A stretch of 64,000 nt of DNA. It comes from Patella caerulea (Eukaryota). The translations under genes and the position numbers were made by a program. The notes beneath the pieces were generated by a model that was given only the letters and a program-made list of their open reading frames with translations, made no database searches and was not told the origin of the DNA. Each line of letters opens with the position of its first letter. Positions within the stretch are counted from its first letter, which is position 1. Shown here piece after piece: positions 1 through 64,000 of this stretch. Location: positions 6,726,208 through 6,790,207 of the forward strand of contig JAZGQO010000014.1 in the NCBI GenBank assembly GCA_036850965.1. The letters are read 5' to 3'.

Positions 1-191
1 CAAGATATCTTCTTTATCTTCTTCTTTGGTTCATTACATTCCTAAAATTAAAGAAATTTCATTATATATTGTGTATATTACTACTATTTAATAGTTACAC
101 TAATGACTCACTATTTACAGAGTTGACTAACTTATATAAACCCTATTGTGGCATTTTCTTGTAAGGTACTTAGTTCTAATGTAATTCATTT

Positions 192-712
192 TTTATACAC
201 CCACATGGAATTGTGGTCGTATATTGTCGTCACTCTTTCTGTCAGTCTGTCTGTCGTCCACAATTTCTTTGTGAACACTCTAGAGGCTAAAGTTAATATC
301 CGATTGACTTTAAATTTAAACATAGTGTTTAAGACAAAGAAACCTATTGATTTTCGGCAATATTCATTAATTACTGCCAGAGTTATAACCCTTGATCACT
401 TTGAAAAATCTTGTGAACGCTCTAGGGGCTAAAGTTAATATCCGATTGACTTTAAATTTATATACAGTGTTTAACGTCATGAGACAAAGAAGCCTATTGA
501 TTTTCAGCGATATCTGATGATTTTGGCCAGAGTTATGGCCCTTGATTTCTGATAATTAGTTAATGGGCTATTACTCGTAATAAGATTTTCATGTGTTGTA
601 AACGTTCTCCTTACTGACAAAAGAAAAAATATGCGACAACCCTTGCTGACTGCCCAGACGACTTAGCTGTTGTACACATGTTTCATTGCCTGGTAACCTA
701 TCTTTTCTCACC
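192..712 (+). mobile_element. MITE-like composite element (family A). Head tatacacccacatggaattgtggtcgtatattgtcgtc, two internal units of about 150 bp, tail of about 150 bp ending cattgcctggtaacctatctttt
   Basis: Head, unit and tail are homologous to the other copies (4215..8760, 45241..47124, 34936..37167). Confidence 0.7.
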
Positions 713-1689
713 TCTTTATTTGTTTCAATTTCCATGGCAACTTCGGGAGATTGTATCACTTGTTTACTACTCTCCACTTTGTCTGTGTCGAAGCTAATAG
801 TGTCAAATGTTTTTTTAGAACTAATTTGTTTCGTTTTATTGGATGATGGTGATAATTTATCGATGTCATTGGTTAACTTCTCAATTTTCTCGGCTTCATT
901 CAAGTTTTTGGTAGAATTTAATTTGATCACTTTTTTGTCAAAATTGATACAAGATGGTGGAGGTTTTAATCTATTGGCTGATGGACTTCCTGAAGGTGTT
1001 ATAAGCAGAGATTCTGTTGACAGCCTTTTTCTATGAATAGAAACAATAAATATTGGTCAATAATGTGATCGTTTTCTTCTTTGACCTGTTAGTTTGTTTC
1101 AGGTTTCATAAAAAAATGGGTATATTTCATACATTTAAAGTGTTTCTTCTCGTAGTGATCTGGACAAACTCTTAAAAAGTAGAAATTTTCACAAAATAAA
1201 TTATATAATCAGATATAATATACAACCTCATCTATATTTTGAATTTTTTAATACAACCAAGAAAGATCTTACTAATCAACTATTAGGGCTTGAATACTTT
1301 TAATATAAATTTATGTTTGTAAAGAAATATAAATAAAGAATAAAGTCAATAAAGTATTACTTTTTTGGTAGGTCTTCATCAGTGGTACTGGTATTGACGA
1401 ATCTTCGCTTTTTGGCTTTCAGAATTTGCTTTTTCGTCATTTCTCGTCCACGTCGGTTTAATTTATATTTACGTTGTGGAAGAGGTAGAATATATTGATA
1501 ATATAAATTCAGTAATTCTTCTTTATCTAAAGACTGTATGTTCGTTTTTGGGATGTATCGCTTCAATAGAAAATCATAAATAAAAACTTTATAATTTCAA
1601 TTACACATAGTAAAGATGATAAAGAGAGGCTGCCAGGCAATAAAACATTTAACATGTCCCCACAAACAACTTTGTTTTCCAGAGAACAG

Positions 1690-2170
1690 GGATGGATCTA
1701 GGAATTTTGGACGGGGCGGGGGCGCAAAATGAGAGTACTGACAGCAGGGACGGGCACGCACCTAATAGTGGGATTAGCTCTAATCAAACGGAACATTGCA
1801 AGGAGTATGGTGACGTTCTAGAGGTCCGATTGACTTCACAGAATGACACACAGAGTTTGAGGTCTTGGAGTTGGACGAACAAATATATTGAGTTTCAATG
1901 AATTTTGATAACTGAACAGCTAAGTCCATGATATTAAATGTTTCGTATACTAAATGTTAGCATGCGGTAGAACTTTATAAAAACCAAACACGTTCTAATA
2001 ATGATTTTCTGATAATTACTACTAAGTGAGTTGTTACTCTTAATCAGATTTTAGTGTATTATAAATGTTTCCTAACTGAAAAAAGTAAAAGTATGCGAGA
2101 ACTCTTGTTGACTGCCCGGATAATTTAGCTGCCGTGGACGTATGTTTCGTTGCCTGGCAAACTATCTTTA
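1690..2170 (+). mobile_element. Fragment of the 410-bp MITE family (1690-1807) abutting a family-A unit and tail (1808-2170)
   Basis: 1760-1807 (agtgggattagctctaatcaaacggaacattgcaaggagtatgg) matches 46205-46258. 1880-2170 matches the tails at 8460-8760 and 46900-47124. Confidence 0.55.
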
Positions 2171-4655
2171 TTCAAACATAATAATATTGTAATATATCAA
2201 CCGGGTCACTTGATTTAGTCTGATTTGGTAACCTGATCGGCGTGCACCTTGTACAAACTGGCTCGTCTATCGACGGACAAATCAAGCAGGCCCAATGAGT
2301 TACAGACTTAAGTTAAGCTACTTAAAATAAAGTTTAAAGGAACTAACTAAAAAGATTAAGAAGGACCATCTAATCTATCTGATGGCATGGCCATCAAGGC
2401 ATCATCACGACATCATGATCATGAACTTTAGTAAACACACACACAAAATATACAATTCTCTACGCTTCCGTTCATTAAATATAATTATTTTGTTTCAAAT
2501 GTCTTTTTGCCATTGATCTTACCTGATGCAAAACCTTAATTAATGCATCGCTTGATAATAATTCTGGATACAATAAATCATAATCAGAGCTGTTGTGATC
2601 TGTGGGCGCAGCCATTTTGTTGACAATTTTTTAACGATAGAGGGCAGCAGAGTTCAGGTATACACTTTATTGTAGCGTTCATGGGCGCTTATTTGTACCA
2701 ATTAGCAATATTATCTACTATCATAGATACCTTTTAGGCCCATTTGTTTTAAACAGATTGTACATATTTAAAAGATAATACACAGCTGTAATAAAAATAA
2801 CATTAAAAAGTATCGTTTTATACATCAAATTATTATAATTTTTAATTTATGGTTTTGTATTTCTATTATTTGCACCAACGCGTACTTTAATCAAGTAAAA
2901 CCAATTGCATTGTACTCGATTAATCAGACCATATTATTATCTATGACCAGACCAGATCAACCCTATAACAACTGAGTTGACTCATGTGATATATTTAGCT
3001 TGCCATTAATTTTGTTTTTGTCAGCAAAATACTGCAATGAAGAAATTGACTGACAAAAGTGACAACTATATATATATAACTGAACAGTTTATCTGAAGGC
3101 AGACCTAAACATTTACAGCGGTTAAACTTGACAGACTAGAGGAATTCATCATTGATTCAATCAAGGAACAGGAATCCTACTACTGAAGTTCTTCTGCTCT
3201 GCTCTATTAGTATTAGTATCACTGATATATATTTTTTAAAGAGTAAGTTGTTTTTTCCTAGTTTGGATTTCTATAGTCTATGTTCAATTAAAGGGACAAT
3301 CCCGATAAGAACAGAGTCTCAAAAATTAAAGTCCGAGTATTTATAAAATTTATAGACCAAAATATAGTGGCATGGTGTATTTATCTTGTCTCAAAATTTC
3401 AGCTCAAAATATTGAGTCGTTTGGATGTGAACGTCAACACTGCTAACCCTTTTAAGATTTCGGGTCAATTTTTTCATTGGGTGACATGATAATCGATTAA
3501 TGTTTCTTGAGAGTACAGTGAATGACCCATGCCCTGTACTTGATAAAAAAAAGGTTAATTTCACCTACATATTATTTTTATATAAAAAAAGTCTGGTTTT
3601 ATCCAGGTACTGTATAATAAAACGTTCTCCATTTCAAGATGAAGACTGTCAGGTCTAAGTTATTTACAAGCGTATCACTAATTTCGGGTTAGTAGGTGGA
3701 CCTTAGGTTATGGATTTTAAAGGATTTTAACACAAAATTATGCAGTTTTATTCCCCAAAAAGTTATCGGGATTGGCACTTTAAGGTACACATATGATTTA
3801 AAAAGTCTCTGTCTTACTCAACATCATCCAAAGTCTTCCATATTTGAAAACACAAATTATTTGTCAATTTATTTTAAATCAACATGGATGTTGTGATCTT
3901 AGAGCGGGAAAAAGATGGGCGTCTGATATCAAATAAACATTTTACTATTGGTACATGTACATATTAATCGTGTACCATAATTAACATTTTGAGCTAAAGC
4001 TAAGCAGAGCTAAGCAATTTCATTGGTCAATGCTTTTGTACAAGATAATCTTAAATCAATTCTATCTGATAGAGAGGGATGAAACTTAGTCAAGTTAGTG
4101 TACAGTTTGATTGCTCAATACTTTTGAAAAAAATAAATGTGAGATTAATAATTAATATGTGTCATCTATTCATTGTGGGATTTCGGAGGGGGACACCAAC
4201 CAAACTGTTGGCTTTTTTATACGCCCACAATGAAATGTGGTCGTATATTGTCGTCGCCCCTGTCGGTCCCCCCGTCGGTCCGTCGGTCTGGCGTCCACAA
4301 TTGCTTGTGGACGCTCTACAGACTAAAGTTAATATCCGATTGACTTTAAATTTATACAAAGTGTTTAAGGTCATGAGACGAAGAAGCCTATTGTTTTTCA
4401 GCGATTTCCGATAATAACTACCAGAGTTATGGCCCTTGATCACTTCAAAAAATCTTGTGGATGCTCTAGAGGCCAAAGTTAATATCCGATTGACTTTAAA
4501 TTTATACACAGTGTTTAAGTTCATGAGACGAAGAAGCCTATTAATTTTCAGCGATTTCCGATAATTAGTGCCAGAGTTATGACCCTTGATCACTTAAACA
4601 AATCTTGTGGACGCTCTAGAGGCCAAAGTTAATATACAATTGACTTTAAATTTAT

Positions 4656-7539
4656 GGGTAATTATCTCATGGGTATGCAAAGTTGAATGTTTTTGTGTCA
4701 CTCAGGTTTTTTTCTGCTATTTTTCGTTAATCTTAAAATTTAAACATATTGTATTCAACTCATCTTTATTTTTACACTAAATTCAACAAAGAAATTAAGA
4801 TTTATTTAATATTAACATATTTTATGAGTATCAGACATAGGAGAATGAGTGCCTATGGGTATGATTTTTAATGTCACTAACACTACATGTAATTTTAAGA
4901 TTGGTCTTTCCTATACTGATTAAAAAGATAATCAATCCAATCAGGGTGAATAATCACCTACCAGGACTATTGTTAGCTATGATATACAACAGAGTCGTTG
5001 GGTGTGGTTGTATAATCCTTAAAATTCAAATTTTAAATTGTCACTCTCAAAATGCTCAACACCGTAACACTAACAGTTTTCCCGCGGTAAAAATTAACTA
5101 TAGAGGCGTGGGTGACTTCACTACGTGTCATCGGCCATCTATGTCAGTCTGGTCTGGGCCTGCTAGAAAAAAGCTCTCTCAACATCATAGATTTACAGGT
5201 AAATCCAATCAAAGTTCTAAATTTGCTTGCGTGTATTAATTCATAATCAACACCGTAACGCAGTTTTCTTTCATTTATACCCGATTGGATCAGAAACAAT
5301 GTATATATTTGAATTTAGAATGGTGTACGGATACCTGACGTACACTAACGGCGTTTCTCGCACATGCGCTCTTGGTTCAAAACATCATAAACCACGTCGT
5401 TCTCAACACCGTAACGCTCAACTCCGTAACGTTAACTTTTGTTACGGTGTTGAGAAACCGTTAGGGTATTGAGGTTTGGTTCACTAATGCTTAAATTAAA
5501 TCTTATATTATTATCAACATAATTATGTAGAACAAGATGGAGTTCCTTTAACATAACGCTATATGTTAAACAACCAATAAGCGATGATACAATCAATAAA
5601 AAATAATAATAGGGAGTCTTATAATGGACTAAAATCCACATCACAATGGCGAAAGGCTTATAGAGCAATATTCATATCTACAACAATTACATATAATTAA
5701 CACTTTCATTTCAGAATGACCCCGAGTGCTAAAGAACGGGCACAAAGATACAAAGATAAGAAAAAGGCCGAATTTCTGCCCACTAATAATTCCTTCGAAG
5801 ATCAAAAGGTGTATGAGATTGTGAGAAGATATCGGACAAATAATAATAAAAAATTGATTGCCACAAGATAAGAGAACGCGAAAGAAAAACAGAAAAAGTC
5901 TGTATTACTATGTTTTTATAAGGTATAGAAGGAATAAAAACATGGGAATGTACGAACTATTTCTATTTTCCTCGTGTTCTCTTATCTAATGACACTCAAT
6001 TACTTTATTAAATTGTCAGATATCCTCTTGCAGTCCCATAATAACAACTTTTGGTCTTCGAAGGAGTTATTAGTGAGCAGAAATTCTGCTGTGTATCTGT
6101 AATCACTCTTCACTTCTGTCAGTTATATAGAGGGATAACTCGTGTTTTCCTTTTGCGTTCGTCATTTCCCAAACATCCATTGTTCATCTATCGTAGTAAT
6201 GATCTCCATGTTAACATTAGATTTGAAATGTATTTAACCAGTTCTATCACTGACTGACACCAATATCATCCATTATCTATGATAACCTTACTTGGGCATA
6301 ATTAAAAACGCAGACGAAGACGGGGTTGAAGTGTCTACCATGCAACCCATTGGCATAAATAAACTTATCTGGCCATCTCAACTTGATAGGCCTATCACAT
6401 GGTATGAATATACCAAAGTAATAAGTCTCGTTCGTGAACCAAAACAAATCAGCACCAGGCGTGAGATTTTTTAAAATAGATAGAGAGGTTTGGGCTGAAG
6501 TTGCAAAACTATATTAAAAACAACTCAATTGATTGGTAAGATCATATCCAACAGTACATGTGTTCGTGATAAAATGTTCAATAAATTACTTGTTCTTGAA
6601 AGGTTAATATATCAAAATGGCTATCGCAAATATTTTTGACTTAAGAAGAAAACTGCTCTGTAAACATATTTGTTTTACAATGTTCAGCGTTACTGTTTGT
6701 TATAAAATGAAATCATTAAGTTCAACGCCCTACTGGGCTAATAAAGATGGCCATGCATCTATTCTTATTTGATGCTAACTGACATGGGTTCTTTTGGTGT
6801 GAAAGCCAATAAATACACGAGAACTCGGTTTTCCATCCCATCCGAATGACTTGCAAGTCACCGTGGCTCTCCTGTGTGTTATATAAACCTACCAATTTAA
6901 AAGTACCCCCTCTGGTTATTATTATTTTTTTAAAAAAATTGTTATAAGGGCATATGTTATCTCAGCACCGTCACGAAAGTCAACACCGTCACGGCAATTC
7001 AACACCGTCACAGCGGGCAAAAATCACTCATTGCTACTGTTTTTAAGTTAAGTAACCATTTTATGGGCGGGCAGAAATATTAGTTGACCAATTTGTGCTA
7101 CTCAAATCAAGAAATCAAATGCAAAATCATTTCTTTTACTGAGATAAACTAAAATACAATTACCAAAAATTGTGTGAATTGAGGCCAGTGGTACAAACTA
7201 CAAATTACAACAAAGAAATTATACCGGTACAAAATGAAATATTATTTTTGAACTGTAATCCAGGTTGTCTTTTCACACAGGTAAATGTTTTCGCGTTTTC
7301 TAGTTGATTTAACACATTTTTTTGCCTATACAATACCGTTACGGTGTTGAGATTTTGTAACGCACGATCCACTAAAAGCTAAAATTTTTGTGTTAAAATT
7401 CTAAAGACTGCATGGCAATTCATAACGTACGACGTAGAAGATACTAGTTGTTGAAATGGTGTCAAAAATATATTGGTTCGAGATGGTTCAAGAATCCGGA
7501 ACATAAATTCCATGATTGCACACTCATGAGATAATTACC
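4656..7539 (+). mobile_element. Non-autonomous DNA transposon (2884 bp) with perfect 16-bp TIRs GGGTAATTATCTCATG / CATGAGATAATTACCC and a 4-bp TSD TTAT
   Basis: It interrupts a satellite monomer between aaatTTAT and TTATacacag. The empty site is reconstructable from neighbouring monomers. It holds at least 8 copies of the 13-mer CAACACCGTAACG in both orientations (5046, 5246, 5401/5441, 6964/6981/7000, 7326). No transposase-like ORF is present. Confidence 0.75.
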
Positions 7540-7540
7540 C

Positions 7541-8460
7541 TTATACACAGTGTTTAAGGTCATGAGACGAAGAAGCCTATTGATTTTCAGCGATTTCCGA
7601 TAATAAGTGCCAGAGTTATGGCCCTTGATCACTTCAAAAAATCTTGTGGACGCTCTAGAGGCCAAAGTTAATATCCGATTTACTTTAAATTTATACACAG
7701 TGTTTAAGGTCATGAGACGAAGAATCCTATTGATTTTCAGCGATTTCCAAAAATTAGTGCCAGAGTTATGGCCCTTGATCACTTAAAAAAATCCTGCGGA
7801 CGCTCTAGAGGCCAAAGTTAATATCCGATTTACTTTAAATTTATACACAGTGTTTAAGGTCTTGAGACGAAGAATCCTATTGATTTTCAGCGATTTCCAA
7901 AAATTAGTGCCAGAGTTATGGCCCTTGATCACTTAAAAAAATCCTGCGGACGCTCTAGAGGCCAAAGTTAATATCCGATTGACTTTAAATTTATACACAG
8001 TGTCTAAGGTCATGAGACGAAGAAGCCTTTTGATTTTCAGCAATTTATGATAATTACTGCCAGAGTTATGGCCCTTGATGACTTCAAAAAATCTTGTGGA
8101 TGCTCTAGAGGCCAAAGTTAATATCCGATTGACTTCAAATTTATACATAGTGTTTACAGTCATGAGACTAAGTCATCTATCGATTTTCAGTGATTTTCAA
8201 TAATTGCTGCCAGAGTTATTGCCCTTGATCACTTCGAAAAAATCCTGTGGAAGCTCTAGAGGCCAAAGTTAATATCCGATCGACTTTAAATTAACACACA
8301 GTGTTTAGGGTCATGAGACGAAGAAGCCTATTGATTTTCAGAGATTTCAAATAATTATTGCCAGAGTTATCTCCCTTGATAACTTCAAAAAATCTTGTTA
8401 CGCTATAGAGGCCAAACTTATCATCCGATTGACTTTAGATTGATACACAGAGTTTAAGGT
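7541..8460 (+). repeat. Tandem satellite array, about 150 bp monomer x6 (inside the family-A element)
   Basis: The block cagtgtttaaggtcatgagacgaagaagcctattgattttcagcgatttcc...ctagaggccaaagttaatatccgattgactttaaatttataca recurs with a period of 150-151 bp. Confidence 0.9.
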
Positions 8461-9019
8461 GTTGAAATGAACAAGTATTTTGATTTTCAATGAATTTTGA
8501 TAACTGAACAGCTAAATCCATGATATTAAATGTTTCATGTATATACTAATTGTTAGCATGGGGTAACACTTTATAAAAAGCAATCAAATTCTAATGATTT
8601 TCTGATAATTACATAATGAGCTGTTACTCTTAATCAGTTTTTAGTGTATTACAAATGTTTCATTAGCAAAAAAAGCAAAAATATGTGACAACCCTTGTTG
8701 ACTGCCCGGACGATTTAGCTGCTGTGGGCGTATGTTTCGTTGCCTGGCAACCTATCTTTAATATAATAATTTGTTATAATATTTTATTCAACTTATTTAT
8801 ATAGCGCCAGATCATGTCTGAAATAGCTGCTCTATGGCACTTTTGCAATATATTTGAAAGTAAGAATCTAAAGTAAAAAAAAAAAAAACAAACAAAAAAA
8901 CCCAATAACATATAAAAGACATGTGAAAGCATTTAGAGAAATTTAAAAAAATGTTAAAAAAATGTTAAGAGGAAAGCAAACTAATAATCAATTAAATGAG
9001 CTTTAATAAATAATTCTAT

Positions 9020-9330
9020 TATAAAGGAACTAAATCGCTCACATTAATCTAGAAATTGACACAAGTGGGTCGCAACGCATATAGGCTATTACTGTAATAT
9101 GAATGTATACAAACTGATTTACATTCACCGGCTTCCGTTTTCACTCTAATTTCAAATCAGTTATGCTTTGCGAAATAAGCCAACAGTCTCAATCGAATGC
9201 AAATTTCTAGCATCTGGTTATTCCAGTCTACATACGCAGTTTGATTTGGTGCAATGTTTCTAGTCTCGTTCCTGGCGTCTCTTGCTAGAACTGGGACTGA
9301 AACGCATTATGGTGTAAGCTTACACGATTC
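9020..9330 (+). repeat. Dispersed repeat family D (ctagaaattgacacaagtgggtcgcaac...tcaatcgaatgcaaatttctag). Copies also at 32450-32690 and 44035-44110
   Basis: Three copies with about 85-90 percent identity over shared segments. Unclassified SINE or MITE. Confidence 0.6.
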
Positions 9331-9820
9331 GTGTACCAATGGTACACTGTTTATTTTGTCTTAAATATTGGATATCAGAAGCCCACCTTTTTCAGGTAAG
9401 ATCACAGCATCAATTTTGATTTAAATTGATAAATAATTTGTGTTTTCAATGTTGAAAATTTTGGATGATATTGAGTTAGAGACTTAGTAAAAATACTAAA
9501 GCTTGAACTAATTTTTGTGGTGAGGGACAAATCATTCCAAAGTTTAAGAGCTTCCACTGAGATAGACTGTTCGTCAAATAGAGATCTGGATTTTGGAATG
9601 TTAAGTAGGTGTTAATTTATGGAATATAGTTGACACGAGGGTGCTTACTTTGTTAAAAGATCAAATAGAGATCCAGGACAACATATATAGAACCTTCATT
9701 GATTATGCAGTTTGATTTCCTTGTGTTATTTTCAATTATCTATTAAGATGTTTATAAAGAATTTGTTTTATTTTTACAGATTTAATCCCCCCCCCCTCAA
9801 AAATCAGTACAAAATTTATA

Positions 9821-10148
9821 ATGCCAATATTTGATGGAATTCAGATTGCTTTGGATTTGAATTTCAATGTGGGATTCAAAAAGAAAACGGAAATAAAAAA
9901 GGCAGTGACTAACCATGGTGGAATTATTTCTTATATTGTTACGAGGAAGAGCAACTATGTAGTGGTTAGTGATACTGAAAAAATCGACATTTCCTCAAAG
10001 TGTAGAAATGCTATAAAGTATGGTATCCCCATTGTTTCATTGGAATTTATCTGGGAATCAATTGAAACTGGTAAAGTACTCAACCCAGAAAAGTTTATTG
10101 TTGGTAGAAAAAGCAAAGATGAAGACTTTAAGAGTGGAAAGATTTCTT
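9821..10148 (+). CDS. PARP4: PARP4-like exon 1 with start codon; BRCT domain
   Basis: ORF track 9821..10207 begins MPIFDGIQ.... IPIVSLEFIWESIETGKVL resembles the human PARP4 BRCT region (HIANPDFIWKSIREKRLL, recalled from memory). Donor GTAAGT at 10149. Exon ends in phase 1. Confidence 0.8.
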
Positions 10149-10775
10149 GTAAGTCTTGTACTATCATTTGTACTATTATAAATAGCTATTATAAATGTAT
10201 AGCCTGATAAGAGCAAACATGCTTACACACCCATACTTTGGGCAGGAGAAGCTGTTGTTGTGGCATTAGTGCACATGACTACTAAAAGGGTAGGGAGCCA
10301 CCATGGTCCATTGAGCAGCTCACTAGGCGAGTCTGGGTAATTCTACTGATAGAAATTGCTACATCATATTCATATGGTCTAAGAACTCGGATGGTATTCT
10401 CCCCAGAATCCAATGAAATCTCAACTTAAAACCTTGCCAGGGTGACTTTTAGAAGACATCATGCATTACATACCAGGCTATTACTGTTAGTGACCCTGAA
10501 TCTGTGCAATTAATGATGCAATTAGTAATTATCCTTTCACGTGTTTAACATGATATTCTGATTCCTACGGAACTAGCTATGTTTACAAAATGATAACTCT
10601 TTTTATGTTTCAACCTGTCACTCATTCTTTTAGTGCCTATGAAACAGGACTTCAACACAATGTGTGAATCTAATAATCATTAAATGATATATCATTAATA
10701 CAATGCGATTAAATTAAAGAGTAAAAATTCTACCAGTATTTGTAAAATTTTAATTTCAATGGGTTTATTTTCTAG

Positions 10776-10918
10776 CCGCATCTACAAGTCTAAATAAGGA
10801 GAAAAAGAAAAGAAAGATATTCAATATTTCTGGCAGTAAAGTCTGGAAATATAAAGATATTGATTCACCCACTTTTGATGAGGAGTCATATGAAGTTGCC
10901 AAATACTCAGCATTTTTG
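10776..10918 (+). CDS. PARP4: PARP4-like exon 2
   Basis: Acceptor ttttctAG, donor GTAAGA. Encodes ...DSPTFDEESYEVAKYSAFL, resembling human DFEVAKYNTLEK. Phase 1 in, phase 0 out, consistent with the flanking exons. Confidence 0.65.
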
Positions 10919-11145
10919 GTAAGAATTTATTACTTCTGAAACGAAGATACAGAGTTGGAAAAAGTATTTGAATCTGGTAATGTACTTCCAGAAACGTTTT
11001 TGGAGACCGTTTCATTTCAAATTTTGTAAGCTGTGAAATAAGTATAGAACTCTAGATAAAATTCAAGTTATCGTGATTTACCAATAAAATTTAATATTCT
11101 TCCAAGTTCCATTACAACAGTTAAAGCTGAGCTCTCCATATACAG

Positions 11146-12172
11146 GTACAGTAGAATCTGCATTAAGCAGCCACCCATGGGAATTTTTACGATTGGCCGC
11201 TTAACGGGAGTGGCCTCTTAATAAAATCTTGTGTTTTTTTGTGCTGACATCAATTAGTATTGCGCTTGGGTACACTTGCATCGGTAAATTTGGCCGTCGC
11301 TGAATCTCGGACGTAACTTCCGTAAACTTGTCAGTTTGTCCCAACCTTCAATACTACTGTCTATCATTGTGATGCATTCGATAATATTTATCCATTTTTG
11401 TAAAATCCCATGCTTTTTTTGTGCTGACATCAATTAATATACGCTAGAATGCATTGGAAGCAAGCACCAATACTTCACTTGCATCGGTAAATTTGGCCGT
11501 CGCTGGATCTCGGACATAACTTCTGTAAACTTGTCATTTTGTACCAACCTTCAATACTACAGTCTATTATTGTGATGTATTCGATAATATTTATACATTT
11601 TTGTGAAGAAAATCAGTGAATTAATTTTATGTTATCAAAAATAAGCACATGAACCAAAAAACATCGCTGATTTTGCTACCGATTCACAGGGGGTGTAACT
11701 CTGTATGTAATATTATAGGTGGCACTAAAACGTATATTTAACAACATAGCGGCTTTTAGTCGGTACTTTCAGTTTATTCAATCGGTATCAAATAATGTTC
11801 CGTTAAGTGTGAAAACAATGATCAGGTTAGTCGTTTAATAAAACAAAAGATTAATTAACAGATAATCCTGGGTTAATTGTTATTTTCACATTTCTTTTTA
11901 CGTGATCAATGGGAGTCCAGTTAATTGATTACTACTCACGAGATTAGCCGGGGTGTTACGAAGAACGACAAGATGGTATCATTCAACAATGGCCGTTGAA
12001 TGGGCGATGTTTTGTTAAATTTATTAGCAAAATAGTGACCGCTGGCCACGTTAGAGGAGTGGCCGTTGAATAAAGAGATGAAACAATAGAATTTTTACGG
12101 GGGGAATTTATTGTGACCGCTTACAAGGATATGTCGCTGAATAGGAGTGGCTGCTCAAACGGATTCTACTGT
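11146..12172 (+). mobile_element. MITE of about 1 kb in PARP4 intron 2, with TIRs ACAGTAGAATCTGCATTAAGCAGCCAC / GTGGCTGCTCAAACGGATTCTACTGT and subterminal GGAGTGGCC repeats
   Basis: Inverted termini at 11148-11175 and 12143-12170. The GGAGTGGCC(G/T) motif occurs 5 times. An internal tandem duplication of about 190 bp lies at 11237-11620. Confidence 0.6.
11237..11620 (+). repeat. Tandem duplication, 2 units of about 190 bp (tttttttgtgctgacatcaatta...gcatcggtaaatttggccgtcgctg.atctcggac)
   Basis: Two adjacent copies with about 90 percent identity. Confidence 0.8.
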
Positions 12173-12359
12173 AGGTAAATAATCAGAAACCAATAGCTAT
12201 CATAAAGAAGGCATTTTTTATAAGCTGGGTTCATTTTTTTATTCCTAGCATTTGTAATTGGCTAATCCACATTACACACATGTTCATCAACAGATAAATA
12301 AATACCAGTACTTCTACATATATTTATATAATTTATGACTTTAAATCAATTTGTTTCAG

Positions 12360-12485
12360 CTTACAGACTCAAAGACACAATCACAGTACTTTTCTGTTGT
12401 TGAACTTCATGTACAGACAGTTAATAAAGATGATGTATGCCAATACAGAATATTTACCCATGCTGGCAAAATACAGGGCCAAGAG
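12360..12485 (+). CDS. PARP4: PARP4-like exon 3
   Basis: Acceptor tttgtttcAG, donor GTATTC. Same frame as ORF 12351..12578 (LTDSKTQSQYFSVVELHVQ...). Phase 0/0. Confidence 0.55.
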
Positions 12486-14206
12486 GTATTCAACATTATC
12501 TTTGTTAATACTGAATGTAATTTATCCATTTTTAGACTGAAAATTCCTTTTAAAGAATCAACTTTTACAATAATGTAGTTTGCAAGGGATTGAAAATCTC
12601 TCAGATATCGATCAGAGGCTTGAATTAATGCATAGTTGTGTTTTGCTATTTTGACCTATGTCACATTAAAGTCCAGATGTGCTATTTGCATTTTCACTGA
12701 AATATAAAATTTCTCACGGCTTATACACACTAAATATGTACTCAGATTGATTATTTAACTCTTAGTTAAGAAAACAAAATCAAAATACCAGTGCTAACTA
12801 CCCGCTTTATAAACACTGAACAGAAAATGAACCAGTTTTGGATTAATATTCGTATTAGATATTCATCTTTCACAAGGAATTCATATTGCTTAAAATGGCA
12901 CATCAGAACTTGGTTACTTACTTTCTACTAATAAATTAGTAGAAATTTGAAGAAAATTAGAAAACTTTCATATTCAATTTTGAATCTATTATTTTATTCA
13001 TGATATTTCGGGCCAGGGCTCGACACTGCTGGCAGCCACGGCGGCCATGGCCTCCGAATTTTAGAATTTGGCCGCAGATTCGTGGCCAATTTTCAATTAT
13101 CCACGGCCATGTATGGCCGCCGATTAGAGTTTGGTATCGATAGTTATTCTTACTATCGATAGTCGGCATTGAAGTGTCGATTGATAATATCGAAACAATC
13201 TTATTTTCACGGTCGTAATCAAGGCTGGATGACGTGTTTAAAAGTCAAAACCATACGATGTTTTGCGATAGTTGTTTTTTGCTCGTCTAGTTAATAATAA
13301 ACTGTCTCATATTACGTATAAATTGTACTTAAATTTTTAAATAATGTAGCCGTGGTTCTGAATGACGAAAAACCGTTGATATGCCGATGTATGTGGGGGA
13401 ACCAAAATAAAATGAGCACGATTCGACTCACAGCATTGCGTACGTGAGCGCGACAAATACCAACATGGCGGATAATTCGTTGTCGATTCGCGTGCAAAAA
13501 CTATGGAAAAATGAATTGTCTAAAGTAAGGCTAAAGAGCTTGTTATCATAAATTGTTCATTGAGATTGGATTGAGACTTTGAAATATAAATATAAAGTGA
13601 CCGAAATAGGCTATTGTATTATTATATACGAAGGATTAAGTTACGGAAAACATCGAGTCGACTCCTCAGCCCCCGACGCACGCACGAAAATTAGACGAAG
13701 AGAACGATACTTGAGAGTGCTTTTTGGCATATCTTATCAATACTATCGATTTGTATTGATATTTTACGAAGCTCTACCGATGATATAGTAATACTTTCAA
13801 CTCCTAATAAAAATGCCGATTTTTTAAAAATATTTTTTAGAACAAAAAATCGTACTAAAAACGGTACGATAAGAGTTTTATCCCCCCCCCCCTAAACTGT
13901 AAGGATGCATTATTTTTGTAAAAGTAATAAATAACAACCTGTAACAACCATTTGACTGAGAAAAAAGATCTACACTACAATAAACAGATTAAGCTGATAA
14001 TATAATAATTTATGACTTGGCCTTTGATTTTTAATTTTTGGCCTACGATCAAGGTTGCACTTTGGCCTATCGTAGGCCAATGTTGGCCTTCGATCGAAAA
14101 AACGAATTTCGAGCCCTGTTTCGGGCTATATATATATATATGGTACCTCCTCTTGAATTTTTGTTTTAAATCCCCTGACATAATATTATTCTCTTTCTGA
14201 TTATAG

Positions 14207-14347
14207 GAAAAGGAATGTCGGTTTTGCAAGACCAGTGATGAAGCTCTTCAACTTTATCAATATCTTTATGATGGCTTAATAAACAAGAAATACATTCACA
14301 AACAAGATGGTATACCAAGGGATATTGGTTCACCAAAAGTACAGAAG
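14207..14347 (+). CDS. PARP4: PARP4-like exon 4
   Basis: Acceptor tgattatAG, donor GTAAAT. Encodes EKECRFCKTSDEALQLYQYLYDGLINKKY, resembling human KKTSEDASEYFENYIEELKKQGF. 141 nt, phase 0/0. Confidence 0.6.
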
Positions 14348-14685
14348 GTAAATGTAGAAATTGTTATCTCTGTATGGTAATAATCGTGTTTGAATACTGA
14401 TAAATTATTCCTTTTTTCATAGTAAATGAATATCATTTCAAAATCCAGGTAACTATTTTATGCCATTTCTAGTGTGGTTATCATTCACTAACTGTGTATC
14501 AATACGAAAGACAAAATAGACTAATATTAGTTTATATATTGAATTTTTTTATGTTATCCCCAAAAATACAAAGTTTTCTCGTATAACGATTAATATAGTT
14601 GTTTTTCTTGGCTCATGTGAGAAAAAAAAAACTTTGTGGTGGAGTGTGGACATTATGTAAACTATCATATATATTATTGTTTTAG

Positions 14686-14823
14686 ATTATAGCCTACAGA
14701 AAGACACAGTCAGAACATATTGGTTCCGAGGTAGAACAACTTGTGAACCATGTATGGCAAGAAGCTACAGGACATATAGAAGACATATTGTCAACCAGTC
14801 TAGCAGATCTTCAAATATCACAA
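14686..14823 (+). CDS. PARP4: PARP4-like exon 5 (PARP regulatory region)
   Basis: Encodes VEQLVNHVWQEATGHIEDIL, resembling human VSDLVEMIWAEALGHLEHML. Acceptor ttttAG, donor GTAAAT. 138 nt. Confidence 0.75.
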
Positions 14824-15155
14824 GTAAATATTTATTTTGAAAGGTTTGAATTCTTTCTGGTGAAATATAATTTACTTGTCTCGTGGTCACCCGCAGAACT
14901 AGTTAGATAAGTGTGTTTAGATGATGAAATACATGTACCTAGTTCATTCTACAAATTGGTAATGTGCACAGAGGTTTTTGAGTTGGAATTCGAAAATAAG
15001 ATTAGACTGAGAAGCCAATGTCTGCAAAAAATTAAAAATTACCAAAATTATGTCTTATCCTTAATGAGATAACCCCATTCTACTCCTGAGTGTCATGTCA
15101 AAGACTTTTACTTCTAATATGTATAAAATTAGAATCAATCATTGCTTTTCTTCAG

Positions 15156-15332
15156 ATTGACAAAGCAGATGCCATTTTAGTAGAAATAAAAGATGAATTA
15201 AATAAAACAGCAGATACCAATAAACTACAGACTTTACTTCAAGATTTTTATTCTGCCCTACCCCACCAGACGGAAGGAAAGGAAACTAAACCCGATAGAA
15301 GATGGTTGTCTAATAAACAAGATCTATGTCAG
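15156..15332 (+). CDS. PARP4: PARP4-like exon 6 (PARP regulatory region)
   Basis: Same frame as ORF 15090..15344. IDKADAILVEIKDELNKTADTNKLQTLLQDFYSALPHQ...NKQDLCQ resembles human VSKAEGILLLVKAALKNGETAEQLQKMMTEFYRLIPHK...KKADLCQ. Donor CAG|GTAATA. Confidence 0.85.
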
Positions 15333-15583
15333 GTAATATCATAGTCTTTAAATGCAACTAAAATATATTTCATTCCATTTATTTACTATTTGTTAAAATT
15401 TGTTCAGTGGTTTCTAAGTGAGAAACACTTTTGACATTATTGCTCTGAAAATTTCCAATTAAAGTATAGACTTGTGTATATATATGTTGTTAATAAATTT
15501 GATTGAAAATAAATAGTTTTGTTAATTTATTTGTTAGTATTATATTTCTGTTGTTATATACAACATGTATTATTTTACTGTAG

Positions 15584-15750
15584 TTGTTGCGGGATATGTT
15601 ATCTGTTAATGAAGCCACCAACTGGAGTACAAACAGTTCTCCTGAAGCCAAATATAAAGCTTTACGATGCTATATTAAACATATTGAACCAGGGAAAAAC
15701 GATGTACAGTTTCAAGACATTAGAGAGCAAATTTTAACCTCCTTGGATAG
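15584..15750 (+). CDS. PARP4: PARP4-like exon 7
   Basis: LLRDMLSVNEATNW...AKYKALRCYIKHIEPG resembles human LIRDMVNVCETNL...AKYRALRCKIEHVEQN. Acceptor tactgtAG, donor GTAAGT. Exon ends in phase 2. Confidence 0.85.
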
Positions 15751-16318
15751 GTAAGTTTATATATTAGCCTGATGTGTGTAATAACTAATGTTGTTGCTTG
15801 AGAAATATTACCTCTACTTCATTGTATTTTCTTTTGGTCCCCAACCGTATCATTGACATCTGATCTTGCCACCATTGTAAAGGGATTGTCTTATACTTTC
15901 AAGAAAGGAGTTAATTTGTGACAATCTTGGATTATATTTAAATTAATCCAAAAACTACTTTACAAAAAGTCTGCCTCACACATTGTGATTTTACTTATGA
16001 TATGGCATCCTTACTACTGTGACATGTCACAACACCCACACATGCACCATTGCTCTTCAGTTTACGAGATAATAATCAACTCTTTCTGTGCATCAGGTTC
16101 AAACTCCCCTATTGATAATCCACATGTTGCAATGAAACATCATATGCTACAGTTCAACCTGTTTCACAGAGAATTACTTCGAATTATCCATGTAAAGGAT
16201 GGCTGTCCAAAACAAGTGCGTTGACTTGCACGGCTCGTAGTCATTGGCTCAACGGCTCGTGCAATGTTTACTTAACACCTAACTGCTGGTGCTGTTTCAT
16301 TATTTTGAAATATTTCAG

Positions 16319-16456
16319 TGACACTAAGGTAGAAGTTAAGAAGATCTATGTTATTCAGCGCCCTATAGAAGAGAGTAATTTTACTCATGATTTGTGTCCT
16401 AAACAACTTCTCTTTCACTCGTCAAGGGTAGAGAACTTTGTAGGTTTATTATCAAG
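16319..16456 (+). CDS. PARP4: PARP4-like exon 8 (catalytic domain, contains the active-site His)
   Basis: Same frame as ORF 16221..16460. LLFHSSRVENFVGLLSR resembles human PLLHGSPVQNIVGILCR. Donor AG|GTAATT. Confidence 0.85.
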
Positions 16457-16887
16457 GTAATTATCAGTTATAATGTATTGGAAAATATAATTTCAGGAAA
16501 GACGTCATTATTTAGAATAGATTCACTTCTCGAATACATGACTTGATTTTTTATACTTGGAATTAGACTTTAAAGATATCAAACTTTGATATTTTTCTTT
16601 TGAAAAATTCTTACTTCTGTTCACCTAAATGAAAAGAGGTATATATTTCAATATGCTAATAACATATAGATAATGATGAGAGCACTTTGAATCAAATTTT
16701 CAAAACTTTATAGATTTCTCCTTTCAAACCTATATTTATGATTGATGTTCATGACCTCTCGGAACTATTAATTTTTAATTGGAAAGGTAAAAATAAGCCA
16801 AACATCTTCTTTCCCATTTCTGTATAAATTTTTTAATTTTCAGAGGTCTGTCACTACCCATTTTTGTATAAATTTTTTAATTTTCAG

Positions 16888-16986
16888 AGGTCTTTTACTA
16901 CCAAAAGTTGTTGTTGATGATTATGGTGGAAAAAGAACAGATGCTGGATTATTAGGAAGTGGAATATATTTCGCCAGTTCAGCTAG
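16888..16986 (+). CDS. PARP4: PARP4-like exon 9 (catalytic domain, contains the active-site Tyr)
   Basis: Encodes (R)GLLLPKVVVDDYGGKRTDAGLLGSGIYFASSA, resembling human GLLLPKVVEDRGVQRTDVGNLGSGIYFSDS. Acceptor ttttcAG, donor AG|GTTAGA. Confidence 0.9.
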
Positions 16987-17094
16987 GTTAGAAATATTTA
17001 ATTAGATTTGTCCAAATTACATATGAAGAAAAATAGAAACCAATGACTTGGGGATTAAATCACATATATAATAAAACAATTATATAACGTCCAT

Positions 17095-17300
17095 CTGATA
17101 AATACCTTTCTGAAGCTACCAAATAGTAAGTGCAGGGGGACTGCACCACACACAATTCTACATAAAGACAAACATATGGACAAGACATCATACTCAGAGA
17201 CCACAAACAAAAACAATTCAAAAAGAGTGAATGGATCTGGGGGCTAGCCGCAAGCATCCACCGCGCTGTACAGTCCCGGGCCTGTGGTAACACAGTCTTC
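17095..17300 (-). mobile_element. tRNA-derived SINE, family 1 (box A-like GGGACTGTACAGCGCGGTGG; 3' end ...CTGCACTTACTA)
   Basis: Its reverse complement matches 38695-38890. Partial copies at 52070-52150 (-) and 57150-57230 (+). Confidence 0.65.
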
Positions 17301-18299
17301 ACTTATATTTGAAAACAACTGGGAATACAACCCAAAGAAATAACTCTGTAATGTCAGCATGAGTCATGATCTGTCATATGTTGCAAGAAATATGAATGCC
17401 AGCATATTGTATTAATTCCGCTATACAAGTAACCACACCGTTAAATATATACAAGCTGAACCATTATGTAAAAAGAATTTTTTGATGTTGTTAGAACATA
17501 GGCATACTATTTTCTAAATCTTACAAATTTGTGTTTTTATAAAATGACAATCTATGTCTTATGAATACAATGGACTCTGCCAATTTCGACATCATACAGG
17601 ATCGACACAATATGCTGGATTAGACAGCATGTAAGAATGCTCAATTGTTTCAGTTATACCGGAAGTATTATTGTACGTACGAATACCAGATGTTTTATTA
17701 TAGTGTACCCTCAAATACACAAGAGCTTAAAGATAACACTTTCTGTACATTCAAAAAACAAGACGCAATAACATAACAATATATATAATCATCTAAAGTT
17801 TTATGCTCACAGATAATTGATTGGTGATTTGCTTGTCGGTTAAAACCCACTGATTGAAGGCCGGATTATTCAATTTTAGTTGTACACAAATCGTGTGACT
17901 TGACCGCTGATTGATGTCGTTATTCGAAATATTCTGAATCCAGATTACTCAAAATGTTTTTCATTGAAGTAATAAGAAAATATATCAGATCAGCACATGA
18001 AAATGATAACGGATTTCACAGAATGCTGTCGTATTCAGATGTTAAAAGTGACAGAGTCCACTATATACTGTCAACTGTCAATGCAAGGAAACATTTATTA
18101 GTCTACAGTATATGTGTAAGCCGCTAATCACAAAATTACATTATTTTATAAATGGTCATCATTAGGGGATCAACCATATATTTGCTATGATTTATTAAAG
18201 CGAGCCAAAGGCTTCCTAGTTGTGCATTTAGGTCTGTGTAGAAGTATTTGTCTGTTTAATATATGTTAATACAGTGTGTATAATGTATTTATGTTGCAG

Positions 18300-18483
18300 T
18301 AAAAGTGCTAGATATTCTACTGCTAGTAAAAGTGTAGGATCTAGACTTATGTTGATATGTGAAGTAGCTTTAGGTAGAACATGTCCATTTTATGAATCTG
18401 ATCCCGACTTAAAACAGCCACCTGATGGTTATGACAGTGTCCATGGTGAAAAAAGAAATGTGGATAATGGTTCACAATTTATG
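18300..18483 (+). CDS. PARP4: PARP4-like exon 10 (catalytic domain)
   Basis: Same frame as ORF 18274..18516. RLMLICEVALGRTC...QPPDGYDSVHGEK resembles human RLLLICDVALGKCM...EAPPGYDSVHGVS. Donor ATG|GTAAAA. Confidence 0.9.
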
Positions 18484-18904
18484 GTAAAAGATTGTTTCCA
18501 TTTGCATTTTAAATGATGATGTTATTTTTAATGATAGTATATAATATATAGGTATCTTGCTGGAAACATGTCTTTGACTTCTATGTATGGAAGACAATTA
18601 TTGTTCACAGCTGAATTCCATAAAGTTTTGACACACAAATATCAGCAAATATCAGACGCACAAATGTCAAAAGAAATAAATTTTTGATTCAGACTGATGA
18701 AGCGTAGCCGATATCACAAATTTAGTCTTGGTCTTTTAATCACACAAAATTTGTCTGATATTCTACTAGCATAGGCTTTAAATACTTGTTAAAATATCCC
18801 CAAGGGGAGACATGATTTTTAACTTTTGACTAGAAGTTACCATTTGATATGATTAACACATTTGGTCTATATTAGTTTAAATGTATTGGGTTTTTTTAAC
18901 ACAG

Positions 18905-19064
18905 GATAATGAATATGTTATATATAATGTAAAACAACAACGTATAAAGTATCTGGTAGAATTTCAACTGCCAGGTGATACTCCTGATTACAACTCTTTA
19001 ATGAACGCTGAAGACAATGTAGCGGAAGAAATAAAGGAGACCATAACAAAGATTGATGATATAG
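18905..19064 (+). CDS. PARP4: PARP4-like exon 11 (catalytic domain, contains the active-site Glu)
   Basis: Same frame as ORF 18881..19141. DNEYVIYNVKQQRIKYLVEFQLPGD resembles human DDEFVVYKTNQVKMKYIIKFSMPGD. Acceptor acacAG, donor G|GTACAG. Exon ends in phase 1. Confidence 0.9.
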
Positions 19065-19377
19065 GTACAGTCTTATTTATAGTTTTTGATCGCCATTTTA
19101 GCGATTTTGAATCCCTTGCACACTCCATTATTTTGATGTAAACAAAACATCTGTGACCCATTCAAAAACGGTTAAATTCTGTTTGTGAAGTATTAACCAT
19201 GATATTATGAATGAATTGAAAACTTGGCAATGTCCAGCAAGAATTAGATGGGCAGCAATAATCCATATCGCATTGAAGTAATAAAAAAAAACATCATCAT
19301 ATTTTCATAATTTCCTTCTTGGTGATTGAAAGCATCTTCATGGTTTTTATGATTTTGAGTTGTTTTTTTCTTTCTAG

Positions 19378-19508
19378 TGTTATCCGACATACAAGATATA
19401 AAAAATCCTTTAGATAAGGTTAAAGCTGGATTGATATCTACTACAGATCAACCAGTGGATTTAAAATCGGTTCATATCAGAGCTAAATTACTAGATTTAG
19501 CTGTCCAG
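19378..19508 (+). CDS. PARP4: PARP4-like exon 12 (start of VIT region)
   Basis: VDLKSVHIRAKLLDLAVQ resembles human VPLEDVHIKGRIIDTVAQ. Acceptor tttctttctAG, donor CAG|GTAATT. Confidence 0.75.
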
Positions 19509-19734
19509 GTAATTAACAATTGCAGAGTTCATTATTTTGAATGACCTAATGTGAACAAATATTTGTCAAAAAATAAATGCAACAATATTATTGAAACAAA
19601 ACTATGACATGAAATATAGTAATTAGCGCAGCCAATGACAAAATGAAATGAAATTTAAATGCTGTTTAATGTCCTACTGCTCTGCTCCAACTTGGCTAAT
19701 GAAGACAGGCTTACGCCATAGATTCTACTATGAG

Positions 19735-19850
19735 CGAAAAGACAAGGGGAATCACGCCAAAAAGTCATGATGAACTTTCTCGGCCAACACAAGGATCGAA
19801 CCAACGTCTTACTCACTTAGCCACCGTGGCTCCCACAGAAATGACAATCC
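19735..19850 (-). mobile_element. tRNA-derived SINE, family 2 (A box TGGCTAAGTGAGTAAG, B box GGTTCGATCC, conserved central domain GAAAGTTC..GA.TTTT)
   Basis: Its reverse complement shares the B box and central domain with 21340-21480, 32110-32230, 53460-53590 and 60360-60540. Confidence 0.6.
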
Positions 19851-20070
19851 GCGAGTTAAAAAAGTTTTCAGTCTTGGTAAATTCATAGGCTATCATGATA
19901 GATAGTCTATTAAATGACAGCTGTATTTAGTGAAAAATTGAAAGTAGCTTTATTTCAAACTTGGAAAAATGTAACGAAATAATCTGTTTACATTAAAAGT
20001 TTCAGCACTAAATAGTCAGCCATTTTGAATTCATCACCAAAATTGTTGACCGTTTTAATGTAATTCCTAG

Positions 20071-20298
20071 GTGACAGTTTTACAAGAATATTACAACAGT
20101 AGTACAGATAGCTCTCTAGAAGCAAAATATGTATTTCCATTAGATGATATGGCTGCTGTTTGTGGTTTTGAAGCTTTTATTAATGGTAAACATATTATTG
20201 GGGAAGTAAAAGAAAAGGAAACAGCTAGGAAAGAATATAAACAAGCTATAAGTGAAGGTCATGGAGCTTATTTAATGGACAGGGATGAAGAAACTCCA
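20071..20298 (+). CDS. PARP4: PARP4-like exon 13 (VIT domain)
   Basis: ORF 20071..20334. KYVFPLDDMAAVCGFEAFINGKHIIGEVKEKETARKEYKQAISEGHGAYLM is near-identical to human KYIFPLDDKAAVCGFEAFINGKHIVGEIKEKEEAQQEYLEAVTQGHGAYLM. Donor CCA|GTAAGA. Confidence 0.9.
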
Positions 20299-20664
20299 GT
20301 AAGAATTTATTTTCTTTTAATGATGATTTATTGAATATAAGTAAGGATTGTAAAGTTGTTAGACATTACTTTATGAGTTGTAAATGTAAAAATGAAGAAG
20401 AAACAGAAAGAGTAAGGTCTAATAAGACTTAGAATAAATCACTAAAAGAAATATTCCAGTAAATTCGGTTTCTAACCAGGTGTGATTGTCAAACTTACAT
20501 AGCAATGTAGTAATGTAGTATGTCTGTTGTAGATCAACAATCTCTCTAGGGTATGGTCTGTTTTCTCAGGTTGATGCAATGATATTTAAATCACAGAACA
20601 ATCTCCGTGTCATATGAAAGATTACATTACTTTTTACAGATGAAGTTTTGTGATTTGTTTTCAG

Positions 20665-20829
20665 GATGTTTTTACTGTTAGTGTGGGTAATTTACCACCT
20701 GGAGCCTGTGTTCTTATTAAGATTGTTTATGTTGCTGAACTACAAGTAGAAGGTGGAAAGATCAGTTTTAGATTACCAGGTAGTGTGGCACCATGGAAAC
20801 ATGATTCTGCTATTAAAGATCATACACAG
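20665..20829 (+). CDS. PARP4: PARP4-like exon 14 (VIT domain)
   Basis: Same frame as ORF 20650..20844. DVFTVSVGNLPPGACVLIKIVYVAELQVEGG...VAPWKHD resembles human DVFTVSVGNLPPKAKVLIKITYITELSILGT...VAPWQQD. Donor CAG|GTATGT. Confidence 0.9.
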
Positions 20830-21126
20830 GTATGTGAAATGTAATTTATGTTAAACACAGGTAAGTGTTTGCTGAAATGGGTTTTGGGATTGCAAAGTTG
20901 TTGTTTACTGGTAATGTTTAATAACATGCATTCCATTTATCTATGTATTGAAATAAATTAGTATGCAAAAAAATATAATGCATATTCAGAACACCTGTCA
21001 ACTGAGGAAGGAACTTTAGTGATTAATGATAGCATGATTTACATGTTATACTGACAGATATGATGTGAAAAGTGGTGAAATTGTTTTTTGGGTTTTTTTT
21101 AATTGCTGATTGGTTATGTTTGGTAG

Positions 21127-21240
21127 GATGAACTAGATACAGTAGCTGTAAAAGAAGAAGAAACAACACTACAGATTGCTGTTGAAATGCCGTTTGATAT
21201 TGTAACAATAAACAGCCCTTCTAATAGAGTTAGAATAAAG
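21127..21240 (+). CDS. PARP4: PARP4-like exon 15
   Basis: DELDTVAVKEEETTLQIAVEMPFDIVTIN... resembles human ...KQSFSLTMSIEMPYVIEFIF.... Acceptor ggtAG, donor AAG|GTAGCA. 114 nt. Confidence 0.75.
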
Positions 21241-21339
21241 GTAGCATTATAGTTAGACTTCAATTAGAATTATTACTATGGTTTATAAAGCCATAATATA
21301 ATCATTAAGTTTATTGTGTTGTGTAATGCATTTTGGTCC

Positions 21340-21480
21340 ATTACAAAATGTGACTCGGTGTGGATTTCAAGCTGGCTAACTGTCATGAGGTCCCAAGGTC
21401 GTTCACGACGTTGACCGAGAAAGTTCCTCTGGATTTTCCAGCCTTGTTTCTTCTCTTGTCAGTGATGCAAGGCAAAGAAA
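21340..21480 (+). mobile_element. tRNA-derived SINE, family 2 copy
   Basis: ggtcccaaggtcgttcacgacgttgaccgagaaagttcctctggattttccagccttgtttc. Confidence 0.55.
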
Positions 21481-21569
21481 AAGTGTCTAGTCATTCAGGT
21501 TTGATGTGAAACTGAGGTTCATCCACGAGCATATAAATGAACTCTTAACAGTTATTTGATAAAGAGTAG

Positions 21570-23160
21570 GTGAAAACCTCACTGTCTAAGCAAAATTTCC
21601 TTCCTATGCCCATTTTTGTCCCCCGCCCTTTCGAAGAAAGTTGGGGGACTATTAAAATGGGTTCGTCCGTCCGTCTGTCTGTCCGTCTGTCTGTCTTTCA
21701 CACTTTTTGGGACACAATAACTCTCTTCCTAATTGAGCTAGAATGTTCAAACTTGGTGTATGTGTTTATTAGGTCAATGCCCTGATGGAGTTCGAAGATG
21801 AGCATTTTCCGCTTAGGGTAAGCAGAGATAAGCAATTTGATTGGTTGATGCTTTGGGACACGATAACTTTGGTTCTAATTAAGTGAGATTGATGAAACTT
21901 GGTGTATAGTTTCATTATAGTAATACCTTGACTAAGTTCGATAATGAGCATTTTCTGCTCAGGGTAAGCAGAGCTATACGCAATTTGATTGGTCGAGAAT
22001 TTGGAACACAATAACTCTCCTTCTAATTGAGTTAAAATGTTCAAACTTGGTGTATATGCTTATTAGGTCAATGCCTTGATGGAGTTCGAAGATGAGCATT
22101 TTCCGCTTAGGGTAAGCAGAGATAAGCAATTTGATTGGTTGATGCTTTGGGACACGATAACTTTAGTTCTAATTATGTGAGAGTGATGAAACTTGGTGTA
22201 TAGTTTCATTATAGTGATACCTTGACTAAGTTCGATAATGAGCATTTTCTGCTCAGGGTAAGCAGAGCGATACGCAATTTGATTGGTCGAAACTTTGGAA
22301 CACAATAACTCTCCTTCTAATTTAGTTAAAATGTTCAAACTTGGTGTATATGCTTATTAGGTCAATGCCTTGATGGAGTTCGAAGATGAGCATTTTCCGC
22401 TTAGGGTAAGCAGAGATAAGCAATTTGATTGGTTGATGCTTTGGGACATGATAAATTTAGTTCTAATTAATTGAGAGTGATGAAACTTGGTGTATAGTTT
22501 CATTACAGTAATACGTTGACTAAGTTCGATAATGAGCATTTTCTGCTCAGGGTAAGCAGAGCGATATGCAATTTGATTGGTCGAGACTTTGGAACATAAT
22601 AACTCTCCTTCTAATTTAGTTAAAATGTTCAAACTTGGTGTATATGCTTATTAGGTCAATGCCTTGATGGAGTTCGAAGATGAGCATTTTCTGCTTAGGG
22701 TAGGCAGAGATAAGCAATTTGATTGGTTGATGCTTTGAGATACGATAACTTTAGTTCTAATTAAGTGAGAGTGATGAAACTTGGTGTATAGTTTCATTAC
22801 AGTAATACCTTGACTATGATCGATAATGAGCATTTTCTCCTCAGGGTAAGCAGAGCGATAAGCAATTTGATTTGCCGAGACTTTGGAACACAATAACTCT
22901 CCTTCGAATTGAGTTAAAATGTTCAAAATTGGTGTGTATGCTTCTTAGGTCAATGCCTTGATGGAGTTCGAAGATGAGCATTTTCTTCTTACGGTAGGCA
23001 GAGATAAGCAATTTTTGGATGACACTTCGTGTTCAGTTTGATTGGTCGATACGTTTGAAGAAAATAAATGTGCAATTAATTAATATGTGTCATCTATTTA
23101 TTTTGGGATTTCGGCGGGGGACATCAGCTTCACTGTTGGCTTGTCTTAAACCCTGTTGGT
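21570..23160 (+). repeat. Satellite-bearing element in the PARP4 intron: about 5 tandem higher-order units of 294 bp (two 147-bp subunits each)
   Basis: Repeated minus-strand ORFs start at 21769, 22063, 22357 and 22651, giving an exact period of 294. Flanked by a left end with gtccgtccgtctgtctgtc and a right end (23040-23150) homologous to 4100-4214. Related monomers at 50830-51110 and 52200-52330. Confidence 0.85.
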
Positions 23161-23277
23161 GCACAAAATAGGATGTAAAAACTCAAAAAAATAATTCTAT
23201 TTTTGAATATTAAATAATGAAAATTTGAAGGTTTTTTCTCTGATGTGCATTGATGAGTATGTCCTTCTTGTATTTAG

Positions 23278-23415
23278 AAAACAGCAAGTAAGGCAGTTGT
23301 TGAAATGTGTAAAGGAGAAAATATTAGTCAAGGTTTTCAACTTTTGATTGGATTAGCCGAAATACATGTGCCTAGAATGTGGGTGGAACAAATGCCAAAT
23401 GATTCAGAAAATCGG
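23278..23415 (+). CDS. PARP4: PARP4-like exon 16
   Basis: KTASKAVVEMCKGENISQGFQLLIGLAEIHVPRMWVEQMPNDSENR resembles human RTDCKAVISTMEGSSLDSSGFSLHIGLSAAYLPRMWVEKHPEKESE. Donor CGG|GTACGT. Confidence 0.8.
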
Positions 23416-23558
23416 GTACGTTATTATTTTTTTTAACCATTTATAGTTTATTTTTATTTTTTCTCAAACTAAAATATTCCTAATTCAACTAGCATCCATT
23501 TAAAAAAGAAGACAAAGGACCTGAAAATATCCATTTTCTTTAAATTTCAATTTTTCAG

Positions 23559-23745
23559 GCTTGTATGTTGACATTTTTTCCGGAGTTCGAAGCTAATGAG
23601 GAAGAAGAAACTGAGATAGTATTTATATTAGATGTATCCAACTCTATGTCTAATGAAGGTCTACAAGATGCAAAGAAGATTCTGTATTTAACATTGCATC
23701 ATTTATCTGATAAAACCTATTTTAACATCATAGCTTTTGGTACAG
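23559..23745 (+). CDS. PARP4: PARP4-like exon 17 (start of vWA domain, MIDAS-like DxSxS)
   Basis: Same frame as ORF 23565..23792. ACMLTFFPEF...EIVFILDVSNSMSNEGL...NIIAFGT resembles human ACMLVFQPDL...EVIICLDCSSSMEGVTF...NIIQFGTG. Donor CAG|GTATGT. Exon ends in phase 1. Confidence 0.9.
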
Positions 23746-24604
23746 GTATGTATCATCAAATCTCAGATCCTATTTACCAGTCATATCTCTAACATTGAAA
23801 TGGTATCATAGTACGAATACTTAATCATTAGTATAGCCCCCTAAAAGTAGAAGCTGAATTAGTTTGTTTGTTTTACAGTTTGTATAAAGTTATTCCAACA
23901 TTTCATCTTCATCCCATTTTATGTTTTTGTTACTCATCTACTTCATCAATCCACTTGGTCTATAGACATTTCTTAAGACATTTGATCAACAAGCCAAACA
24001 ATATCAATGGTATTATGGACATCTACAGCCTATAATTTGTCTTTCTAAAACATATCTTCAGATGTTTATTGAGTGACCATCCCAAAAATAATTTATATTT
24101 GATTTAAATTAAATTAATTTGTATTATCTTCTTCTGATTTCAAGAAGAACTGTCACCTGCACCACACCTGGAGTCGACAAGAAAAGATAACTGTTGATTT
24201 TTAACAATTTCTAGATGTAGATCTAGATTAGAAGGAAATTATTCTCTTCTATAAGAAGTCTAAAAACAAACCATCTAGAAATCTCTTGTTTAAATCTGAT
24301 TTTGATAGGTTAATATTTCAAGCCTCAACTGAACAAAGGTCACATAAATTTGATAATGCAGTTAGAGGTTTTAACCTTAATCCTGTGTTAATTTATTACT
24401 TTCATGACACAAACATTTCAATTAATTTTACAGTGTATATATGATGTCATGCAATTTTAACACTATTTTCTTCTAGTGTTTATGGAGAGAAATTGAATTG
24501 TATGAAACTCCACATCTGTTAATATTTTTTAATATTATCTTGTATTCACATTATTTCATTTATATTCATTTTTGAAGAATTTTATAATTGTTTATATTCA
24601 ACAG

Positions 24605-24678
24605 ATTATGAAGAATTATTTCCATGTAGCCAGAGAAAGACACAAACAGCGATTGAAACTGCTTATAGATTTATTAAG
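24605..24678 (+). CDS. PARP4: PARP4-like exon 18 (vWA)
   Basis: Acceptor attcaacAG, donor AAG|GTACAT. Encodes (D)YEELFPCSQRKTQTAIETAYRFIK, resembling human YKELFSYPKH.... Phase 1 in, phase 0 out. Confidence 0.6.
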
Positions 24679-25324
24679 GTACATAGTATGGATGATATTT
24701 TACTCTGTGTTTGAATTATCTTTGTATAATACCATATTCAGTAATATTTAATTTAATAGAATCTGAGCATCCTAGAATTCACTTTTTAATCTGCTCTTAA
24801 CCATAAAGAGGAATTTTCACTTTTATTAACAAGATCAAAGTAATAAACATATATATACATAGTATTGCATCATAATTATGACTGAGGTATTTATTGAAAA
24901 TCCGAGCACTGAGGTATTTATTGAAAATCCGAGCACTTATGACCTACTAAAGGTCATGTATTTTGTATTTATTTAAAATCCAAGCACTTATGACCTACTA
25001 AAGGTCATGTATTTTGTGTGAATGTACTTTAACCTCCTGAAAATCATCCAATATAATTCGTAAATTGACAGTTGAAGTGTCTCTATCTCAATGATGTTTT
25101 GACTGATTAATTGATCTAATATTTTTTCTTATTACACTCTGATTTGAACATCCTTCAAGTGTCTCTAATATTCAAATTAAGTTACCGCTACATGCTTTTT
25201 ACCCATCCGTAAAGACTATTGAATTTCTGGGACCTTAACCAATCTTTATGTGTTTCTGTGTGTATACATGTACTACTATATTAATTATCTCTTCATATTT
25301 GTTGTATCGTTTGTTTAATTATAG

Positions 25325-25512
25325 AAATGTGTTGCTAATAAAGGAAATACAGAATTATATGAGCCATTACACACTTTACATCTATTACAATCTACAAGTG
25401 GTGTTAGAAATGTTTTTGTTTTGTCAGACGGTCATATTAATAATGATGATGCAGTGTTAAATTCAGCTCTGCTCAATTCTAAGCATACCCGTATATTTAC
25501 CTTTGGGGTCAG
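25325..25512 (+). CDS. PARP4: PARP4-like exon 19 (vWA)
   Basis: VRNVFVLSDGHINNDDAVLNSALLNSKHTRIFTFGV resembles human SRNILLVSDGHLQDESLTLQLVKRSRPHTRLFACGIG. Exon ends in phase 2. Confidence 0.85.
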
Positions 25513-25958
25513 GTTGGTTTTTCTTTTATTTCCCTTATTTCTTTGGAGTCAAGGGTGGTGGGTGGTATAGTGAGAAAAATAATAATTCTAGTGCTTGAGA
25601 TTTCAAGTGAGAAAAGTAATCACTCTAGTGCTTGAGATTTTATGTGAGACAAATAATCATTCTACTGCTTGAGATTTTAAGTGAGAAAAGCTGTCAAAAC
25701 TAAGATTCTTGCATCATTTATTTGCAAAGTTATTACTCCTGTTATCTAATCTCAGTTGCTCTTGCTTGTTTTTTGTTTTTTAAACGAGACTTTTTAATCA
25801 TCGGTAATCATTCCTTCAAAAAATTGGGAAAGTCATTTATTTAAAATTTTTGTAATGTCAAAATTTAATATATATATTTTATTTTTTAAATGAAAATAAT
25901 TAAGTAAGACATTTTATTTCATTTCATTTGTGATATTACCCCGGTATATTAATTTCAG

Positions 25959-26058
25959 TTCGACAGCGAATTTTCATTTGTTGCGTGGTCTTGCTAGAGT
26001 TGCTGGTGGAGCCTATGAATATTTTGACAGAAAATCTAAATCTAAGTGGGAAGATAAG
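25959..26058 (+). CDS. PARP4: PARP4-like exon 20 (vWA)
   Basis: (S)STANFHLLRGLARVAGGAYEYFDRKSKSKWEDK resembles human STANRHVLRILSQCGAGVFEYFNAKSKHSWRKQ. Acceptor aatttcAG, donor AAG|GTATAT. Confidence 0.8.
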
Positions 26059-26392
26059 GTATATATATATAATTTGTTTGCACTCTGACCTTCAACAATA
26101 TCTGCTGTTAACTATGTGAACAAAAGAGCTGTGTCAGTTGGCATTAGAAGTAAATTGTTTTTGTGAAACACTTACTTTCCTACCCACAGTTTTCATCAGT
26201 AATCAGTTTGTCTAATACATAATTTTTTGTAGTTTCAAAAGAGGGACGTCAAATTGTAGACGTACATGATTACAATATGGTCAAAGATAAATGCAAAAAT
26301 TGTAAACACAGTTTTCATTCAGTATTCTTGACATTTCTTTTTCTTATTAAAATCAGACTTTTGTGGGTTGAAAATATGTCTTTTTGCTGCAG

Positions 26393-26563
26393 ATAAAACA
26401 TCAATTAGAAAAAGCTGTTCAACCAAGTTTGACATCTGTGTCTGTGGAATGGCAGCAGTTTGATGATAATTTACCTGAACCTGTTCAAGCTCCAAGAAAA
26501 ATCACTGCCTTGTTTAATGGATCACGACAAGTGGTTTATGGTTTTGTTCCTAATTGTACCCTG
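26393..26563 (+). CDS. PARP4: PARP4-like exon 21
   Basis: Same frame as ORF 26384..26629. SVSVEWQQFDDNLPEPVQAPRKITALFNGSRQVVYGFVPNCTL resembles human SVSVKWQQLNPDVPEALQAPAQVPSLFLNDRLLVYGFIPHCTQ. 171 nt. Donor CTG|GTAAAT. Confidence 0.9.
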
Positions 26564-26902
26564 GTAAATACTTTGATATTAATGCAGATAGTAATAGATG
26601 TTCAGATATTCTTATGTTACCATAAATGAATACATACATGGCATTCTTTAATTTAGCCCGATATTGGATAGATCAACAGTATATATAGAATCTAATACAA
26701 TTTAAAAAAGAAACTGCTGATCTATTGCATAAATAAAATAATAACAGCTTATTCATTGAGCCATTTTACATTTGATTTATTTAGCAACAAGGACTCAATC
26801 AAATCTGAATTATTATATGAAATTTAATATTATTTTCACCAAGTTGTAAATGAGAGAAAAACAAAGTAGCCAGTCTAATAATTTGTTTTTTATGTATTGT
26901 AG

Positions 26903-26983
26903 GCCACTTTAAAGGCCGTAATTGATGGACAAGAAGTATCAACTGTTGTATCTACACCTGAACTAAATATAACAAGAGGCCAG
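26903..26983 (+). CDS. PARP4: PARP4-like exon 22
   Basis: ATLKAVIDGQEVSTVVSTPELNITRGQ resembles human ATLCALIQEKEFRTMVSTTELQKTTGT. 81 nt. Donor CAG|GTAAGG. Confidence 0.75.
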
Positions 26984-26989
26984 GTAAGG

Positions 26990-27230
26990 AATTTTAACAT
27001 TTGAAAAAGGAATTTTAACATTTAAAAAAAGGAATTTTAACATTTAATAAAGGAATTTTAACATTTAAGAAATACATTTTAAAAAAGGAATTCTATTGTT
27101 TAAAAAAAAAGTGTAACATTTAAAAAATAAATTGTAACATTTAAAAAATAAATTGTAACATTTAAAAAGGTCTTTGACATAAAAAAAGGGATTTTAACAT
27201 AAAAAAAAGATTTTTTTTTAATCTTTTAAA
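26990..27230 (+). repeat. Minisatellite, unit of about 24-26 bp (aaaaaggaattttaacattta), about 9 copies, starting 7 bp after the exon 22 donor
   Basis: Direct reading: ggaattttaacatttgaaaaaggaattttaacatttaaaaaaaggaattttaacattt.... Confidence 0.85.
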
Positions 27231-27443
27231 AAAGACATTTAATGTTATTTCTTAGTCCCTCACTGGTATATTTCCATTAAAACCATAATTATCTCAATTA
27301 AACATGTATGATGGTACATACATTTATTATCAGTCACTGTGTGTAGGGTTTATTTAATCTTGTTTCTCAGCATTTTACTATCTCATTTTCTATTTTTAAG
27401 AATATATTTCGTAATACCACACCAATTTGAATTAAAATTACAG

Positions 27444-27524
27444 ATACTGCATAGATTAACAGCTAGAAGTATTATCCGTGATTGGGAGGATGGCATGTTA
27501 TCATCAGATAAAACAGATCATGAG
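27444..27524 (+). CDS. PARP4: PARP4-like exon 23
   Basis: ILHRLTARSIIRDWEDGMLSSDKTDHE resembles human MIHKLAARALIRDYEDGILHENETSHE. Acceptor attacAG, donor GAG|GTTGGA. 81 nt. Confidence 0.85.
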
Positions 27525-27908
27525 GTTGGATTTTATTGAAATTTATTGTGTAAAATTTGGTAACCAGAAAAATGCTACTTCTGTCTCTGTAACTTTGTGA
27601 ACATGATGCTGGGTGAGAGTAAGGCCCAGGATTTGATCCTGGCGTTTTTTCAGAAAGAAATTTTGAGATATTGACTCTTATGTCGGTGGCAATCGAACGT
27701 CTAAGTTCCCATGTATACCATTGGCAGTACATTAATGACCTTATCCAAATTCAAAGTAAGAGAAGACCTTGGCGCTGCTGTCCAGGAAAAATCTGCCTCA
27801 TAATGTATGCCTGTCTTTATTGGTCCTGTGTATACAAGACATTGATAAAGCAGTGAGACATTAAAACCCAATGTCATTTCAGACTTTTTTCATTGAAATC
27901 CCTTTCAG

Positions 27909-28010
27909 GTTATTAAAAGAAACTTAAAACCATATATTATTGAACTGAGTAAAGATTATTCAATAGTTACACAATTTACAAGTTTTATAGCTGTAGAGAA
28001 AAGGGATGAG
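27909..28010 (+). CDS. PARP4: PARP4-like exon 24
   Basis: VIKRNLKPYIIELSKDYSIVTQFTSFIAVEKRDE resembles human MKKQTLKSLIIKLSKENSLITQFTSFVAVEKRDE. Donor GAG|GTAATA. 102 nt. Confidence 0.9.
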
Positions 28011-28323
28011 GTAATATTTTATTATTCATTTCATCAACTTTTTGAAGTTTTGAAACTATGTATATCATGCACATATAGTTTGTGAAATTATAATTTTGAA
28101 GATACCATAATATAACTGTATAAAATTTTCTTCTGCATATTTCTCCTGTGCACTAATCAGAATAGGCCATTGGTGTTTATAGCTAGAAGTAATACACATA
28201 CTTTCAAATAAAATAAGGATTAGATGGTTGAATATTTAAGGAACATATTTTTATCAGAAAATAATTTATCAATCATACAACGTCATTTATATTTATACTA
28301 AATCATATATTTCATATTTTTAG

Positions 28324-28446
28324 GATGAGAAAGATTTAGGACAAGGACGTGGTCCTGCTATATGTAAACTGGTCGATGATGAAGATGTTGATATATTACA
28401 CCAGATATCCTTTCCTGATGAGGAGCGAATCTTAGTTCAAGTTGAT
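28324..28446 (+). CDS. PARP4: PARP4-like exon 25
   Basis: Acceptor ttttAG, donor GAT|GTATGT. DEKDLGQGRGPAICKLVDDEDVDILHQISFPDEE resembles human DENESPFPDIPKVSELIAKEDVDFLPYMSWQGE. 123 nt, phase 0/0. Confidence 0.6.
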
Positions 28447-29100
28447 GTATGTTTTGATATTTTTGATCACAAAGTTGGTAAACAAGTATAGATGGTTTAT
28501 TATCCATATTAAATACATAATTGATACCATTTAGAATGAAAATTAGAACTACATGTGTAAAGCAAAAGAGGCAAGCAAGAAATAAACAAGTTTGATGGAA
28601 CCTATCCAATTTCTACGAAACTTGAATTATAGGTTTATCCCCCTAAGGTATCGGTTCCTTTTGATATTGGCATATATCGGACCGTACCTTCATGGATTAT
28701 GGCTCCTAATTGTACGAAAAATCACGATTTTATCTTGTGGACCCTATAGAGGTCACAATTTTTATCTGATGTACGTTTTGATATTTTTGATCACAAAGTT
28801 GGTGAACAAGTATAGATGGTTTATTATCCATATTAAATACATAATTGATACCATTTAGAACGAAAATTAGAACTAGAACTACATGTGTAAAGCAAAAGAG
28901 GCAAGCAAGAAATAAACAAATTTGATGGAACCTATCCAATTTCTGCGAAACTTGAAATATAGGTTTATCTCCCTAAGGTATCGGTTCCTTTCGATATTGG
29001 CATATATCGGACCGTACCTTCATGGATTATGGCTCCTAATTGTACGAAAAATAACGATTTTATCTTGTGGACCCTATAGAGGTCACAATTTTTATCTGAT
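28441..29100 (+). repeat. Tandem duplication, 2 units of about 330 bp. The first unit begins at the last bases and donor site of exon 25
   Basis: 28441-28770 and 28771-29100 are about 95 percent identical (gatgtatgttttgatatttttgatcacaaagttgg... versus gatgtacgttttgatatttttgatcacaaagttgg...). Confidence 0.85.
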
Positions 29101-31745
29101 TTTGTTGAAATTTGAAATGTAAGTTTATGAAGATCTTGCTTCCTTTCGATATTCAAGCATTTAGGACTGTAACTTCCTGAATTATGGTCCTTGATTGTAC
29201 TAAAAAACACGTTATTTGGTTTGTGTACGCTATGAGGTCACAGTTTTATTACGATTTAAAAAATTGTTTGATTATATCACCGTTACAACATAATGATGAT
29301 TGTGTTCGAATTTTGTGAAAATCGGACAGAAACTACTGGAAGAAATGTCCGCATCTCCTACAAAAACAGTGTAAAAATATGGTATATCAAGGTTGAGGAC
29401 CCTCTAAAGTTCACAATTGTGATCCAATTTTGGTGAACCTTGAAGTACATGTTTATAACCAGAAGATCTTGGTTCCTTTCAATATTTGCGCATAAATATT
29501 GCATCTTAACAAAATGATCATCCCTCCTAAGCAAATAGTGTAAATATATGGTATAACTTTGGTTGTGGACCCTCTGGAATTCACAATTTTTATGAAACTT
29601 GAAATGCATGTTTAAAACCCAAAGATCTTGGTTGTTTTTGATATTCGTGCAAATTGGATGGAAACTTCCTGAATTATGGCCCCTGATTGTATGAACTCAA
29701 CATAAATTACAGTGTAACGGTAATATAATCAGACGGTTTTATAAATCGAATAATAATTGTGACCTCTAGAGTGACCACAAGCTAAAAAAGGTGTTTTTTG
29801 GTACAATCAGAGGCCATAATTCAGGAAGTTATGATCCGATATGCACATATATTGAAAGGAGCCAAGATCTTCGGGTTATAAACATGCATTTCAAGTTTAA
29901 TCAAAATCGGTTCAAAAGTGTGACCTCTACACTGTTCACAGACTAAAAACATGATTTTACGTACAATCAGGAGCCATAATCCATGAAGTTACAGTCCGAT
30001 ACATGCCAATATAGAAAGGAGCCTAGATCTTAGGGTTATACACCTATATTTCAAGTTTCATTGAAATCAGTTAAAAATTGTGACCTGTAGTGTTCACAAA
30101 CAATTGTGGACGGACAGACGATCAAGGGCGATGACCAGAGTTGGGATTTCAAAATTTTTCGTGTCGGACATTTTACCGAAAATAAAGGGTCATAACTCTT
30201 ATCGTTATTTAAGCCGTACGTAATAAAAATTGGTGAACCTCGCTATTTTTCACACCTAATTCCCGTACGGCATTCAAATTTATGTCAGTAAATGCCGTAC
30301 AAAATTAAGCATTTTCGTAATACATTGAATGAATGCTTGCCGATCCTGCTTCAGCATAAAATTCACAACCGTAATATTCCTTTAGATTTACGTGGCAGCA
30401 AATGAATGCCGCACTTCCGAAAGAAGAATAGTTTGTGATGTCAGAACATCGTTTTTTCTTTATAAAATGTCAACAAAATATTCAAATCCGTGCGTAATAG
30501 AAATAAGAACACGGCAGCAAATTAAAAAAAGCGTTCGAAATAATACTTGTGGTGATGACAAAAGGCATAGCTGACTTCAGCGTATTGCCGCTATGGCGTA
30601 CGTGACTTACAGCACACAGCTTCATAGTAAGCACTGCCTAACATGTTAAGCAATATTCGTGCGGCGCTCGAGATCACGGGAAAGTGCCACTGTGGATGAG
30701 AATTTATATATGGATTCTTAAAAGACGTAAAGGATATCGTAGACAAAATGAATTAGGGTGTTATAAAATAATATACTGTTACGATATGTGACATCTATGA
30801 TTAGTTGATAGATGCTGTCGGCTAACATCAATGTGATTAAGATGCCCGACAATTGAAGACCACGAGGAAAACAGGTGGATTAAAATTATAATCACTCTTA
30901 TTGGATTTTCAAATAGTCTGACAAAGGGAAAGCAATGACTTCTGTTTAAGATTAGATTGATGAATTGTCCGACAAAGGATTAAGTCAATCAATCAAGGCA
31001 GATTAAGTAGTTAATCAAGGTAGGTTTATTGACGGTATAACACGATAAATACGTTGATCACTTAATTACCTAATCAATCCTGCCTATTGTCAACGATAAC
31101 CGGGTTGAGTGGTAGTTATACTCACAGTACACTATATTAATTTTGGAATTTTGAATATTATTCACTATGTCTTGATGTCCGATTGGGCATATTCCCGGTC
31201 GGACAATATTGTGCGTTTGTAAAAAAAATTCGGACAAGTCCGGAATATACGGGCGAAATCCCAACTCTGGCGATGACAATATGCATCCACATGAAATGTG
31301 TGCGTATAAAGATTCGATTTTTAGCTTGTGGGACCACAATTAAAAAACATTTTAATAGAGTTTGAAATTCGTAAGAATCGGACCAAAACTGCCAGACAAA
31401 ATGTCCGCCCCTCGTTCACAAATAGTGTAAATAAACATCTGGTGTATCAAGCTTGTGGACCCTCTAGAAGTCACAATTTTGATCCGATTATCTTTATAAC
31501 CCCAAGATCTTGGTCCTGTTGATATTCGCCTATATCTGATCGTAACATATACCTTTTGATCCGATTATCTTTATAACACCAAGATCTTGGTCCTGTTTAT
31601 ATTCGCCTATATCTGATCATAACTTATACCTGAATTATGGCCTTTGATTGTTCGAAAAATCGCTTTTTGTTTACTTTGTTCTCTATCCATCTCTTGCAAA
31701 ATGTGGGCGTATCCTGTCTGGCAGTCGCTGGTTTCTTTTAAATTT
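29100..31745. mobile_element. Composite block of family-B satellite monomers in both orientations (inversion near 29700), ending in a C-type terminal inverted repeat (31690-31745), with a nested hAT-like MITE
   Basis: B-type monomer segments (ttatggcccctgattgtacgaaaaa..., ggtcacaatttt...) lie on + at 29100-29700 and on - at 29700-30130. The reverse-complemented element head is split by an insertion at 30136-31269. The C-terminus ctctatccatctcttgcaaaatgtgggcgtatcctgtctggcagtcgc lies at 31690-31740. Confidence 0.6.
30136..31269. mobile_element. hAT-like non-autonomous element (1134 bp): TIR CAGAGTTGGGATTTC / GAAATCCCAACTCTG, 8-bp TSD GCGATGAC
   Basis: TSD copies at 30128-30135 and 31270-31277. 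Joining the flanks reconstructs the reverse-complemented family head (caagggcgatgacaatatgcatccacatgaaatgtgtgcgtata). A TIR starting CAGAG and an 8-bp TSD are hAT hallmarks. Subterminal AATGCCGTAC-like repeats are present. There is no long ORF. Confidence 0.65.
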
Positions 31746-31838
31746 ACTCTATAATAATTATAATTGTCAGCCGAATATGGGGACAATTATATGATAATAA
31801 TAATCTGAAACATTATAGAGGATATACTATATTTATAG

Positions 31839-32049
31839 GAACAAAAAGAGGACCTAGATAAGTCACATATCATATTAGATATGATGTCAGCATCAAAAGT
31901 AATGTCGGCATCAAACGAAATGTCAACATCAAAGGAAAGGTCAGTATTAGAGGACATGTCAGTATCGGGGGAATCTTCGGATGAACTAGCAGAAGACTGG
32001 TCAACAAATAGTTCACAGAGTTGGGAAGAGGAGGAGACATGTGATGCCG
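31839..32049 (+). CDS. PARP4: PARP4-like exon 26 (acidic/Ser-rich linker)
   Basis: Same frame as ORF 31881..32111 (SASKVMSASNEMSTSKERSVLEDMSVSGESSDELAEDWSTNSSQSWEEEETCDA). Acceptor atttatAG. Donor G|GTATGT at 32050. Phase-compatible with exon 25 (phase 0 in) and exon 27 (phase 1 out). The alternative acceptor cattatAG at 31818 cannot be excluded. Confidence 0.4.
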
Positions 32050-32109
32050 GTATGTTCTCTAGGTTAACCTGCCTCTATAGTTACTTTTTAAAATCAAATG
32101 TGGCTCTGT

Positions 32110-32230
32110 GAGTATGGCACTCATAAAGTAGGTTCAATCTTGGTCTTGGCCAAGAAAGTTCCTCAGAATTTTCCAGCTTTGTTTCCCCTTCTTAGTGGTG
32201 TTGGATGGAGGGGCCTTTAAAAGAAAGTCA
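32110..32230 (+). mobile_element. tRNA-derived SINE, family 2 partial copy
   Basis: ggttcaatcttggtcttggccaagaaagttcctcagaattttccagctttgtttcccc. Confidence 0.5.
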
Positions 32231-32705
32231 ATTAGTCATTCTGAAAAGACACAAAACCAATCCTTTACAATTGGAATCCAATTGCAGCTGTCTGGGCAAA
32301 GTTTTCCACAATGTCAATGTGTCCATCTTCGTTAGCCTGGTTGGTGCTGAAGAGAAGGCTTTTAAACTTCAGCAAGATTAGTCATAGTTAAATGGATAAT
32401 GACCAATGATTGCAGTAGGCTAAAATTGATTCTGTAATTGCTGAAAAAAATGTTTTTAAAGGAGCTAAATCACTGACATTTGGGACCTAGAAATTGACAC
32501 AAGTGGGTCGCAACACATAATTTATAATACTGTTATATGAATTTACATTCAATGGTTTTCGTGTTTACTCTAATTTCAAATCAGTTATAATGTTCGACAA
32601 AATAAGCCAGCAGTCTCAATCGAATGCAAATTTCTAGCCTCTGGTTATTCCAGTTTACATAGTATTTATTGCGCATGGTCTCCAGATAAGAAAGTTGATT
32701 AATTC

Positions 32706-33513
32706 AAAATTTCTACACTTGACAATCTGAAAGTAAAAGCTTTTGAGAAGAGCAACTAAAATCGTTTTGTTTATAAAGTAGTATTTTCATTGAAAAGAGT
32801 AGAAAGCTATATCAATGGGTGTTCCAGAAGAATGAAAATTCAAATGGCTGTGATGATAAAGTGGACATGTTTTGTTTTTCAAATAAAAAAAGTCATTATT
32901 TACTGAAGAGGGACATCCATTTGTCTTTATGAATTGTAATTTAGAAGAAAACATAAATATATTTGTTTCAATGTTTTGTTTTCTTGTCCTAGTCCTACAC
33001 ATAATTATTATGTGTAGAAACTCTTCTTTTGGATCCAACTCCCTGGCAGAAGTCATAAAGAGTGCACTGTACCTGCATGAAAATATGTTCACAGTAAGAT
33101 AACAACATCAATATTTCTGATTAGGATTCAATTCTATTTCTTGTTTTTAATTCTGGGTTCTCTCATTTCTAAATACTCCTACACACAAACAAATTATTAA
33201 CATAAAATTGAATCATAATCAGAAAACTTTGGTGGTGGTGAGCATATTAGGGGCCTGACAGGTATATAGTGTAAATCATCATTTAGTTTTCCTTTCCATC
33301 ATATTGTATTACTTTTTTGGGAGAATCATTCTTTCATTGTTTTGAAACATTTTAGGAGATACTAACGAACCACGGATACCACCACCTATCAGAAGACAGC
33401 TATCCAGAGATTGTGATAGGTCATCATTCAGTAAGTTCAAAACTGTTTACAAATTTTTCATTCGTATTATCAGGTGCCTCGAAACCCGTCTGCAAAATAT
33501 ACATGTGTGGTGA
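32706..33513 (+). repeat. Segmental duplication copy 1 (about 0.8 kb). Copy 2 lies at 34764-34935 plus 37168-37800
   Basis: About 95 percent identity. Copy 2 is interrupted by a MITE insertion. Copy 1 is the empty site. Confidence 0.9.
33356..33430 (+). CDS. Candidate 75-nt symmetric cassette exon, copy 1 (within a segmental duplication)
   Basis: Acceptor cattttAG, donor GTAAGT. No stop in two frames. Length 75 is a multiple of 3. Included at phase 1 it reads G-DTNEPRIPPPIRRQLSRDCDRSSF and stays in frame between exons 26 and 27. No homology support. Confidence 0.25.
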
Positions 33514-33889
33514 TCGAAGCACATGTTCATAGCCCGATCCGCGTCCTCAGTTTAGACAAATTGTTGTCCTCTTATTTAATAATTATTTAACTTGACTGTA
33601 CATCTGTTTAAGAAGTCTAATTATATTATTATGTCGCCTATATTTCATTCTTATTTATATTGTAAATGTATTTTCGTAAATCCGTCCTTACACGCGCTGT
33701 CATTAGCCCGCTATCTATTGGTTGCACATGCTTCGGATTGACAGCAACAGTAGGTGTGTCTTGTACCACGTGGTTATGCCATGTGATTTTGGGGTATATT
33801 ATACCTTGTCTTGCCCCGGATTCTGAGTCGGGTCTGAGTCGAGCCGTATGAGAGGTAAAACAGAGACCATTTCTCTGGTCGATTTCGAG

Positions 33890-34135
33890 TCTGACCCCGA
33901 CGTATAGGGAGAGCCCAGTTAGGAGCTATAGAGATAGCCCAACAAGGAGCATTTTAGAGAGCCCGGCAAGGAGCGTTAGAGTCTGACCCGACTTATAGGG
34001 AGCGATAGAGAGAGCCCTTCTAGGAGCGTGTCCGAGAGCCTGACAAGGAGCGTTTAGAGAGCCCGATAAGGAGCGATTAATAGAGCCTGACAAGGAGCGT
34101 TTAATAGAGCCCGACTAGGAACAGTATAGTGCTGA
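33890..34135 (+). repeat. Minisatellite, unit of about 21-22 bp (AGAGAGCCCGACAAGGAGCGTTT), about 10 copies
   Basis: gagcccagttaggagctatagagatagcccaacaaggagcattttagagagcccggcaaggagcgttagag...gagcctgacaaggagcgtttaatagagcccgactagg. Confidence 0.85.
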
Positions 34136-34207
34136 CGAGTGTTGGGTGGAAATGATTTATTTTTGTATTAGAAGAATAATAAAGAGTGTTGCTGATTAAC
34201 ACACTTT

Positions 34208-34340
34208 TCTGGAATAACAATTACTATGACGTTTGACGTTTCGACAAGATTTCAGAAGTTGTTATCAAGCATATATGTCTTGTGAACTCTTATCGAAACG
34301 TCATATTGAAATAAACCATAGTAATTGTTATGCCATAAAA
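34208..34340. repeat. Imperfect palindrome or foldback of about 130 bp (arms ataacaattactatgACGTTTGACGTTTCGACAAG / CTTATCGAAACGTCAtattgaaataaaccatagtaattgttat)
   Basis: The reverse complement of the right arm matches the left arm, with a central spacer. Confidence 0.6.
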
Positions 34341-34935
34341 GAGTGTTATTTGATTATCACATACACATTTGAATATTTTGTTGACACGATTTTTAATTGT
34401 GGTCTGAATCCACCAGCAGTGAAATAAACCATAGCACGCAGAGCAGAGCAGAGCACGCCAAGAAATTGCTGTAACAGACCACTTCATTGGCTAATTCTAC
34501 ACGCCAACTGGAATGCCTGTTATATAACAACTTTTTCAGATTATAGCGTTGTGTAGACAAGTAACAAAATTTTGAACTATAAAAAACGAAATGAAAAAGG
34601 ATCTGTGTTTTAATAAGATTGTTTATCAATATAATAATACAAGATTTCGTTAGTATCTTCAATGATGCCATTTTATACACCTACATGTTAGGCCAGGCAA
34701 GACCAATTATTAGTTTAACAGGTTCTTAATAGCCATTTAAATCTAGTGAAAGTCGATTAATACAAAATTTCTACACTTGACATCTGAAAGTAAAAGCTTT
34801 TGAGAAGAGCAACCGAAAACGTTTTGTTTATAAAGTAGTATTTTCCCTGAAAGAGTAGAAAGCTATATCAATGGGTGTTCCAGAAGAATGAAAATTCAAA
34901 TGGCTGTGATGATAAAGTGGACATGTTTTGTTTTT

Positions 34936-37167
34936 ATACGCCCACATTTTCATGTGGACGTATATTGTCGTCGCCCCTGTTCGTCTGTCCGTCCGTCCAC
35001 AATTGTTTGTGAACAGTCTACAGGTCACAATTTTTATCCGATTTCAATGAAACTCAAAATGTAGGTTTATCACCCTAAGATCTCGGTTCCTTTCGATATT
35101 GGCATGTATCGGACTGTAACTTCTTGGGTTATGGCCCCTGATTGTACGAAAAATCATTTTTTTTAGCTTGTGAACAGTGTAGAGGTCACAATTTTGAACC
35201 GATTTGGATGAAACTTGAAATGCATGTTTATAACTTAAAAATCTTGGTTCCTTTCGATATTTGCGCCAATCGGATCGTAACTTCCTGAATTATGGCCCCT
35301 GATTGTCCGAAAAATCACCCCTTTTTAGCTTGTGGTCCCTCTGGAGGTCAAAATTGTTATCCGATTTAAAAAAACGTTTGCTTATATCACCGTTACATGG
35401 TTATGAAGGTTGAGTTCGAATTTCGTGAAAATCGGACCAAAATTGACGGACAAAATGGCCGCGGTTTGTACGCGAATAGTGTGAAAATATGTTATATCAA
35501 GGTTGTGTACCTTATAGAGGTCACAATTTTGAACCGATGTTGATGAAACTTTACATGTATGTTTATAACCCAAAGATCTTGGTTCCTTTCGATATTTGCG
35601 CCAATCGGATTGTAACTTCCTGAATTATGGCCCCTGATTGTCCAAAAAATCGCCCTTTTTAGCTTGTGGTCCCTCTGGAGGTCAAAATTGTTATCGGATT
35701 TAAAAAAACATTTGATTATGTCACCGTTCCATGGTTATGAAGGTTGAGTTCGAATTTCGTGAATATCCGACCAAAATTGACAGACAAAATGGCGGCCGTT
35801 TGTACGCGAATAGTGTGAAAATATGTTATATCAAGGTTGTGGACCTTATAGATGTCACAATTTTGAACCCATTTTGATGAAACTTGACATGTATGTTTAT
35901 AATCCAAAGATCTTGGTTCCTTTCGATATTTGCGCCCATCGGATCGTAACTTCCTGAATTATGGCCCTTTTTAGCTTGTGGTCCCTCTGGAGGTCAAAAT
36001 TGTTATCGGATTTAAAAAAACGTTTGATTATGTCACCGTTCCATGGTTATGACGGGTGAGATTGAATTTCTTGAAAATCGGACCAAAATTGACAGACAAA
36101 ATGGCCGCCTTTTGTACTCGAATAGTGTGAAAATATGATATATAAAGCTTGTGGCCCTTATAGAGGTCACAATTTTGAACCAATTTTGATGAAACTTGAC
36201 ATGTATGTTTATAACCCAAAGATCTTGGTTCTTTTCGATATTTGCGCCCATCGGATCGTAACTTCCTGAATTATGGCCCCTGATTGTCCGAAAAAGCGCC
36301 CAATTTAGCTTGTGGTCCCTCTGGAGGTCAAAATTGTTATCCGATTTAAAAACCCGTTTGATTATAACCATTCCATGGTTATGAAGGTTGAGTTCGAATT
36401 TTGTGAAAATCAGACCAAAATTGACTGACAAAATGGCCGCCGTTTGTACGCGAATAGTGTGAAAATATGTTATTATATAACGGTTGTGGACCTTACAGAG
36501 GTTACAATTTTGAACCGATTTTGATGAAACCTGACATGTATGTTTTTAACCCAAAGATCTTGGTTCCTTTCAATATATGCGCCGATCGGATCATAGCTTC
36601 CTGAATTATATCCCCTGATTGTCCAAAAAATCGCTTTTGTTAGCTTTTGGTCCCTCTGGAGGTCAAAATTATTATCCGATTTAAAAAAACGTTTGACTAT
36701 ATCACCGTTACATGGTAGTGAAGAGAGAGTTTGAATTTCGTGAAAATCGGACTAGAATTGACGGACAAAATGGCTGCCATTTGTACTCGAATAGTGTGAA
36801 AATATGTTATATCAAGCTTGTGGCCCTTATAGAGGTCACAATTTTGAACCAATTTTGATGAAACTTGACATGTATGTTTATAACCCAAAGATCTTGGTTC
36901 TTTTCGATATTTGCGCCCATCGGATCGTAACTTCCTGAATTATGGCCCCTGATTGTACGAAAAATCACCCTTTTTAGCTTGTGGTCCCTCTGGAGGTCAC
37001 AATGATTATCTGATTTAAAAAAATATTTGATTATATCACAGTTACACCGTAGTTATTAGAGTTTGAATTATGATTTTCTGATGACTACTTAAAATGCAAC
37101 AACTCTGGTTGACTGCCCGGACGATTTGGCTGCTGTGTGGGCGTATGTTTCGTTGCCTGGCAACCTA
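34936..37167 (+). mobile_element. Family-B MITE (2.2 kb). Head atacgcccacattttcatgtggacgtatattgtcgtcgcccc, about 6 higher-order units of 330 bp (two subunits of about 165 bp), tail ...gggcgtatgtttcgttgcctggcaacctattttt
   Basis: Exact boundaries come from comparison with the empty site at 32882-32893 (gttttgtttttcaaataaaaaaag). The TSD is T-rich (TTTTT, ambiguous). Monomer period is 320-337 bp, from recurrences of ccttatagaggtcacaattttgaaccgattttgatgaaacttgacatg at about 35512, 35849, 36169, 36499 and 36839. Confidence 0.85.
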
Positions 37168-37648
37168 TTTTTCAAATAAAAAAAGTCATTATTTACTGAA
37201 GAGGGTCATCCATTCGTCTTTATGAATTGTAATTTAGAAGAAAACATAAATATATTTGTTTCAATGTTTTGTTTTCTTGTCCTAGTCCTACACATAATTA
37301 TTATGTGTAGAAACTCTTCTTTTGGATCCAACTCCCTGGCAGAAGTCATAAAGAGTGCACTGTACCTGCATGAAAATATGTTCACAGTAAGATAACAACA
37401 TCAATATTTCTGATTAGGATTCAATTCTAATTCTTGTTTTTAATTTTGGGTCCTCTCATTTCTAAATACTCCTACACACAAACAAATTATTAACATAAAA
37501 TTGAATCATAATCAGAAAACTTTGGTGGTGGTGAGCATATTAGGGGCCTGACAGGTACATAGTGTAAATCATCATTTAGTTTTGCTTTCCATCATATTGC
37601 ATTACTTTTTTGGGAGAATCATTCTTTCATTCTTTTGAAACATTTTAG

Positions 37649-37723
37649 GAGATACTAACCAACCACGGATACCACCACCTATCAGAAGACAGCTATCCAG
37701 AGATCGTGAAAGGTCATCATTCA
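37649..37723 (+). CDS. Candidate 75-nt symmetric cassette exon, copy 2 (duplicate of 33356-33430)
   Basis: Same splice signals as copy 1. Three nucleotide differences from copy 1. Included at phase 1 it reads DTNQPRIPPPIRRQLSRDRERSSF. Confidence 0.25.
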
Positions 37724-38299
37724 GTAAGTTCAAAACTGTTTACAAATTTTTCATTCGTATTATCAGGTGCCTCGAAACCTGTCTGCAAAATATACATGTA
37801 AACTATATTGGCACTACAAAGTTTTTAGTTGCTTTTAATGAATTCTGGTATATGTGCCCTAGTCCCTCAAGATCGTATTTGTGGATAATTTGCATTCATC
37901 AAAAATGGCCTATGAATGATCAGATATTTGTTACTGTCCTTACGTATTCCACTAGTTGCTTCAACTGTCACACAAAACTAGTCGTTGTCAAATAGAGAGA
38001 CAACTATCTATTATTTTTTGAATTGTTGCTCATATATCTTAAACTTGTAAAGAAAGAAAATAATCGTTTTATGATCTTTTTTTTCAAATTTGCCAGAATT
38101 TGTCAAAAGATCTTGCATTACTTTAACCTTTATTAACATATTAGATGGCTCAAGATGTTGGTGGGCATAAATTTCGTTGATGTCTTCTGCATCACGAGAC
38201 TGTATTGATTCCATCAATAGATCAGCCTGATAAAGTTGATTTGAAAAAGATGTGATTTTAGTCATATGGTGTCTTTAGATATTTTCTTACTTATTTCAG

Positions 38300-38356
38300 T
38301 TGATCCAAGTGTATACAGTGAAGAGAGTGATGATGAAATGGGATATGGTTTATTTG
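38300..38356 (+). CDS. PARP4: PARP4-like exon 27 (acidic linker micro-exon)
   Basis: Polypyrimidine tract ttttcttacttatttcAG. Donor G|GTCAGT. Encodes (V)DPSVYSEESDDEMGYGLF. Phase 1/1, compatible with exons 26 and 28. Confidence 0.4.
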
Positions 38357-38694
38357 GTCAGTATTCCTTATAAAGATATTGAAAATGTTGCTAAACATAT
38401 TTTGGTCTATTTCATTGAGATGCCTTTTTATAAGCCAATAAGCCCTTCGTACTGTAGAATGTTCTCGTTGTCGGGCTTTGCTCCTGTTTGCTCGCTACAC
38501 TTATTATTTTGGCATTTTCCGAGATTCTATCCGGATTATCGCCCTTATTGTTGAAATTGTTTGACGTTTTAACATCTGACGTCAACTGGCAGACTATCGC
38601 CTTTGAGAGACGACCATTGTCAAGATCGGTCGCATTATTTCTGTTACCTCTTCTTTTTTTTTCAAATCATTTTTAGTGAAGCCTGTACCATAAC

Positions 38695-38890
38695 AGGCCC
38701 GGGACTGTACAGCGCAGTGGCCGGGCATGCACCCAATACAATAGGGGTCATCCTTAGGGTATAAAGAATAAGTATGTAAAGTTTCCGGATCCATTCACTT
38801 GATTTGATATTTTCCGCAGGTCAATCTTATAGGTTTTTGATTTTCGTGTAGTGCGATCCCCCTGCACTTACTAATATATTAACGTTAAGT
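38695..38890 (+). mobile_element. tRNA-derived SINE, family 1 (A box GGGACTGTACAGCGCAGTGGCC)
   Basis: ccataacaggcccgggactgtacagcgcagtggccgggcatgcac...ccggatccattcacttgat...gtagtgcgatccccctgcacttactaa. Matches the reverse complement of 17095-17300. Confidence 0.65.
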
Positions 38891-39525
38891 TATTTACCAA
38901 TTTTCGTTTACAAGGGTGGCTCAGTGACAAAGACGTTGTCTCATTAACCAGGAAAGCTGGAGGTTCAAATTAGGTGACGGTGTTGGTCAAGAAAGTGGTG
39001 AAAAAAGGAGGCCCAGACAAGGAATAGTGTCTAGTCCTTCTGCATGCAACTGAAAGAACATTTGGCAGTTGTGATTTAAAACCAGAGTAGACAGAAATGT
39101 AGCTATGCATGCAACATTTCCCTTGTAGCAAACTGCATGGCAACATGGCCATCATGGTAATCCTGGTTGCTTCATAACAGTAGGCTATGAAATGGCATTT
39201 CATTTGAAACTTATTCCATTTGTTATTACAATATCTCGCCTCCCTGTCATAGTATTACTCAGTAGAGTACTTATTATCCATAAATGGTGCTGTATTTGAT
39301 TACTAATGGAAATTCAGAGAATAAACTTTTTAATTTATTTGATCATTCTATCAACATTCCATTTGAAAAATTTAAGATGTTATCAGATTGATCACCATCA
39401 CACTGATGACAATGAGTTAAACAGTTATGTTTCTAATTCTTCTGTTTTTTTACTTATTTCTCTCTTTTAATTCATTTAATTTAAAACTGTCCACCTGTTA
39501 TTTTATGCCATAAAATTTATTTCAG

Positions 39526-39567
39526 ATGAAGATATGGATTGGACACAAAGTGCAGACTTGTGCCATG
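39526..39567 (+). CDS. PARP4: PARP4-like exon 28 (acidic linker micro-exon)
   Basis: Acceptor aatttatttcAG, donor G|GTAAAA. Encodes (D)EDMDWTQSADLCH. 42 nt. Phase 1/1. Confidence 0.35.
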
Positions 39568-40360
39568 GTAAAATTTTATTTAATTAGATTAATTATTATG
39601 CTTTTTTTTAAACAAATACTTAATTTCAAATTGTTTAAACAGCATTTAGTAACTAAATGTGAATAACTGATGACACAATAATACAATTTACTGCAAAGAT
39701 TTATTTCTGGGAAATGTTGCCTAAATAAATCTTTTAAATAAATTGTATTCCATATAATTGTATCATGTTATACTTCCAGATGAGTTTGGATTTGCATAAT
39801 GTTGTTCACGCTTCCTTCTGTCTGATCATCTATACAATTCATCCAGTATTGAGTTACCTCTTAATGCTTGAGCATTCATGCTTTCCATGACTGATTCAGG
39901 ACTCTTAATTTCAATAGTCTTCATCAGCTTTATCCCAGATAGTTTTTACTTTATTAATCTAAAAACTCTGACCAGTAGATAGAACTGTGCCAAAACTTAA
40001 AATGTAAGCCTACCTTTGAATTTCAAATGTGTTCAGTTTATTACTTGGCAAACAATCCCAGCATGTTTGAAAAAACACTTCTCTGTATTCAATAAGGTTT
40101 GTCCAGCCCAGGTAAACGTTGCTCTCAGTATTAGACTTATTTTTCACACTTTTATTGCTCTATTCTTGGAATTGACTAGCATGGTAAGGATGAACTTGCA
40201 GGGGTATCTAGTAATTGCTCTCTTCGCCAGATTTTTTTGAAAATTTTGAACATATTAGAATTTATTAGATTGTAAGGATGAACTTAATTACTGATAGTCA
40301 TTATATATTGGCATTTTAACACACAACCTAATCTGAAAGACACAATTTGAAGAAAACATT

Positions 40361-41690
40361 GACTAGCGGCTGCCAGACAGGATACACCCACTTTTTGCAA
40401 ATATTGATAGAGAACAAGCTATTTTTATACGTCCTCATTCATAATGTGGATGTATTATGCCATCACCCCTGTCTGTGTGTGTCTGTATGTATGTGTGTGA
40501 TCCCTATTGTTTTTGGTGCATGCCCAACACCCATGGGCAGAACCATGCCCATTTCTTGTATTTGTTTGTTTGTCGCCTACAGGCCACATTCCTTAACGTA
40601 TTATTTTGAAACTTAGCTTACTAATACTTTGTACCCTAAGTAACATCCCTATCGTTTGGGGTGCATGCCCTATCCCCAGGGACAGAGCCACACCCATTTT
40701 CTTTTTGTGTGCCTCTATGTCGCTTACAGGCCACAATTTCTAAATCGATAATCTTGAAACTTTACATACTTATTCTTTATACCCTAAGGATGATCCCTAT
40801 TGTATTGGGTGTATGCCCAACCCCCTGGGACAGAGCCACACCCATTTCTTGTATTAGTTTGTTTGTCGTTTACAGGCTGCATTTCTTAACGTATCATCTT
40901 GAAACTTTGCATGCTTTTTTTTGTGCCCTAAGGAACATCCCTATCGTTTGGGGTGCATGCCCACCCCCCAGGGACAGTGCCACGCCCATTTTCTTTTTGT
41001 GTGTCAGTGTATTGACTGTGTTTTGTGTGTCTCTATGTCGCTTACAGGCCACAATTCTAAATCGATAATCTTGAAACTTTACATACTTATTCTTTATACC
41101 CTAAGGATGACCTCTATTGTATTGGGTGCATGCCCGGCCCCCTGGGACAGAGCCACGCCCATTTCTTGTATTAGTTTGTTTGTCGTTTACAGGCTGCATT
41201 TCCTAATGTTTCATCTTGAAACTTTGCATGCTTATTCTTTGTGCCCTAAGGAATATCCTTATCATTTGGGATGCGTGCCCACCCCCCAGGGACAGTGCCA
41301 CGCTCATTTTCTTTTTGTGTGTCTGTGTATTGACTACAGGCCACAATTCTTAATTGATCATCTTGAAAACATTTTTATACTTATTCTGTATACCCTAAGA
41401 CTGACCTTTATTATTTTTTGGTGCATGCCCGATCCCCTGTGACAGAGCCACGCCCAATGTTTATGTGTCTTGTGTTTTGCCTACAGAGCGTAATTCTTAA
41501 CATATCCTTTTCAAACTTTGCAAACCTATTCCATATACCCTAAGGATGACCCCTATTTTTTTTGTGATTGCCCAACTCTCAGAGTCATACCCATTTTTAC
41601 TTCGTGTCTATGTTTGTTGCCTACAGGCCTAGCGTTCTTGACAAAGTAGTATATCAATCAAAGCAGGAATGTGGACGTATATTTTAGCGT
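40361..41690 (+). mobile_element. Composite element: C-type terminal fragment (40361-40420), diverged A-type head, about 8 satellite monomers of about 155 bp (higher-order 310 bp), head-like fragment at the right end
   Basis: The unit ccctaagga.ga.ccctat.gt.t.gggtgcatgccc...gggacag.gccacgcccatttc recurs at about 40640, 40790, 40930, 41100, 41250, 41395 and 41540. ORFs 40661..41068 and 40921..41442 are repeat artefacts. Confidence 0.7.
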
Positions 41691-41699
41691 TAGCGTTAT

Positions 41700-42600
41700 G
41701 TTTGATGTTTGTACAATTAAGATCTTTGCGTTATAAAGATAAGAATTGAATCAGAATTGTGTCTAAAACCTTGATAGATCGTGTATTTACACTATTTGTG
41801 TACGTGGGGTGGCCATTTTGACTGGCAGTTTTGGTCTGATTTTCACAAAATTCGAACTCAACCATCAGTTTAAATTCGATAAAAATAAGAGCTCTAGAGG
41901 GACATAAAAATAAGATTTTTCGTACAATCAAGGGTAATATTTCAAGAAGTTATGATCCAATCTGTGCGAATATCAAGTTTCATCAAAATTGGATCAAAAT
42001 TGTGCCCTGTAGAGTGTCCACAATCTTGATATACCATATATTTACACTATTTGTATTCGAAGGGTGGCCATTGTTTCCGGCAGATTTGTAATGATTTTCA
42101 CAAAATTCGAACTCAACCTCATTATCATGTAACGGTGATATATTCAAAGGTTTTTTTTTAAATTGGATAAAAATTGTTAGCTCTAGGGACCACAAGCGAA
42201 TAACAAGACTTTTTTGTACAATCAAGGGCCATATTTCAGGAAGTTATTATCTGATATGCTCGAATATCAACAGGAACCACAATCTTGTGTCTATTAACAT
42301 GTATTTCAAGTTTCATTAAAAATCGGATCAAAATTGTGGTCTATAGGGGATCCACAGCCTTGACATACCATGTATTTACACTATTTGCGTACATATGGCA
42401 GAAATTTTGTCTGGCAGTTTTGGTCCATTTTCACCAAATTCCAACTCAGCTGTTATTGCAGTTTAATGTTGATATATTCAAAATTGTTAGCTCTAGAGCG
42501 ACCATAATTCAGGAAGTTACAATCCGATATGCATGAATATCAAAAGAAACCAAGACTGTTAGGCTGTAAACGTGCATTTCAATCGTATTGAAATATGGAA
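41700..42600 (-). repeat. Family-B satellite monomers in reverse orientation
   Basis: tgtggaccctatagaggtcac-type monomers read as the reverse complement (gtgacctctagag..., ccatttt gtc...). Confidence 0.7.
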
Positions 42601-42929
42601 GCGCAAATGTAGAAATAGATTCTAGATTGTATGTATATATATGTGCTGTAACCTAAAATCTAGATCTGAATGGATTTTTTAAAATAAATTTTATGTTGTC
42701 AACAGATAGTCATGATCAATTTTTTTAAATTCAATTCAATCCAAGCCGTGAGATTGGCATTTATATTTTGATTTTGTTGTCATAATTAACCTTAAAATCC
42801 CAGACAAGAGGTTCTAGGGTTTAATTTTGTAAACTAGCCCAAAACTTTGAAATGCTGAAAACCTTCATATTGACTAGAGGCTGATGGGCACATGTTTTGT
42901 TGTATGACAATGTATTTTTAGATAATTTT

Positions 42930-43964
42930 TATATGCCACAATTTCCAGTGGACGTATTATGTCGTCGCCCCTGTCCGTCCGTCCGTCCACAATTTGTTTG
43001 TGGACTATCTACATGTCACAATTCCTATCTGATTTTGACGAAACTTGAAATATAGGTTTATCCCCATAAGATCTATTGGCGTGTATGGGATCGGAACTTC
43101 ATGGATTATGGCCCCTGATTGTGCGAAATATCATGTTTTTAGCTTGTGGACCCTATAGAGGTCACAATTTTAAACCGATTGTGATGAAACTTGACATGCA
43201 TGTCTATAACCCCAAAATCTTGGTTCCTTTCGATATTTGTGCCCATCGGATCGTAACTTCCTGAATTATGGCCCCTGATTGTCCGAAAAATCGCCCTTTT
43301 TAGCTTGTGGTCCCTCTGGAGGTCAAAATTATTATCCGATTTAAAAAAACGTTTGATTATATCACCGTTACATGGTAATAAAGGTGGAGTTCAAATTCTG
43401 TGAAAATCGGACCAAAATTGTCAAACAAAATGACCGCTGTTTGTATATGAATACTGTTAAAAAATGGTATAACATGGTTGTGGACCCTGTATAGGTCACA
43501 ATATAATTTGATTTTGATGAAACTTGAAATGCATGGTTATAACCCAAAGATCTTGATTCCTTTCGGTATTTGCGCATAACGGATCGTAACTTCCTGAATT
43601 ATTCGAATTTCGTGAAAATCATACCAAAATTGCCGGACGAAATGGTCGCCGTTTGTACGCGAATAGTGTAAAGATATGGTATATCATGGTTGTGGACTCT
43701 GTACAGGTCACAATTCCTATCCGATTTTGCCAAAAAGTCACATTTCTAGGTTGTGTACCGTCACACCATAATCATTGTCGGCTTCGAATTTCATGAATAT
43801 CAGACTGGAACTGACCAACAAAATGGCTGCTCCCAATACAGTATGAAATACAGGACTTAATGATGTAGGAAAAATCACTTTTGGTATTGCTTGTTCTCTA
43901 TCCGTCTCTCGAAAATGTGGGCGTATCCTGCCTGGCAGTGCCAGCCTATCTTTTACATATTTCA
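42930..43964 (+). mobile_element. Family-B/C MITE copy. A-type head at the left, B monomers, C-type terminus at the right (ctctatccgtctctcgaaaatgtgggcgtatcctgcctggcagtgccagcc)
   Basis: Head at 42931 (tatatgccacaatttccagtggacgtattatgtcgtcgcccctgtccgtccgtccgtccacaa). C terminus at 43900-43964. Its reverse-complement counterpart is 60190-61340. Confidence 0.75.
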
Positions 43965-44260
43965 GGGATTGATGAAAAGAAAATATGTGACAATGTTAAT
44001 AAAGAAAGAGATTTTGATTTACTTGGTCTTGGTTAGTATGTTTAAAGGAGTTAAATCACTAATCTTTGGCACCTAGAAATGGACACAAATGGGCCGTAAC
44101 TCAAAAGCCACTTGTATGGCGGCTGACGAAACGTCCTGCTACAATGTATCAGATCTTCATGTAGTGGAGTCAAACGAAAGTATAAAAAATTCAAAAACAA
44201 GATATACATCAGTATTTATAGATTGAATTGTATGTAATCAGTTATTTTTAAATTTTGCAG

Positions 44261-44544
44261 GAGATTGTCAACTTCCACAATCTCTTTCATCATGGATGGA
44301 TGGAAAAAAATATGCTGCACCACCTCCCCCACATCCAGTTTCATCATCTAAACCTCCACCACCACCACCACCACCAAGATCTGGGGTTCCGCCTACCCCT
44401 CCTCTACCTGGTGTAGCAGCTGCACCACCAGGACCTCCATCCCCACTCTCTACACCAGATGTTCTCTCTAGAAAAGAAAGAAGAATTTGTGATGAAAGAG
44501 AGCAGTTAATCAAAAACATTCAAGCTGGATCATTACTTGGAAAG
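44261..44544 (+). CDS. PARP4: PARP4-like exon 29: poly-proline tract plus the N-terminal half of a WH2-like motif
   Basis: Same frame as ORF 44296..44565. Encodes ...KYAAPPPPHPVSSSKPPPPPPPPRSGVPPTPPLPGVAAAPPGPPSPLSTPDVLSRKERRICDEREQLIKNIQAGSLLGK. Acceptor aattttgcAG. Donor AAG|GTAAAC. Phase 1 in, phase 0 out. Confidence 0.5.
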
Positions 44545-44758
44545 GTAAACATTTTATACATGTAGTTGTTTTATATTGTATGTTTATTTCAGTAGTGAAT
44601 TCTAAAACGTTCAGAGAACTGAAAAATGGTGAGAGTCAGAAGCATTATTGCAACAAGAAATAGAACTTTACTTACAGGTAGAAAAGTCATGGTTTAATCA
44701 AAGTTAGCATCATTTATAGGATTTGGTTCTTTTATGAATGCTTTTTAAATATCAATAG

Positions 44759-44882
44759 GTTGAACATCAAATACAGGCCAAAATCCCATCAGTTGATGAA
44801 CAAGATGGTTTAGGTAATAGACAGAGAGTTGCTAGAGGTGCAGAACTTTCCAGAAAACAAAGTCAAAAAATTGAAAATCTGA
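44759..44882 (+). CDS. PARP4: PARP4-like exon 30 (completes WH2-like LGKVEHQ; basic/charged)
   Basis: Acceptor atcaatAG. Donor A|GTATGT. Encodes VEHQIQAKIPSVDEQDGLGNRQRVARGAELSRKQSQKIENL. Phase 0 in, phase 1 out. Confidence 0.45.
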
Positions 44883-45240
44883 GTATGTATGAAATTTTAA
44901 ACTTGCATTATGCAAGAACAAAATCTGCCTATTATGTGTCTTTCTTTAAGCCTAAAATGTTATCTAAATTATTAATTAGACATTAATTAACTTATCCAGA
45001 CCATAATAAACTCTCGATGTCAAGGTTAGCCTTCGATGGAAGCTGGATTAGATTCAAATATGCCGCTGAACGGCCATTGTAATTAAATCAAAACATTGGA
45101 TAATCGAGACTACTCTATTTATATTAATGATTTTAGTAATGGTGACCGAGGCTATTTAGAAATTTCACGCACTCCGTTCTTGACCTATTGTGGATCAATT
45201 TGACTGAAATTTTCAGCAAATTACATTTACACTATATAGT

Positions 45241-47124
45241 TTTTATATGCCCACATTTTTATGTTGTCCCCACTGTCAGTCCGTCCATCCACAATTGTTT
45301 GTGAACAGTCTACAGGTCACAATTTTTATCCGATTTGAAAATTGAAATATAGGTTTATCACCCCAAGATTTATAACTCAAAGATCTTGTTTCGTTTCGAT
45401 ATTTGCGCATATCGAATCATAACTTCCTGAATTATGGCCCTGATTGTACAAAAAATCGCCTTTTTTAGCTTGTAGTTCCTCTTGAGGCCAAAATTATTAT
45501 CCGATTCAAAATACCGTCTGATTATGTCACCGTTACACCGTAAAGTGTTCGAATTTCGTGAAAATCGGACCAAAATTGACAGACAAAATGGCCGCCGCTT
45601 TTACGCGAAAAGTGTTAAAATATGGTATGTCAGGGTTGCGAACACTGTAGAGGTCACAATTTTGAACCGAATTTGATGAAACTTGAAATGCATGTCTATA
45701 ATTCAAAGATCTTGGTTCCTTTCGATATTTGCGCATCCCGAATTATGGCCCATGATTATACGAAAAATCACACTTTTAGCTTGTAGAGGTCACAATTTTG
45801 AACCGATTTTGATGAAACTTGACATGTATGCTATAACCCATATTCCTGAAGCAATGGCGCGAGAAATCCCTCTCTTACCATTGCTGGATAGAAGTCATAT
45901 TCTTGAAATTGGGCGGGGCGTGTCTCTTTTTAACGTCCAATCAAATCCCTCCTCTCTTCTCGCATTCGGCATAATTTTCAAAATGGCCCACGAAGAAAAC
46001 ATGTTGGAACTGGATAATCGAGCATAATGAATTTCGCGGGTTATGACGTAAAGTAAACAAGTCGCGATTGTCACTAGATACATTGCGGTAACATATTTTG
46101 AGGTCTGGTTAACCCCGATATTGTTTGTTACAATGCAGGTCATTGATTGGTAATGGCACTACTGACCAATAATAATTGAGCACAACAGTGTTCACTCAAG
46201 ATAGCAGTGTGAAGTGGATTAGTTCTAATCAAACGAAACACTGCGCAGGAGTATGGCTATAACCCGAAGATCTTAGTTTCTTTCGATATTTGGGCCCAAC
46301 GGATCATAACTTCCTGAATTATGGCCCCTATTTGTCCGAAAAATGATCCTTTTTATATTGTGGTCCTTCTGAAGGTCAAAATCATTATCCGATTTAAAAA
46401 AACATTTGATTATATCCTGTTGCTTGGTAATGAAGGCTGAGTTCAAATTTCGTGAAACTTGGACCAAAATTGACCGACAAAATGCGAAAAATATGTTATA
46501 TCCAAGTTGTGGATCCTCTAGAGGTCACAATTTTAATTCGATTTTGATAAAACTTAAAATACATGTTTATAACCTAAAGATCTTGATTCCTTTCCATATT
46601 TGCACATATCGGATTGTAACTTCCTGAATTATTGCTCTGATTGTCCGAAAAATCGCCTTTTATGGCTTGTGGTCCTCTTGGAGGTCACAATTACTCTCCA
46701 ACTTAAAAACCCATTTGATTATATCACTGTTACACCGAAATGAATGTTGAGTTCGAATTTCATGAAAATCAGACCAAAATGGCTGGACAAAATGGCCGCC
46801 GCTTGTACTCGAATAGTGTAACAATATTCTATACCAAGGTTGTGTACCTGAAGAGGTCACAATTTTAATTTGATTTTGATGAAACTTGAAACTGTTTAAG
46901 GTCTTGAGACAAACAAATATATGAATTTTTATAATTGTACAGCTAAATCCATAATATTAAATGTTTCGTATACTAAACGTTAGCATGGGGCAGAACTTTA
47001 TAAAAAAAAAAAACAAATTCTAATGATTTTTGATAATTACGTAATATACGACAACTGTTGTTGACTGCCCGAACGATTTATTTGCTGGTGTGCATATGTT
47101 TCGTTGCCTGGCAACCTATTTTTA
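45241..47124 (+). mobile_element. Family-B MITE copy with a family-A-type tail. Carries a nested 410-bp MITE at 45849-46258
   Basis: Head at 45241 (tatatgcccacatttttatgttgtccccactgtcagtccgtccatccacaattgtttgtgaacagtctacaggtcacaattttt). Tail 46900-47124 (...gactgcccgaacgatttatttgctggtgtgcatatgtttcgttgcctggcaacctatttttaac). Confidence 0.75.
45849..46258 (+). mobile_element. Small MITE (about 410 bp) inserted into a B monomer, with TSD about CTATAACCC and weak TIRs (ATATTCCTG...CAGGAGTATGG)
   Basis: Flanks read catgtatgCTATAACCCa[insert]gCTATAACCCgaagatc. Its 3' part matches 1760-1807. Confidence 0.5.
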
Positions 47125-47313
47125 ACTATTATAGTGAGAACTGCCAACTCTCTTATCTCCCATAATGTATCTTTGAGCGTATATATTTACCTTGCAGTTT
47201 TTAACAGAAATATTGGGGTCATAAGACGATGAACCCTATCTATTTCTCTCTTATCCATCCATCTGTTGGAAAATGTTGGTAGTTGCATAGCAGCTGTTTG
47301 TTTTATATTAAAG

Positions 47314-49113
47314 GGGTAATGGAACTGGGAGCTGTAAGAGATAGTATAAATGAAACAGGAACAGATGATAGCATGGATATAAAAAACAAGAAAGGGGCAA
47401 AGGCAAAAAGTAAAAAAAAGAACCAAAGTATTCAACATTGGAAAGATGAGTCAGATTTGATTTCTGACTTTGAAAGGCCATTGCCAACATCAGCATTTTC
47501 ATTTGGATCAAAGCAACCAACAATTTCTGAAAATAAATCTGGATTTAGTGCAGCTACTACAAATAGTGGATTCTCTGGTTTTGGATCAACGGATTTAACA
47601 TTTGGGGTTGGTACTGGCAGTAAATTAATTGAGGAAGAACTTAAAACACCTGACCATGGTCAATTCTCTGATTTTGGATTAAAAAGGACAACAGAACCAT
47701 TATTTGAGGAAGAACCTAACTATTTTTTTCTTCGATCTAAACAGGCTGAATTCTCTGATTTTGGTTCAGAAAGGTCCAAATTTGAAGCTGATATGGATGG
47801 TGAATTATTTGGATCAAAGCAATCAATTATTTCTGAAAATAAATTTGGTTTTAGTGCAGTTACTACAAGTAGTGGATTCTCTGGTTTTGGATCAACAGGC
47901 TTAACATTTGGGGGTGGGGGTAGTAAAGTATTTGAGAAAGAACTTAAAACATCTGACCAAGGTCAGTTCTCTGATTTTGGATTAAGAAGTACAACACAAC
48001 CATTAATTTCTGAAAAGAAATCTGGATTTAGTGCAGTTACTACAAGAGACAGAGGTGGAGGTGGCAAGGTTGGTGGATCAGTTTTTGAAAAAGCTCGATT
48101 TAGTGCAGTTACTAAAAGTGATGGATTTTTCAGGACGACCACGTCAAGTCGTCAAAGTGTATTTTCTGGTTTTGGATCAACAGACTCAACTTTTGCGGGT
48201 GGTACTGGTAGTAAATTATTTGAGGAAGAACCTAAATCATCTAGATTTGATGTAGTTACTAGAAGTAATGTCAAGGAACAACAGTCTACTAATGATGTAT
48301 TTTCTGGATTTAGAGCTACACAGCATTATGTGCCACCACTACCAGCACCACTACCTTCAACACCAACACACATAGCATCAGACCAAACTTTAATTTCAAC
48401 TGCTGCTCTTCCACCCATGCCCGCTCAAATTATGGAACAGCCACCTCCAACAAAAGCAATAACTAGGACACAGCAGGCCCAGCAGGCCCAGCAGCAACAT
48501 CAATCAATGAGAACTGGTATCCATGTCCTCTCAAATACATTACCACCACCACCACCACCACCACCACCACCTGTAGCATTGCCACCACCACCACCACCTG
48601 TAGCATTGCCACCACCACCACCACCACCACAAGGAACACTACCTTCAACCATAACACCCAAATCAGATCAATATGATTGTTTCATTTCAACTGCTGCTCT
48701 AACTTTGAAACCCCAATCCAGAACAATAACTAAAGCACAAAAGCCACAGCAGCACTATCAACTTAGAGGTACCAGTATTCAGCCACCTTCTCTATCAAAA
48801 TCATTGCAACAACCTGCAGTACAATATTCTTCAACTCAATCCCCTACTGCAATACAACTCCAAAGTACACCAGTACCATCAAGTACACCACCCCCACCTA
48901 TTAATGCGCTATCTTGTAGAGGAAGATCATCAGCAACTACATCCAAAATGAAGAAATCTTCTATACCACCACCACCGCCAGTACCAGCATCTATAGATAC
49001 AGATCAGAGTTTACAACTACTAGCCCTATGCAACGCACGTGGTCCTCCATTTACTAGTAGTGAACGTTTTTTAAAAGCCCAACCAGAAGAAATACACAAT
49101 AAATTGAGTACAG
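47314..49113 (+). CDS. PARP4: PARP4-like exon 31: 1.8 kb exon encoding FG-repeat modules, a Q-rich patch and poly-Pro tracts
   Basis: Same frame as ORF 47283..49148 (621 aa). Acceptor ttttatattaaAG at 47312-13. Donor CAG|GTAACT at 49114. Phase 1 in and phase 1 out, linking exon 30 to exon 32 in frame. Holds three modules of about 100 aa each, with the pattern FGSKQ.ISENK.GFSA.TT.SGFSGFGST.LTFG.G.GSK..E.ELKT.D.GQFSDFGL. Then QQAQQAQQQHQ. Then LPPPPPPPPPPVALPPPPPPVALPPPPPPPQG. Confidence 0.55.
47480..48250 (+). repeat. Coding tandem repeat of about 300 nt x2.5 inside PARP4 exon 31 (FG-repeat modules)
   Basis: Near-identical blocks: tttggatcaaagcaaccaacaatttctgaaaataaatctggatttagtgcag... (47500) and tttggatcaaagcaatcaattatttctgaaaataaatttggttttagtgcag... 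(47800), with a partial third at 48110-48250. Confidence 0.8.
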
Positions 49114-49122
49114 GTAACTGCT

Positions 49123-49820
49123 TTTATTATACGTCAAGATGGAAATGAGGTTGTATATTGTTGTCGCCCCTGTCCCTCCGTCCGTCTGTTGTCCACAATT
49201 CTTACAGAATACATTGATAATCTGATTGTTATCAAATTGATATGTCGTTTACATTAGTGAGATAAAGAAGCCTATTTAATTTCAGTTAGTTTCTTCTGAA
49301 GTTATTTCTCTTGTTTCCCTTTTTTGCACCTTGTGAAAGTTCCAACAACAAAAGTGAAACCAAGAATCCTACTGAATTTCCTTCAATTACTTCAGTTATG
49401 GCCCTTGTTTCACTTTGTTGAAGCTTGTGAACACTCAAACAATAACAATTATCATCTGAACTTTATAAAATGTAAATACATCATTTCAATTAGTGAGACG
49501 AAGAATTCTGTGGAACTTCAGCAATTTCCATTTAAATGACAAAAGTTATCTAATCTAATCTGTAGGAAATTTATATATGCAGTATTCAAATTAGTAAAAC
49601 AAAACAGCTTGACCAATTTCAATAATCTCGGTACATTACTTCCAGAGTTAAGGCTCTTGTTTCAGTTGAACCATTAAATGACGAAAATTATAATATCATC
49701 TGTATGAAATTATCCTGTTAAGACTCCTACTTACCTACAAAAGAATAAATATGCGACAGCCCTTGTTGATCGATTTATCTGCTGTGGACATATGGTTTGT
49801 TGCCTGCAAACCTATCTTTT
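49123..49820 (+). mobile_element. Diverged family-A MITE copy beginning about 10 bp downstream of the exon 31 donor
   Basis: Head-like ttttattatacgtcaagatggaaatgaggttgtatattgttgtcgcccctgtccctccgtccgtctg at 49123-49190. Diverged about 150-bp monomers (gtgagataaagaagcctatttaatttcag...ttatggcccttgtttcac). Tail fragment 49740-49820 (gcgacagcccttgttgatcgatttatctgctgtggacatatggtttgttgcctgcaaacctatctttta). Confidence 0.55.
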
Positions 49821-51557
49821 ATGTTTACACAGTCAATAATTTCGAGGAATAATCAATTCTTTTTAAGAAATCCAAATTCAAATTAGTTCAAAACTATTAT
49901 GAGTTATTTCAGAATGGTAATCAAAAACATGGCTATAAAAATATCATATTAAGGACATATAAAGATATTCTGGTTCTCAGACAATCCTTTCAAACAATCT
50001 GAACTGGCAGTGAGATTTTTATTTTTGTGTTTCTATTTGTTCAACAGATCATAAGACTAAACGACTTTAAAGGAAACATGACATTTTAAGGTGGTACATT
50101 TACCTCATTTGTTTTTTCATGCAGTTCAATTAATTGTATTTGGGTAACATATCTAAAAATTGCTTCTAATTTACTTTAAATACTCATATAAACAGTAAAT
50201 AATTGTTTCATTTGGTTCTAATGTGAATGTTGCTCTTTCCACCTCTTACCTGCATTCTGCATGACATCATGTATCAGTGATTTTCATGATAATTATTATC
50301 AACAAAAAATGCACTTAAAAGATCTATAAAATTAAGCAGATGTAATGATAAGACTGAATCAGTCTACAATTGTCCTGTTTAAGATTGTTTTAAAAACATT
50401 TATCAGCAATATTTAAAGATGCATTCCAACAAGAATATTTATAGGGTATTTATGGAAAGTAAAGACACTCAATCGTGATATAGAAATACAGGATTCCCAG
50501 AAAAATACCCATGTGATGCCCACAGGACAAAAATTTAAGGGTGTCCCTAACAATCAGCGTAAATGAGCCCTTTCCATGGTGTTGATCTATTGGCCAACAG
50601 TTTTGAGAACAGTGAACTTTTGGATAGTTAAATTAGGTTGAATATGTTTATATTTTTTTATCATATCACAGTTTAAGTTTAGTAATCAATCACAATATTT
50701 TTATTTCTTACCGGTATTGTTATCCACTGTCTGTATACACCCATTCATCATACTTTGAGGGGCTTTAATTAGCTCTATCTGCTTCTAAGATGAAAAAAAT
50801 TTCAAACACAGCGTAAATGTTTATTACGTGAATATCATGACTCAGTTTGATGATGAACATAGACACAATAGCTCTGCTAGTAATTGACGTTGATTGTTCA
50901 AACTTGATGTCAATGATGGGCATTTTCTGCTTAGGCTAAATACATGAAATACAATGAATCTGCTTTAATTGTGGTAGAATGGTCAAACTTAATGTAGATA
51001 TTTGTTAGAACCTGACTGAGTTTGATGATGAACATTTTCTGCTAAAGCTAAACAAATATAAACAATTTGATTGGGTGAGAAATTAGAACACAATAACGTT
51101 GCTTCTATTTGAGAAATTGGTATTTTGGAGCATCTTGTAAGGAACAGCGTCTAGACAATTGGGATGCCTAACTTCATTAGGCATTTCACTGCATATTATT
51201 CATTTCTTTTAAGTGTAGAAGTTTATGAAGTCAGTATCTGTGTAATCTATTTTTAAAGTTTGGCAGCCCTTATGGCATACAAAAAGGTGCCCTTCTGGCA
51301 TTGGAAGTGGGGACCAGCTTACAAGTATTTTTATTGTCAGACGGCGTCATGATATTTTGATAACAATCCTATTGCCATCTTTATGTTTCACAAAATCTAA
51401 TTGATGGTCCTGTTTTTAATCCTGATTGATATTTTGATTTTTTAATCTTAATGAAGTGTTTGATAATTTCAAAAAAAATGAAAGTCACACATCAGTCCAT
51501 TTTTCCTATTGATCTGATTATGTCATTGAAAGTTCAACCTAGTATTTATTTTAACAG

Positions 51558-51847
51558 CAAGCAGTCAACCTAGATTTAGAAGGCAGGAAGAAAAACTTCC
51601 ACGCTATGCAGCACAAGAATGGTCAGTAAATGACATGGAAGGGAAGATGTTAAGCAATGATGAAGAGGAAAAATTAAACAGTTCTATTCATGAGTTGGCA
51701 TGCAAACCCATGAAGAAGCGAAAATTTAACCTACCAACTTATTCCAGTGAAACAACGCAGTTTGGAATAGGATTTGATATACCATCTATTTGTGTTTACG
51801 AGAAGACGACATTCAATTTAGAAAAATTACTCATGTTACAAGAGAAG
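51558..51847 (+). CDS. PARP4: PARP4-like exon 32 (start of the conserved C-terminal region)
   Basis: Same frame as ORF 51635..51859. ...DIPSICVYEKTTFNLEKLLMLQEK resembles human ...QDAVPWTELLSLQTE. Acceptor ttttaacAG. Donor AAG|GTAAAA. Phase 1 in, phase 0 out. Confidence 0.7.
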
Positions 51848-52613
51848 GTAAAATATTAATGTTATGTGAAATATTAATATATACAGTTTAATTTCATTGG
51901 GTTATGTCAAGGTCAGCTGTCACGTTTGTCGCTGGATTTATCCTCCCAATTTATAATTTTGAAAAAGACAGATACAAAATCCTTCTGGCAAATATGCAAC
52001 AATAATTGACACAATTAAAGACCGAATACATACACAAAGAATTCTCATTCTTTTTAAATTGTTTTGCTTGTGGTCTCTGAGTGCGATGTTTTGTCCATGT
52101 ATTTGTGTAGAATTGTGTGTGGTGCAGTCCCCCGCAGTTACTAAATGGAGTACATAGAGTGTCATATATAGTAAAAAAAATTTTGTTTGTGTTATTTTTG
52201 TTATTTTTACTTGTTCGAAGAACAGAGATAAACAATAAATTTAGTTCTAATTAAGTGAAAGTGACGAAACTTGATGTGTAGATTCATTAAGTCAATACCT
52301 TGACTAAGTTTGACTGAATTGCATGACAACTCGGCCCAAAGACCACTTGGATTAGTTGAACCTTATCCAAATGTAATTATAATGTGAAAAAAAGAAATCT
52401 TGGTCCAAGTGGTCTATCAGCTAGTCTGACTGATCAATTGGTTGGTCCAACTGGTCTTGGTCTGCAGCATGGTCTTTGATCTGAGTTGTCTGGTTACCAT
52501 TTGATTATGCCAACTGTTGTATGTCTAGTCTAATGACTCATCAATAAATGCTTGTATGTTGCAACTATTCAACAGCTTATTGTGTCTTCTGATATATTTA
52601 TTTTATAATACAG

Positions 52614-52713
52614 GAAGGTTATTGGAAATTTGGGAAAGAGTTCAATGATTTACTTGGTGTTAATGAAGATAAATGTAGACTACTATTGTATAGTTGTGGT
52701 ATCCGATCTCTTG
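52614..52713 (+). CDS. PARP4: PARP4-like exon 33 (vault-binding C-terminal region)
   Basis: EGYWKFGKEFNDLLGVNEDKCRLLLYSCGIRSLG resembles human DGFWKLTPELGLILNLNTNGLHSFLKQKGIQSLG. Acceptor tacAG. Donor G|GTATGT. Confidence 0.85.
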
Positions 52714-53459
52714 GTATGTTAAACTTTATTTAGAAGCATCTTATTTTGTTTCTCAAACATGTTAGAACAAAGCATTCTGTCAGCACAAATCACGTACAAC
52801 TGTCTATTCCGTAATCACATTTTGTTGAAAGGGGGCTCAATCTTATATTGCTGAACGAAGCAATGTTGTGATGTGATAATTCACGATGAAATATATCTTG
52901 ATCAACTTTGGAGGCTAGAAATCAAGTTTCCTTCAAATTTCAAGAGGGCATCATTCTATAAATGTTTTAACCCAATTCTAAATAGGCCTATTAGACTAAT
53001 ATAGCATATTCCCGAATTAGTTGTTAGAAACATTTTTAGCTTATCAATCATTACTCCACAAGTGCTGTTTCAGTAGTTATCTTTCTCTGGGTCCAGATCC
53101 TGATTCCACTTATAACTTAAGTATACCTAACATGATTATAATATCTCTAGGAACTGGACATGTGTACACTATATATATATCTTGATGCAGTCCTCTGGAG
53201 ATGTCAACTCACAGTTTATCTGTTAAGACTCTCAGACAAATGAAACAATATCACTCGTAATTGCAATCATGATTAGAAAGCTATTTATTATTAAGGTTTT
53301 CAATGGTATTACTTCAGGAATATGACATAGTGGAGAAAACTTTTACTTTAGAGAAAGATTTCTGAAGTAATACGACCCGTCTGTGCAAGCGAATTATTGA
53401 AATAGCATTGAACCATGTGTTAGTTTCAAAATGACCTAGTTTGTGTTGAGTGGAGGTTA

Positions 53460-53590
53460 AACCCCATCTCTCTTTCTCGCTAATGAGGGCATTCCAGTTT
53501 CAATCCTTGTGTAGGCAGAGAAAGTTTTTTAGGATTTTCCAGTCTGGTTTCAAAAGTGCAAGACAAGGCCTTGCTAGGGAAAGCATCTAG
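53460..53590 (+). mobile_element. tRNA-derived SINE, family 2 copy, about 200 bp upstream of the last PARP4 exon
   Basis: ccagtttcaatccttgtgtaggcagagaaagttttttaggattttccagtctggtttc. Confidence 0.5.
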
Positions 53591-53796
53591 CTAGTCTTTC
53601 AGATGGTACAAAAACCCTGGGGTCCTGTATACACAATGACATGACCATAAAAGTTGGAATTCGAAGAGTATTCATTAACGTTACATTGTAGGCAAAATTT
53701 CCCTCGTATGCATGCTGTATGCCTGTCACTAACCCTGTTGGCGCAGACAAATTGGACATTAAACCCCATTTGATTTCATTTGTTCTTACATTTTAG

Positions 53797-54182
53797 GTGA
53801 AAAAGTAACTAAGGATATCATGAATCTGTTGTCAACACTTATAGCTCTGATTCGTATTCTAGAGGATTTATTAAGTCATGTACAGCCTCAAAAGGAAAGC
53901 CCTTCATGGAAAACCCTGCTTCAGAATTCCTCAGATAGAATGTTGCTTATCGATCAGCTTGATTCTAATGATGCCCAAGAAACCTGTGAGTCCATAGATA
54001 AAGCAATACAATTTTACAATACTACAAATGATAAATACCCATTGGTATATTACACACTTGAATTAGGTGATGACTGGATTACTATTGCAACCAAATTGTT
54101 AGGGACATACAGGGCCAGTGCTACTGTTAAACCATGTATGCCGTTAAGGGAGCAGACCTCAGAGGGATGGTGTGTATACTAA
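53797..54182 (+). CDS. PARP4: PARP4-like exon 34, terminal exon with stop codon
   Basis: Same frame as ORF 53820..54182. MNLLSTLIALIRILEDLLSH resembles human LDLIATMLVLQFIRTRLEKEG. YPLVYYTLELGDDWITIATKLLG resembles human YPSICPRLELGNDWDSATKQLLG. Stop TAA at 54180-82. Confidence 0.85.
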
Positions 54183-56779
54183 TCCATGAGAGATTTTTTT
54201 TTGTAGTTGAGAAAAACGATATTTTCTTTAAAAAAAAAATTTTTTTTAAATTTTAAATGTAGATCTAGGTAGTTGACCTTGCACCAGACCTAGGAATATA
54301 TTCTCCATTACTGTTTAAATTTATAGTAATCATTGTGAAGTCATATCTTTCAATTTTGATATATATTTAGGAATACGTCATTTCAGATGTTTTGTATGAC
54401 TTTTAAGAGTTTATTTTCTGCAACAATTTTATATATAAGCTATTTATATCAACATAGTACTGTTAATACATAAGAATCAGTTTTTTTTCGTTAGATAACA
54501 GTACCAGGGTAGTATATATTTTAAAATATTAATGCACCGCACCACGTGGTTTGTTGTTTATTAGATATATTTTTTCATATATAAATATTTTTTGTTTTAT
54601 TGTTATCAGTTTTATTTAAAATATGTTGATGTTTTTATTAAAGCAGGGACCAGACAGGGAATAAGGATTTAATATTTTAATGTTTACCAAATTGCTTTAT
54701 TTTTTTTTATATTTTCTTTATAAATTTCATACATATATGTCTTCTGTATGTTAGTATATATAATATGTAACCATAGACAATGATAGCTATATCCAATTAA
54801 AACCACAGTGTTACTGTATAAATATGTATGCTGTCCATCTATATATGCAATGACATTATTTATAAATAGTCCCAAGACCAATGAAAAGTACTTTAAAATG
54901 CTATTAAACCAGTGTTGAAGTCAGTTTGTGTCAGCATACTTTTTATTTATCTTTTCATCGTTTACCGTGAAACAAAGTAGTGCAACTTTACAGTTGTGCT
55001 AATATTTTTGAATATATATATATTTTTTAAACAAAACATCTTTCACATTATGTGATTATTGATTTATCAAGACACTGAAGAACAAAAAATCATATTGGTG
55101 TGTCCCAACCGTGATGTTATTGAGATTTACTTGCACTCAAATTGAAATTTGCGGGAAAAACATTAGCATAAAATGCAGTTTTATTTATATATATGTAGAT
55201 AAATTAAAGATGGCTAAAGAAAACAACTTTTTTTATGCTAACGTTTTCACCTAGATATCGACTCTTCAGTCATTTATTAGACAATAATTCAATTAACAAT
55301 AGTCTGTCAAAATGTAAGAGTAACTTAAAAGGGATAGATAAATTGAGAATATCCTAAAAGTGTTTTTTGATATCAAAAAATGTCAACACAAGTTGTAAAG
55401 GTAAAAAAAAGAAACAAGGTTTTGCCGTGTAACTTGAAAGGGATATATAGATAATATCCGATGAGTATTTTTTGATATCAAAAAAGACAAGTAGGAGATT
55501 TTCTTTCTTACATGCACAAATAAATAAATATATTTCTTTCCCATAGATTTCACTTTTACTGAACCTGATTACATTACGGTGCAACAATTGCTAAGTTTTT
55601 TTATATTGACCCAGTTTTTCCATCAAAGCCAATCAAATAGAAATAATTCATTTTTAATAAATAACAGAAAATTCATTCCTTATATTTTGTTATATTTATT
55701 GTTGTTTATTGAGATTTTTATTAGAAATTTTATGCTGACAGATTATGTAATATTTTTGTAGATTAAAGACTGTATGTCACCTGCCAATATATTACACACT
55801 CTTATTCTTATCACTAAACTCATGTTCAATTGCTGTCATTCAAATTCAATATATTGTAAACACCTGTAGCTGTTATCCATAAATATGTGTTTTTAGTCTA
55901 CCCAGTTACCATTTAAAGATTATTGTAACACATGTAGTATTATTTACTACTCTGTCTAGTTACATGTATATGTAATGCCTTTAATAGTTTATAAATTTAA
56001 AGCGATAATTTCATATTTTCAAAGAAAGTTAAAACATAATTATTTCGAAGGCCTTTGGTCAATAAGTTGTCAACTCACTACTATACGATCATACGCATTA
56101 TTCCCCACTCTTATAACTCATTAACACAGGAAATGATAACACAATTACCTCTCTTGTTTCTCTATTGCCCCCATGCAATAGCTGTCTTCAAACGTTTGAA
56201 TTTGAATTTGAAAATGACATTTTTGCCAATTTCTCAACTGGCAATAGTGAATGATAGGATTAATAGGATTATTATTTGACAATGTGGGACTGTTTATAGA
56301 TACCATCTATTTTAAGGCTTTATTTTAATTAATTTTCAAAATATAACCCAAAAATATGAAATTGCAGCTTCAAATATTTTCTACTTTCTAGACTATTATT
56401 TGGCCCTGGAGCTCCATGTAATCAATGGTCTAAACAACTGTTAATGACCAAAAAGGCAATTCACTATAGATATTTGTTAGTTGTTTTGGTACAACTTCAG
56501 GAGTTATAGGATTATGATGAGTTGTTTAAGACTGAGATATAGTTGACTTTGGCATGGTATTGTATATATAGTTTAAACCTGTGATATCAATTGTTTTGTA
56601 CTATATTTAGTATAAACATGTTTTTATGTGCTTGTGAAGGTATATTGTCTCACTTAACCATAAAACTAAATTAGTTCTATGTCTTAACATCCAGAATTTA
56701 TGAATATTCCACAGGTATTATTCATTGGAACATCAGGAAGTTCAGGAGATTTTTTGAGAGCAATTCATGGAATTATCAG

Positions 56780-57230
56780 CGCCCCCCCCCCCCCTAATTG
56801 TCGACAGTGCCCTTTTGTACTGCTGAAAGTGCCTTTTCTCCGATCCAAATATGTCCCTTCCGAACATTTACTAAAGCGAAAATAGCAACCAAATAGCTCT
56901 TGGAAAGGCTACAGATGCAAGGAAATGATGGATAATTTTCTTGGGGGGACCCCAAATAGCTCTTGGAAAGGCTACAGATGCAAGGAAATTTCGGGTTTAC
57001 AAACAGCGGCGCTGGTCTTCCTCGAGAGGCGAAGGATCGGAGCTTACCATGTATGGACCCCCCCCCACATCCCCCAAAAGAACATTTTGGGATATTTGAT
57101 GGCTGCCAACGCCAACACATTTTCCTGCTATTTAAGGCCGTGAATAGAGCAACTTGACATTTACGGCTGGCCCCCGGATCCATTCACTTGATGTAGTGCG
57201 GTCCTCCTGCACTTACTATTAAAGTGGTCT
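56780..57230. repeat. GC-rich repetitive block. Contains C13 and C10 homopolymers, a 60-bp tandem duplication (56880-56995) and a family-1 SINE fragment (57150-57230)
   Basis: gcCCCCCCCCCCCCCta at 56782-56794. Duplicated aaatagctcttggaaaggctacagatgcaaggaaat. ORF 56794..57183 (-) contains the duplicated peptide FPCICSLSKSYL and is treated as a repeat artefact. Confidence 0.6.
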
Positions 57231-58109
57231 AATATAGCCTAATTAACGTGGCTGACTCGAATTCCAATCAATAGTTTACAGAAGACAGGGCTGTTGGGTT
57301 AAATTTTGAAAATTTAACAGCCGCAGACAGGTTTTTCTGCTATTCCAGGTTGTGAATACAGTAACTTAAATGTGGTCGAATATAGCCTACTTTATGGCTG
57401 ACCCGAATTCCAAACAACCAATCAATCGTCGCGGGTATGGGGGCCTCACCCTCCCGGAGAAAATTTTGAAATTTTAGCCACCGCACCTCCAAAAGTATCC
57501 AATTGTTGTGTTTCCCAAATGCCATGCTGAATTCCAACCATTACACTGTTGCAGATGCATTCACAAATAATAATCGAGGCCCCCAAAAATGTCGCACAAA
57601 GTAGAGTCAACTCAGTACAAATTTGTGGTATTCAACTAAAAGAAAAGGAAAATCAGTGTTTTATTAGGGCTCGGTGACAGGGAAGCATAACTAGAAATGC
57701 CCGAAAAAATTCCAGGTTTACAGACTGCGGCGCTGTTTTTTTTTGAAAGGCAAAGAAGCGGGGCGGACTTACAAGCTTATATTGAGACTTAATTTACCAT
57801 ACATTTCAGAAAAAGCAGTGTTAACATGAGAAGTGAGGGAACGCGAGGTTGTGGAAGGATGAATATCGATAGGGTTTGTCTCTATCAAGTTCTCTTATAG
57901 TGCCGACTGAACTTTCACACACTGAAAGTTGTAGATGTTGCATTAAGTTGTATGGTACACTAGTCTTCAAAATTAAATAATTTTTATTCAAGAATGAAAA
58001 AGCAACTTGATAATTACATTAACCATTCCTTGAAAATAACAAAACACAATAACAATAGGAATGTATTTCAATCTCTTATTTTATCTTCAAATGTGGAAGA
58101 AAAAAAAAA

Positions 58110-58780
58110 GCAGTGGTTGCCATGCAAGATATGCCCACATTTTGCAAGAGATAGACAGGGAACAAACTAAAATGTAACCATGGGCCATAACCCAGCAAAT
58201 TATTCTCTGACATGCAACAAATATCACAGAAACCAAGATCTTTTGGATATAAACATATATTTAAATTTTCATCAAGATCAGGGTAACGGTGATACCTTTT
58301 CAAAAACTATTTTAAATTGAATACAAATTGTGACTTCTTAAGGGTCCACAAGCTTAAAATCTAATTAAAAACAATTAGGGGCCATAACCACAGAATTAAT
58401 TGAAACGAACAAAAACCTTTGTGATAAAAGGAAAATTTAATGTTTCATTAAAATTTTGACCTCTAGAGGTTCCAGCATCATTTAGCGACTGTGGCTTCCC
58501 TTTTGGGTTATAAACATACCTTTCAGTTTCATCAAAATCAGATAAAAATTGTGACCTGTAGTGTATGCACAAGCTAAAAATATTTTTTTTTCGTACATTT
58601 GGGGCTCATAATCTATAAAGTTGCGGTCTGGTGCCGATTTAGAAAGGAACTGACATCTTTGGGAGATAGACCATTATTTCAAGTTTAGTCTAAATTGGAT
58701 AAAAATTGTGACCTGTAGAGTGTCCACAAACAAATTATGGACGGACAGGGATGACGACACAATATGTCCACATGAAAAAG
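58110..58780 (-). mobile_element. Family-B/C MITE copy in reverse orientation (C terminus at the left, reverse-complemented A head at the right)
   Basis: catgcaagatatgcccacattttgcaagagatagacagggaacaaac at 58120-58170. gtgacctgtagagtgtccacaaacaaattatggacggacagggatgacgacacaatatgtccacatgaaaaag at 58710-58780. Confidence 0.65.
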
Positions 58781-60189
58781 TTATAAATTCAATATTTTCA
58801 ACAAAACTTGCAAATTTATATTTATAACAATATACAAATTGTGACACATCTTTTGTTAATTGTAACCTTTAAATTTCCTTACCTTTTAAATGTAATTAAA
58901 CTTTAATATTAAATTTGCAATTAAAGAGACATTAGCGTTTTCAGAACCTTTGTCAAAATTATAATTTTTAAATCAGAGATCTTATTACTGTAAATAAAAA
59001 AACTAACATAAACAATATAACACCAGAATATAGATTTTATGTTAAAGTGACACGATCTGACAAATGTATGCTTTCTCCAATGGGCTGAGATTCCTAATTA
59101 ATCATATATAATTCTTCTTTTGCAACACTCCTTTGAAGAATTTGAATAAAATCAAATGTAATGTCACTTAAGAGCTAAAATTTCCAAGGCTCATTACATA
59201 AAAGGTACAGGATATCCTGCATTAATTCAGCAGTTTGGCTGTTTGTCATGGTAATTTCCATAAATAGTTTTTTGAGATTTGTTTTCCCCCATTACCAATT
59301 TGTGTAGCAATAAATCTCACATACATGTACCTGAAATTTAGAGATCTATTTTTGTAACTTTACACTTAATTGAAAGGTTTTCGACTACATGTAAATTTTT
59401 ATATGTATATGTCTGACTTTTTACCTTTGCCATTGGGTGGCCATCAATTCTTCAGAAGATGATCTAATGCCTTCTAATAGAAAGCAAATGTTTAACTTCA
59501 ACGTCTAAGTATATATGGCGAAGCCAAATTTTCAAATAAAATATTGTGTAAAAAAAAAACTATACCAAATGATAAGTCATTTCTCAGTTTACTGGTAATC
59601 AAAGATAGGTTGCCAGGCAACAAAAATACGCACACAGCAGCTAAGTTGTCCGAAAAGAGTCAAATATTTTTTCTTTTGTTGGTAATGAAAAATCTGATTA
59701 AGAACAACAACCAATTAAGTAATTGCTCAGATTACCAGTATATATTCTAAGATAGGCAATAATTGAACAAATCATACACCCGCAGCAGCTAAGTCCTCCA
59801 ACGGGTGCCAAATATTTTCTTTTGTCAATAATGAAAACATTTACAACAAACTAAAATCTGAATAAGAGTTACATACAACGCATTAAGTAATTATCAGAAA
59901 TCATTAAAATTTGTTTGGCTTATAGTTGACGTTAAGTAACCAAACATTTCATATCATGAATTAACCTGTTCAGTAATTCTTTGTCTAATGACCTGTGTAT
60001 AAATTTAAAGTCAAAGAGATATTAACTTAAGGTCCTTGACTGAACCGGAAGAATGACGGACTATTGACAATGTACCACCACATTTCAATGTAGGCTTATA
60101 AAAATAGGCTGCAAATGGAGCCACCATGGACTTTTCTTCCCCACTTTGCTTAAGTACATCTAGCATGGTGATACCATTCAGATTTCTTA

Positions 60190-61340
60190 GAAAAGAATAT
60201 TCAAAAAGATAGGCTGGCACTGCCAGGCAGGATACGCCCACATTTTCAAGAGATGGATAGAGAACAAGCAATACCGAAAGTGATTTTTCCTACATCATTA
60301 AGTTAGAATTTGATATGTGCAAATATCGAAATGAATTAAGATCTTTGGGTTATAAAGGTTAATTTCAGTAGGCTTCAAATTCGACTGGGGATCATGTTGC
60401 TGAGTGGGTAAGATGCTGGCTCGGTAACCTTGAGGTTGGGTGTTTGATCCCTGCATTGGGTGACAAAGTTCATCTAGATTTTCTAGCGTGGTTTCCCCTT
60501 GTTCGTGATGAAGGATGGATGGCCTGACAAGAACAGCTGTCAATTTTAGTCATATTTTCAAGAAATTCGACCTCAAACTTCATTACGATCTAACAGTGAT
60601 ATAATCAAACGTTTTTTTAAATGGGATAATAATTCTGACCCCAGAGAGACCACAAGCTATAAAAAAGGTCATTTTTCGTACAATCAGGGGCCATAATTCA
60701 GGAAGTTACGATCCAATGGGCGCAAATATCAAAAAGAACCAAGATCTTTGGGTTATAAACATGCATGTCAAGTTTCATCAAAATCAGTTCAAAATTGTGA
60801 CCTCTGTAGGGTCCACAACCTTGATATAACATATTTTCACACTAATCGCGTACAAACGGCGGCCATTTTGTCTGTCAATTTTGGTCCAATTTTCACAAAA
60901 TTTTACCTCAATCTTCATTACCATGTAACGGTGTTATAATCAAACGTTTTTTTAAATCGGATAATAATTTTGACCTCCAGTGGGACCACAAGCTAAAAAG
61001 GGTGATTTTTCGTACAATCAGGGGCCATAATTCAGAAAGTTACGAACCGATGGGCGCAGATATCGAAAGGAACCAAGATCTTCGGGTTATAAACATGCAA
61101 GTCAAGTTTCATCACAATCGGTTCAAAACATGATATTTCGTACAATCAGGGGCCATAATCCATGAAGTTCCGATCAGATACATGCCAATATCGAAAGGAA
61201 CCGAGATCTTATGGGGATAAACCTATATTTCAAGTTTCGTCAAAAGAATTGTGACCTATAGAGAGTCCACAAACAAATTGTGGACGGACGGACAGGGGCG
61301 ACGACATAATACGTCCACATGAAAATGTGGGCGTATAAAA
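60190..61340 (-). mobile_element. Family-B/C MITE copy in reverse orientation, carrying a nested family-2 SINE (60360-60540, +)
   Basis: C terminus ggctggcactgccaggcaggatacgcccacattttcaagagatggatagagaacaagc at 60200-60260. Reverse-complemented head gtgacctatagagagtccacaaacaaattgtggacggacggacaggggcgacgacataatacgtccacatgaaaatgtgggcgtata at 61250-61335. Confidence 0.75.
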
Positions 61341-62089
61341 ATGAGAATATCATCTTAGACCACTGTCACCACTTCCTGTCCAATCAGACTAGTGGGTCAC
61401 AGTTTCTAAGATTTAGATCTCTTCTAGCTGGACTTGTTAGGCTATCTTTAAGGAAGACCCCTTGCTACTTCACTGCTTGCCATGATTTGTACACTTTATA
61501 ACTTATTATTTGAATGTTGTGAAAGTTTACTTATATTTAAATACTATTACAAGGACTTTGTGGGCCATAGAAGAGGAAGGTATAAAAAAATAGCATAATA
61601 GCAAATGCCTTAATGCAATAAGTGCATTCAAGATCAAGCTTTATAATGACAACATATACCACCACATTACATGAAATATAATGCATCATCTTAATCTAAA
61701 CATGCGTAGAATTCTTACACTAATTTCATAAATATAAAAAATATGGCTTATTATAACTTTCTTAAAATAAAAATGAAATCAACAACAAGGATAATATAGA
61801 GGAATGTTGACATGTCTATATGTGGAATGATCTGGTTAAAATAAATAACTAAATGAAATAAAACCAATAAAAAATATAATGGAATGTTGAGACAAGAGGT
61901 TATGGTTATTTGATCACAAGTGGAGATAACAGATATTATCAGCTGATATACATGTGTATATATATGAAACACAGGCGTATAATTAATGTATATGCACCTG
62001 GTATATTGACATTTTCTATAATTAATAACTTACTGCACTTTAACAATGCCTCTTTAAATATATATTAAATTCAAAACATAAATCATTAA

Positions 62090-62390
62090 ATACAACACTT
62101 AAATCATTATTAAATTCAAATCAATGATAAAATTTAAATCCATATCAAATTCATAATTGATATCAAATTCCAAATTTTTATCTCTGTTACATTTTAAAAA
62201 TTAAAAACTTTAATCAATATTAAATTCAAAATTTTAATCAATATTAAATTCAAAATTTAATCAAATTCATAATTTTAATCAATATTAAATTCAAAATTCT
62301 AATCAATATTGAATTCAAAATTTTAATCAATATTAAATTCAAAATTTTAATCATTGAACGCAAAACTTTTAATTAATTTTAAAATAGGAT
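62090..62390 (+). repeat. AT-rich minisatellite, unit of about 23-24 bp (AATCAATATTAAATTCAAAATTTT), about 10 copies
   Basis: aaattttaatcaatattaaattcaaaattttaatcaatattaaattcaaaatttaatcaaattcataattttaatcaatattaaattc.... Confidence 0.85.
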
Positions 62391-63456
62391 ATACAAATTA
62401 ATGAATATTCAAAGCAATTGGTTCATTCTGGGTTAAGATTAACAACCAGATAGCAACTAGAATAATATGTTTACTTTTCCTTTCAAAGCTATTCTATAAT
62501 AAATACACAGGTAACATAAATAATTATCAGTTTCAGTTAACATATTATAATACCTGCATATTACTAGCTTTTTCAGAAAACATGTCCTTGATGTTGTTTC
62601 CTTTACGAACAGGGAACTCAAAGGTAGCTAAAACTTGTGTAGCAATTGAAATAGCCACTATCTTGTATTTATTCAATAGTAGTTTTGTGAGCCTGTTATT
62701 TGAGTTCATGGCATCTTTTCTAAAAACGGATGTAAGGAATAATCTTGTTCAATATCTCCATATTATCAGATATCTTTAAATAACACATTATAAGAAAGTT
62801 TTAAAAATAAGACAATAATATATTCTCTATTTTCCAATTCTTAATATGAGTAGATAAAATAATATTTTGGAATCAACTAACAGTGGTTTGTACATTAGTA
62901 CATGCATGAATTTCCGATGTAATAAAACCATGAAAGACTAAATATATCTTGAATTATCTTTGTATATAACCTATTTCAACTACATAAAACGACTAGATAA
63001 AACAATTATAACAAAATCCATAAAGATTTAACAAAAACATAAAAACTGAGATAAGTTTTCTGATATATTACTAACAATTAAATAAAACAAAATATTTATA
63101 GTAAAACCAGTTAATTTTCTGTCCCAAGATATTAAACATATTCATCACATAAATTTTAAATTACCGTAAGTGAGTTGTCTATAATAAAACCAGTTATAGT
63201 ATAACAATATTTGGAATAGGCATCATATGTATCATAAAACTGATAAGGATCTTGTATATGATACAAATGTATACCTCTGTTATACATAATTACAAACATG
63301 AGTTTGTTCGTCAGATAAAATCCTGTTTAACAAATAACAAATCATTAACATCACATCAGAGTATAATGCTGCTTAAGGAAATTAAAACCATCATTATCAA
63401 TTAAAGATTGAATGATATAGAATACAAGGTGTGAACAATAAATTAACTGAAGAACA

Positions 63457-64000
63457 TTATACGACCTTTTGAGTGACATTTGGAGAAAGAGCACTAGAAA
63501 GTTTATTAATTATTTTCATTGAAAAATCATACCGATCTTTAAGCTCATCATAGTATCTAAAGATGGTCGTGTCTTTCTCAAACTGACTACATTTCATACC
63601 ATAATTTCCTATACATTTTCTATAATGATGTAAGTACGCCAATTCAGGTTTAAATTTTTGAACAGACCATTTTTCTTCATTTTGTTTACTGACGTGATGA
63701 ATTCCCACTTCAAACACTCGCTGTGGTTTAACCATGATCTTAGTCCTAACATGACTAAAGAGTTTGGTGCGACCTGTGATACTCATAGTCTGTAAGCCTG
63801 ATGGATGTGTCACACCAATAGCAGGATCATAGAAAGCACTAGAGAAGGCGATGCCGCAATACTGATCTTTAAACACACTAGGAAATAAATCCTTCCAATA
63901 TTTAGCACTGGTATGGGGTATGACAAATTCATCTATATCATTGAATAATACATGTTCTAACGTACTCATGCTGCGATATAAACAATCATTGTGGGCTATA
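63457..64000 (-). CDS. Partial CDS (C-terminal part): glycosyltransferase family 92 (DUF23)-like protein. Reading frame stays open to the window edge
   Basis: ORF 63457..63969 (170 aa) stays open upstream to position 64000 (IAHNDCLYRS-MSTLEHVLFNDIDEFVIPH...). The DIDEF (DxD-like) and LHHYR motifs are reminiscent of Pfam Glyco_transf_92, recalled from memory. Confidence 0.4.
   Translation of the reverse strand, partial: IAHNDCLYRSMSTLEHVLFNDIDEFVIPHTSAKYWKDLFPSVFKDQYCGIAFSSAFYDPAIGVTHPSGLQTMSITGRTKLFSHVRTKIMVKPQRVFEVGIHHVSKQNEEKWSVQKFKPELAYLHHYRKCIGNYGMKCSQFEKDTTIFRYYDELKDRYDFSMKIINKLSSALSPNVTQKVV

Follow-up and report, generated by a model that had tools for sequence, protein, structure and literature searches.

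What kind of element has broken into the 150-bp satellite array of a repeat in Patella caerulea, and in what sort of host does it lie? The best explanation overall, to which we give a probability of about 0.8, is that the insert is a non-autonomous, internally deleted cut-and-paste (class II, TIR) DNA transposon. The satellite monomer that it entered belongs to a HINE-type Helentron, and its arrival there duplicated 4 bp, TTAT. Features of this locus, within the 64-kb stretch of DNA analysed (the window), are collected in the table.

An earlier note had taken the host for a satellite-carrying 'MITE'. The host is indeed a satellite-carrying mobile element, but instead of the makeup of a classical MITE it has that of the bivalve HINEs Pearl and Cg_HINE, non-autonomous Helentrons whose substructures have been described (PMC7492417). 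Every one of these is present in the host, a HINE of the Pearl / Cg_HINE type: it shares the 5' subTIR with a complementary IR nearby and the GTCY microsatellite, the short array of satellite-like repeats (about 150-170 bp), the 3' subTIR followed by a palindrome, high copy number, and a T-rich target without TSD. A second copy lies at 189-2194, and the alignment of the two begins at the T-run preceding 4219. The host's 150-bp monomer and flanks matched none of the strings searched in the supplements to PMC7492417.

Table. Coordinates of the host element, the insert and their parts (positions in the window)
Feature	Position	Strand	Evidence or remark
Host HINE, left part	4213-4655	+	Alignment with second copy (189-2194), TRF, HINE description
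5' subTIR, ATACGCCCACA (host, left part)	4219-4229		
Complementary IR, TGTGGTCGTAT (host, left part)	4236-4246		
GTCY-type microsatellite (host, left part)	4250-4300		
2.3 satellite monomers of 150 bp (host, left part)	4304-4655		TRF
TSD, left copy, TTAT	4652-4655		Interrupted monomer 154 versus 150 bp, surplus = TTAT
5' TIR, GGGTAATTATCTCATGGGTATGCAA	4656-4680	+	16 nt perfect, 23/25 match in all
5' subterminal motif array, six sites, consensus CTCAACACCGTAAC	5055-5473		Motif search, comparison with L125
Sites of the 5' array	5055, 5246, 5402, 5417 (+); 5441, 5460 (-)		Starts 400-805 nt from 5' end
Transposase N-terminus remnant, aa 1-60	5716-5895	+	tblastn with P0039, E 5e-4
Internal foldback	5767-6089		Arms 5767-5919 and 5934-6089
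Transposase C-terminal domain remnant, aa 757-835	6265-6508	+	phmmer, tblastn, family alignment
3' subterminal motif array	6961-7351		TRF, motif search, comparison with L125
Tandem sites of the 3' array	6961, 6979, 6998	+	Period 19
Last site of the 3' array	7338-7351	-	189 nt from 3' end of insert
3' TIR, reverse complement GGGTAATTATCTCATGAGTGTGCAA	7516-7540	-	Same TIR searches as 5' arm
TSD, right copy, TTAT	7541-7544		Monomer comparison, 154 versus 150 bp
Host HINE, right part, including right flank	7541-8778	+	TRF, copy alignment
6.3 satellite monomers (host, right part)	7541-8489		TRF
3' subTIR, TGTGGGCGTAT (host, right part)	8723-8733		
Palindrome, GTTGCCTGGCAAC (host, right part)	8739-8751		

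The insert spans 4656-7540 (2885 bp) and splits a single 150-bp monomer. The earlier span, 4656-7539 (2884 bp), had the left end right and the right end one base short, since the arms of the TIR lie at 4656-4671 and 7525-7540. These two positions, on the plus and minus strands respectively, are the sole matches to GGGTAATTATCTCATG in the window when up to three mismatches are allowed, so that the perfect 16-bp TIRs reported before hold; the arms in fact reach 25 nt, with two mismatches, both of them inward of the outer 16 nt. The neighbouring satellite monomers serve, as had been proposed, as a reference for the empty site. With the insert excised, the interrupted monomer measures 154 bp and each of five neighbours 150 bp; the surplus of four bases, a TTAT, sits at the junction (AAATTTAT|TTATACACAG versus AAATTTATACACAG), and the neighbours reconstruct the site minus one TTAT. 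The insert is thus flanked by an exact 4-bp TSD, so that of the earlier reading, '4-bp (or 3-bp)', the former is favoured. The chance of 16 complementary bases at boundaries set independently by the satellite phase is about 1e-9, and that of the TTAT repeat about 6e-3. No second copy of the insert family occurs in the window, and none was found in the metagenome collection, literature text and supplements searched.

The insert contains no intact ORF, as had been noted, and neither its ORFs nor any of its six frames has a Pfam match. Decayed pieces of a transposase-like protein of about 840 aa nevertheless persist as pseudogene fragments (5716-5895 and 6265-6508), and to this extent the statement that no transposase-like ORF is present needs amending. 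The comparison is with P0039 (Patella caerulea KAK6187379.1; about 840 aa), which represents the type of protein that the progenitor encoded. The stronger match is C-terminal: aa 757-823 align at 6265-6471 with 51% identity and 77% positives (tblastn, E 2e-19). This remnant has two in-frame stops and a frameshift, past which a weak match continues to aa 835 at 6470-6508 (E 0.51). A phmmer search with 6286-6471 returned 35 representative proteins at E<=1e-3, the best at 3.8e-9. The N-terminal remnant opens at the shared initiator Met (MTPSAKERAQRYKDKKKA...), has one in-frame stop, and is 32% identical to P0039 over 60 aa (tblastn, E 5e-4 in a small search space, the insert). Taken alone, this match is weak. 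The two remnants are collinear and on one strand.

At the deletion junction lies a foldback. Its right arm repeats the N-terminal coding stretch in inverted orientation, with agreement in 124 of 160 aligned columns, and as folded DNA the structure reaches -91.6 kcal/mol (z -15). The segment expected to bear the catalytic motifs is absent. Surviving codons amount to the first 60 or so and the last 80 or so, all decayed, and about 1 kb is retained at each end. Because the catalytic middle is gone and an inverted duplication marks the junction, the insert is, on its sequence, an internal-deletion derivative, and the earlier identification of a non-autonomous TIR DNA transposon is borne out.

The 35 phmmer matches are cluster representatives of the P0039-type family, and short C-terminal fragments predominate among them; three Patella caerulea members fall in one 90% cluster, and retroelement genes occur beside family members. 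The distribution of the family is multi-copy and TE-like. P0039 itself, at 840 aa, has no Pfam match, and no solved structure of a relative was found. Its recognizable motifs are IDFSEN, FQSDGPSTQYRNK and GHGKGAPDG, the third acidic motif lying within about 40 residues of the second.

Besides its TIRs the insert carries a repeated motif of 13-14 bp, of the form TCAACACCGTAAC, with six sites at the 5' end and four to five at the 3' end. With up to two mismatches allowed, the 64-kb window contains 12 matches to CAACACCGTAACG, of which the insert accounts for 11; 0.53 are expected per window, and none of 100 shuffles reaches 12. The 13-mer had previously been counted at least eight times, in both orientations, which agrees. 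A palindrome pair described as 15 bp (5401-5415/5441-5455) stands, but extends to 16 nt with 100% complementarity (5400-5415/5441-5456). TRF recovers the triple tandem, formerly placed at 6964-7010, at 6962-7011 (period 19, 2.7 copies). A degenerate plus-strand copy at 7331-7343 overlaps the minus-strand site at 7338-7351, and the two form a palindrome.

A related family of 3135 bp in another genome throws light on these arrays. It is present in three copies of 99% identity with sharp boundaries (L124, L125 and L126), and its termini are GGGTCATTTCACA…TGTGAAATGACCC, the element starting GGGTCATT…. The 5' TIR of the insert agrees with that of this family at positions 1-4, 6-8 and 21-25 (GGGT, ATT, TGCAA), and L125 retains the same N- and C-terminal transposase remnants. 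It has its own motif, GTCCACTCTGTTAC, with 13 matches against 0.22 expected. Counted from the 5' end, its sites lie at 390/579/735/750 (plus) and 774/794 (minus), and those of the insert at 400/591/747/762 and 786/805, so that number, orientation and spacing agree to within 1-2 bp. At the 3' end L125 has a plus-strand tandem array (period 21) and, after it, a single site on the minus strand, at a distance of 190 nt from the end (189 in the insert). Beyond these shared features no alignable DNA was found between the two. A third family, in L123, has termini GGGTAAAACC… and the motif TC(A/T)ACTCCGTTAC.

Since site distances are kept while the other DNA is unalignable, a role for the motif sites as putative binding sites of the element's own transposase, as the earlier note had suggested from their organization, is supported. 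Alternatively, the arrays would not bind transposase and would be remains of internal tandem repeats, or regulatory sites of the host that came along fortuitously; each array is partly tandem (periods 15 and 19), and the sites begin as far as 400 nt from the 5' end. We consider this improbable. The two families differ at 5 of 14 motif positions and yet hold their sites in place, the third has a motif variant of its own, and neutral remnants are not expected to keep position while the intervening sequence is randomized. Very probably the insert derives by deletion from a TIR transposon whose group is defined by GGGT.A… termini, a 4-bp TSD and TCNACNCNGTNAC arrays. The P0039-type protein would be tied to such ends through deletion derivatives that keep terminal pieces only.

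To which superfamily does this group belong? The junction can also be parsed as TTA + T-GGG…CCC + TTA, that is, as a PIF/Harbinger element with a 3-bp TSD and a stray T, the motif then being the site of a Myb-like partner. The target is AT-rich, and a GGG start and TIRs of about 25 bp are common in PIF/Harbinger. However, the related family, with its like termini and motif architecture, has TSDs of ATCT, ATAT and ATAT, and in L124 (ATCT) and L126 (ATAT) only 4 bp fits when lengths of 3 to 5 are tried. Pfam includes a model for PIF/Harbinger transposases (DDE_Tnp_4), and the 840-aa P0039 matches nothing there; no remnant of a Myb/SANT-type ORF occurs in six frames of the insert. We regard this assignment as highly improbable.

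Kolobok elements have 4-bp TSDs and 5'-RR…YY-3' termini, are common in bivalves, and include a bivalve-rich lineage, KolobokP, without strong target preference (Kojima & Bao 2022, PMC9587614). The insert resembles them in termini and TSD length, and in size their non-autonomous forms (1.7-3.3 kb) are comparable; one bivalve Kolobok consensus even starts GGGGCTATGTCATTTTG. That consensus, however, encodes motifs (DGGWSKR, ADGDS, CANH) other than those of P0039, in which there is also neither a C/DxxH signature nor the long insertion domain common to Kolobok, hAT, P and MuDR. Among the TSDs of the insert group (TTAT, ATCT, ATAT) none is TTAA; the insert lacks the long terminal direct repeats or internal TIR copies that KolobokP requires, and its TIR occurs in none of the 228 published KolobokP consensus sequences. 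A non-autonomous Kolobok is therefore an improbable reading.

Three features point instead to Sola, and within it to a Sola2-like group: the AT-rich TSD of 4 bp, termini of the form GRG, and the DF.EN/SDG/HGK..D motif pattern. We judge this group the likeliest home, with reserve. The family, previously called uncharacterised, thus has a lead rather than a proven membership. The Sola superfamily, with its Sola2 group (Bao, Jurka, Kapitonov and Jurka 2009), is reportedly defined by a 4-bp TSD. Our references were two dictyostelid elements, Sola2_DFa-2 of Dictyostelium fasciculatum and Sola2_PPa-1 of Polysphondylium. Like the insert group, they have AT-rich 4-bp TSDs, of the AWWT type (ATAT, AAAT, ATTT), short TIRs (12-22 bp) and a purine-rich 5' end—GGG in the insert, GAG in DFa-2, whose termini are 5'-GAG…CTC-3' (PMC3627910). 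Autonomous elements would be about 5 kb in both. The transposases share three acidic motifs, DF.EN … SDG…(F/Y)(K/R)(S/N) … HGK..D, with a (S/T)F…P…D.C..C stretch ahead of them, and one BLASTP segment aligns those of P0039 collinearly with DFKEN, SDGAKHFKS and HGKSDVD of DFa-2. Sola2 has been recorded in bivalves (PMC10294476).

It is conceivable, though unlikely, that P0039-type elements form a separate DDD-type lineage whose likeness to Sola2 is a generic spacing of catalytic motifs. The BLASTP match to DFa-2 is marginal (25% of 151, E 0.086; z 3.8-4.3), and neither PPa-1 nor a two-sequence Sola2 profile matched P0039 significantly. There is neither a Pfam family nor a solved relative, and the predicted small beta-barrel conserved at the C-terminus of P0039-type proteins had no significant structural match. 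Against this, the group has the Sola-type TSD, AT-rich as in dictyostelid Sola2, the single BLASTP segment is collinear across all three motifs, and accepted Sola groups are pairwise just as dissimilar (Sola1 versus Sola2, z -0.8 and 3.0). Repbase also lists many Sola entries from molluscs. As a Sola2-like element the insert would still differ from DFa-2 and PPa-1 in its TIR (GGGT.ATT…TGCAA), which has no counterpart in them, and in having lost the whole catalytic part; the Sola sources examined describe neither position-conserved TCNACNCNGTNAC arrays nor a beta-barrel domain at the C-terminus.

Internal-deletion derivatives are familiar from Ds (from Ac, hAT), dSpm (from En/Spm, CACTA) and non-autonomous P elements. 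Like the insert, these retain the ends and subterminal repeats but have lost the middle of the transposase gene, with rearranged or filler DNA at the deletion junction; they carry short motif repeats in both orientations near both ends, apart from the TIR, and need a full-length partner to move. Their superfamilies are other ones, and their TSDs measure 8, 3 and 8 bp. The arrays of the insert also reach further inward, 800 nt (5') and 580 nt (3'), and leave the outermost 190-400 nt without sites; the first site, at 400 nt, lies deeper than subterminal sites do in Ac, En/Spm or P elements.

Faulty repair following excision, such as abortive gap repair in which the template was switched, may have produced the deletion. 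The motif sites would be bound by the transposase of the element itself or by a DNA-binding portion of that protein, and the arrays could load several protein molecules beside each end and so bring the ends together; after cleavage at the GGG/CCC termini the element would integrate at AT-rich sites, the stagger being 4 bp. The insert would be mobile only if a full-length relative provided the protein. The locus is, in sum, a nested insertion of an ordinary kind in a mollusc genome, whose relatives in other genomes have kept the positions of a 13-base motif, as would be expected of protein-binding sites.

The observation of a terminal inverted repeat (TIR) transposon lying within one 150-bp satellite monomer is confirmed, and the interpretation placed upon it in the earlier note is supported, with refinements. 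The terminal 16-mer (GGGTAATTATCTCATG) has only two matches in the 64-kb window with up to three mismatches allowed, at 4656-4671 (+) and 7525-7540 (-). Both copies are exact, as claimed, and the inverted repeat as a whole spans 25 nt with two mismatches (23/25). The insert thus occupies 4656-7540 (2885 bp); the left end proposed earlier stands, but the right end (7539, for 2884 bp) had been placed one base short. The terminus sequence is GGGTAATTATC…, and the termini are of the form 5'-GGG…CCC-3'. Tandem Repeats Finder places the 150-bp array at 4304-4655 and 7541-8489, and the TIRs coincide precisely with the junctions that the satellite phase dictates. When the insert was removed and the joined array cut at a conserved anchor, the interrupted monomer measured 154 bp, against 150 bp in five monomers, and its junction read AAATTTAT joined to TTATACACAG, against AAATTTATACACAG in the uninterrupted neighbors. 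TTAT, exactly four bases, is therefore the target-site duplication (TSD), as the 4-bp alternative in the earlier note had it, and the satellite does provide the internal empty-site reference proposed there (reconstructed as …TTTAAATTTATACACAG…). Sixteen complementary bases would arise by chance with a probability of ~1e-9, and a 4-bp repeat with one of ~6e-3; with boundaries given independently by the phase of the satellite, coincidence is no serious explanation. Two marks of a class II element are thus observed here: TIRs at both ends of a discrete insertion, and a TSD with a reconstructable empty site.

The insert has no second copy in the rest of the window (blastn), and two 11-mer near-matches to the TIR, at 16455 and 54030, do not extend. 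In metagenome contigs, the 25-mer TIR had 0 matches and the 16-mer 120, all of them single chance matches on unrelated contigs, with no extension. Searches of literature full texts for the TIR, motif and host-element strings returned nothing relevant, nor do these strings occur in supplementary data published on KolobokP, bivalve TEs and Cg_HINE.

The insert was said to hold no transposase-like ORF. This is correct for intact ORFs, but pseudogene pieces of one are present at 5716-5895 and 6265-6508 (see the table). Pfam gave no match for insert ORFs of at least 30 aa or for any of the six reading frames, Rfam and tRNA scans were empty, a promoter and terminator scan stayed at chance level, and exact look-up of a 122-aa ORF found it not on record. 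A word-indexed protein search with 18 concatenated insert ORFs likewise returned no match, missing a C-terminal domain that exhaustive phmmer searching recovered. With the stop-free frame at 6286-6471 (62 aa), phmmer found 35 cluster representatives at E<=1e-3 (best 3.8e-9), mostly short fragments called on eukaryotic contigs, with a common C-terminal domain, WCVVxYDxxPYPGIIxxxDxDxVEVxxMxxIGxNRFFWPxxxDxxWYxxxxVxxxIPEP (family alignment A4). One 90% cluster comprises an 840-aa transposase-like protein, KAK6187379.1 (hereafter P0039), from the limpet Patella caerulea, together with two fragments from the same species. Proteins P0003-P0037 of this alignment carry the domain, for which Pfam has no family. 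Eukaryotic contigs in metagenome assemblies frequently have it annotated as a small protein in its own right, and these annotations probably represent pieces of transposons, not genes. The domain is predicted to form a five-stranded small beta-barrel (pLDDT 82), and a Foldseek search of the model against the PDB gave no significant match, the best (TM ~0.5) being KOW domains of SPT5.

Features of the insert and of its host element (window coordinates)
Feature	Position	Strand	Details
N-terminal remnant, P0039 aa 1-60	5716-5895	+	tblastn 32% identity, E 5e-4
C-terminal remnant, P0039 aa 757-823	6265-6471	+	tblastn 51% identity, 77% positives, E 2e-19; two in-frame stops
C-terminal continuation to aa 835	6470-6508	+	tblastn, past frameshift; weak (E 0.51)
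5' subTIR ATACGCCCACA	4219-4229		
Complementary IR TGTGGTCGTAT	4236-4246		six bases from 5' subTIR
GTCY-type microsatellite tract	4250-4300		
3' subTIR TGTGGGCGTAT	8723-8733		
Palindrome GTTGCCTGGCAAC	8739-8751		past 3' subTIR

The two terminal remnants are on the plus strand and in the correct order, and the first begins with the same initiator methionine as P0039 (MTPSAKERAQRY against MPLTAKERAKRY). Residues 61-756 of P0039, within which the catalytic motifs presumably lie, are absent from the insert, and between the two coding pieces the N-terminal stretch 5767-5919 is repeated in inverted orientation (5934-6089). With its terminal remnants, its missing middle and the duplicate between them, the insert is thus derived by internal deletion from a longer element, and its deletion junction is rearranged. 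The two arms form a 323-bp foldback at 5767-6089 (-91.6 kcal/mol, z -15), which might itself be taken for a nested MITE; this idea is rejected, since no TSD accompanies the foldback and the left arm is part of the transposase coding region.

Relatives of the insert occur in another genome. Three proteins of one cluster (P0030, P0040 and P0041) are encoded on three contigs from one ENA sample, and these contigs have in common a sharply bounded segment of 3135 bp that is 99% identical. The segment's ends are 5'-GGGTCATTTCACA … TGTGAAATGACCC-3', and its copies are flanked by ATCT/ATCT, ATAT/ATAT and ATAT/ATAT. Among TSD lengths of 3 to 5, only 4 fits in loci L124 and L126, making the length unambiguous in two of the three copies. 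The 5' TIRs of the insert and of this 3135-bp family share GGGT.ATT (positions 1-8) and TGCAA (21-25), and the family retains N-terminal (aa 1-32 and 20-67) and C-terminal (aa 716-837) remnants of a P0039-type protein. All three copies, at 8844-11978 of L124, L125 and L126 (sample ERZ26222911), have intact 4-bp TSDs and a C-terminal-domain ORF that is still open (255-316 aa), and the family was probably active recently in its host. In a third family, at 14896-18922 of locus L123, the termini are GGGTAAAACC…, the flanks ATAT/AAAT and the motif TC(A/T)ACTCCGTTAC. This ~4-kb foldback-like element, in which no coding remnant was detected, has long inverted arms (up to 487 nt, 92%) and looks like two copies of one end joined head to head. 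A search around distant relatives in L121, L122 and L123 (8330-9214) gave no convincing TIRs.

The strongest support for the interpretation in the earlier note, which took the short repeats near the insert's ends for transposase-binding sites, comes from comparing these families. With two mismatches allowed, the 13-mer CAACACCGTAACG is found 12 times in the window, where 0.53 occurrences are expected, and 12 is not attained in any shuffle; 11 of the 12 lie within the insert, where at least eight had been noticed. Both the palindromic pair and the triple tandem described earlier are present. The motif can also be written TCNACNCNGTNAC or TCAACACCGTAAC. The corresponding motif of the 3135-bp family, GTCCACTCTGTTAC, has 13 matches in its locus against 0.22 expected, all within the element, and agrees with that of the insert at 9/14 positions (TC.AC.C.GT.AC). 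Measured from the 5' end, plus-strand sites lie at 400, 591, 747 and 762 in the insert and at 390, 579, 735 and 750 in the 3135-bp family, followed by minus-strand sites at 786 and 805, and at 774 and 794, respectively: a constant offset of 10-12 nt. At the 3' end, a tandem plus-strand run (period 19 in the insert, 21 in the family) is followed by a single inverted site 189 nt (insert) or 190 nt (family) from the terminus. Apart from one 29-bp blastn match, nothing else in the DNA of the two aligns, and their first 900 bp are 30% identical in global alignment. Position and orientation are kept, the motif co-varies by family and the spacer is randomized, as expected of cis-acting sites for an element-encoded protein, and the arrays are accordingly predicted to be binding sites of such a protein. 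One motif pair (5055 and 7338) was considered as a mark of a nested inner element and rejected because the motif is multi-copy and conserved in relatives. The CpG observed/expected ratio is 0.91 in the insert and 0.65 in the whole window; each full motif copy has two CpGs, and site conservation may explain part of the excess.

We file the insert as ‘Sola2-like’, with a probability of roughly 60%. Sola2 elements of dictyostelids are bounded by TIRs of 12-22 bp and make AT-rich 4-bp TSDs of the form AWWT (PMC3627910), and Sola2 occurs in bivalves (PMC10294476). The TSDs here (TTAT for the insert, and ATCT, ATAT and ATAT for its relatives) are also AT-rich and 4 bp long, TTAT and ATCT not being strictly AWWT. 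Dictyostelium DFa-2 has GAG…CTC termini, and those of the insert, GGG…CCC, are likewise purine-rich, a tentative comparison with one or two reference termini. P0039 has no Pfam match and no relative of solved structure, and it carries the motifs IDFSEN, FQSDGPSTQYRNK and GHGKGAPDG. In a marginal BLASTP alignment to Sola2_DFa-2 (one segment, 25% of 151 positions, E 0.086), the three are collinear with DFKEN, SDGAKHFKS and HGKSDVD; by Smith-Waterman, the pair scores z 3.8-4.3, and 2-4 of 500 shuffles reach the score. Nothing significant was found between P0039 and Sola2_PPa-1, or between P0039 and a two-sequence Sola2 profile (hhalign and hmmsearch). Accepted Sola groups are no more alike pairwise, since the bivalve Sola1 catalytic exon scores z -0.8 and 3.0 against the DFa-2 and PPa-1 Sola2 proteins. 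Membership of Sola1 itself is rejected: the P0039 core scores z 1.2 against the same exon, and the one complete bivalve Sola1 consensus differs in having DFAQ and CDNCGGQNKN-type motifs and 5'-GAC…GTC-3' termini.

Other superfamilies fit less well. PIF/Harbinger elements make a 3-bp TWA duplication; here it is 4 bp, and L124 and L126 fit 4 bp only, so the longer TSD is a group trait and this assignment is disfavored. Kolobok elements have RR…YY termini, resembling the GG…CC of the insert, and a 4-bp TSD, but the latter is TTAA-specific, and their transposases carry a C/DxxH motif as well as an insertion domain past the second D (PMC9587614). With TSDs of TTAT, ATCT and ATAT, and a P0039 that lacks both the motif and the domain, Kolobok is disfavored. 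KolobokP elements begin and end with long direct repeats (~450 or ~660 bp) that have short TIRs of their own; the insert has no direct repeat longer than 27 nt, and its TIR occurs at the two ends only. The piggyBac elements target TTAA and have 5'-CCC…GGG-3' termini, and they are disfavored by the GGG…CCC termini, the TTAT duplication and the absence of a Pfam match to P0039. Animal AcademX elements have 3-bp TSDs, Y…R termini and 138-192 residues between their first two catalytic aspartates (PMC7165386); the 4-bp TSD, the G…C termini and the ~85 residues separating DFSEN from SDG in P0039 count against Academ.

A rather improbable alternative to the Sola2-like assignment is that the GGGT.A…/4-bp-TSD elements with P0039-type proteins form a distinct DDD lineage in molluscs and other invertebrates, either a deep branch of Sola or a separate superfamily. 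Such a lineage would be undescribed so far, and may be marked by the C-terminal small beta-barrel and by unusually extended subterminal TCNACNCNGTNAC arrays. If it were real, the base-pair-fixed positions of the sites would mean that several proteins assemble in a defined arrangement on either end.

The host element (4213-8778) had been described as a satellite-carrying MITE. It does contain the satellite array, but the label must be corrected to ‘HINE’, a non-autonomous Helentron. HINEs, such as the Cg_HINE elements of oyster, comprise a 5' subTIR with a complementary inverted repeat 1-12 bp away, a microsatellite, a tandem-repeat array, and a 3' subTIR followed by a palindrome; they insert at T-rich targets without a TSD (PMC7492417). 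Every one of these substructures is found in the host element, a T6 run precedes its 5' end, and it has no TSD. With at most one mismatch, the subTIR 11-mer (TGTGGGCGTAT) has 18 occurrences in the window, where 0.44 are expected. HINE-type elements crowd the window (4213-8778, 189-2194, 31297-31712, 34936-37146, 41670, 43916, 45245 and 58129-61336), and the subTIR flanks several unrelated satellite arrays (among them 148/294-bp at 21706-23014, 161/334-bp at 35007-37043 and 145-317-bp at 40500-41562). In a second copy of the host HINE family, at 189-2194, two segments resembling the right flank are separated by ~1.1 kb of unrelated DNA (705-1825), and two long ORFs that overlap in antisense, 589-930 (-) and 686-1036 (+), reach into this DNA.

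Genes lie nearby. An ATG-started ORF at 9821-10207 (+), ~1 kb downstream of the host element, encodes a BRCT domain (Pfam BRCT_2, E 4.6e-10), and a word-indexed protein search found no homologues of it. It looks like a first coding exon, with the HINE and its nested transposon occupying the upstream 5 kb. A glycosyltransferase family 92 (GT92) ORF at 63457-63969 (-) matches gastropod proteins best (44-58% identity), with 44% in Pomacea canaliculata and, across 45% of the query, 58% in Bulinus truncatus; this identifies the source as a mollusc. A 621-aa open frame at 47283-49148 (+), of low complexity, with Ser/Gly/Phe repeats, a proline run and (ACC)n at 48542-48630, has no Pfam match, and may be a large exon of a disordered protein.

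How might such an element move? The insertion is of the cut-and-paste type, with a 4-bp staggered cut at an AT-rich target. About 1 kb is kept at each end of the insert, with the TIRs and site arrays, while the catalytic part of the gene is lost. Several transposase molecules, or their N-terminal basic region, could bind the arrays, and the inverted sites (the pair in the 5' array and the one 190 nt from the 3' end) might help to bend or pair the ends; cleavage would occur at the GGG/CCC termini. The insert would be mobile only with protein from a full-length relative. The deletion and its inverted duplicate could have arisen by faulty repair following excision. Well-known deletion derivatives of this general kind include Ds, dSpm and P elements with internal deletions.

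The event itself is ordinary: a non-autonomous DNA transposon, now decayed, lies within a satellite array that belongs to a Helentron. DNA transposons abound in mollusc genomes, and nesting of this kind is to be expected. More is gained from the clean internal empty site which, together with the three relative copies, fixes the TSD of the group at 4 bp and defines its true termini. To our knowledge, no Sola-type transposon has been studied biochemically or structurally. The comparison offers a map of likely cis-requirements: a 25-bp TIR in which the blocks GGGT.ATT and TGCAA are conserved, six sites on the 5' side, and a 3' array whose last, inverted site lies 190 nt from the terminus, in a layout whose positions are conserved across otherwise unalignable families. 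Were the element to become a tool or a mechanistic subject, this map could guide the design of minimal ends and of binding assays.

Follow-up and report, generated by a model that had tools for sequence, protein, structure and literature searches.

A proline-rich tract and a WH2-like signature, probably a look-alike, in the linker-equivalent region of a Patella caerulea PARP4-like gene

RESULTS

A PARP4-like gene and its linker-equivalent region

The window, meaning the whole 64,000-nucleotide stretch of DNA that was analysed, contains a PARP4-like gene on the forward strand. Pfam searches of its open reading frames (ORFs) found, in order, a BRCT domain (9758-10204), the PARP regulatory and catalytic domains (15090-18513), a VIT domain (20071-20331) and a vWA domain (23544-25567), which is the domain order of PARP4 (BRCT, PARP regulatory/catalytic, VIT, vWA) on ORFs spanning 9758-25567. 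When the VIT domain was used as a query, the best named relative was a PARP4-like protein of Crassostrea gigas, with 74% identity over VIT; all matches listed were of 300 aa or less, and no full-length mollusc PARP4 was among them. Beyond the vWA domain, exons at 26.4 to 28.1 kb matched residues 1035-1183 of human PARP4 (E 8e-24). At the other end, the top PDB match of the last long ORF (53763-54179) in a phmmer search was human PARP4, residues 1657-1715 of 1724, a weak match (E 0.034). Both the post-vWA segment and the C-terminal domain that interacts with the major vault protein (MVP-ID) are thus represented, the latter by this weak match. A word-indexed protein search with the C-terminal ORF gave no match. 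The AlphaFold2 model of the C-terminal exon was of low confidence (pLDDT 58), and a Foldseek search with that model was uninformative.

The features used below are as follows.

9758..28082, forward strand: upstream PARP4 exons, with BRCT, PARP_reg, PARP catalytic, VIT, vWA and the conserved post-vWA region (Pfam, human PARP4 alignment)
39526..39567, forward strand: putative upstream exon of 42 nt, ending ..EDMDWTQSADLCH with its final codon split G/GA; flanked by AG (acceptor) and GTAAAA (donor); frame continuous with the exons that follow
44261..44544, forward strand: internal coding exon, with 19 unremarkable residues, a Pro-rich tract and a predicted helix RKERRICDEREQLIKNIQ-AG-SLLGK
44320..44445, forward strand: Pro-rich tract PPPPHPVSSSKPPPPPPPPRSGVPPTPPLPGVAAAPPGPPSP, 25 Pro in 42 residues
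44352..44376, forward strand: (CCA)8 microsatellite encoding a P8 run (Tandem Repeats Finder: period 3, 8.3 copies, 90% matches)
44506..44544, forward strand: first 13 signature residues, LIKNIQAGSLLGK (hhalign register against WH2 alignment A1)
44759..44770, forward strand: signature continued past a phase-0 intron, VEHQ (translation)
44759..44882, forward strand: next coding exon, VEHQIQAKIPSVDEQDGLGNRQRVARGAELSRKQSQKIENL plus a single base A
47314..49113, forward strand: largest linker exon, 600 codons, part of a 621-codon open frame; acceptor at 47312-13, donor GTAACT at 49114
48540-48629, in the large exon: second poly-Pro block LPPPPPPPPPPVALPPPPPPVALPPPPPPP, built of (CCA)n
53797..54182, forward strand: terminal exon with the PARP4 C-terminal (vault-binding, MVP-ID-like) domain; stop TAA at 54180-54182

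Because the flanking exons and ORF match residues 1035-1183 and 1657-1715 of human PARP4, the site falls in what corresponds to the linker of the human protein. The first-pass annotation had placed the two exons at 44261 and 44759 in the linker of a PARP4-like gene, and the Pfam domain order, together with the human alignments on both sides, agrees with it. A position of the two exons in the segment equivalent to human residues 1184-1656, inside the PARP4 transcription unit, is supported at the sequence level, and from this we infer that they belong to the PARP4 mRNA. No candidate linker exon resembled human residues 1184-1656 in the alignment to human PARP4. As for overall organization, the region between the vWA domain and the MVP-ID has the makeup of a variable, disordered linker dominated by one largest exon, here of 600 codons and with low-complexity content. 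This exon matched no Pfam family.

Splice signals and reading frame

The exon at 44261 to 44544 sits in a 112-codon open frame, in surroundings with 36% G+C. Its acceptor, an AG at 44259-60 behind a T-rich tract (tttttaaattttgcag/G at 44261), was rated strong, and its donor is GTAAAC at 44545 (AAG/gtaaac, 44544/45). The following exon is bounded by an AG acceptor at 44757-58 (caatag/G at 44759) and a GTATGT donor at 44883 (TGA/gtatgt, 44882/83), and the large exon starts behind an AG at 47312-13 (aaag/GG at 47314). Translation of 44263-44544 on the forward strand gave DCQLPQSLSSWMDGKKYAAPPPPHPVSSSKPPPPPPPPRSGVPPTPPLPGVAAAPPGPPSPLSTPDVLSRKERRICDEREQLIKNIQAGSLLGK, and that of 44759-44882 gave VEHQIQAKIPSVDEQDGLGNRQRVARGAELSRKQSQKIENL. 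The encoded sequence is the one that the first-pass annotation had reported, namely a Pro-rich tract and then ...EQLIKNIQAGSLLGK/VEHQ, with the phase-0 intron splitting the motif between K and V. If the intron after 44544 were retained (44545-44565), the next codon would still be Val (GTA), which keeps the LLGKV string; the unspliced read-through continues as VNILYM and reaches a stop seven codons on.

In-frame chaining with the neighbouring exons, also claimed earlier, was reproduced: 39526-39567, 44261-44544, 44759-44882 and 47314-49145 join into 760 codons without a stop. The donor GTAACT at 49114 (phase 1) is in turn frame-compatible with the acceptor of the terminal exon at 53797. The weakest link in the chain is the 42-nt exon at 39526, for which there was no independent support.

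Tests of WH2 family membership

The sequence across the splice junction had been described as a near-canonical WH2 motif. Its signature spacing was confirmed by the translation (L1 I2.. I5.. G8.. L11 G12 K13 V14). The refutation test named by the first-pass annotation itself was the Pfam WH2 HMM (PF02205), which has a gathering threshold of 23.1 bits. At E values up to 10, this model was silent on peptides of 135, 55 and 47 aa containing the motif, and the description as near-canonical is not supported by it. Control WH2 peptides scored 71.7 bits (N-WASP), 48.0 bits (WIP), 40.9 bits (MIM), 37.5 bits (WASP) and 36.3 bits (WAVE1), with weaker scores for CAP1 (20.9 bits) and thymosin-beta4 (14.1 bits). 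The G-actin-binding motif of VASP, which has been validated experimentally, gave no Pfam WH2 match either, so a Pfam miss does not exclude function.

A WH2 alignment, A1, was then built and checked as an HMM against the PDB. It retrieved WH2-containing chains only, down to E = 0.03, and these included Spire, INF2, VopL and Cobl, which are absent from A1; human PARP4 was not matched. With the A1 HMMER profile the candidate scored 0.7 bits, a value equalled by 10% of composition-preserving shuffles, against 9.9 to 10 bits for VASP and thymosin-beta4 and 6.9 bits for CAP1. A profile comparison by hhalign against A1 gave a different picture. The candidate obtained a score of 18.4 to 18.6 (P 6.8e-4, probability 27%) in the predicted register, and VASP as a control obtained 21.3 (P 1e-4, probability 58%). 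The candidate outscored all 500 shuffles, of which the best obtained 17.5, as well as all 393 natural 52-aa windows taken from the 64-kb window, where the maximum was 16.65. It was the only WH2-like site counted in the 760-aa linker and the top hhalign scorer of both the window and the linker. The candidate agrees with A1 at each of the four invariant columns (L, I, G, L); L82, I83 and I86 are aligned to invariant L and I columns. A home-made HMM of 10 WH2 sequences proved overfitted (candidate at 0.2 to 0.3 bits, matched by 31% of shuffles) and was abandoned in favor of A1. No WH2 chain was found when the peptide was searched against the PDB by phmmer; the matches were chance ones only, to Shroom2, a herpesvirus capsid vertex component and HAP40.

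The deviations from the family can be located. In the LKKV-type element, here LGKV, the L, K and V are retained and Gly stands in for the first basic residue, at a cost of about 6 bits in two profiles. The first-pass annotation had named Gly in place of Lys at position 12 as the one departure; an Asn and a Leu deviate as well. An in-silico G-to-K variant scored just 16.9 bits with Pfam WH2, still below 23.1. The Pfam seed is reported to have only A, S, Q, D or E before the key Ile (PMC8102491), and the candidate has Asn at this position. The third deviation is a hydrophobic Leu at the normally polar position before the Leu of the LKKV element. Nor were elements that accompany WH2 motifs in known proteins found. 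Downstream, the sequence reads VEHQIQAKIPSVDEQDGLGNRQRVARGAELSRKQSQKIENLRVMELGAV... and then a Lys-rich patch, with no VCA connector helix and no acidic Trp-containing region or acidic Trp cluster. The LKKT...NDRSAP extension of WIP/verprolin is not present, and the exon has an internal-exon acceptor. With the signature residues present, the profile tests in conflict and the family test failed, WH2 membership is not established at the level of sequence.

AlphaFold2, run on the 135-aa peptide as a single sequence, predicted three helices (residues 70-87, 90-102 and 110-134), with pLDDT values of 73 to 86 in parts and a mean of 64. An amphipathic helix carrying the key Ile is indicated by the A1 columns and by the first of these helices, which is predicted to stop just before the Gly (G89), as in WH2. 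AlphaFold2 also rendered SLLGKVEHQIQAK helical, and it is uninformative for motifs that fold only on binding.

How often such a match is expected

Translation of the window in all six frames yielded a single occurrence of the pattern given in the first-pass annotation. When at least seven of the eight canonical signature positions must agree, chance predicts 0.0016 matches in a protein of 2500 aa, 0.08 in the six-frame window and about 10 in a proteome of 1.5e7 aa. The match is therefore unusual locally, not genome-wide. The adjacency of a poly-Pro tract makes the conjunction rarer than the signature alone. Matches to the ELM pattern for WH2 have been noted in influenza RNP proteins as well (PMC3371030), so pattern-level WH2 matches are common in unrelated proteins.

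Poly-Pro tracts and repeats of the linker

The proline codons of the tract at 44320..44445 are mostly CCA (16), followed by CCT (7), CCC (1) and CCG (1). In the second poly-Pro block of the large exon, a 27-nt tandem duplication was found at 48555-48625, with 2.6 copies that are 100% identical. The (CCA)8 microsatellite behind the P8 run and the perfect 27-nt duplication indicate recent growth of the poly-Pro blocks by slippage, the duplication being a sign of very recent expansion. The Pfam family Drf_FH1 (PF06346) scored 17.8 bits on the first tract, below its cut-off of 40, and the tract thus falls short of the formin FH1 family. An FH1 identity was rejected, as the match is compositional only and no FH2 domain was present among the ORFs scanned.

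The large exon contains further repeats. At 47502-48203, there are three to four diverged copies of a unit of about 100 aa that is rich in GFSGFG, FSFG and FSDFG motifs (pattern FGSKQxxISENKxGFSAxTTxSGFSGFGSTxLTFG...GQFSDFGL). The exon also holds a Gln-rich stretch. At its start, a Lys-rich patch, DIKNKKGAKAKSKKK (47376-47420), may be a putative signal of the nuclear-localization type.

The introns around the site are also rich in repeats. An interspersed repeat with at least seven copies on both strands, at 29809 and 60686 on the forward strand and at 35300, 36281, 36950, 43276 and 46329 on the reverse strand, has an ORF with the core peptide RGHNSGSY[DE]P...VINxHVKFHQNxFK, and its copies fill the PARP4 introns and flanks near the site. 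In addition, the region from 40330 to 41650 carries an array of similar overlapping ORFs (…PIVWGACPPPRDSATPIFFLC…, …YTLRMxxIVLGxCPxPWDRATPISCISLFVVYRLHFL…), which suggests a tandem repeat of about 280 nt inside the intron upstream of the site.

Related PARP4 sequences

The 135-aa peptide had no relative in a word-indexed set of 5.8e9 proteins. An exhaustive phmmer search of 1.84e9 representative proteins gave only two matches, both spurious and caused by internal repeats. Scans of JGI metagenomes found no match to the peptide, and they missed L007, one of the related transcripts described next, as well. As the databases hold few full-length mollusc proteins, little weight can be placed on the absence of homologues.

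Related PARP4 transcripts were recovered only as four contigs, L007 to L010, of a single JGI sample. Up to the position corresponding to 28.4 kb they are collinear with the window, and beyond it they continue into an unrelated linker, with poly-Pro at the very end of the contig. These transcript-like sequences (L007:3480-4526, and likewise L008, L009 and L010; sample 3300046527, contigs Ga0499340_165761/65/70/72) have a VIT domain that is 73% identical to that of the window. Past the conserved post-vWA region, they encode in frame a diverged C-terminal half of a 14-3-3 protein (Pfam 1.1e-24), a short poly-Pro and a diverged N-terminal piece of actin (Pfam positions 2-64, 2.3e-13). As contigs of a single assembly, the four are not independent, and they are possibly chimeric. 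The window is without 14-3-3 or actin exons of this type.

A tail of the L007 type was also absent within 10 kb in L011, the genomic locus of a 90%-identical relative. L011 (9000-11446) is a PARP4-like gene copy of the L007-type organism with introns of about 40 to 60 nt, compared with multi-kilobase introns in the window, and its gene match ends after the start of the vWA domain. The genomic loci L001 and L011 reach no further than 10 kb past the VIT exon, and the linker is not included in them. The more distant relatives, L002 to L006, have neither poly-Pro nor a WH2-like site.

DISCUSSION

We consider it probable that the Pro-rich tract and the sequence that follows it are a lineage-specific, low-complexity segment of the disordered linker of PARP4 and that the resemblance to WH2 is coincidental. 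The two exons would then be internal coding exons of an orthologue of PARP4, the vault PARP. The linker to which they contribute would be long, intrinsically disordered and fast evolving, and it would join the BRCT-PARP-VIT-vWA part (enzymatic, ITIH-like) to the C-terminal vault-binding domain. Within it, the Pro-rich tract would be low-complexity sequence made partly by (CCA)n slippage, and its most likely roles would be those of a stiff spacer in the polyproline-II conformation and of a general docking site for domains that recognize proline. The amphipathic helix of 18 residues may be part of a short, charged, three-helix segment, and its likeness to WH2 does not seem to go beyond the signature residues L, I, I, G, L, K and V. 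This reading draws on the expectation that a proteome will contain several matches of such a level through chance alone. As far as sequence comparison goes at present, the resemblance is that of a look-alike outside the WH2 family.

Two alternatives give the helix a function. It may be an interaction element of another kind, such as a coiled coil, part of a helical bundle or a docking helix for a partner of the vault or PARP4, in which case the WH2-like residues would again be coincidental. The three consecutive predicted helices are compatible with such an element, and the best PDB sequence match of the peptide is to a helical segment of Shroom2 SD2 (E 0.24). However, all matches were nonsignificant, the structure is a single-sequence prediction of modest mean pLDDT and there were no homologues for an analysis of covariation or conservation, and on this basis we regard the proposal as rather unlikely. 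It is also unlikely, to judge from the sequence, that we are dealing with a divergent, lineage-specific WH2-like motif that binds G-actin and is preceded by poly-Pro in the manner of Ena/VASP, through which PARP4, whether outside vaults or associated with them, would bind actin monomers or profilin-actin. Several observations are in its favor: the hhalign score, which comes close to that of VASP, is in the correct register and exceeds all shuffles; the rank of the site as the best of the window and of the linker; an amphipathic helix predicted to end at Gly; a poly-Pro located 20 to 50 residues upstream, as in WASP, WAVE and VASP; and a VEHQ tail similar to the VEQ/VEEQ of N-WASP and WAVE. Against these stand the negative results with Pfam and with the A1 HMMER profile, the Gly, Asn and Leu at the positions described above and the failure to detect conservation in the protein sets, the JGI metagenomes or L007 to L010. 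Moreover, PARP4 is tethered inside the vault shell by the MVP-ID (PMC10711553), where actin is an unlikely partner.

The remaining alternatives concern the gene rather than the helix. The exons could be real and yet lie outside the main PARP4 mRNA, in a nested gene on the same strand or in a minor alternative isoform. An in-frame ATG is present at 44296 (MDGKKYAAPPPP...), the upstream link to PARP4 depends on the unsupported 42-nt exon, repeats make up most of the 16 kb from 28.5 to 44.2 kb and frame compatibility with the C-terminal exon has a chance expectation of one in three. This arrangement is nevertheless improbable in our view: the exon at 44261 has the strong acceptor expected of an internal exon, the reading frame runs through all four exons, the last of which leads into the PARP4 C-terminal domain, homologues of other gene families were not found and, in vertebrates, the corresponding position of PARP4 is occupied by a long exon that is disordered and variable (PMC4038475). 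A nested gene of the WASP/WIP family in particular was rejected, as neither a canonical WH2 nor a C/A region was present and the searches found no homologue at all. More speculative still, and in our estimate very improbable, is the idea that the mollusc PARP4 linker is a cassette that gains and loses cytoskeleton-related modules. The module here would be a putative profilin- and G-actin-recruiting unit made of the poly-Pro and a divergent WH2-like helix, and those in L007 to L010 would be the captured in-frame pieces of 14-3-3 and actin. If so, the vault PARP would be linked to actin or to host-factor mimicry in a conflict between host and pathogen, of the kind that has been proposed for the linker of vertebrates.

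We found no paper that links PARP4 to WH2 in a full-text literature search, in which the two were only incidentally mentioned together. Should the motif bind actin, a vault component, an ADP-ribosyltransferase, would for the first time be tied directly and physically to actin monomers, which would offer a handle on vault function. As the evidence stands, a look-alike is the preferred reading, and the site illustrates how easily WH2-type signatures arise in low-complexity linkers.

Compared with the WH2 motifs (PF02205) of WASP, N-WASP, WAVE, WIP and MIM, the candidate shares the signature spacing L-[LI]-x-x-I-x-x-G-x-x-L-x-K-V, an amphipathic helix followed by an LxKV element and a Pro-rich sequence on the N-terminal side. 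It differs in lying below detection by the family HMM, in having Gly for the first basic residue of LKKV and Asn before the key Ile and in being part of a PARP rather than of a cytoskeletal regulator. Unlike WASP, WAVE and WIP, it is without a C (connector) or acidic A region and without an extension of the NDRSAP type. Its closest working likeness is, at most, the arrangement of poly-Pro and a G-actin-binding site in Ena/VASP, judging by analogy. There too, a short WH2-like motif that is invisible to Pfam lies downstream of a profilin-binding poly-Pro, and the hhalign scores are comparable (21.3 versus 18.4). However, VASP retains the basic pair (LRKV), with 9.9 bits in the A1 HMMER test versus 0.7 for the candidate, and the EVH1 domain, F-actin-binding site and tetramerization domain of VASP are absent here. 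The Pro-rich tract itself is similar to formin FH1 regions (PF06346) in its Pro runs of 4 to 10 with short spacers between them, and the units of about 100 aa in the large exon recall the repeats of FG nucleoporins, with no Pfam family match.

For the linker as a whole, the nearest comparison is with the region of the largest exon of vertebrate PARP4 (human exon 30). This region is disordered and evolves under positive selection, and both its sequence and its length vary greatly (Daugherty et al. 2014, PMC4038475). The mollusc linker differs from it in its poly-Pro blocks and GFSGFG/FSDFG repeats and has no detectable similarity to the human sequence. The two are alike in lying between the vWA region and the MVP-interaction domain, in being dominated by one very large exon of low complexity and in having a sequence that is not conserved outside close relatives. 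By this analogy, the linker of the window fits the vertebrate picture of a fast-changing PARP4 linker, and such a rapidly changing, repeat-driven linker would now be seen in an invertebrate too.
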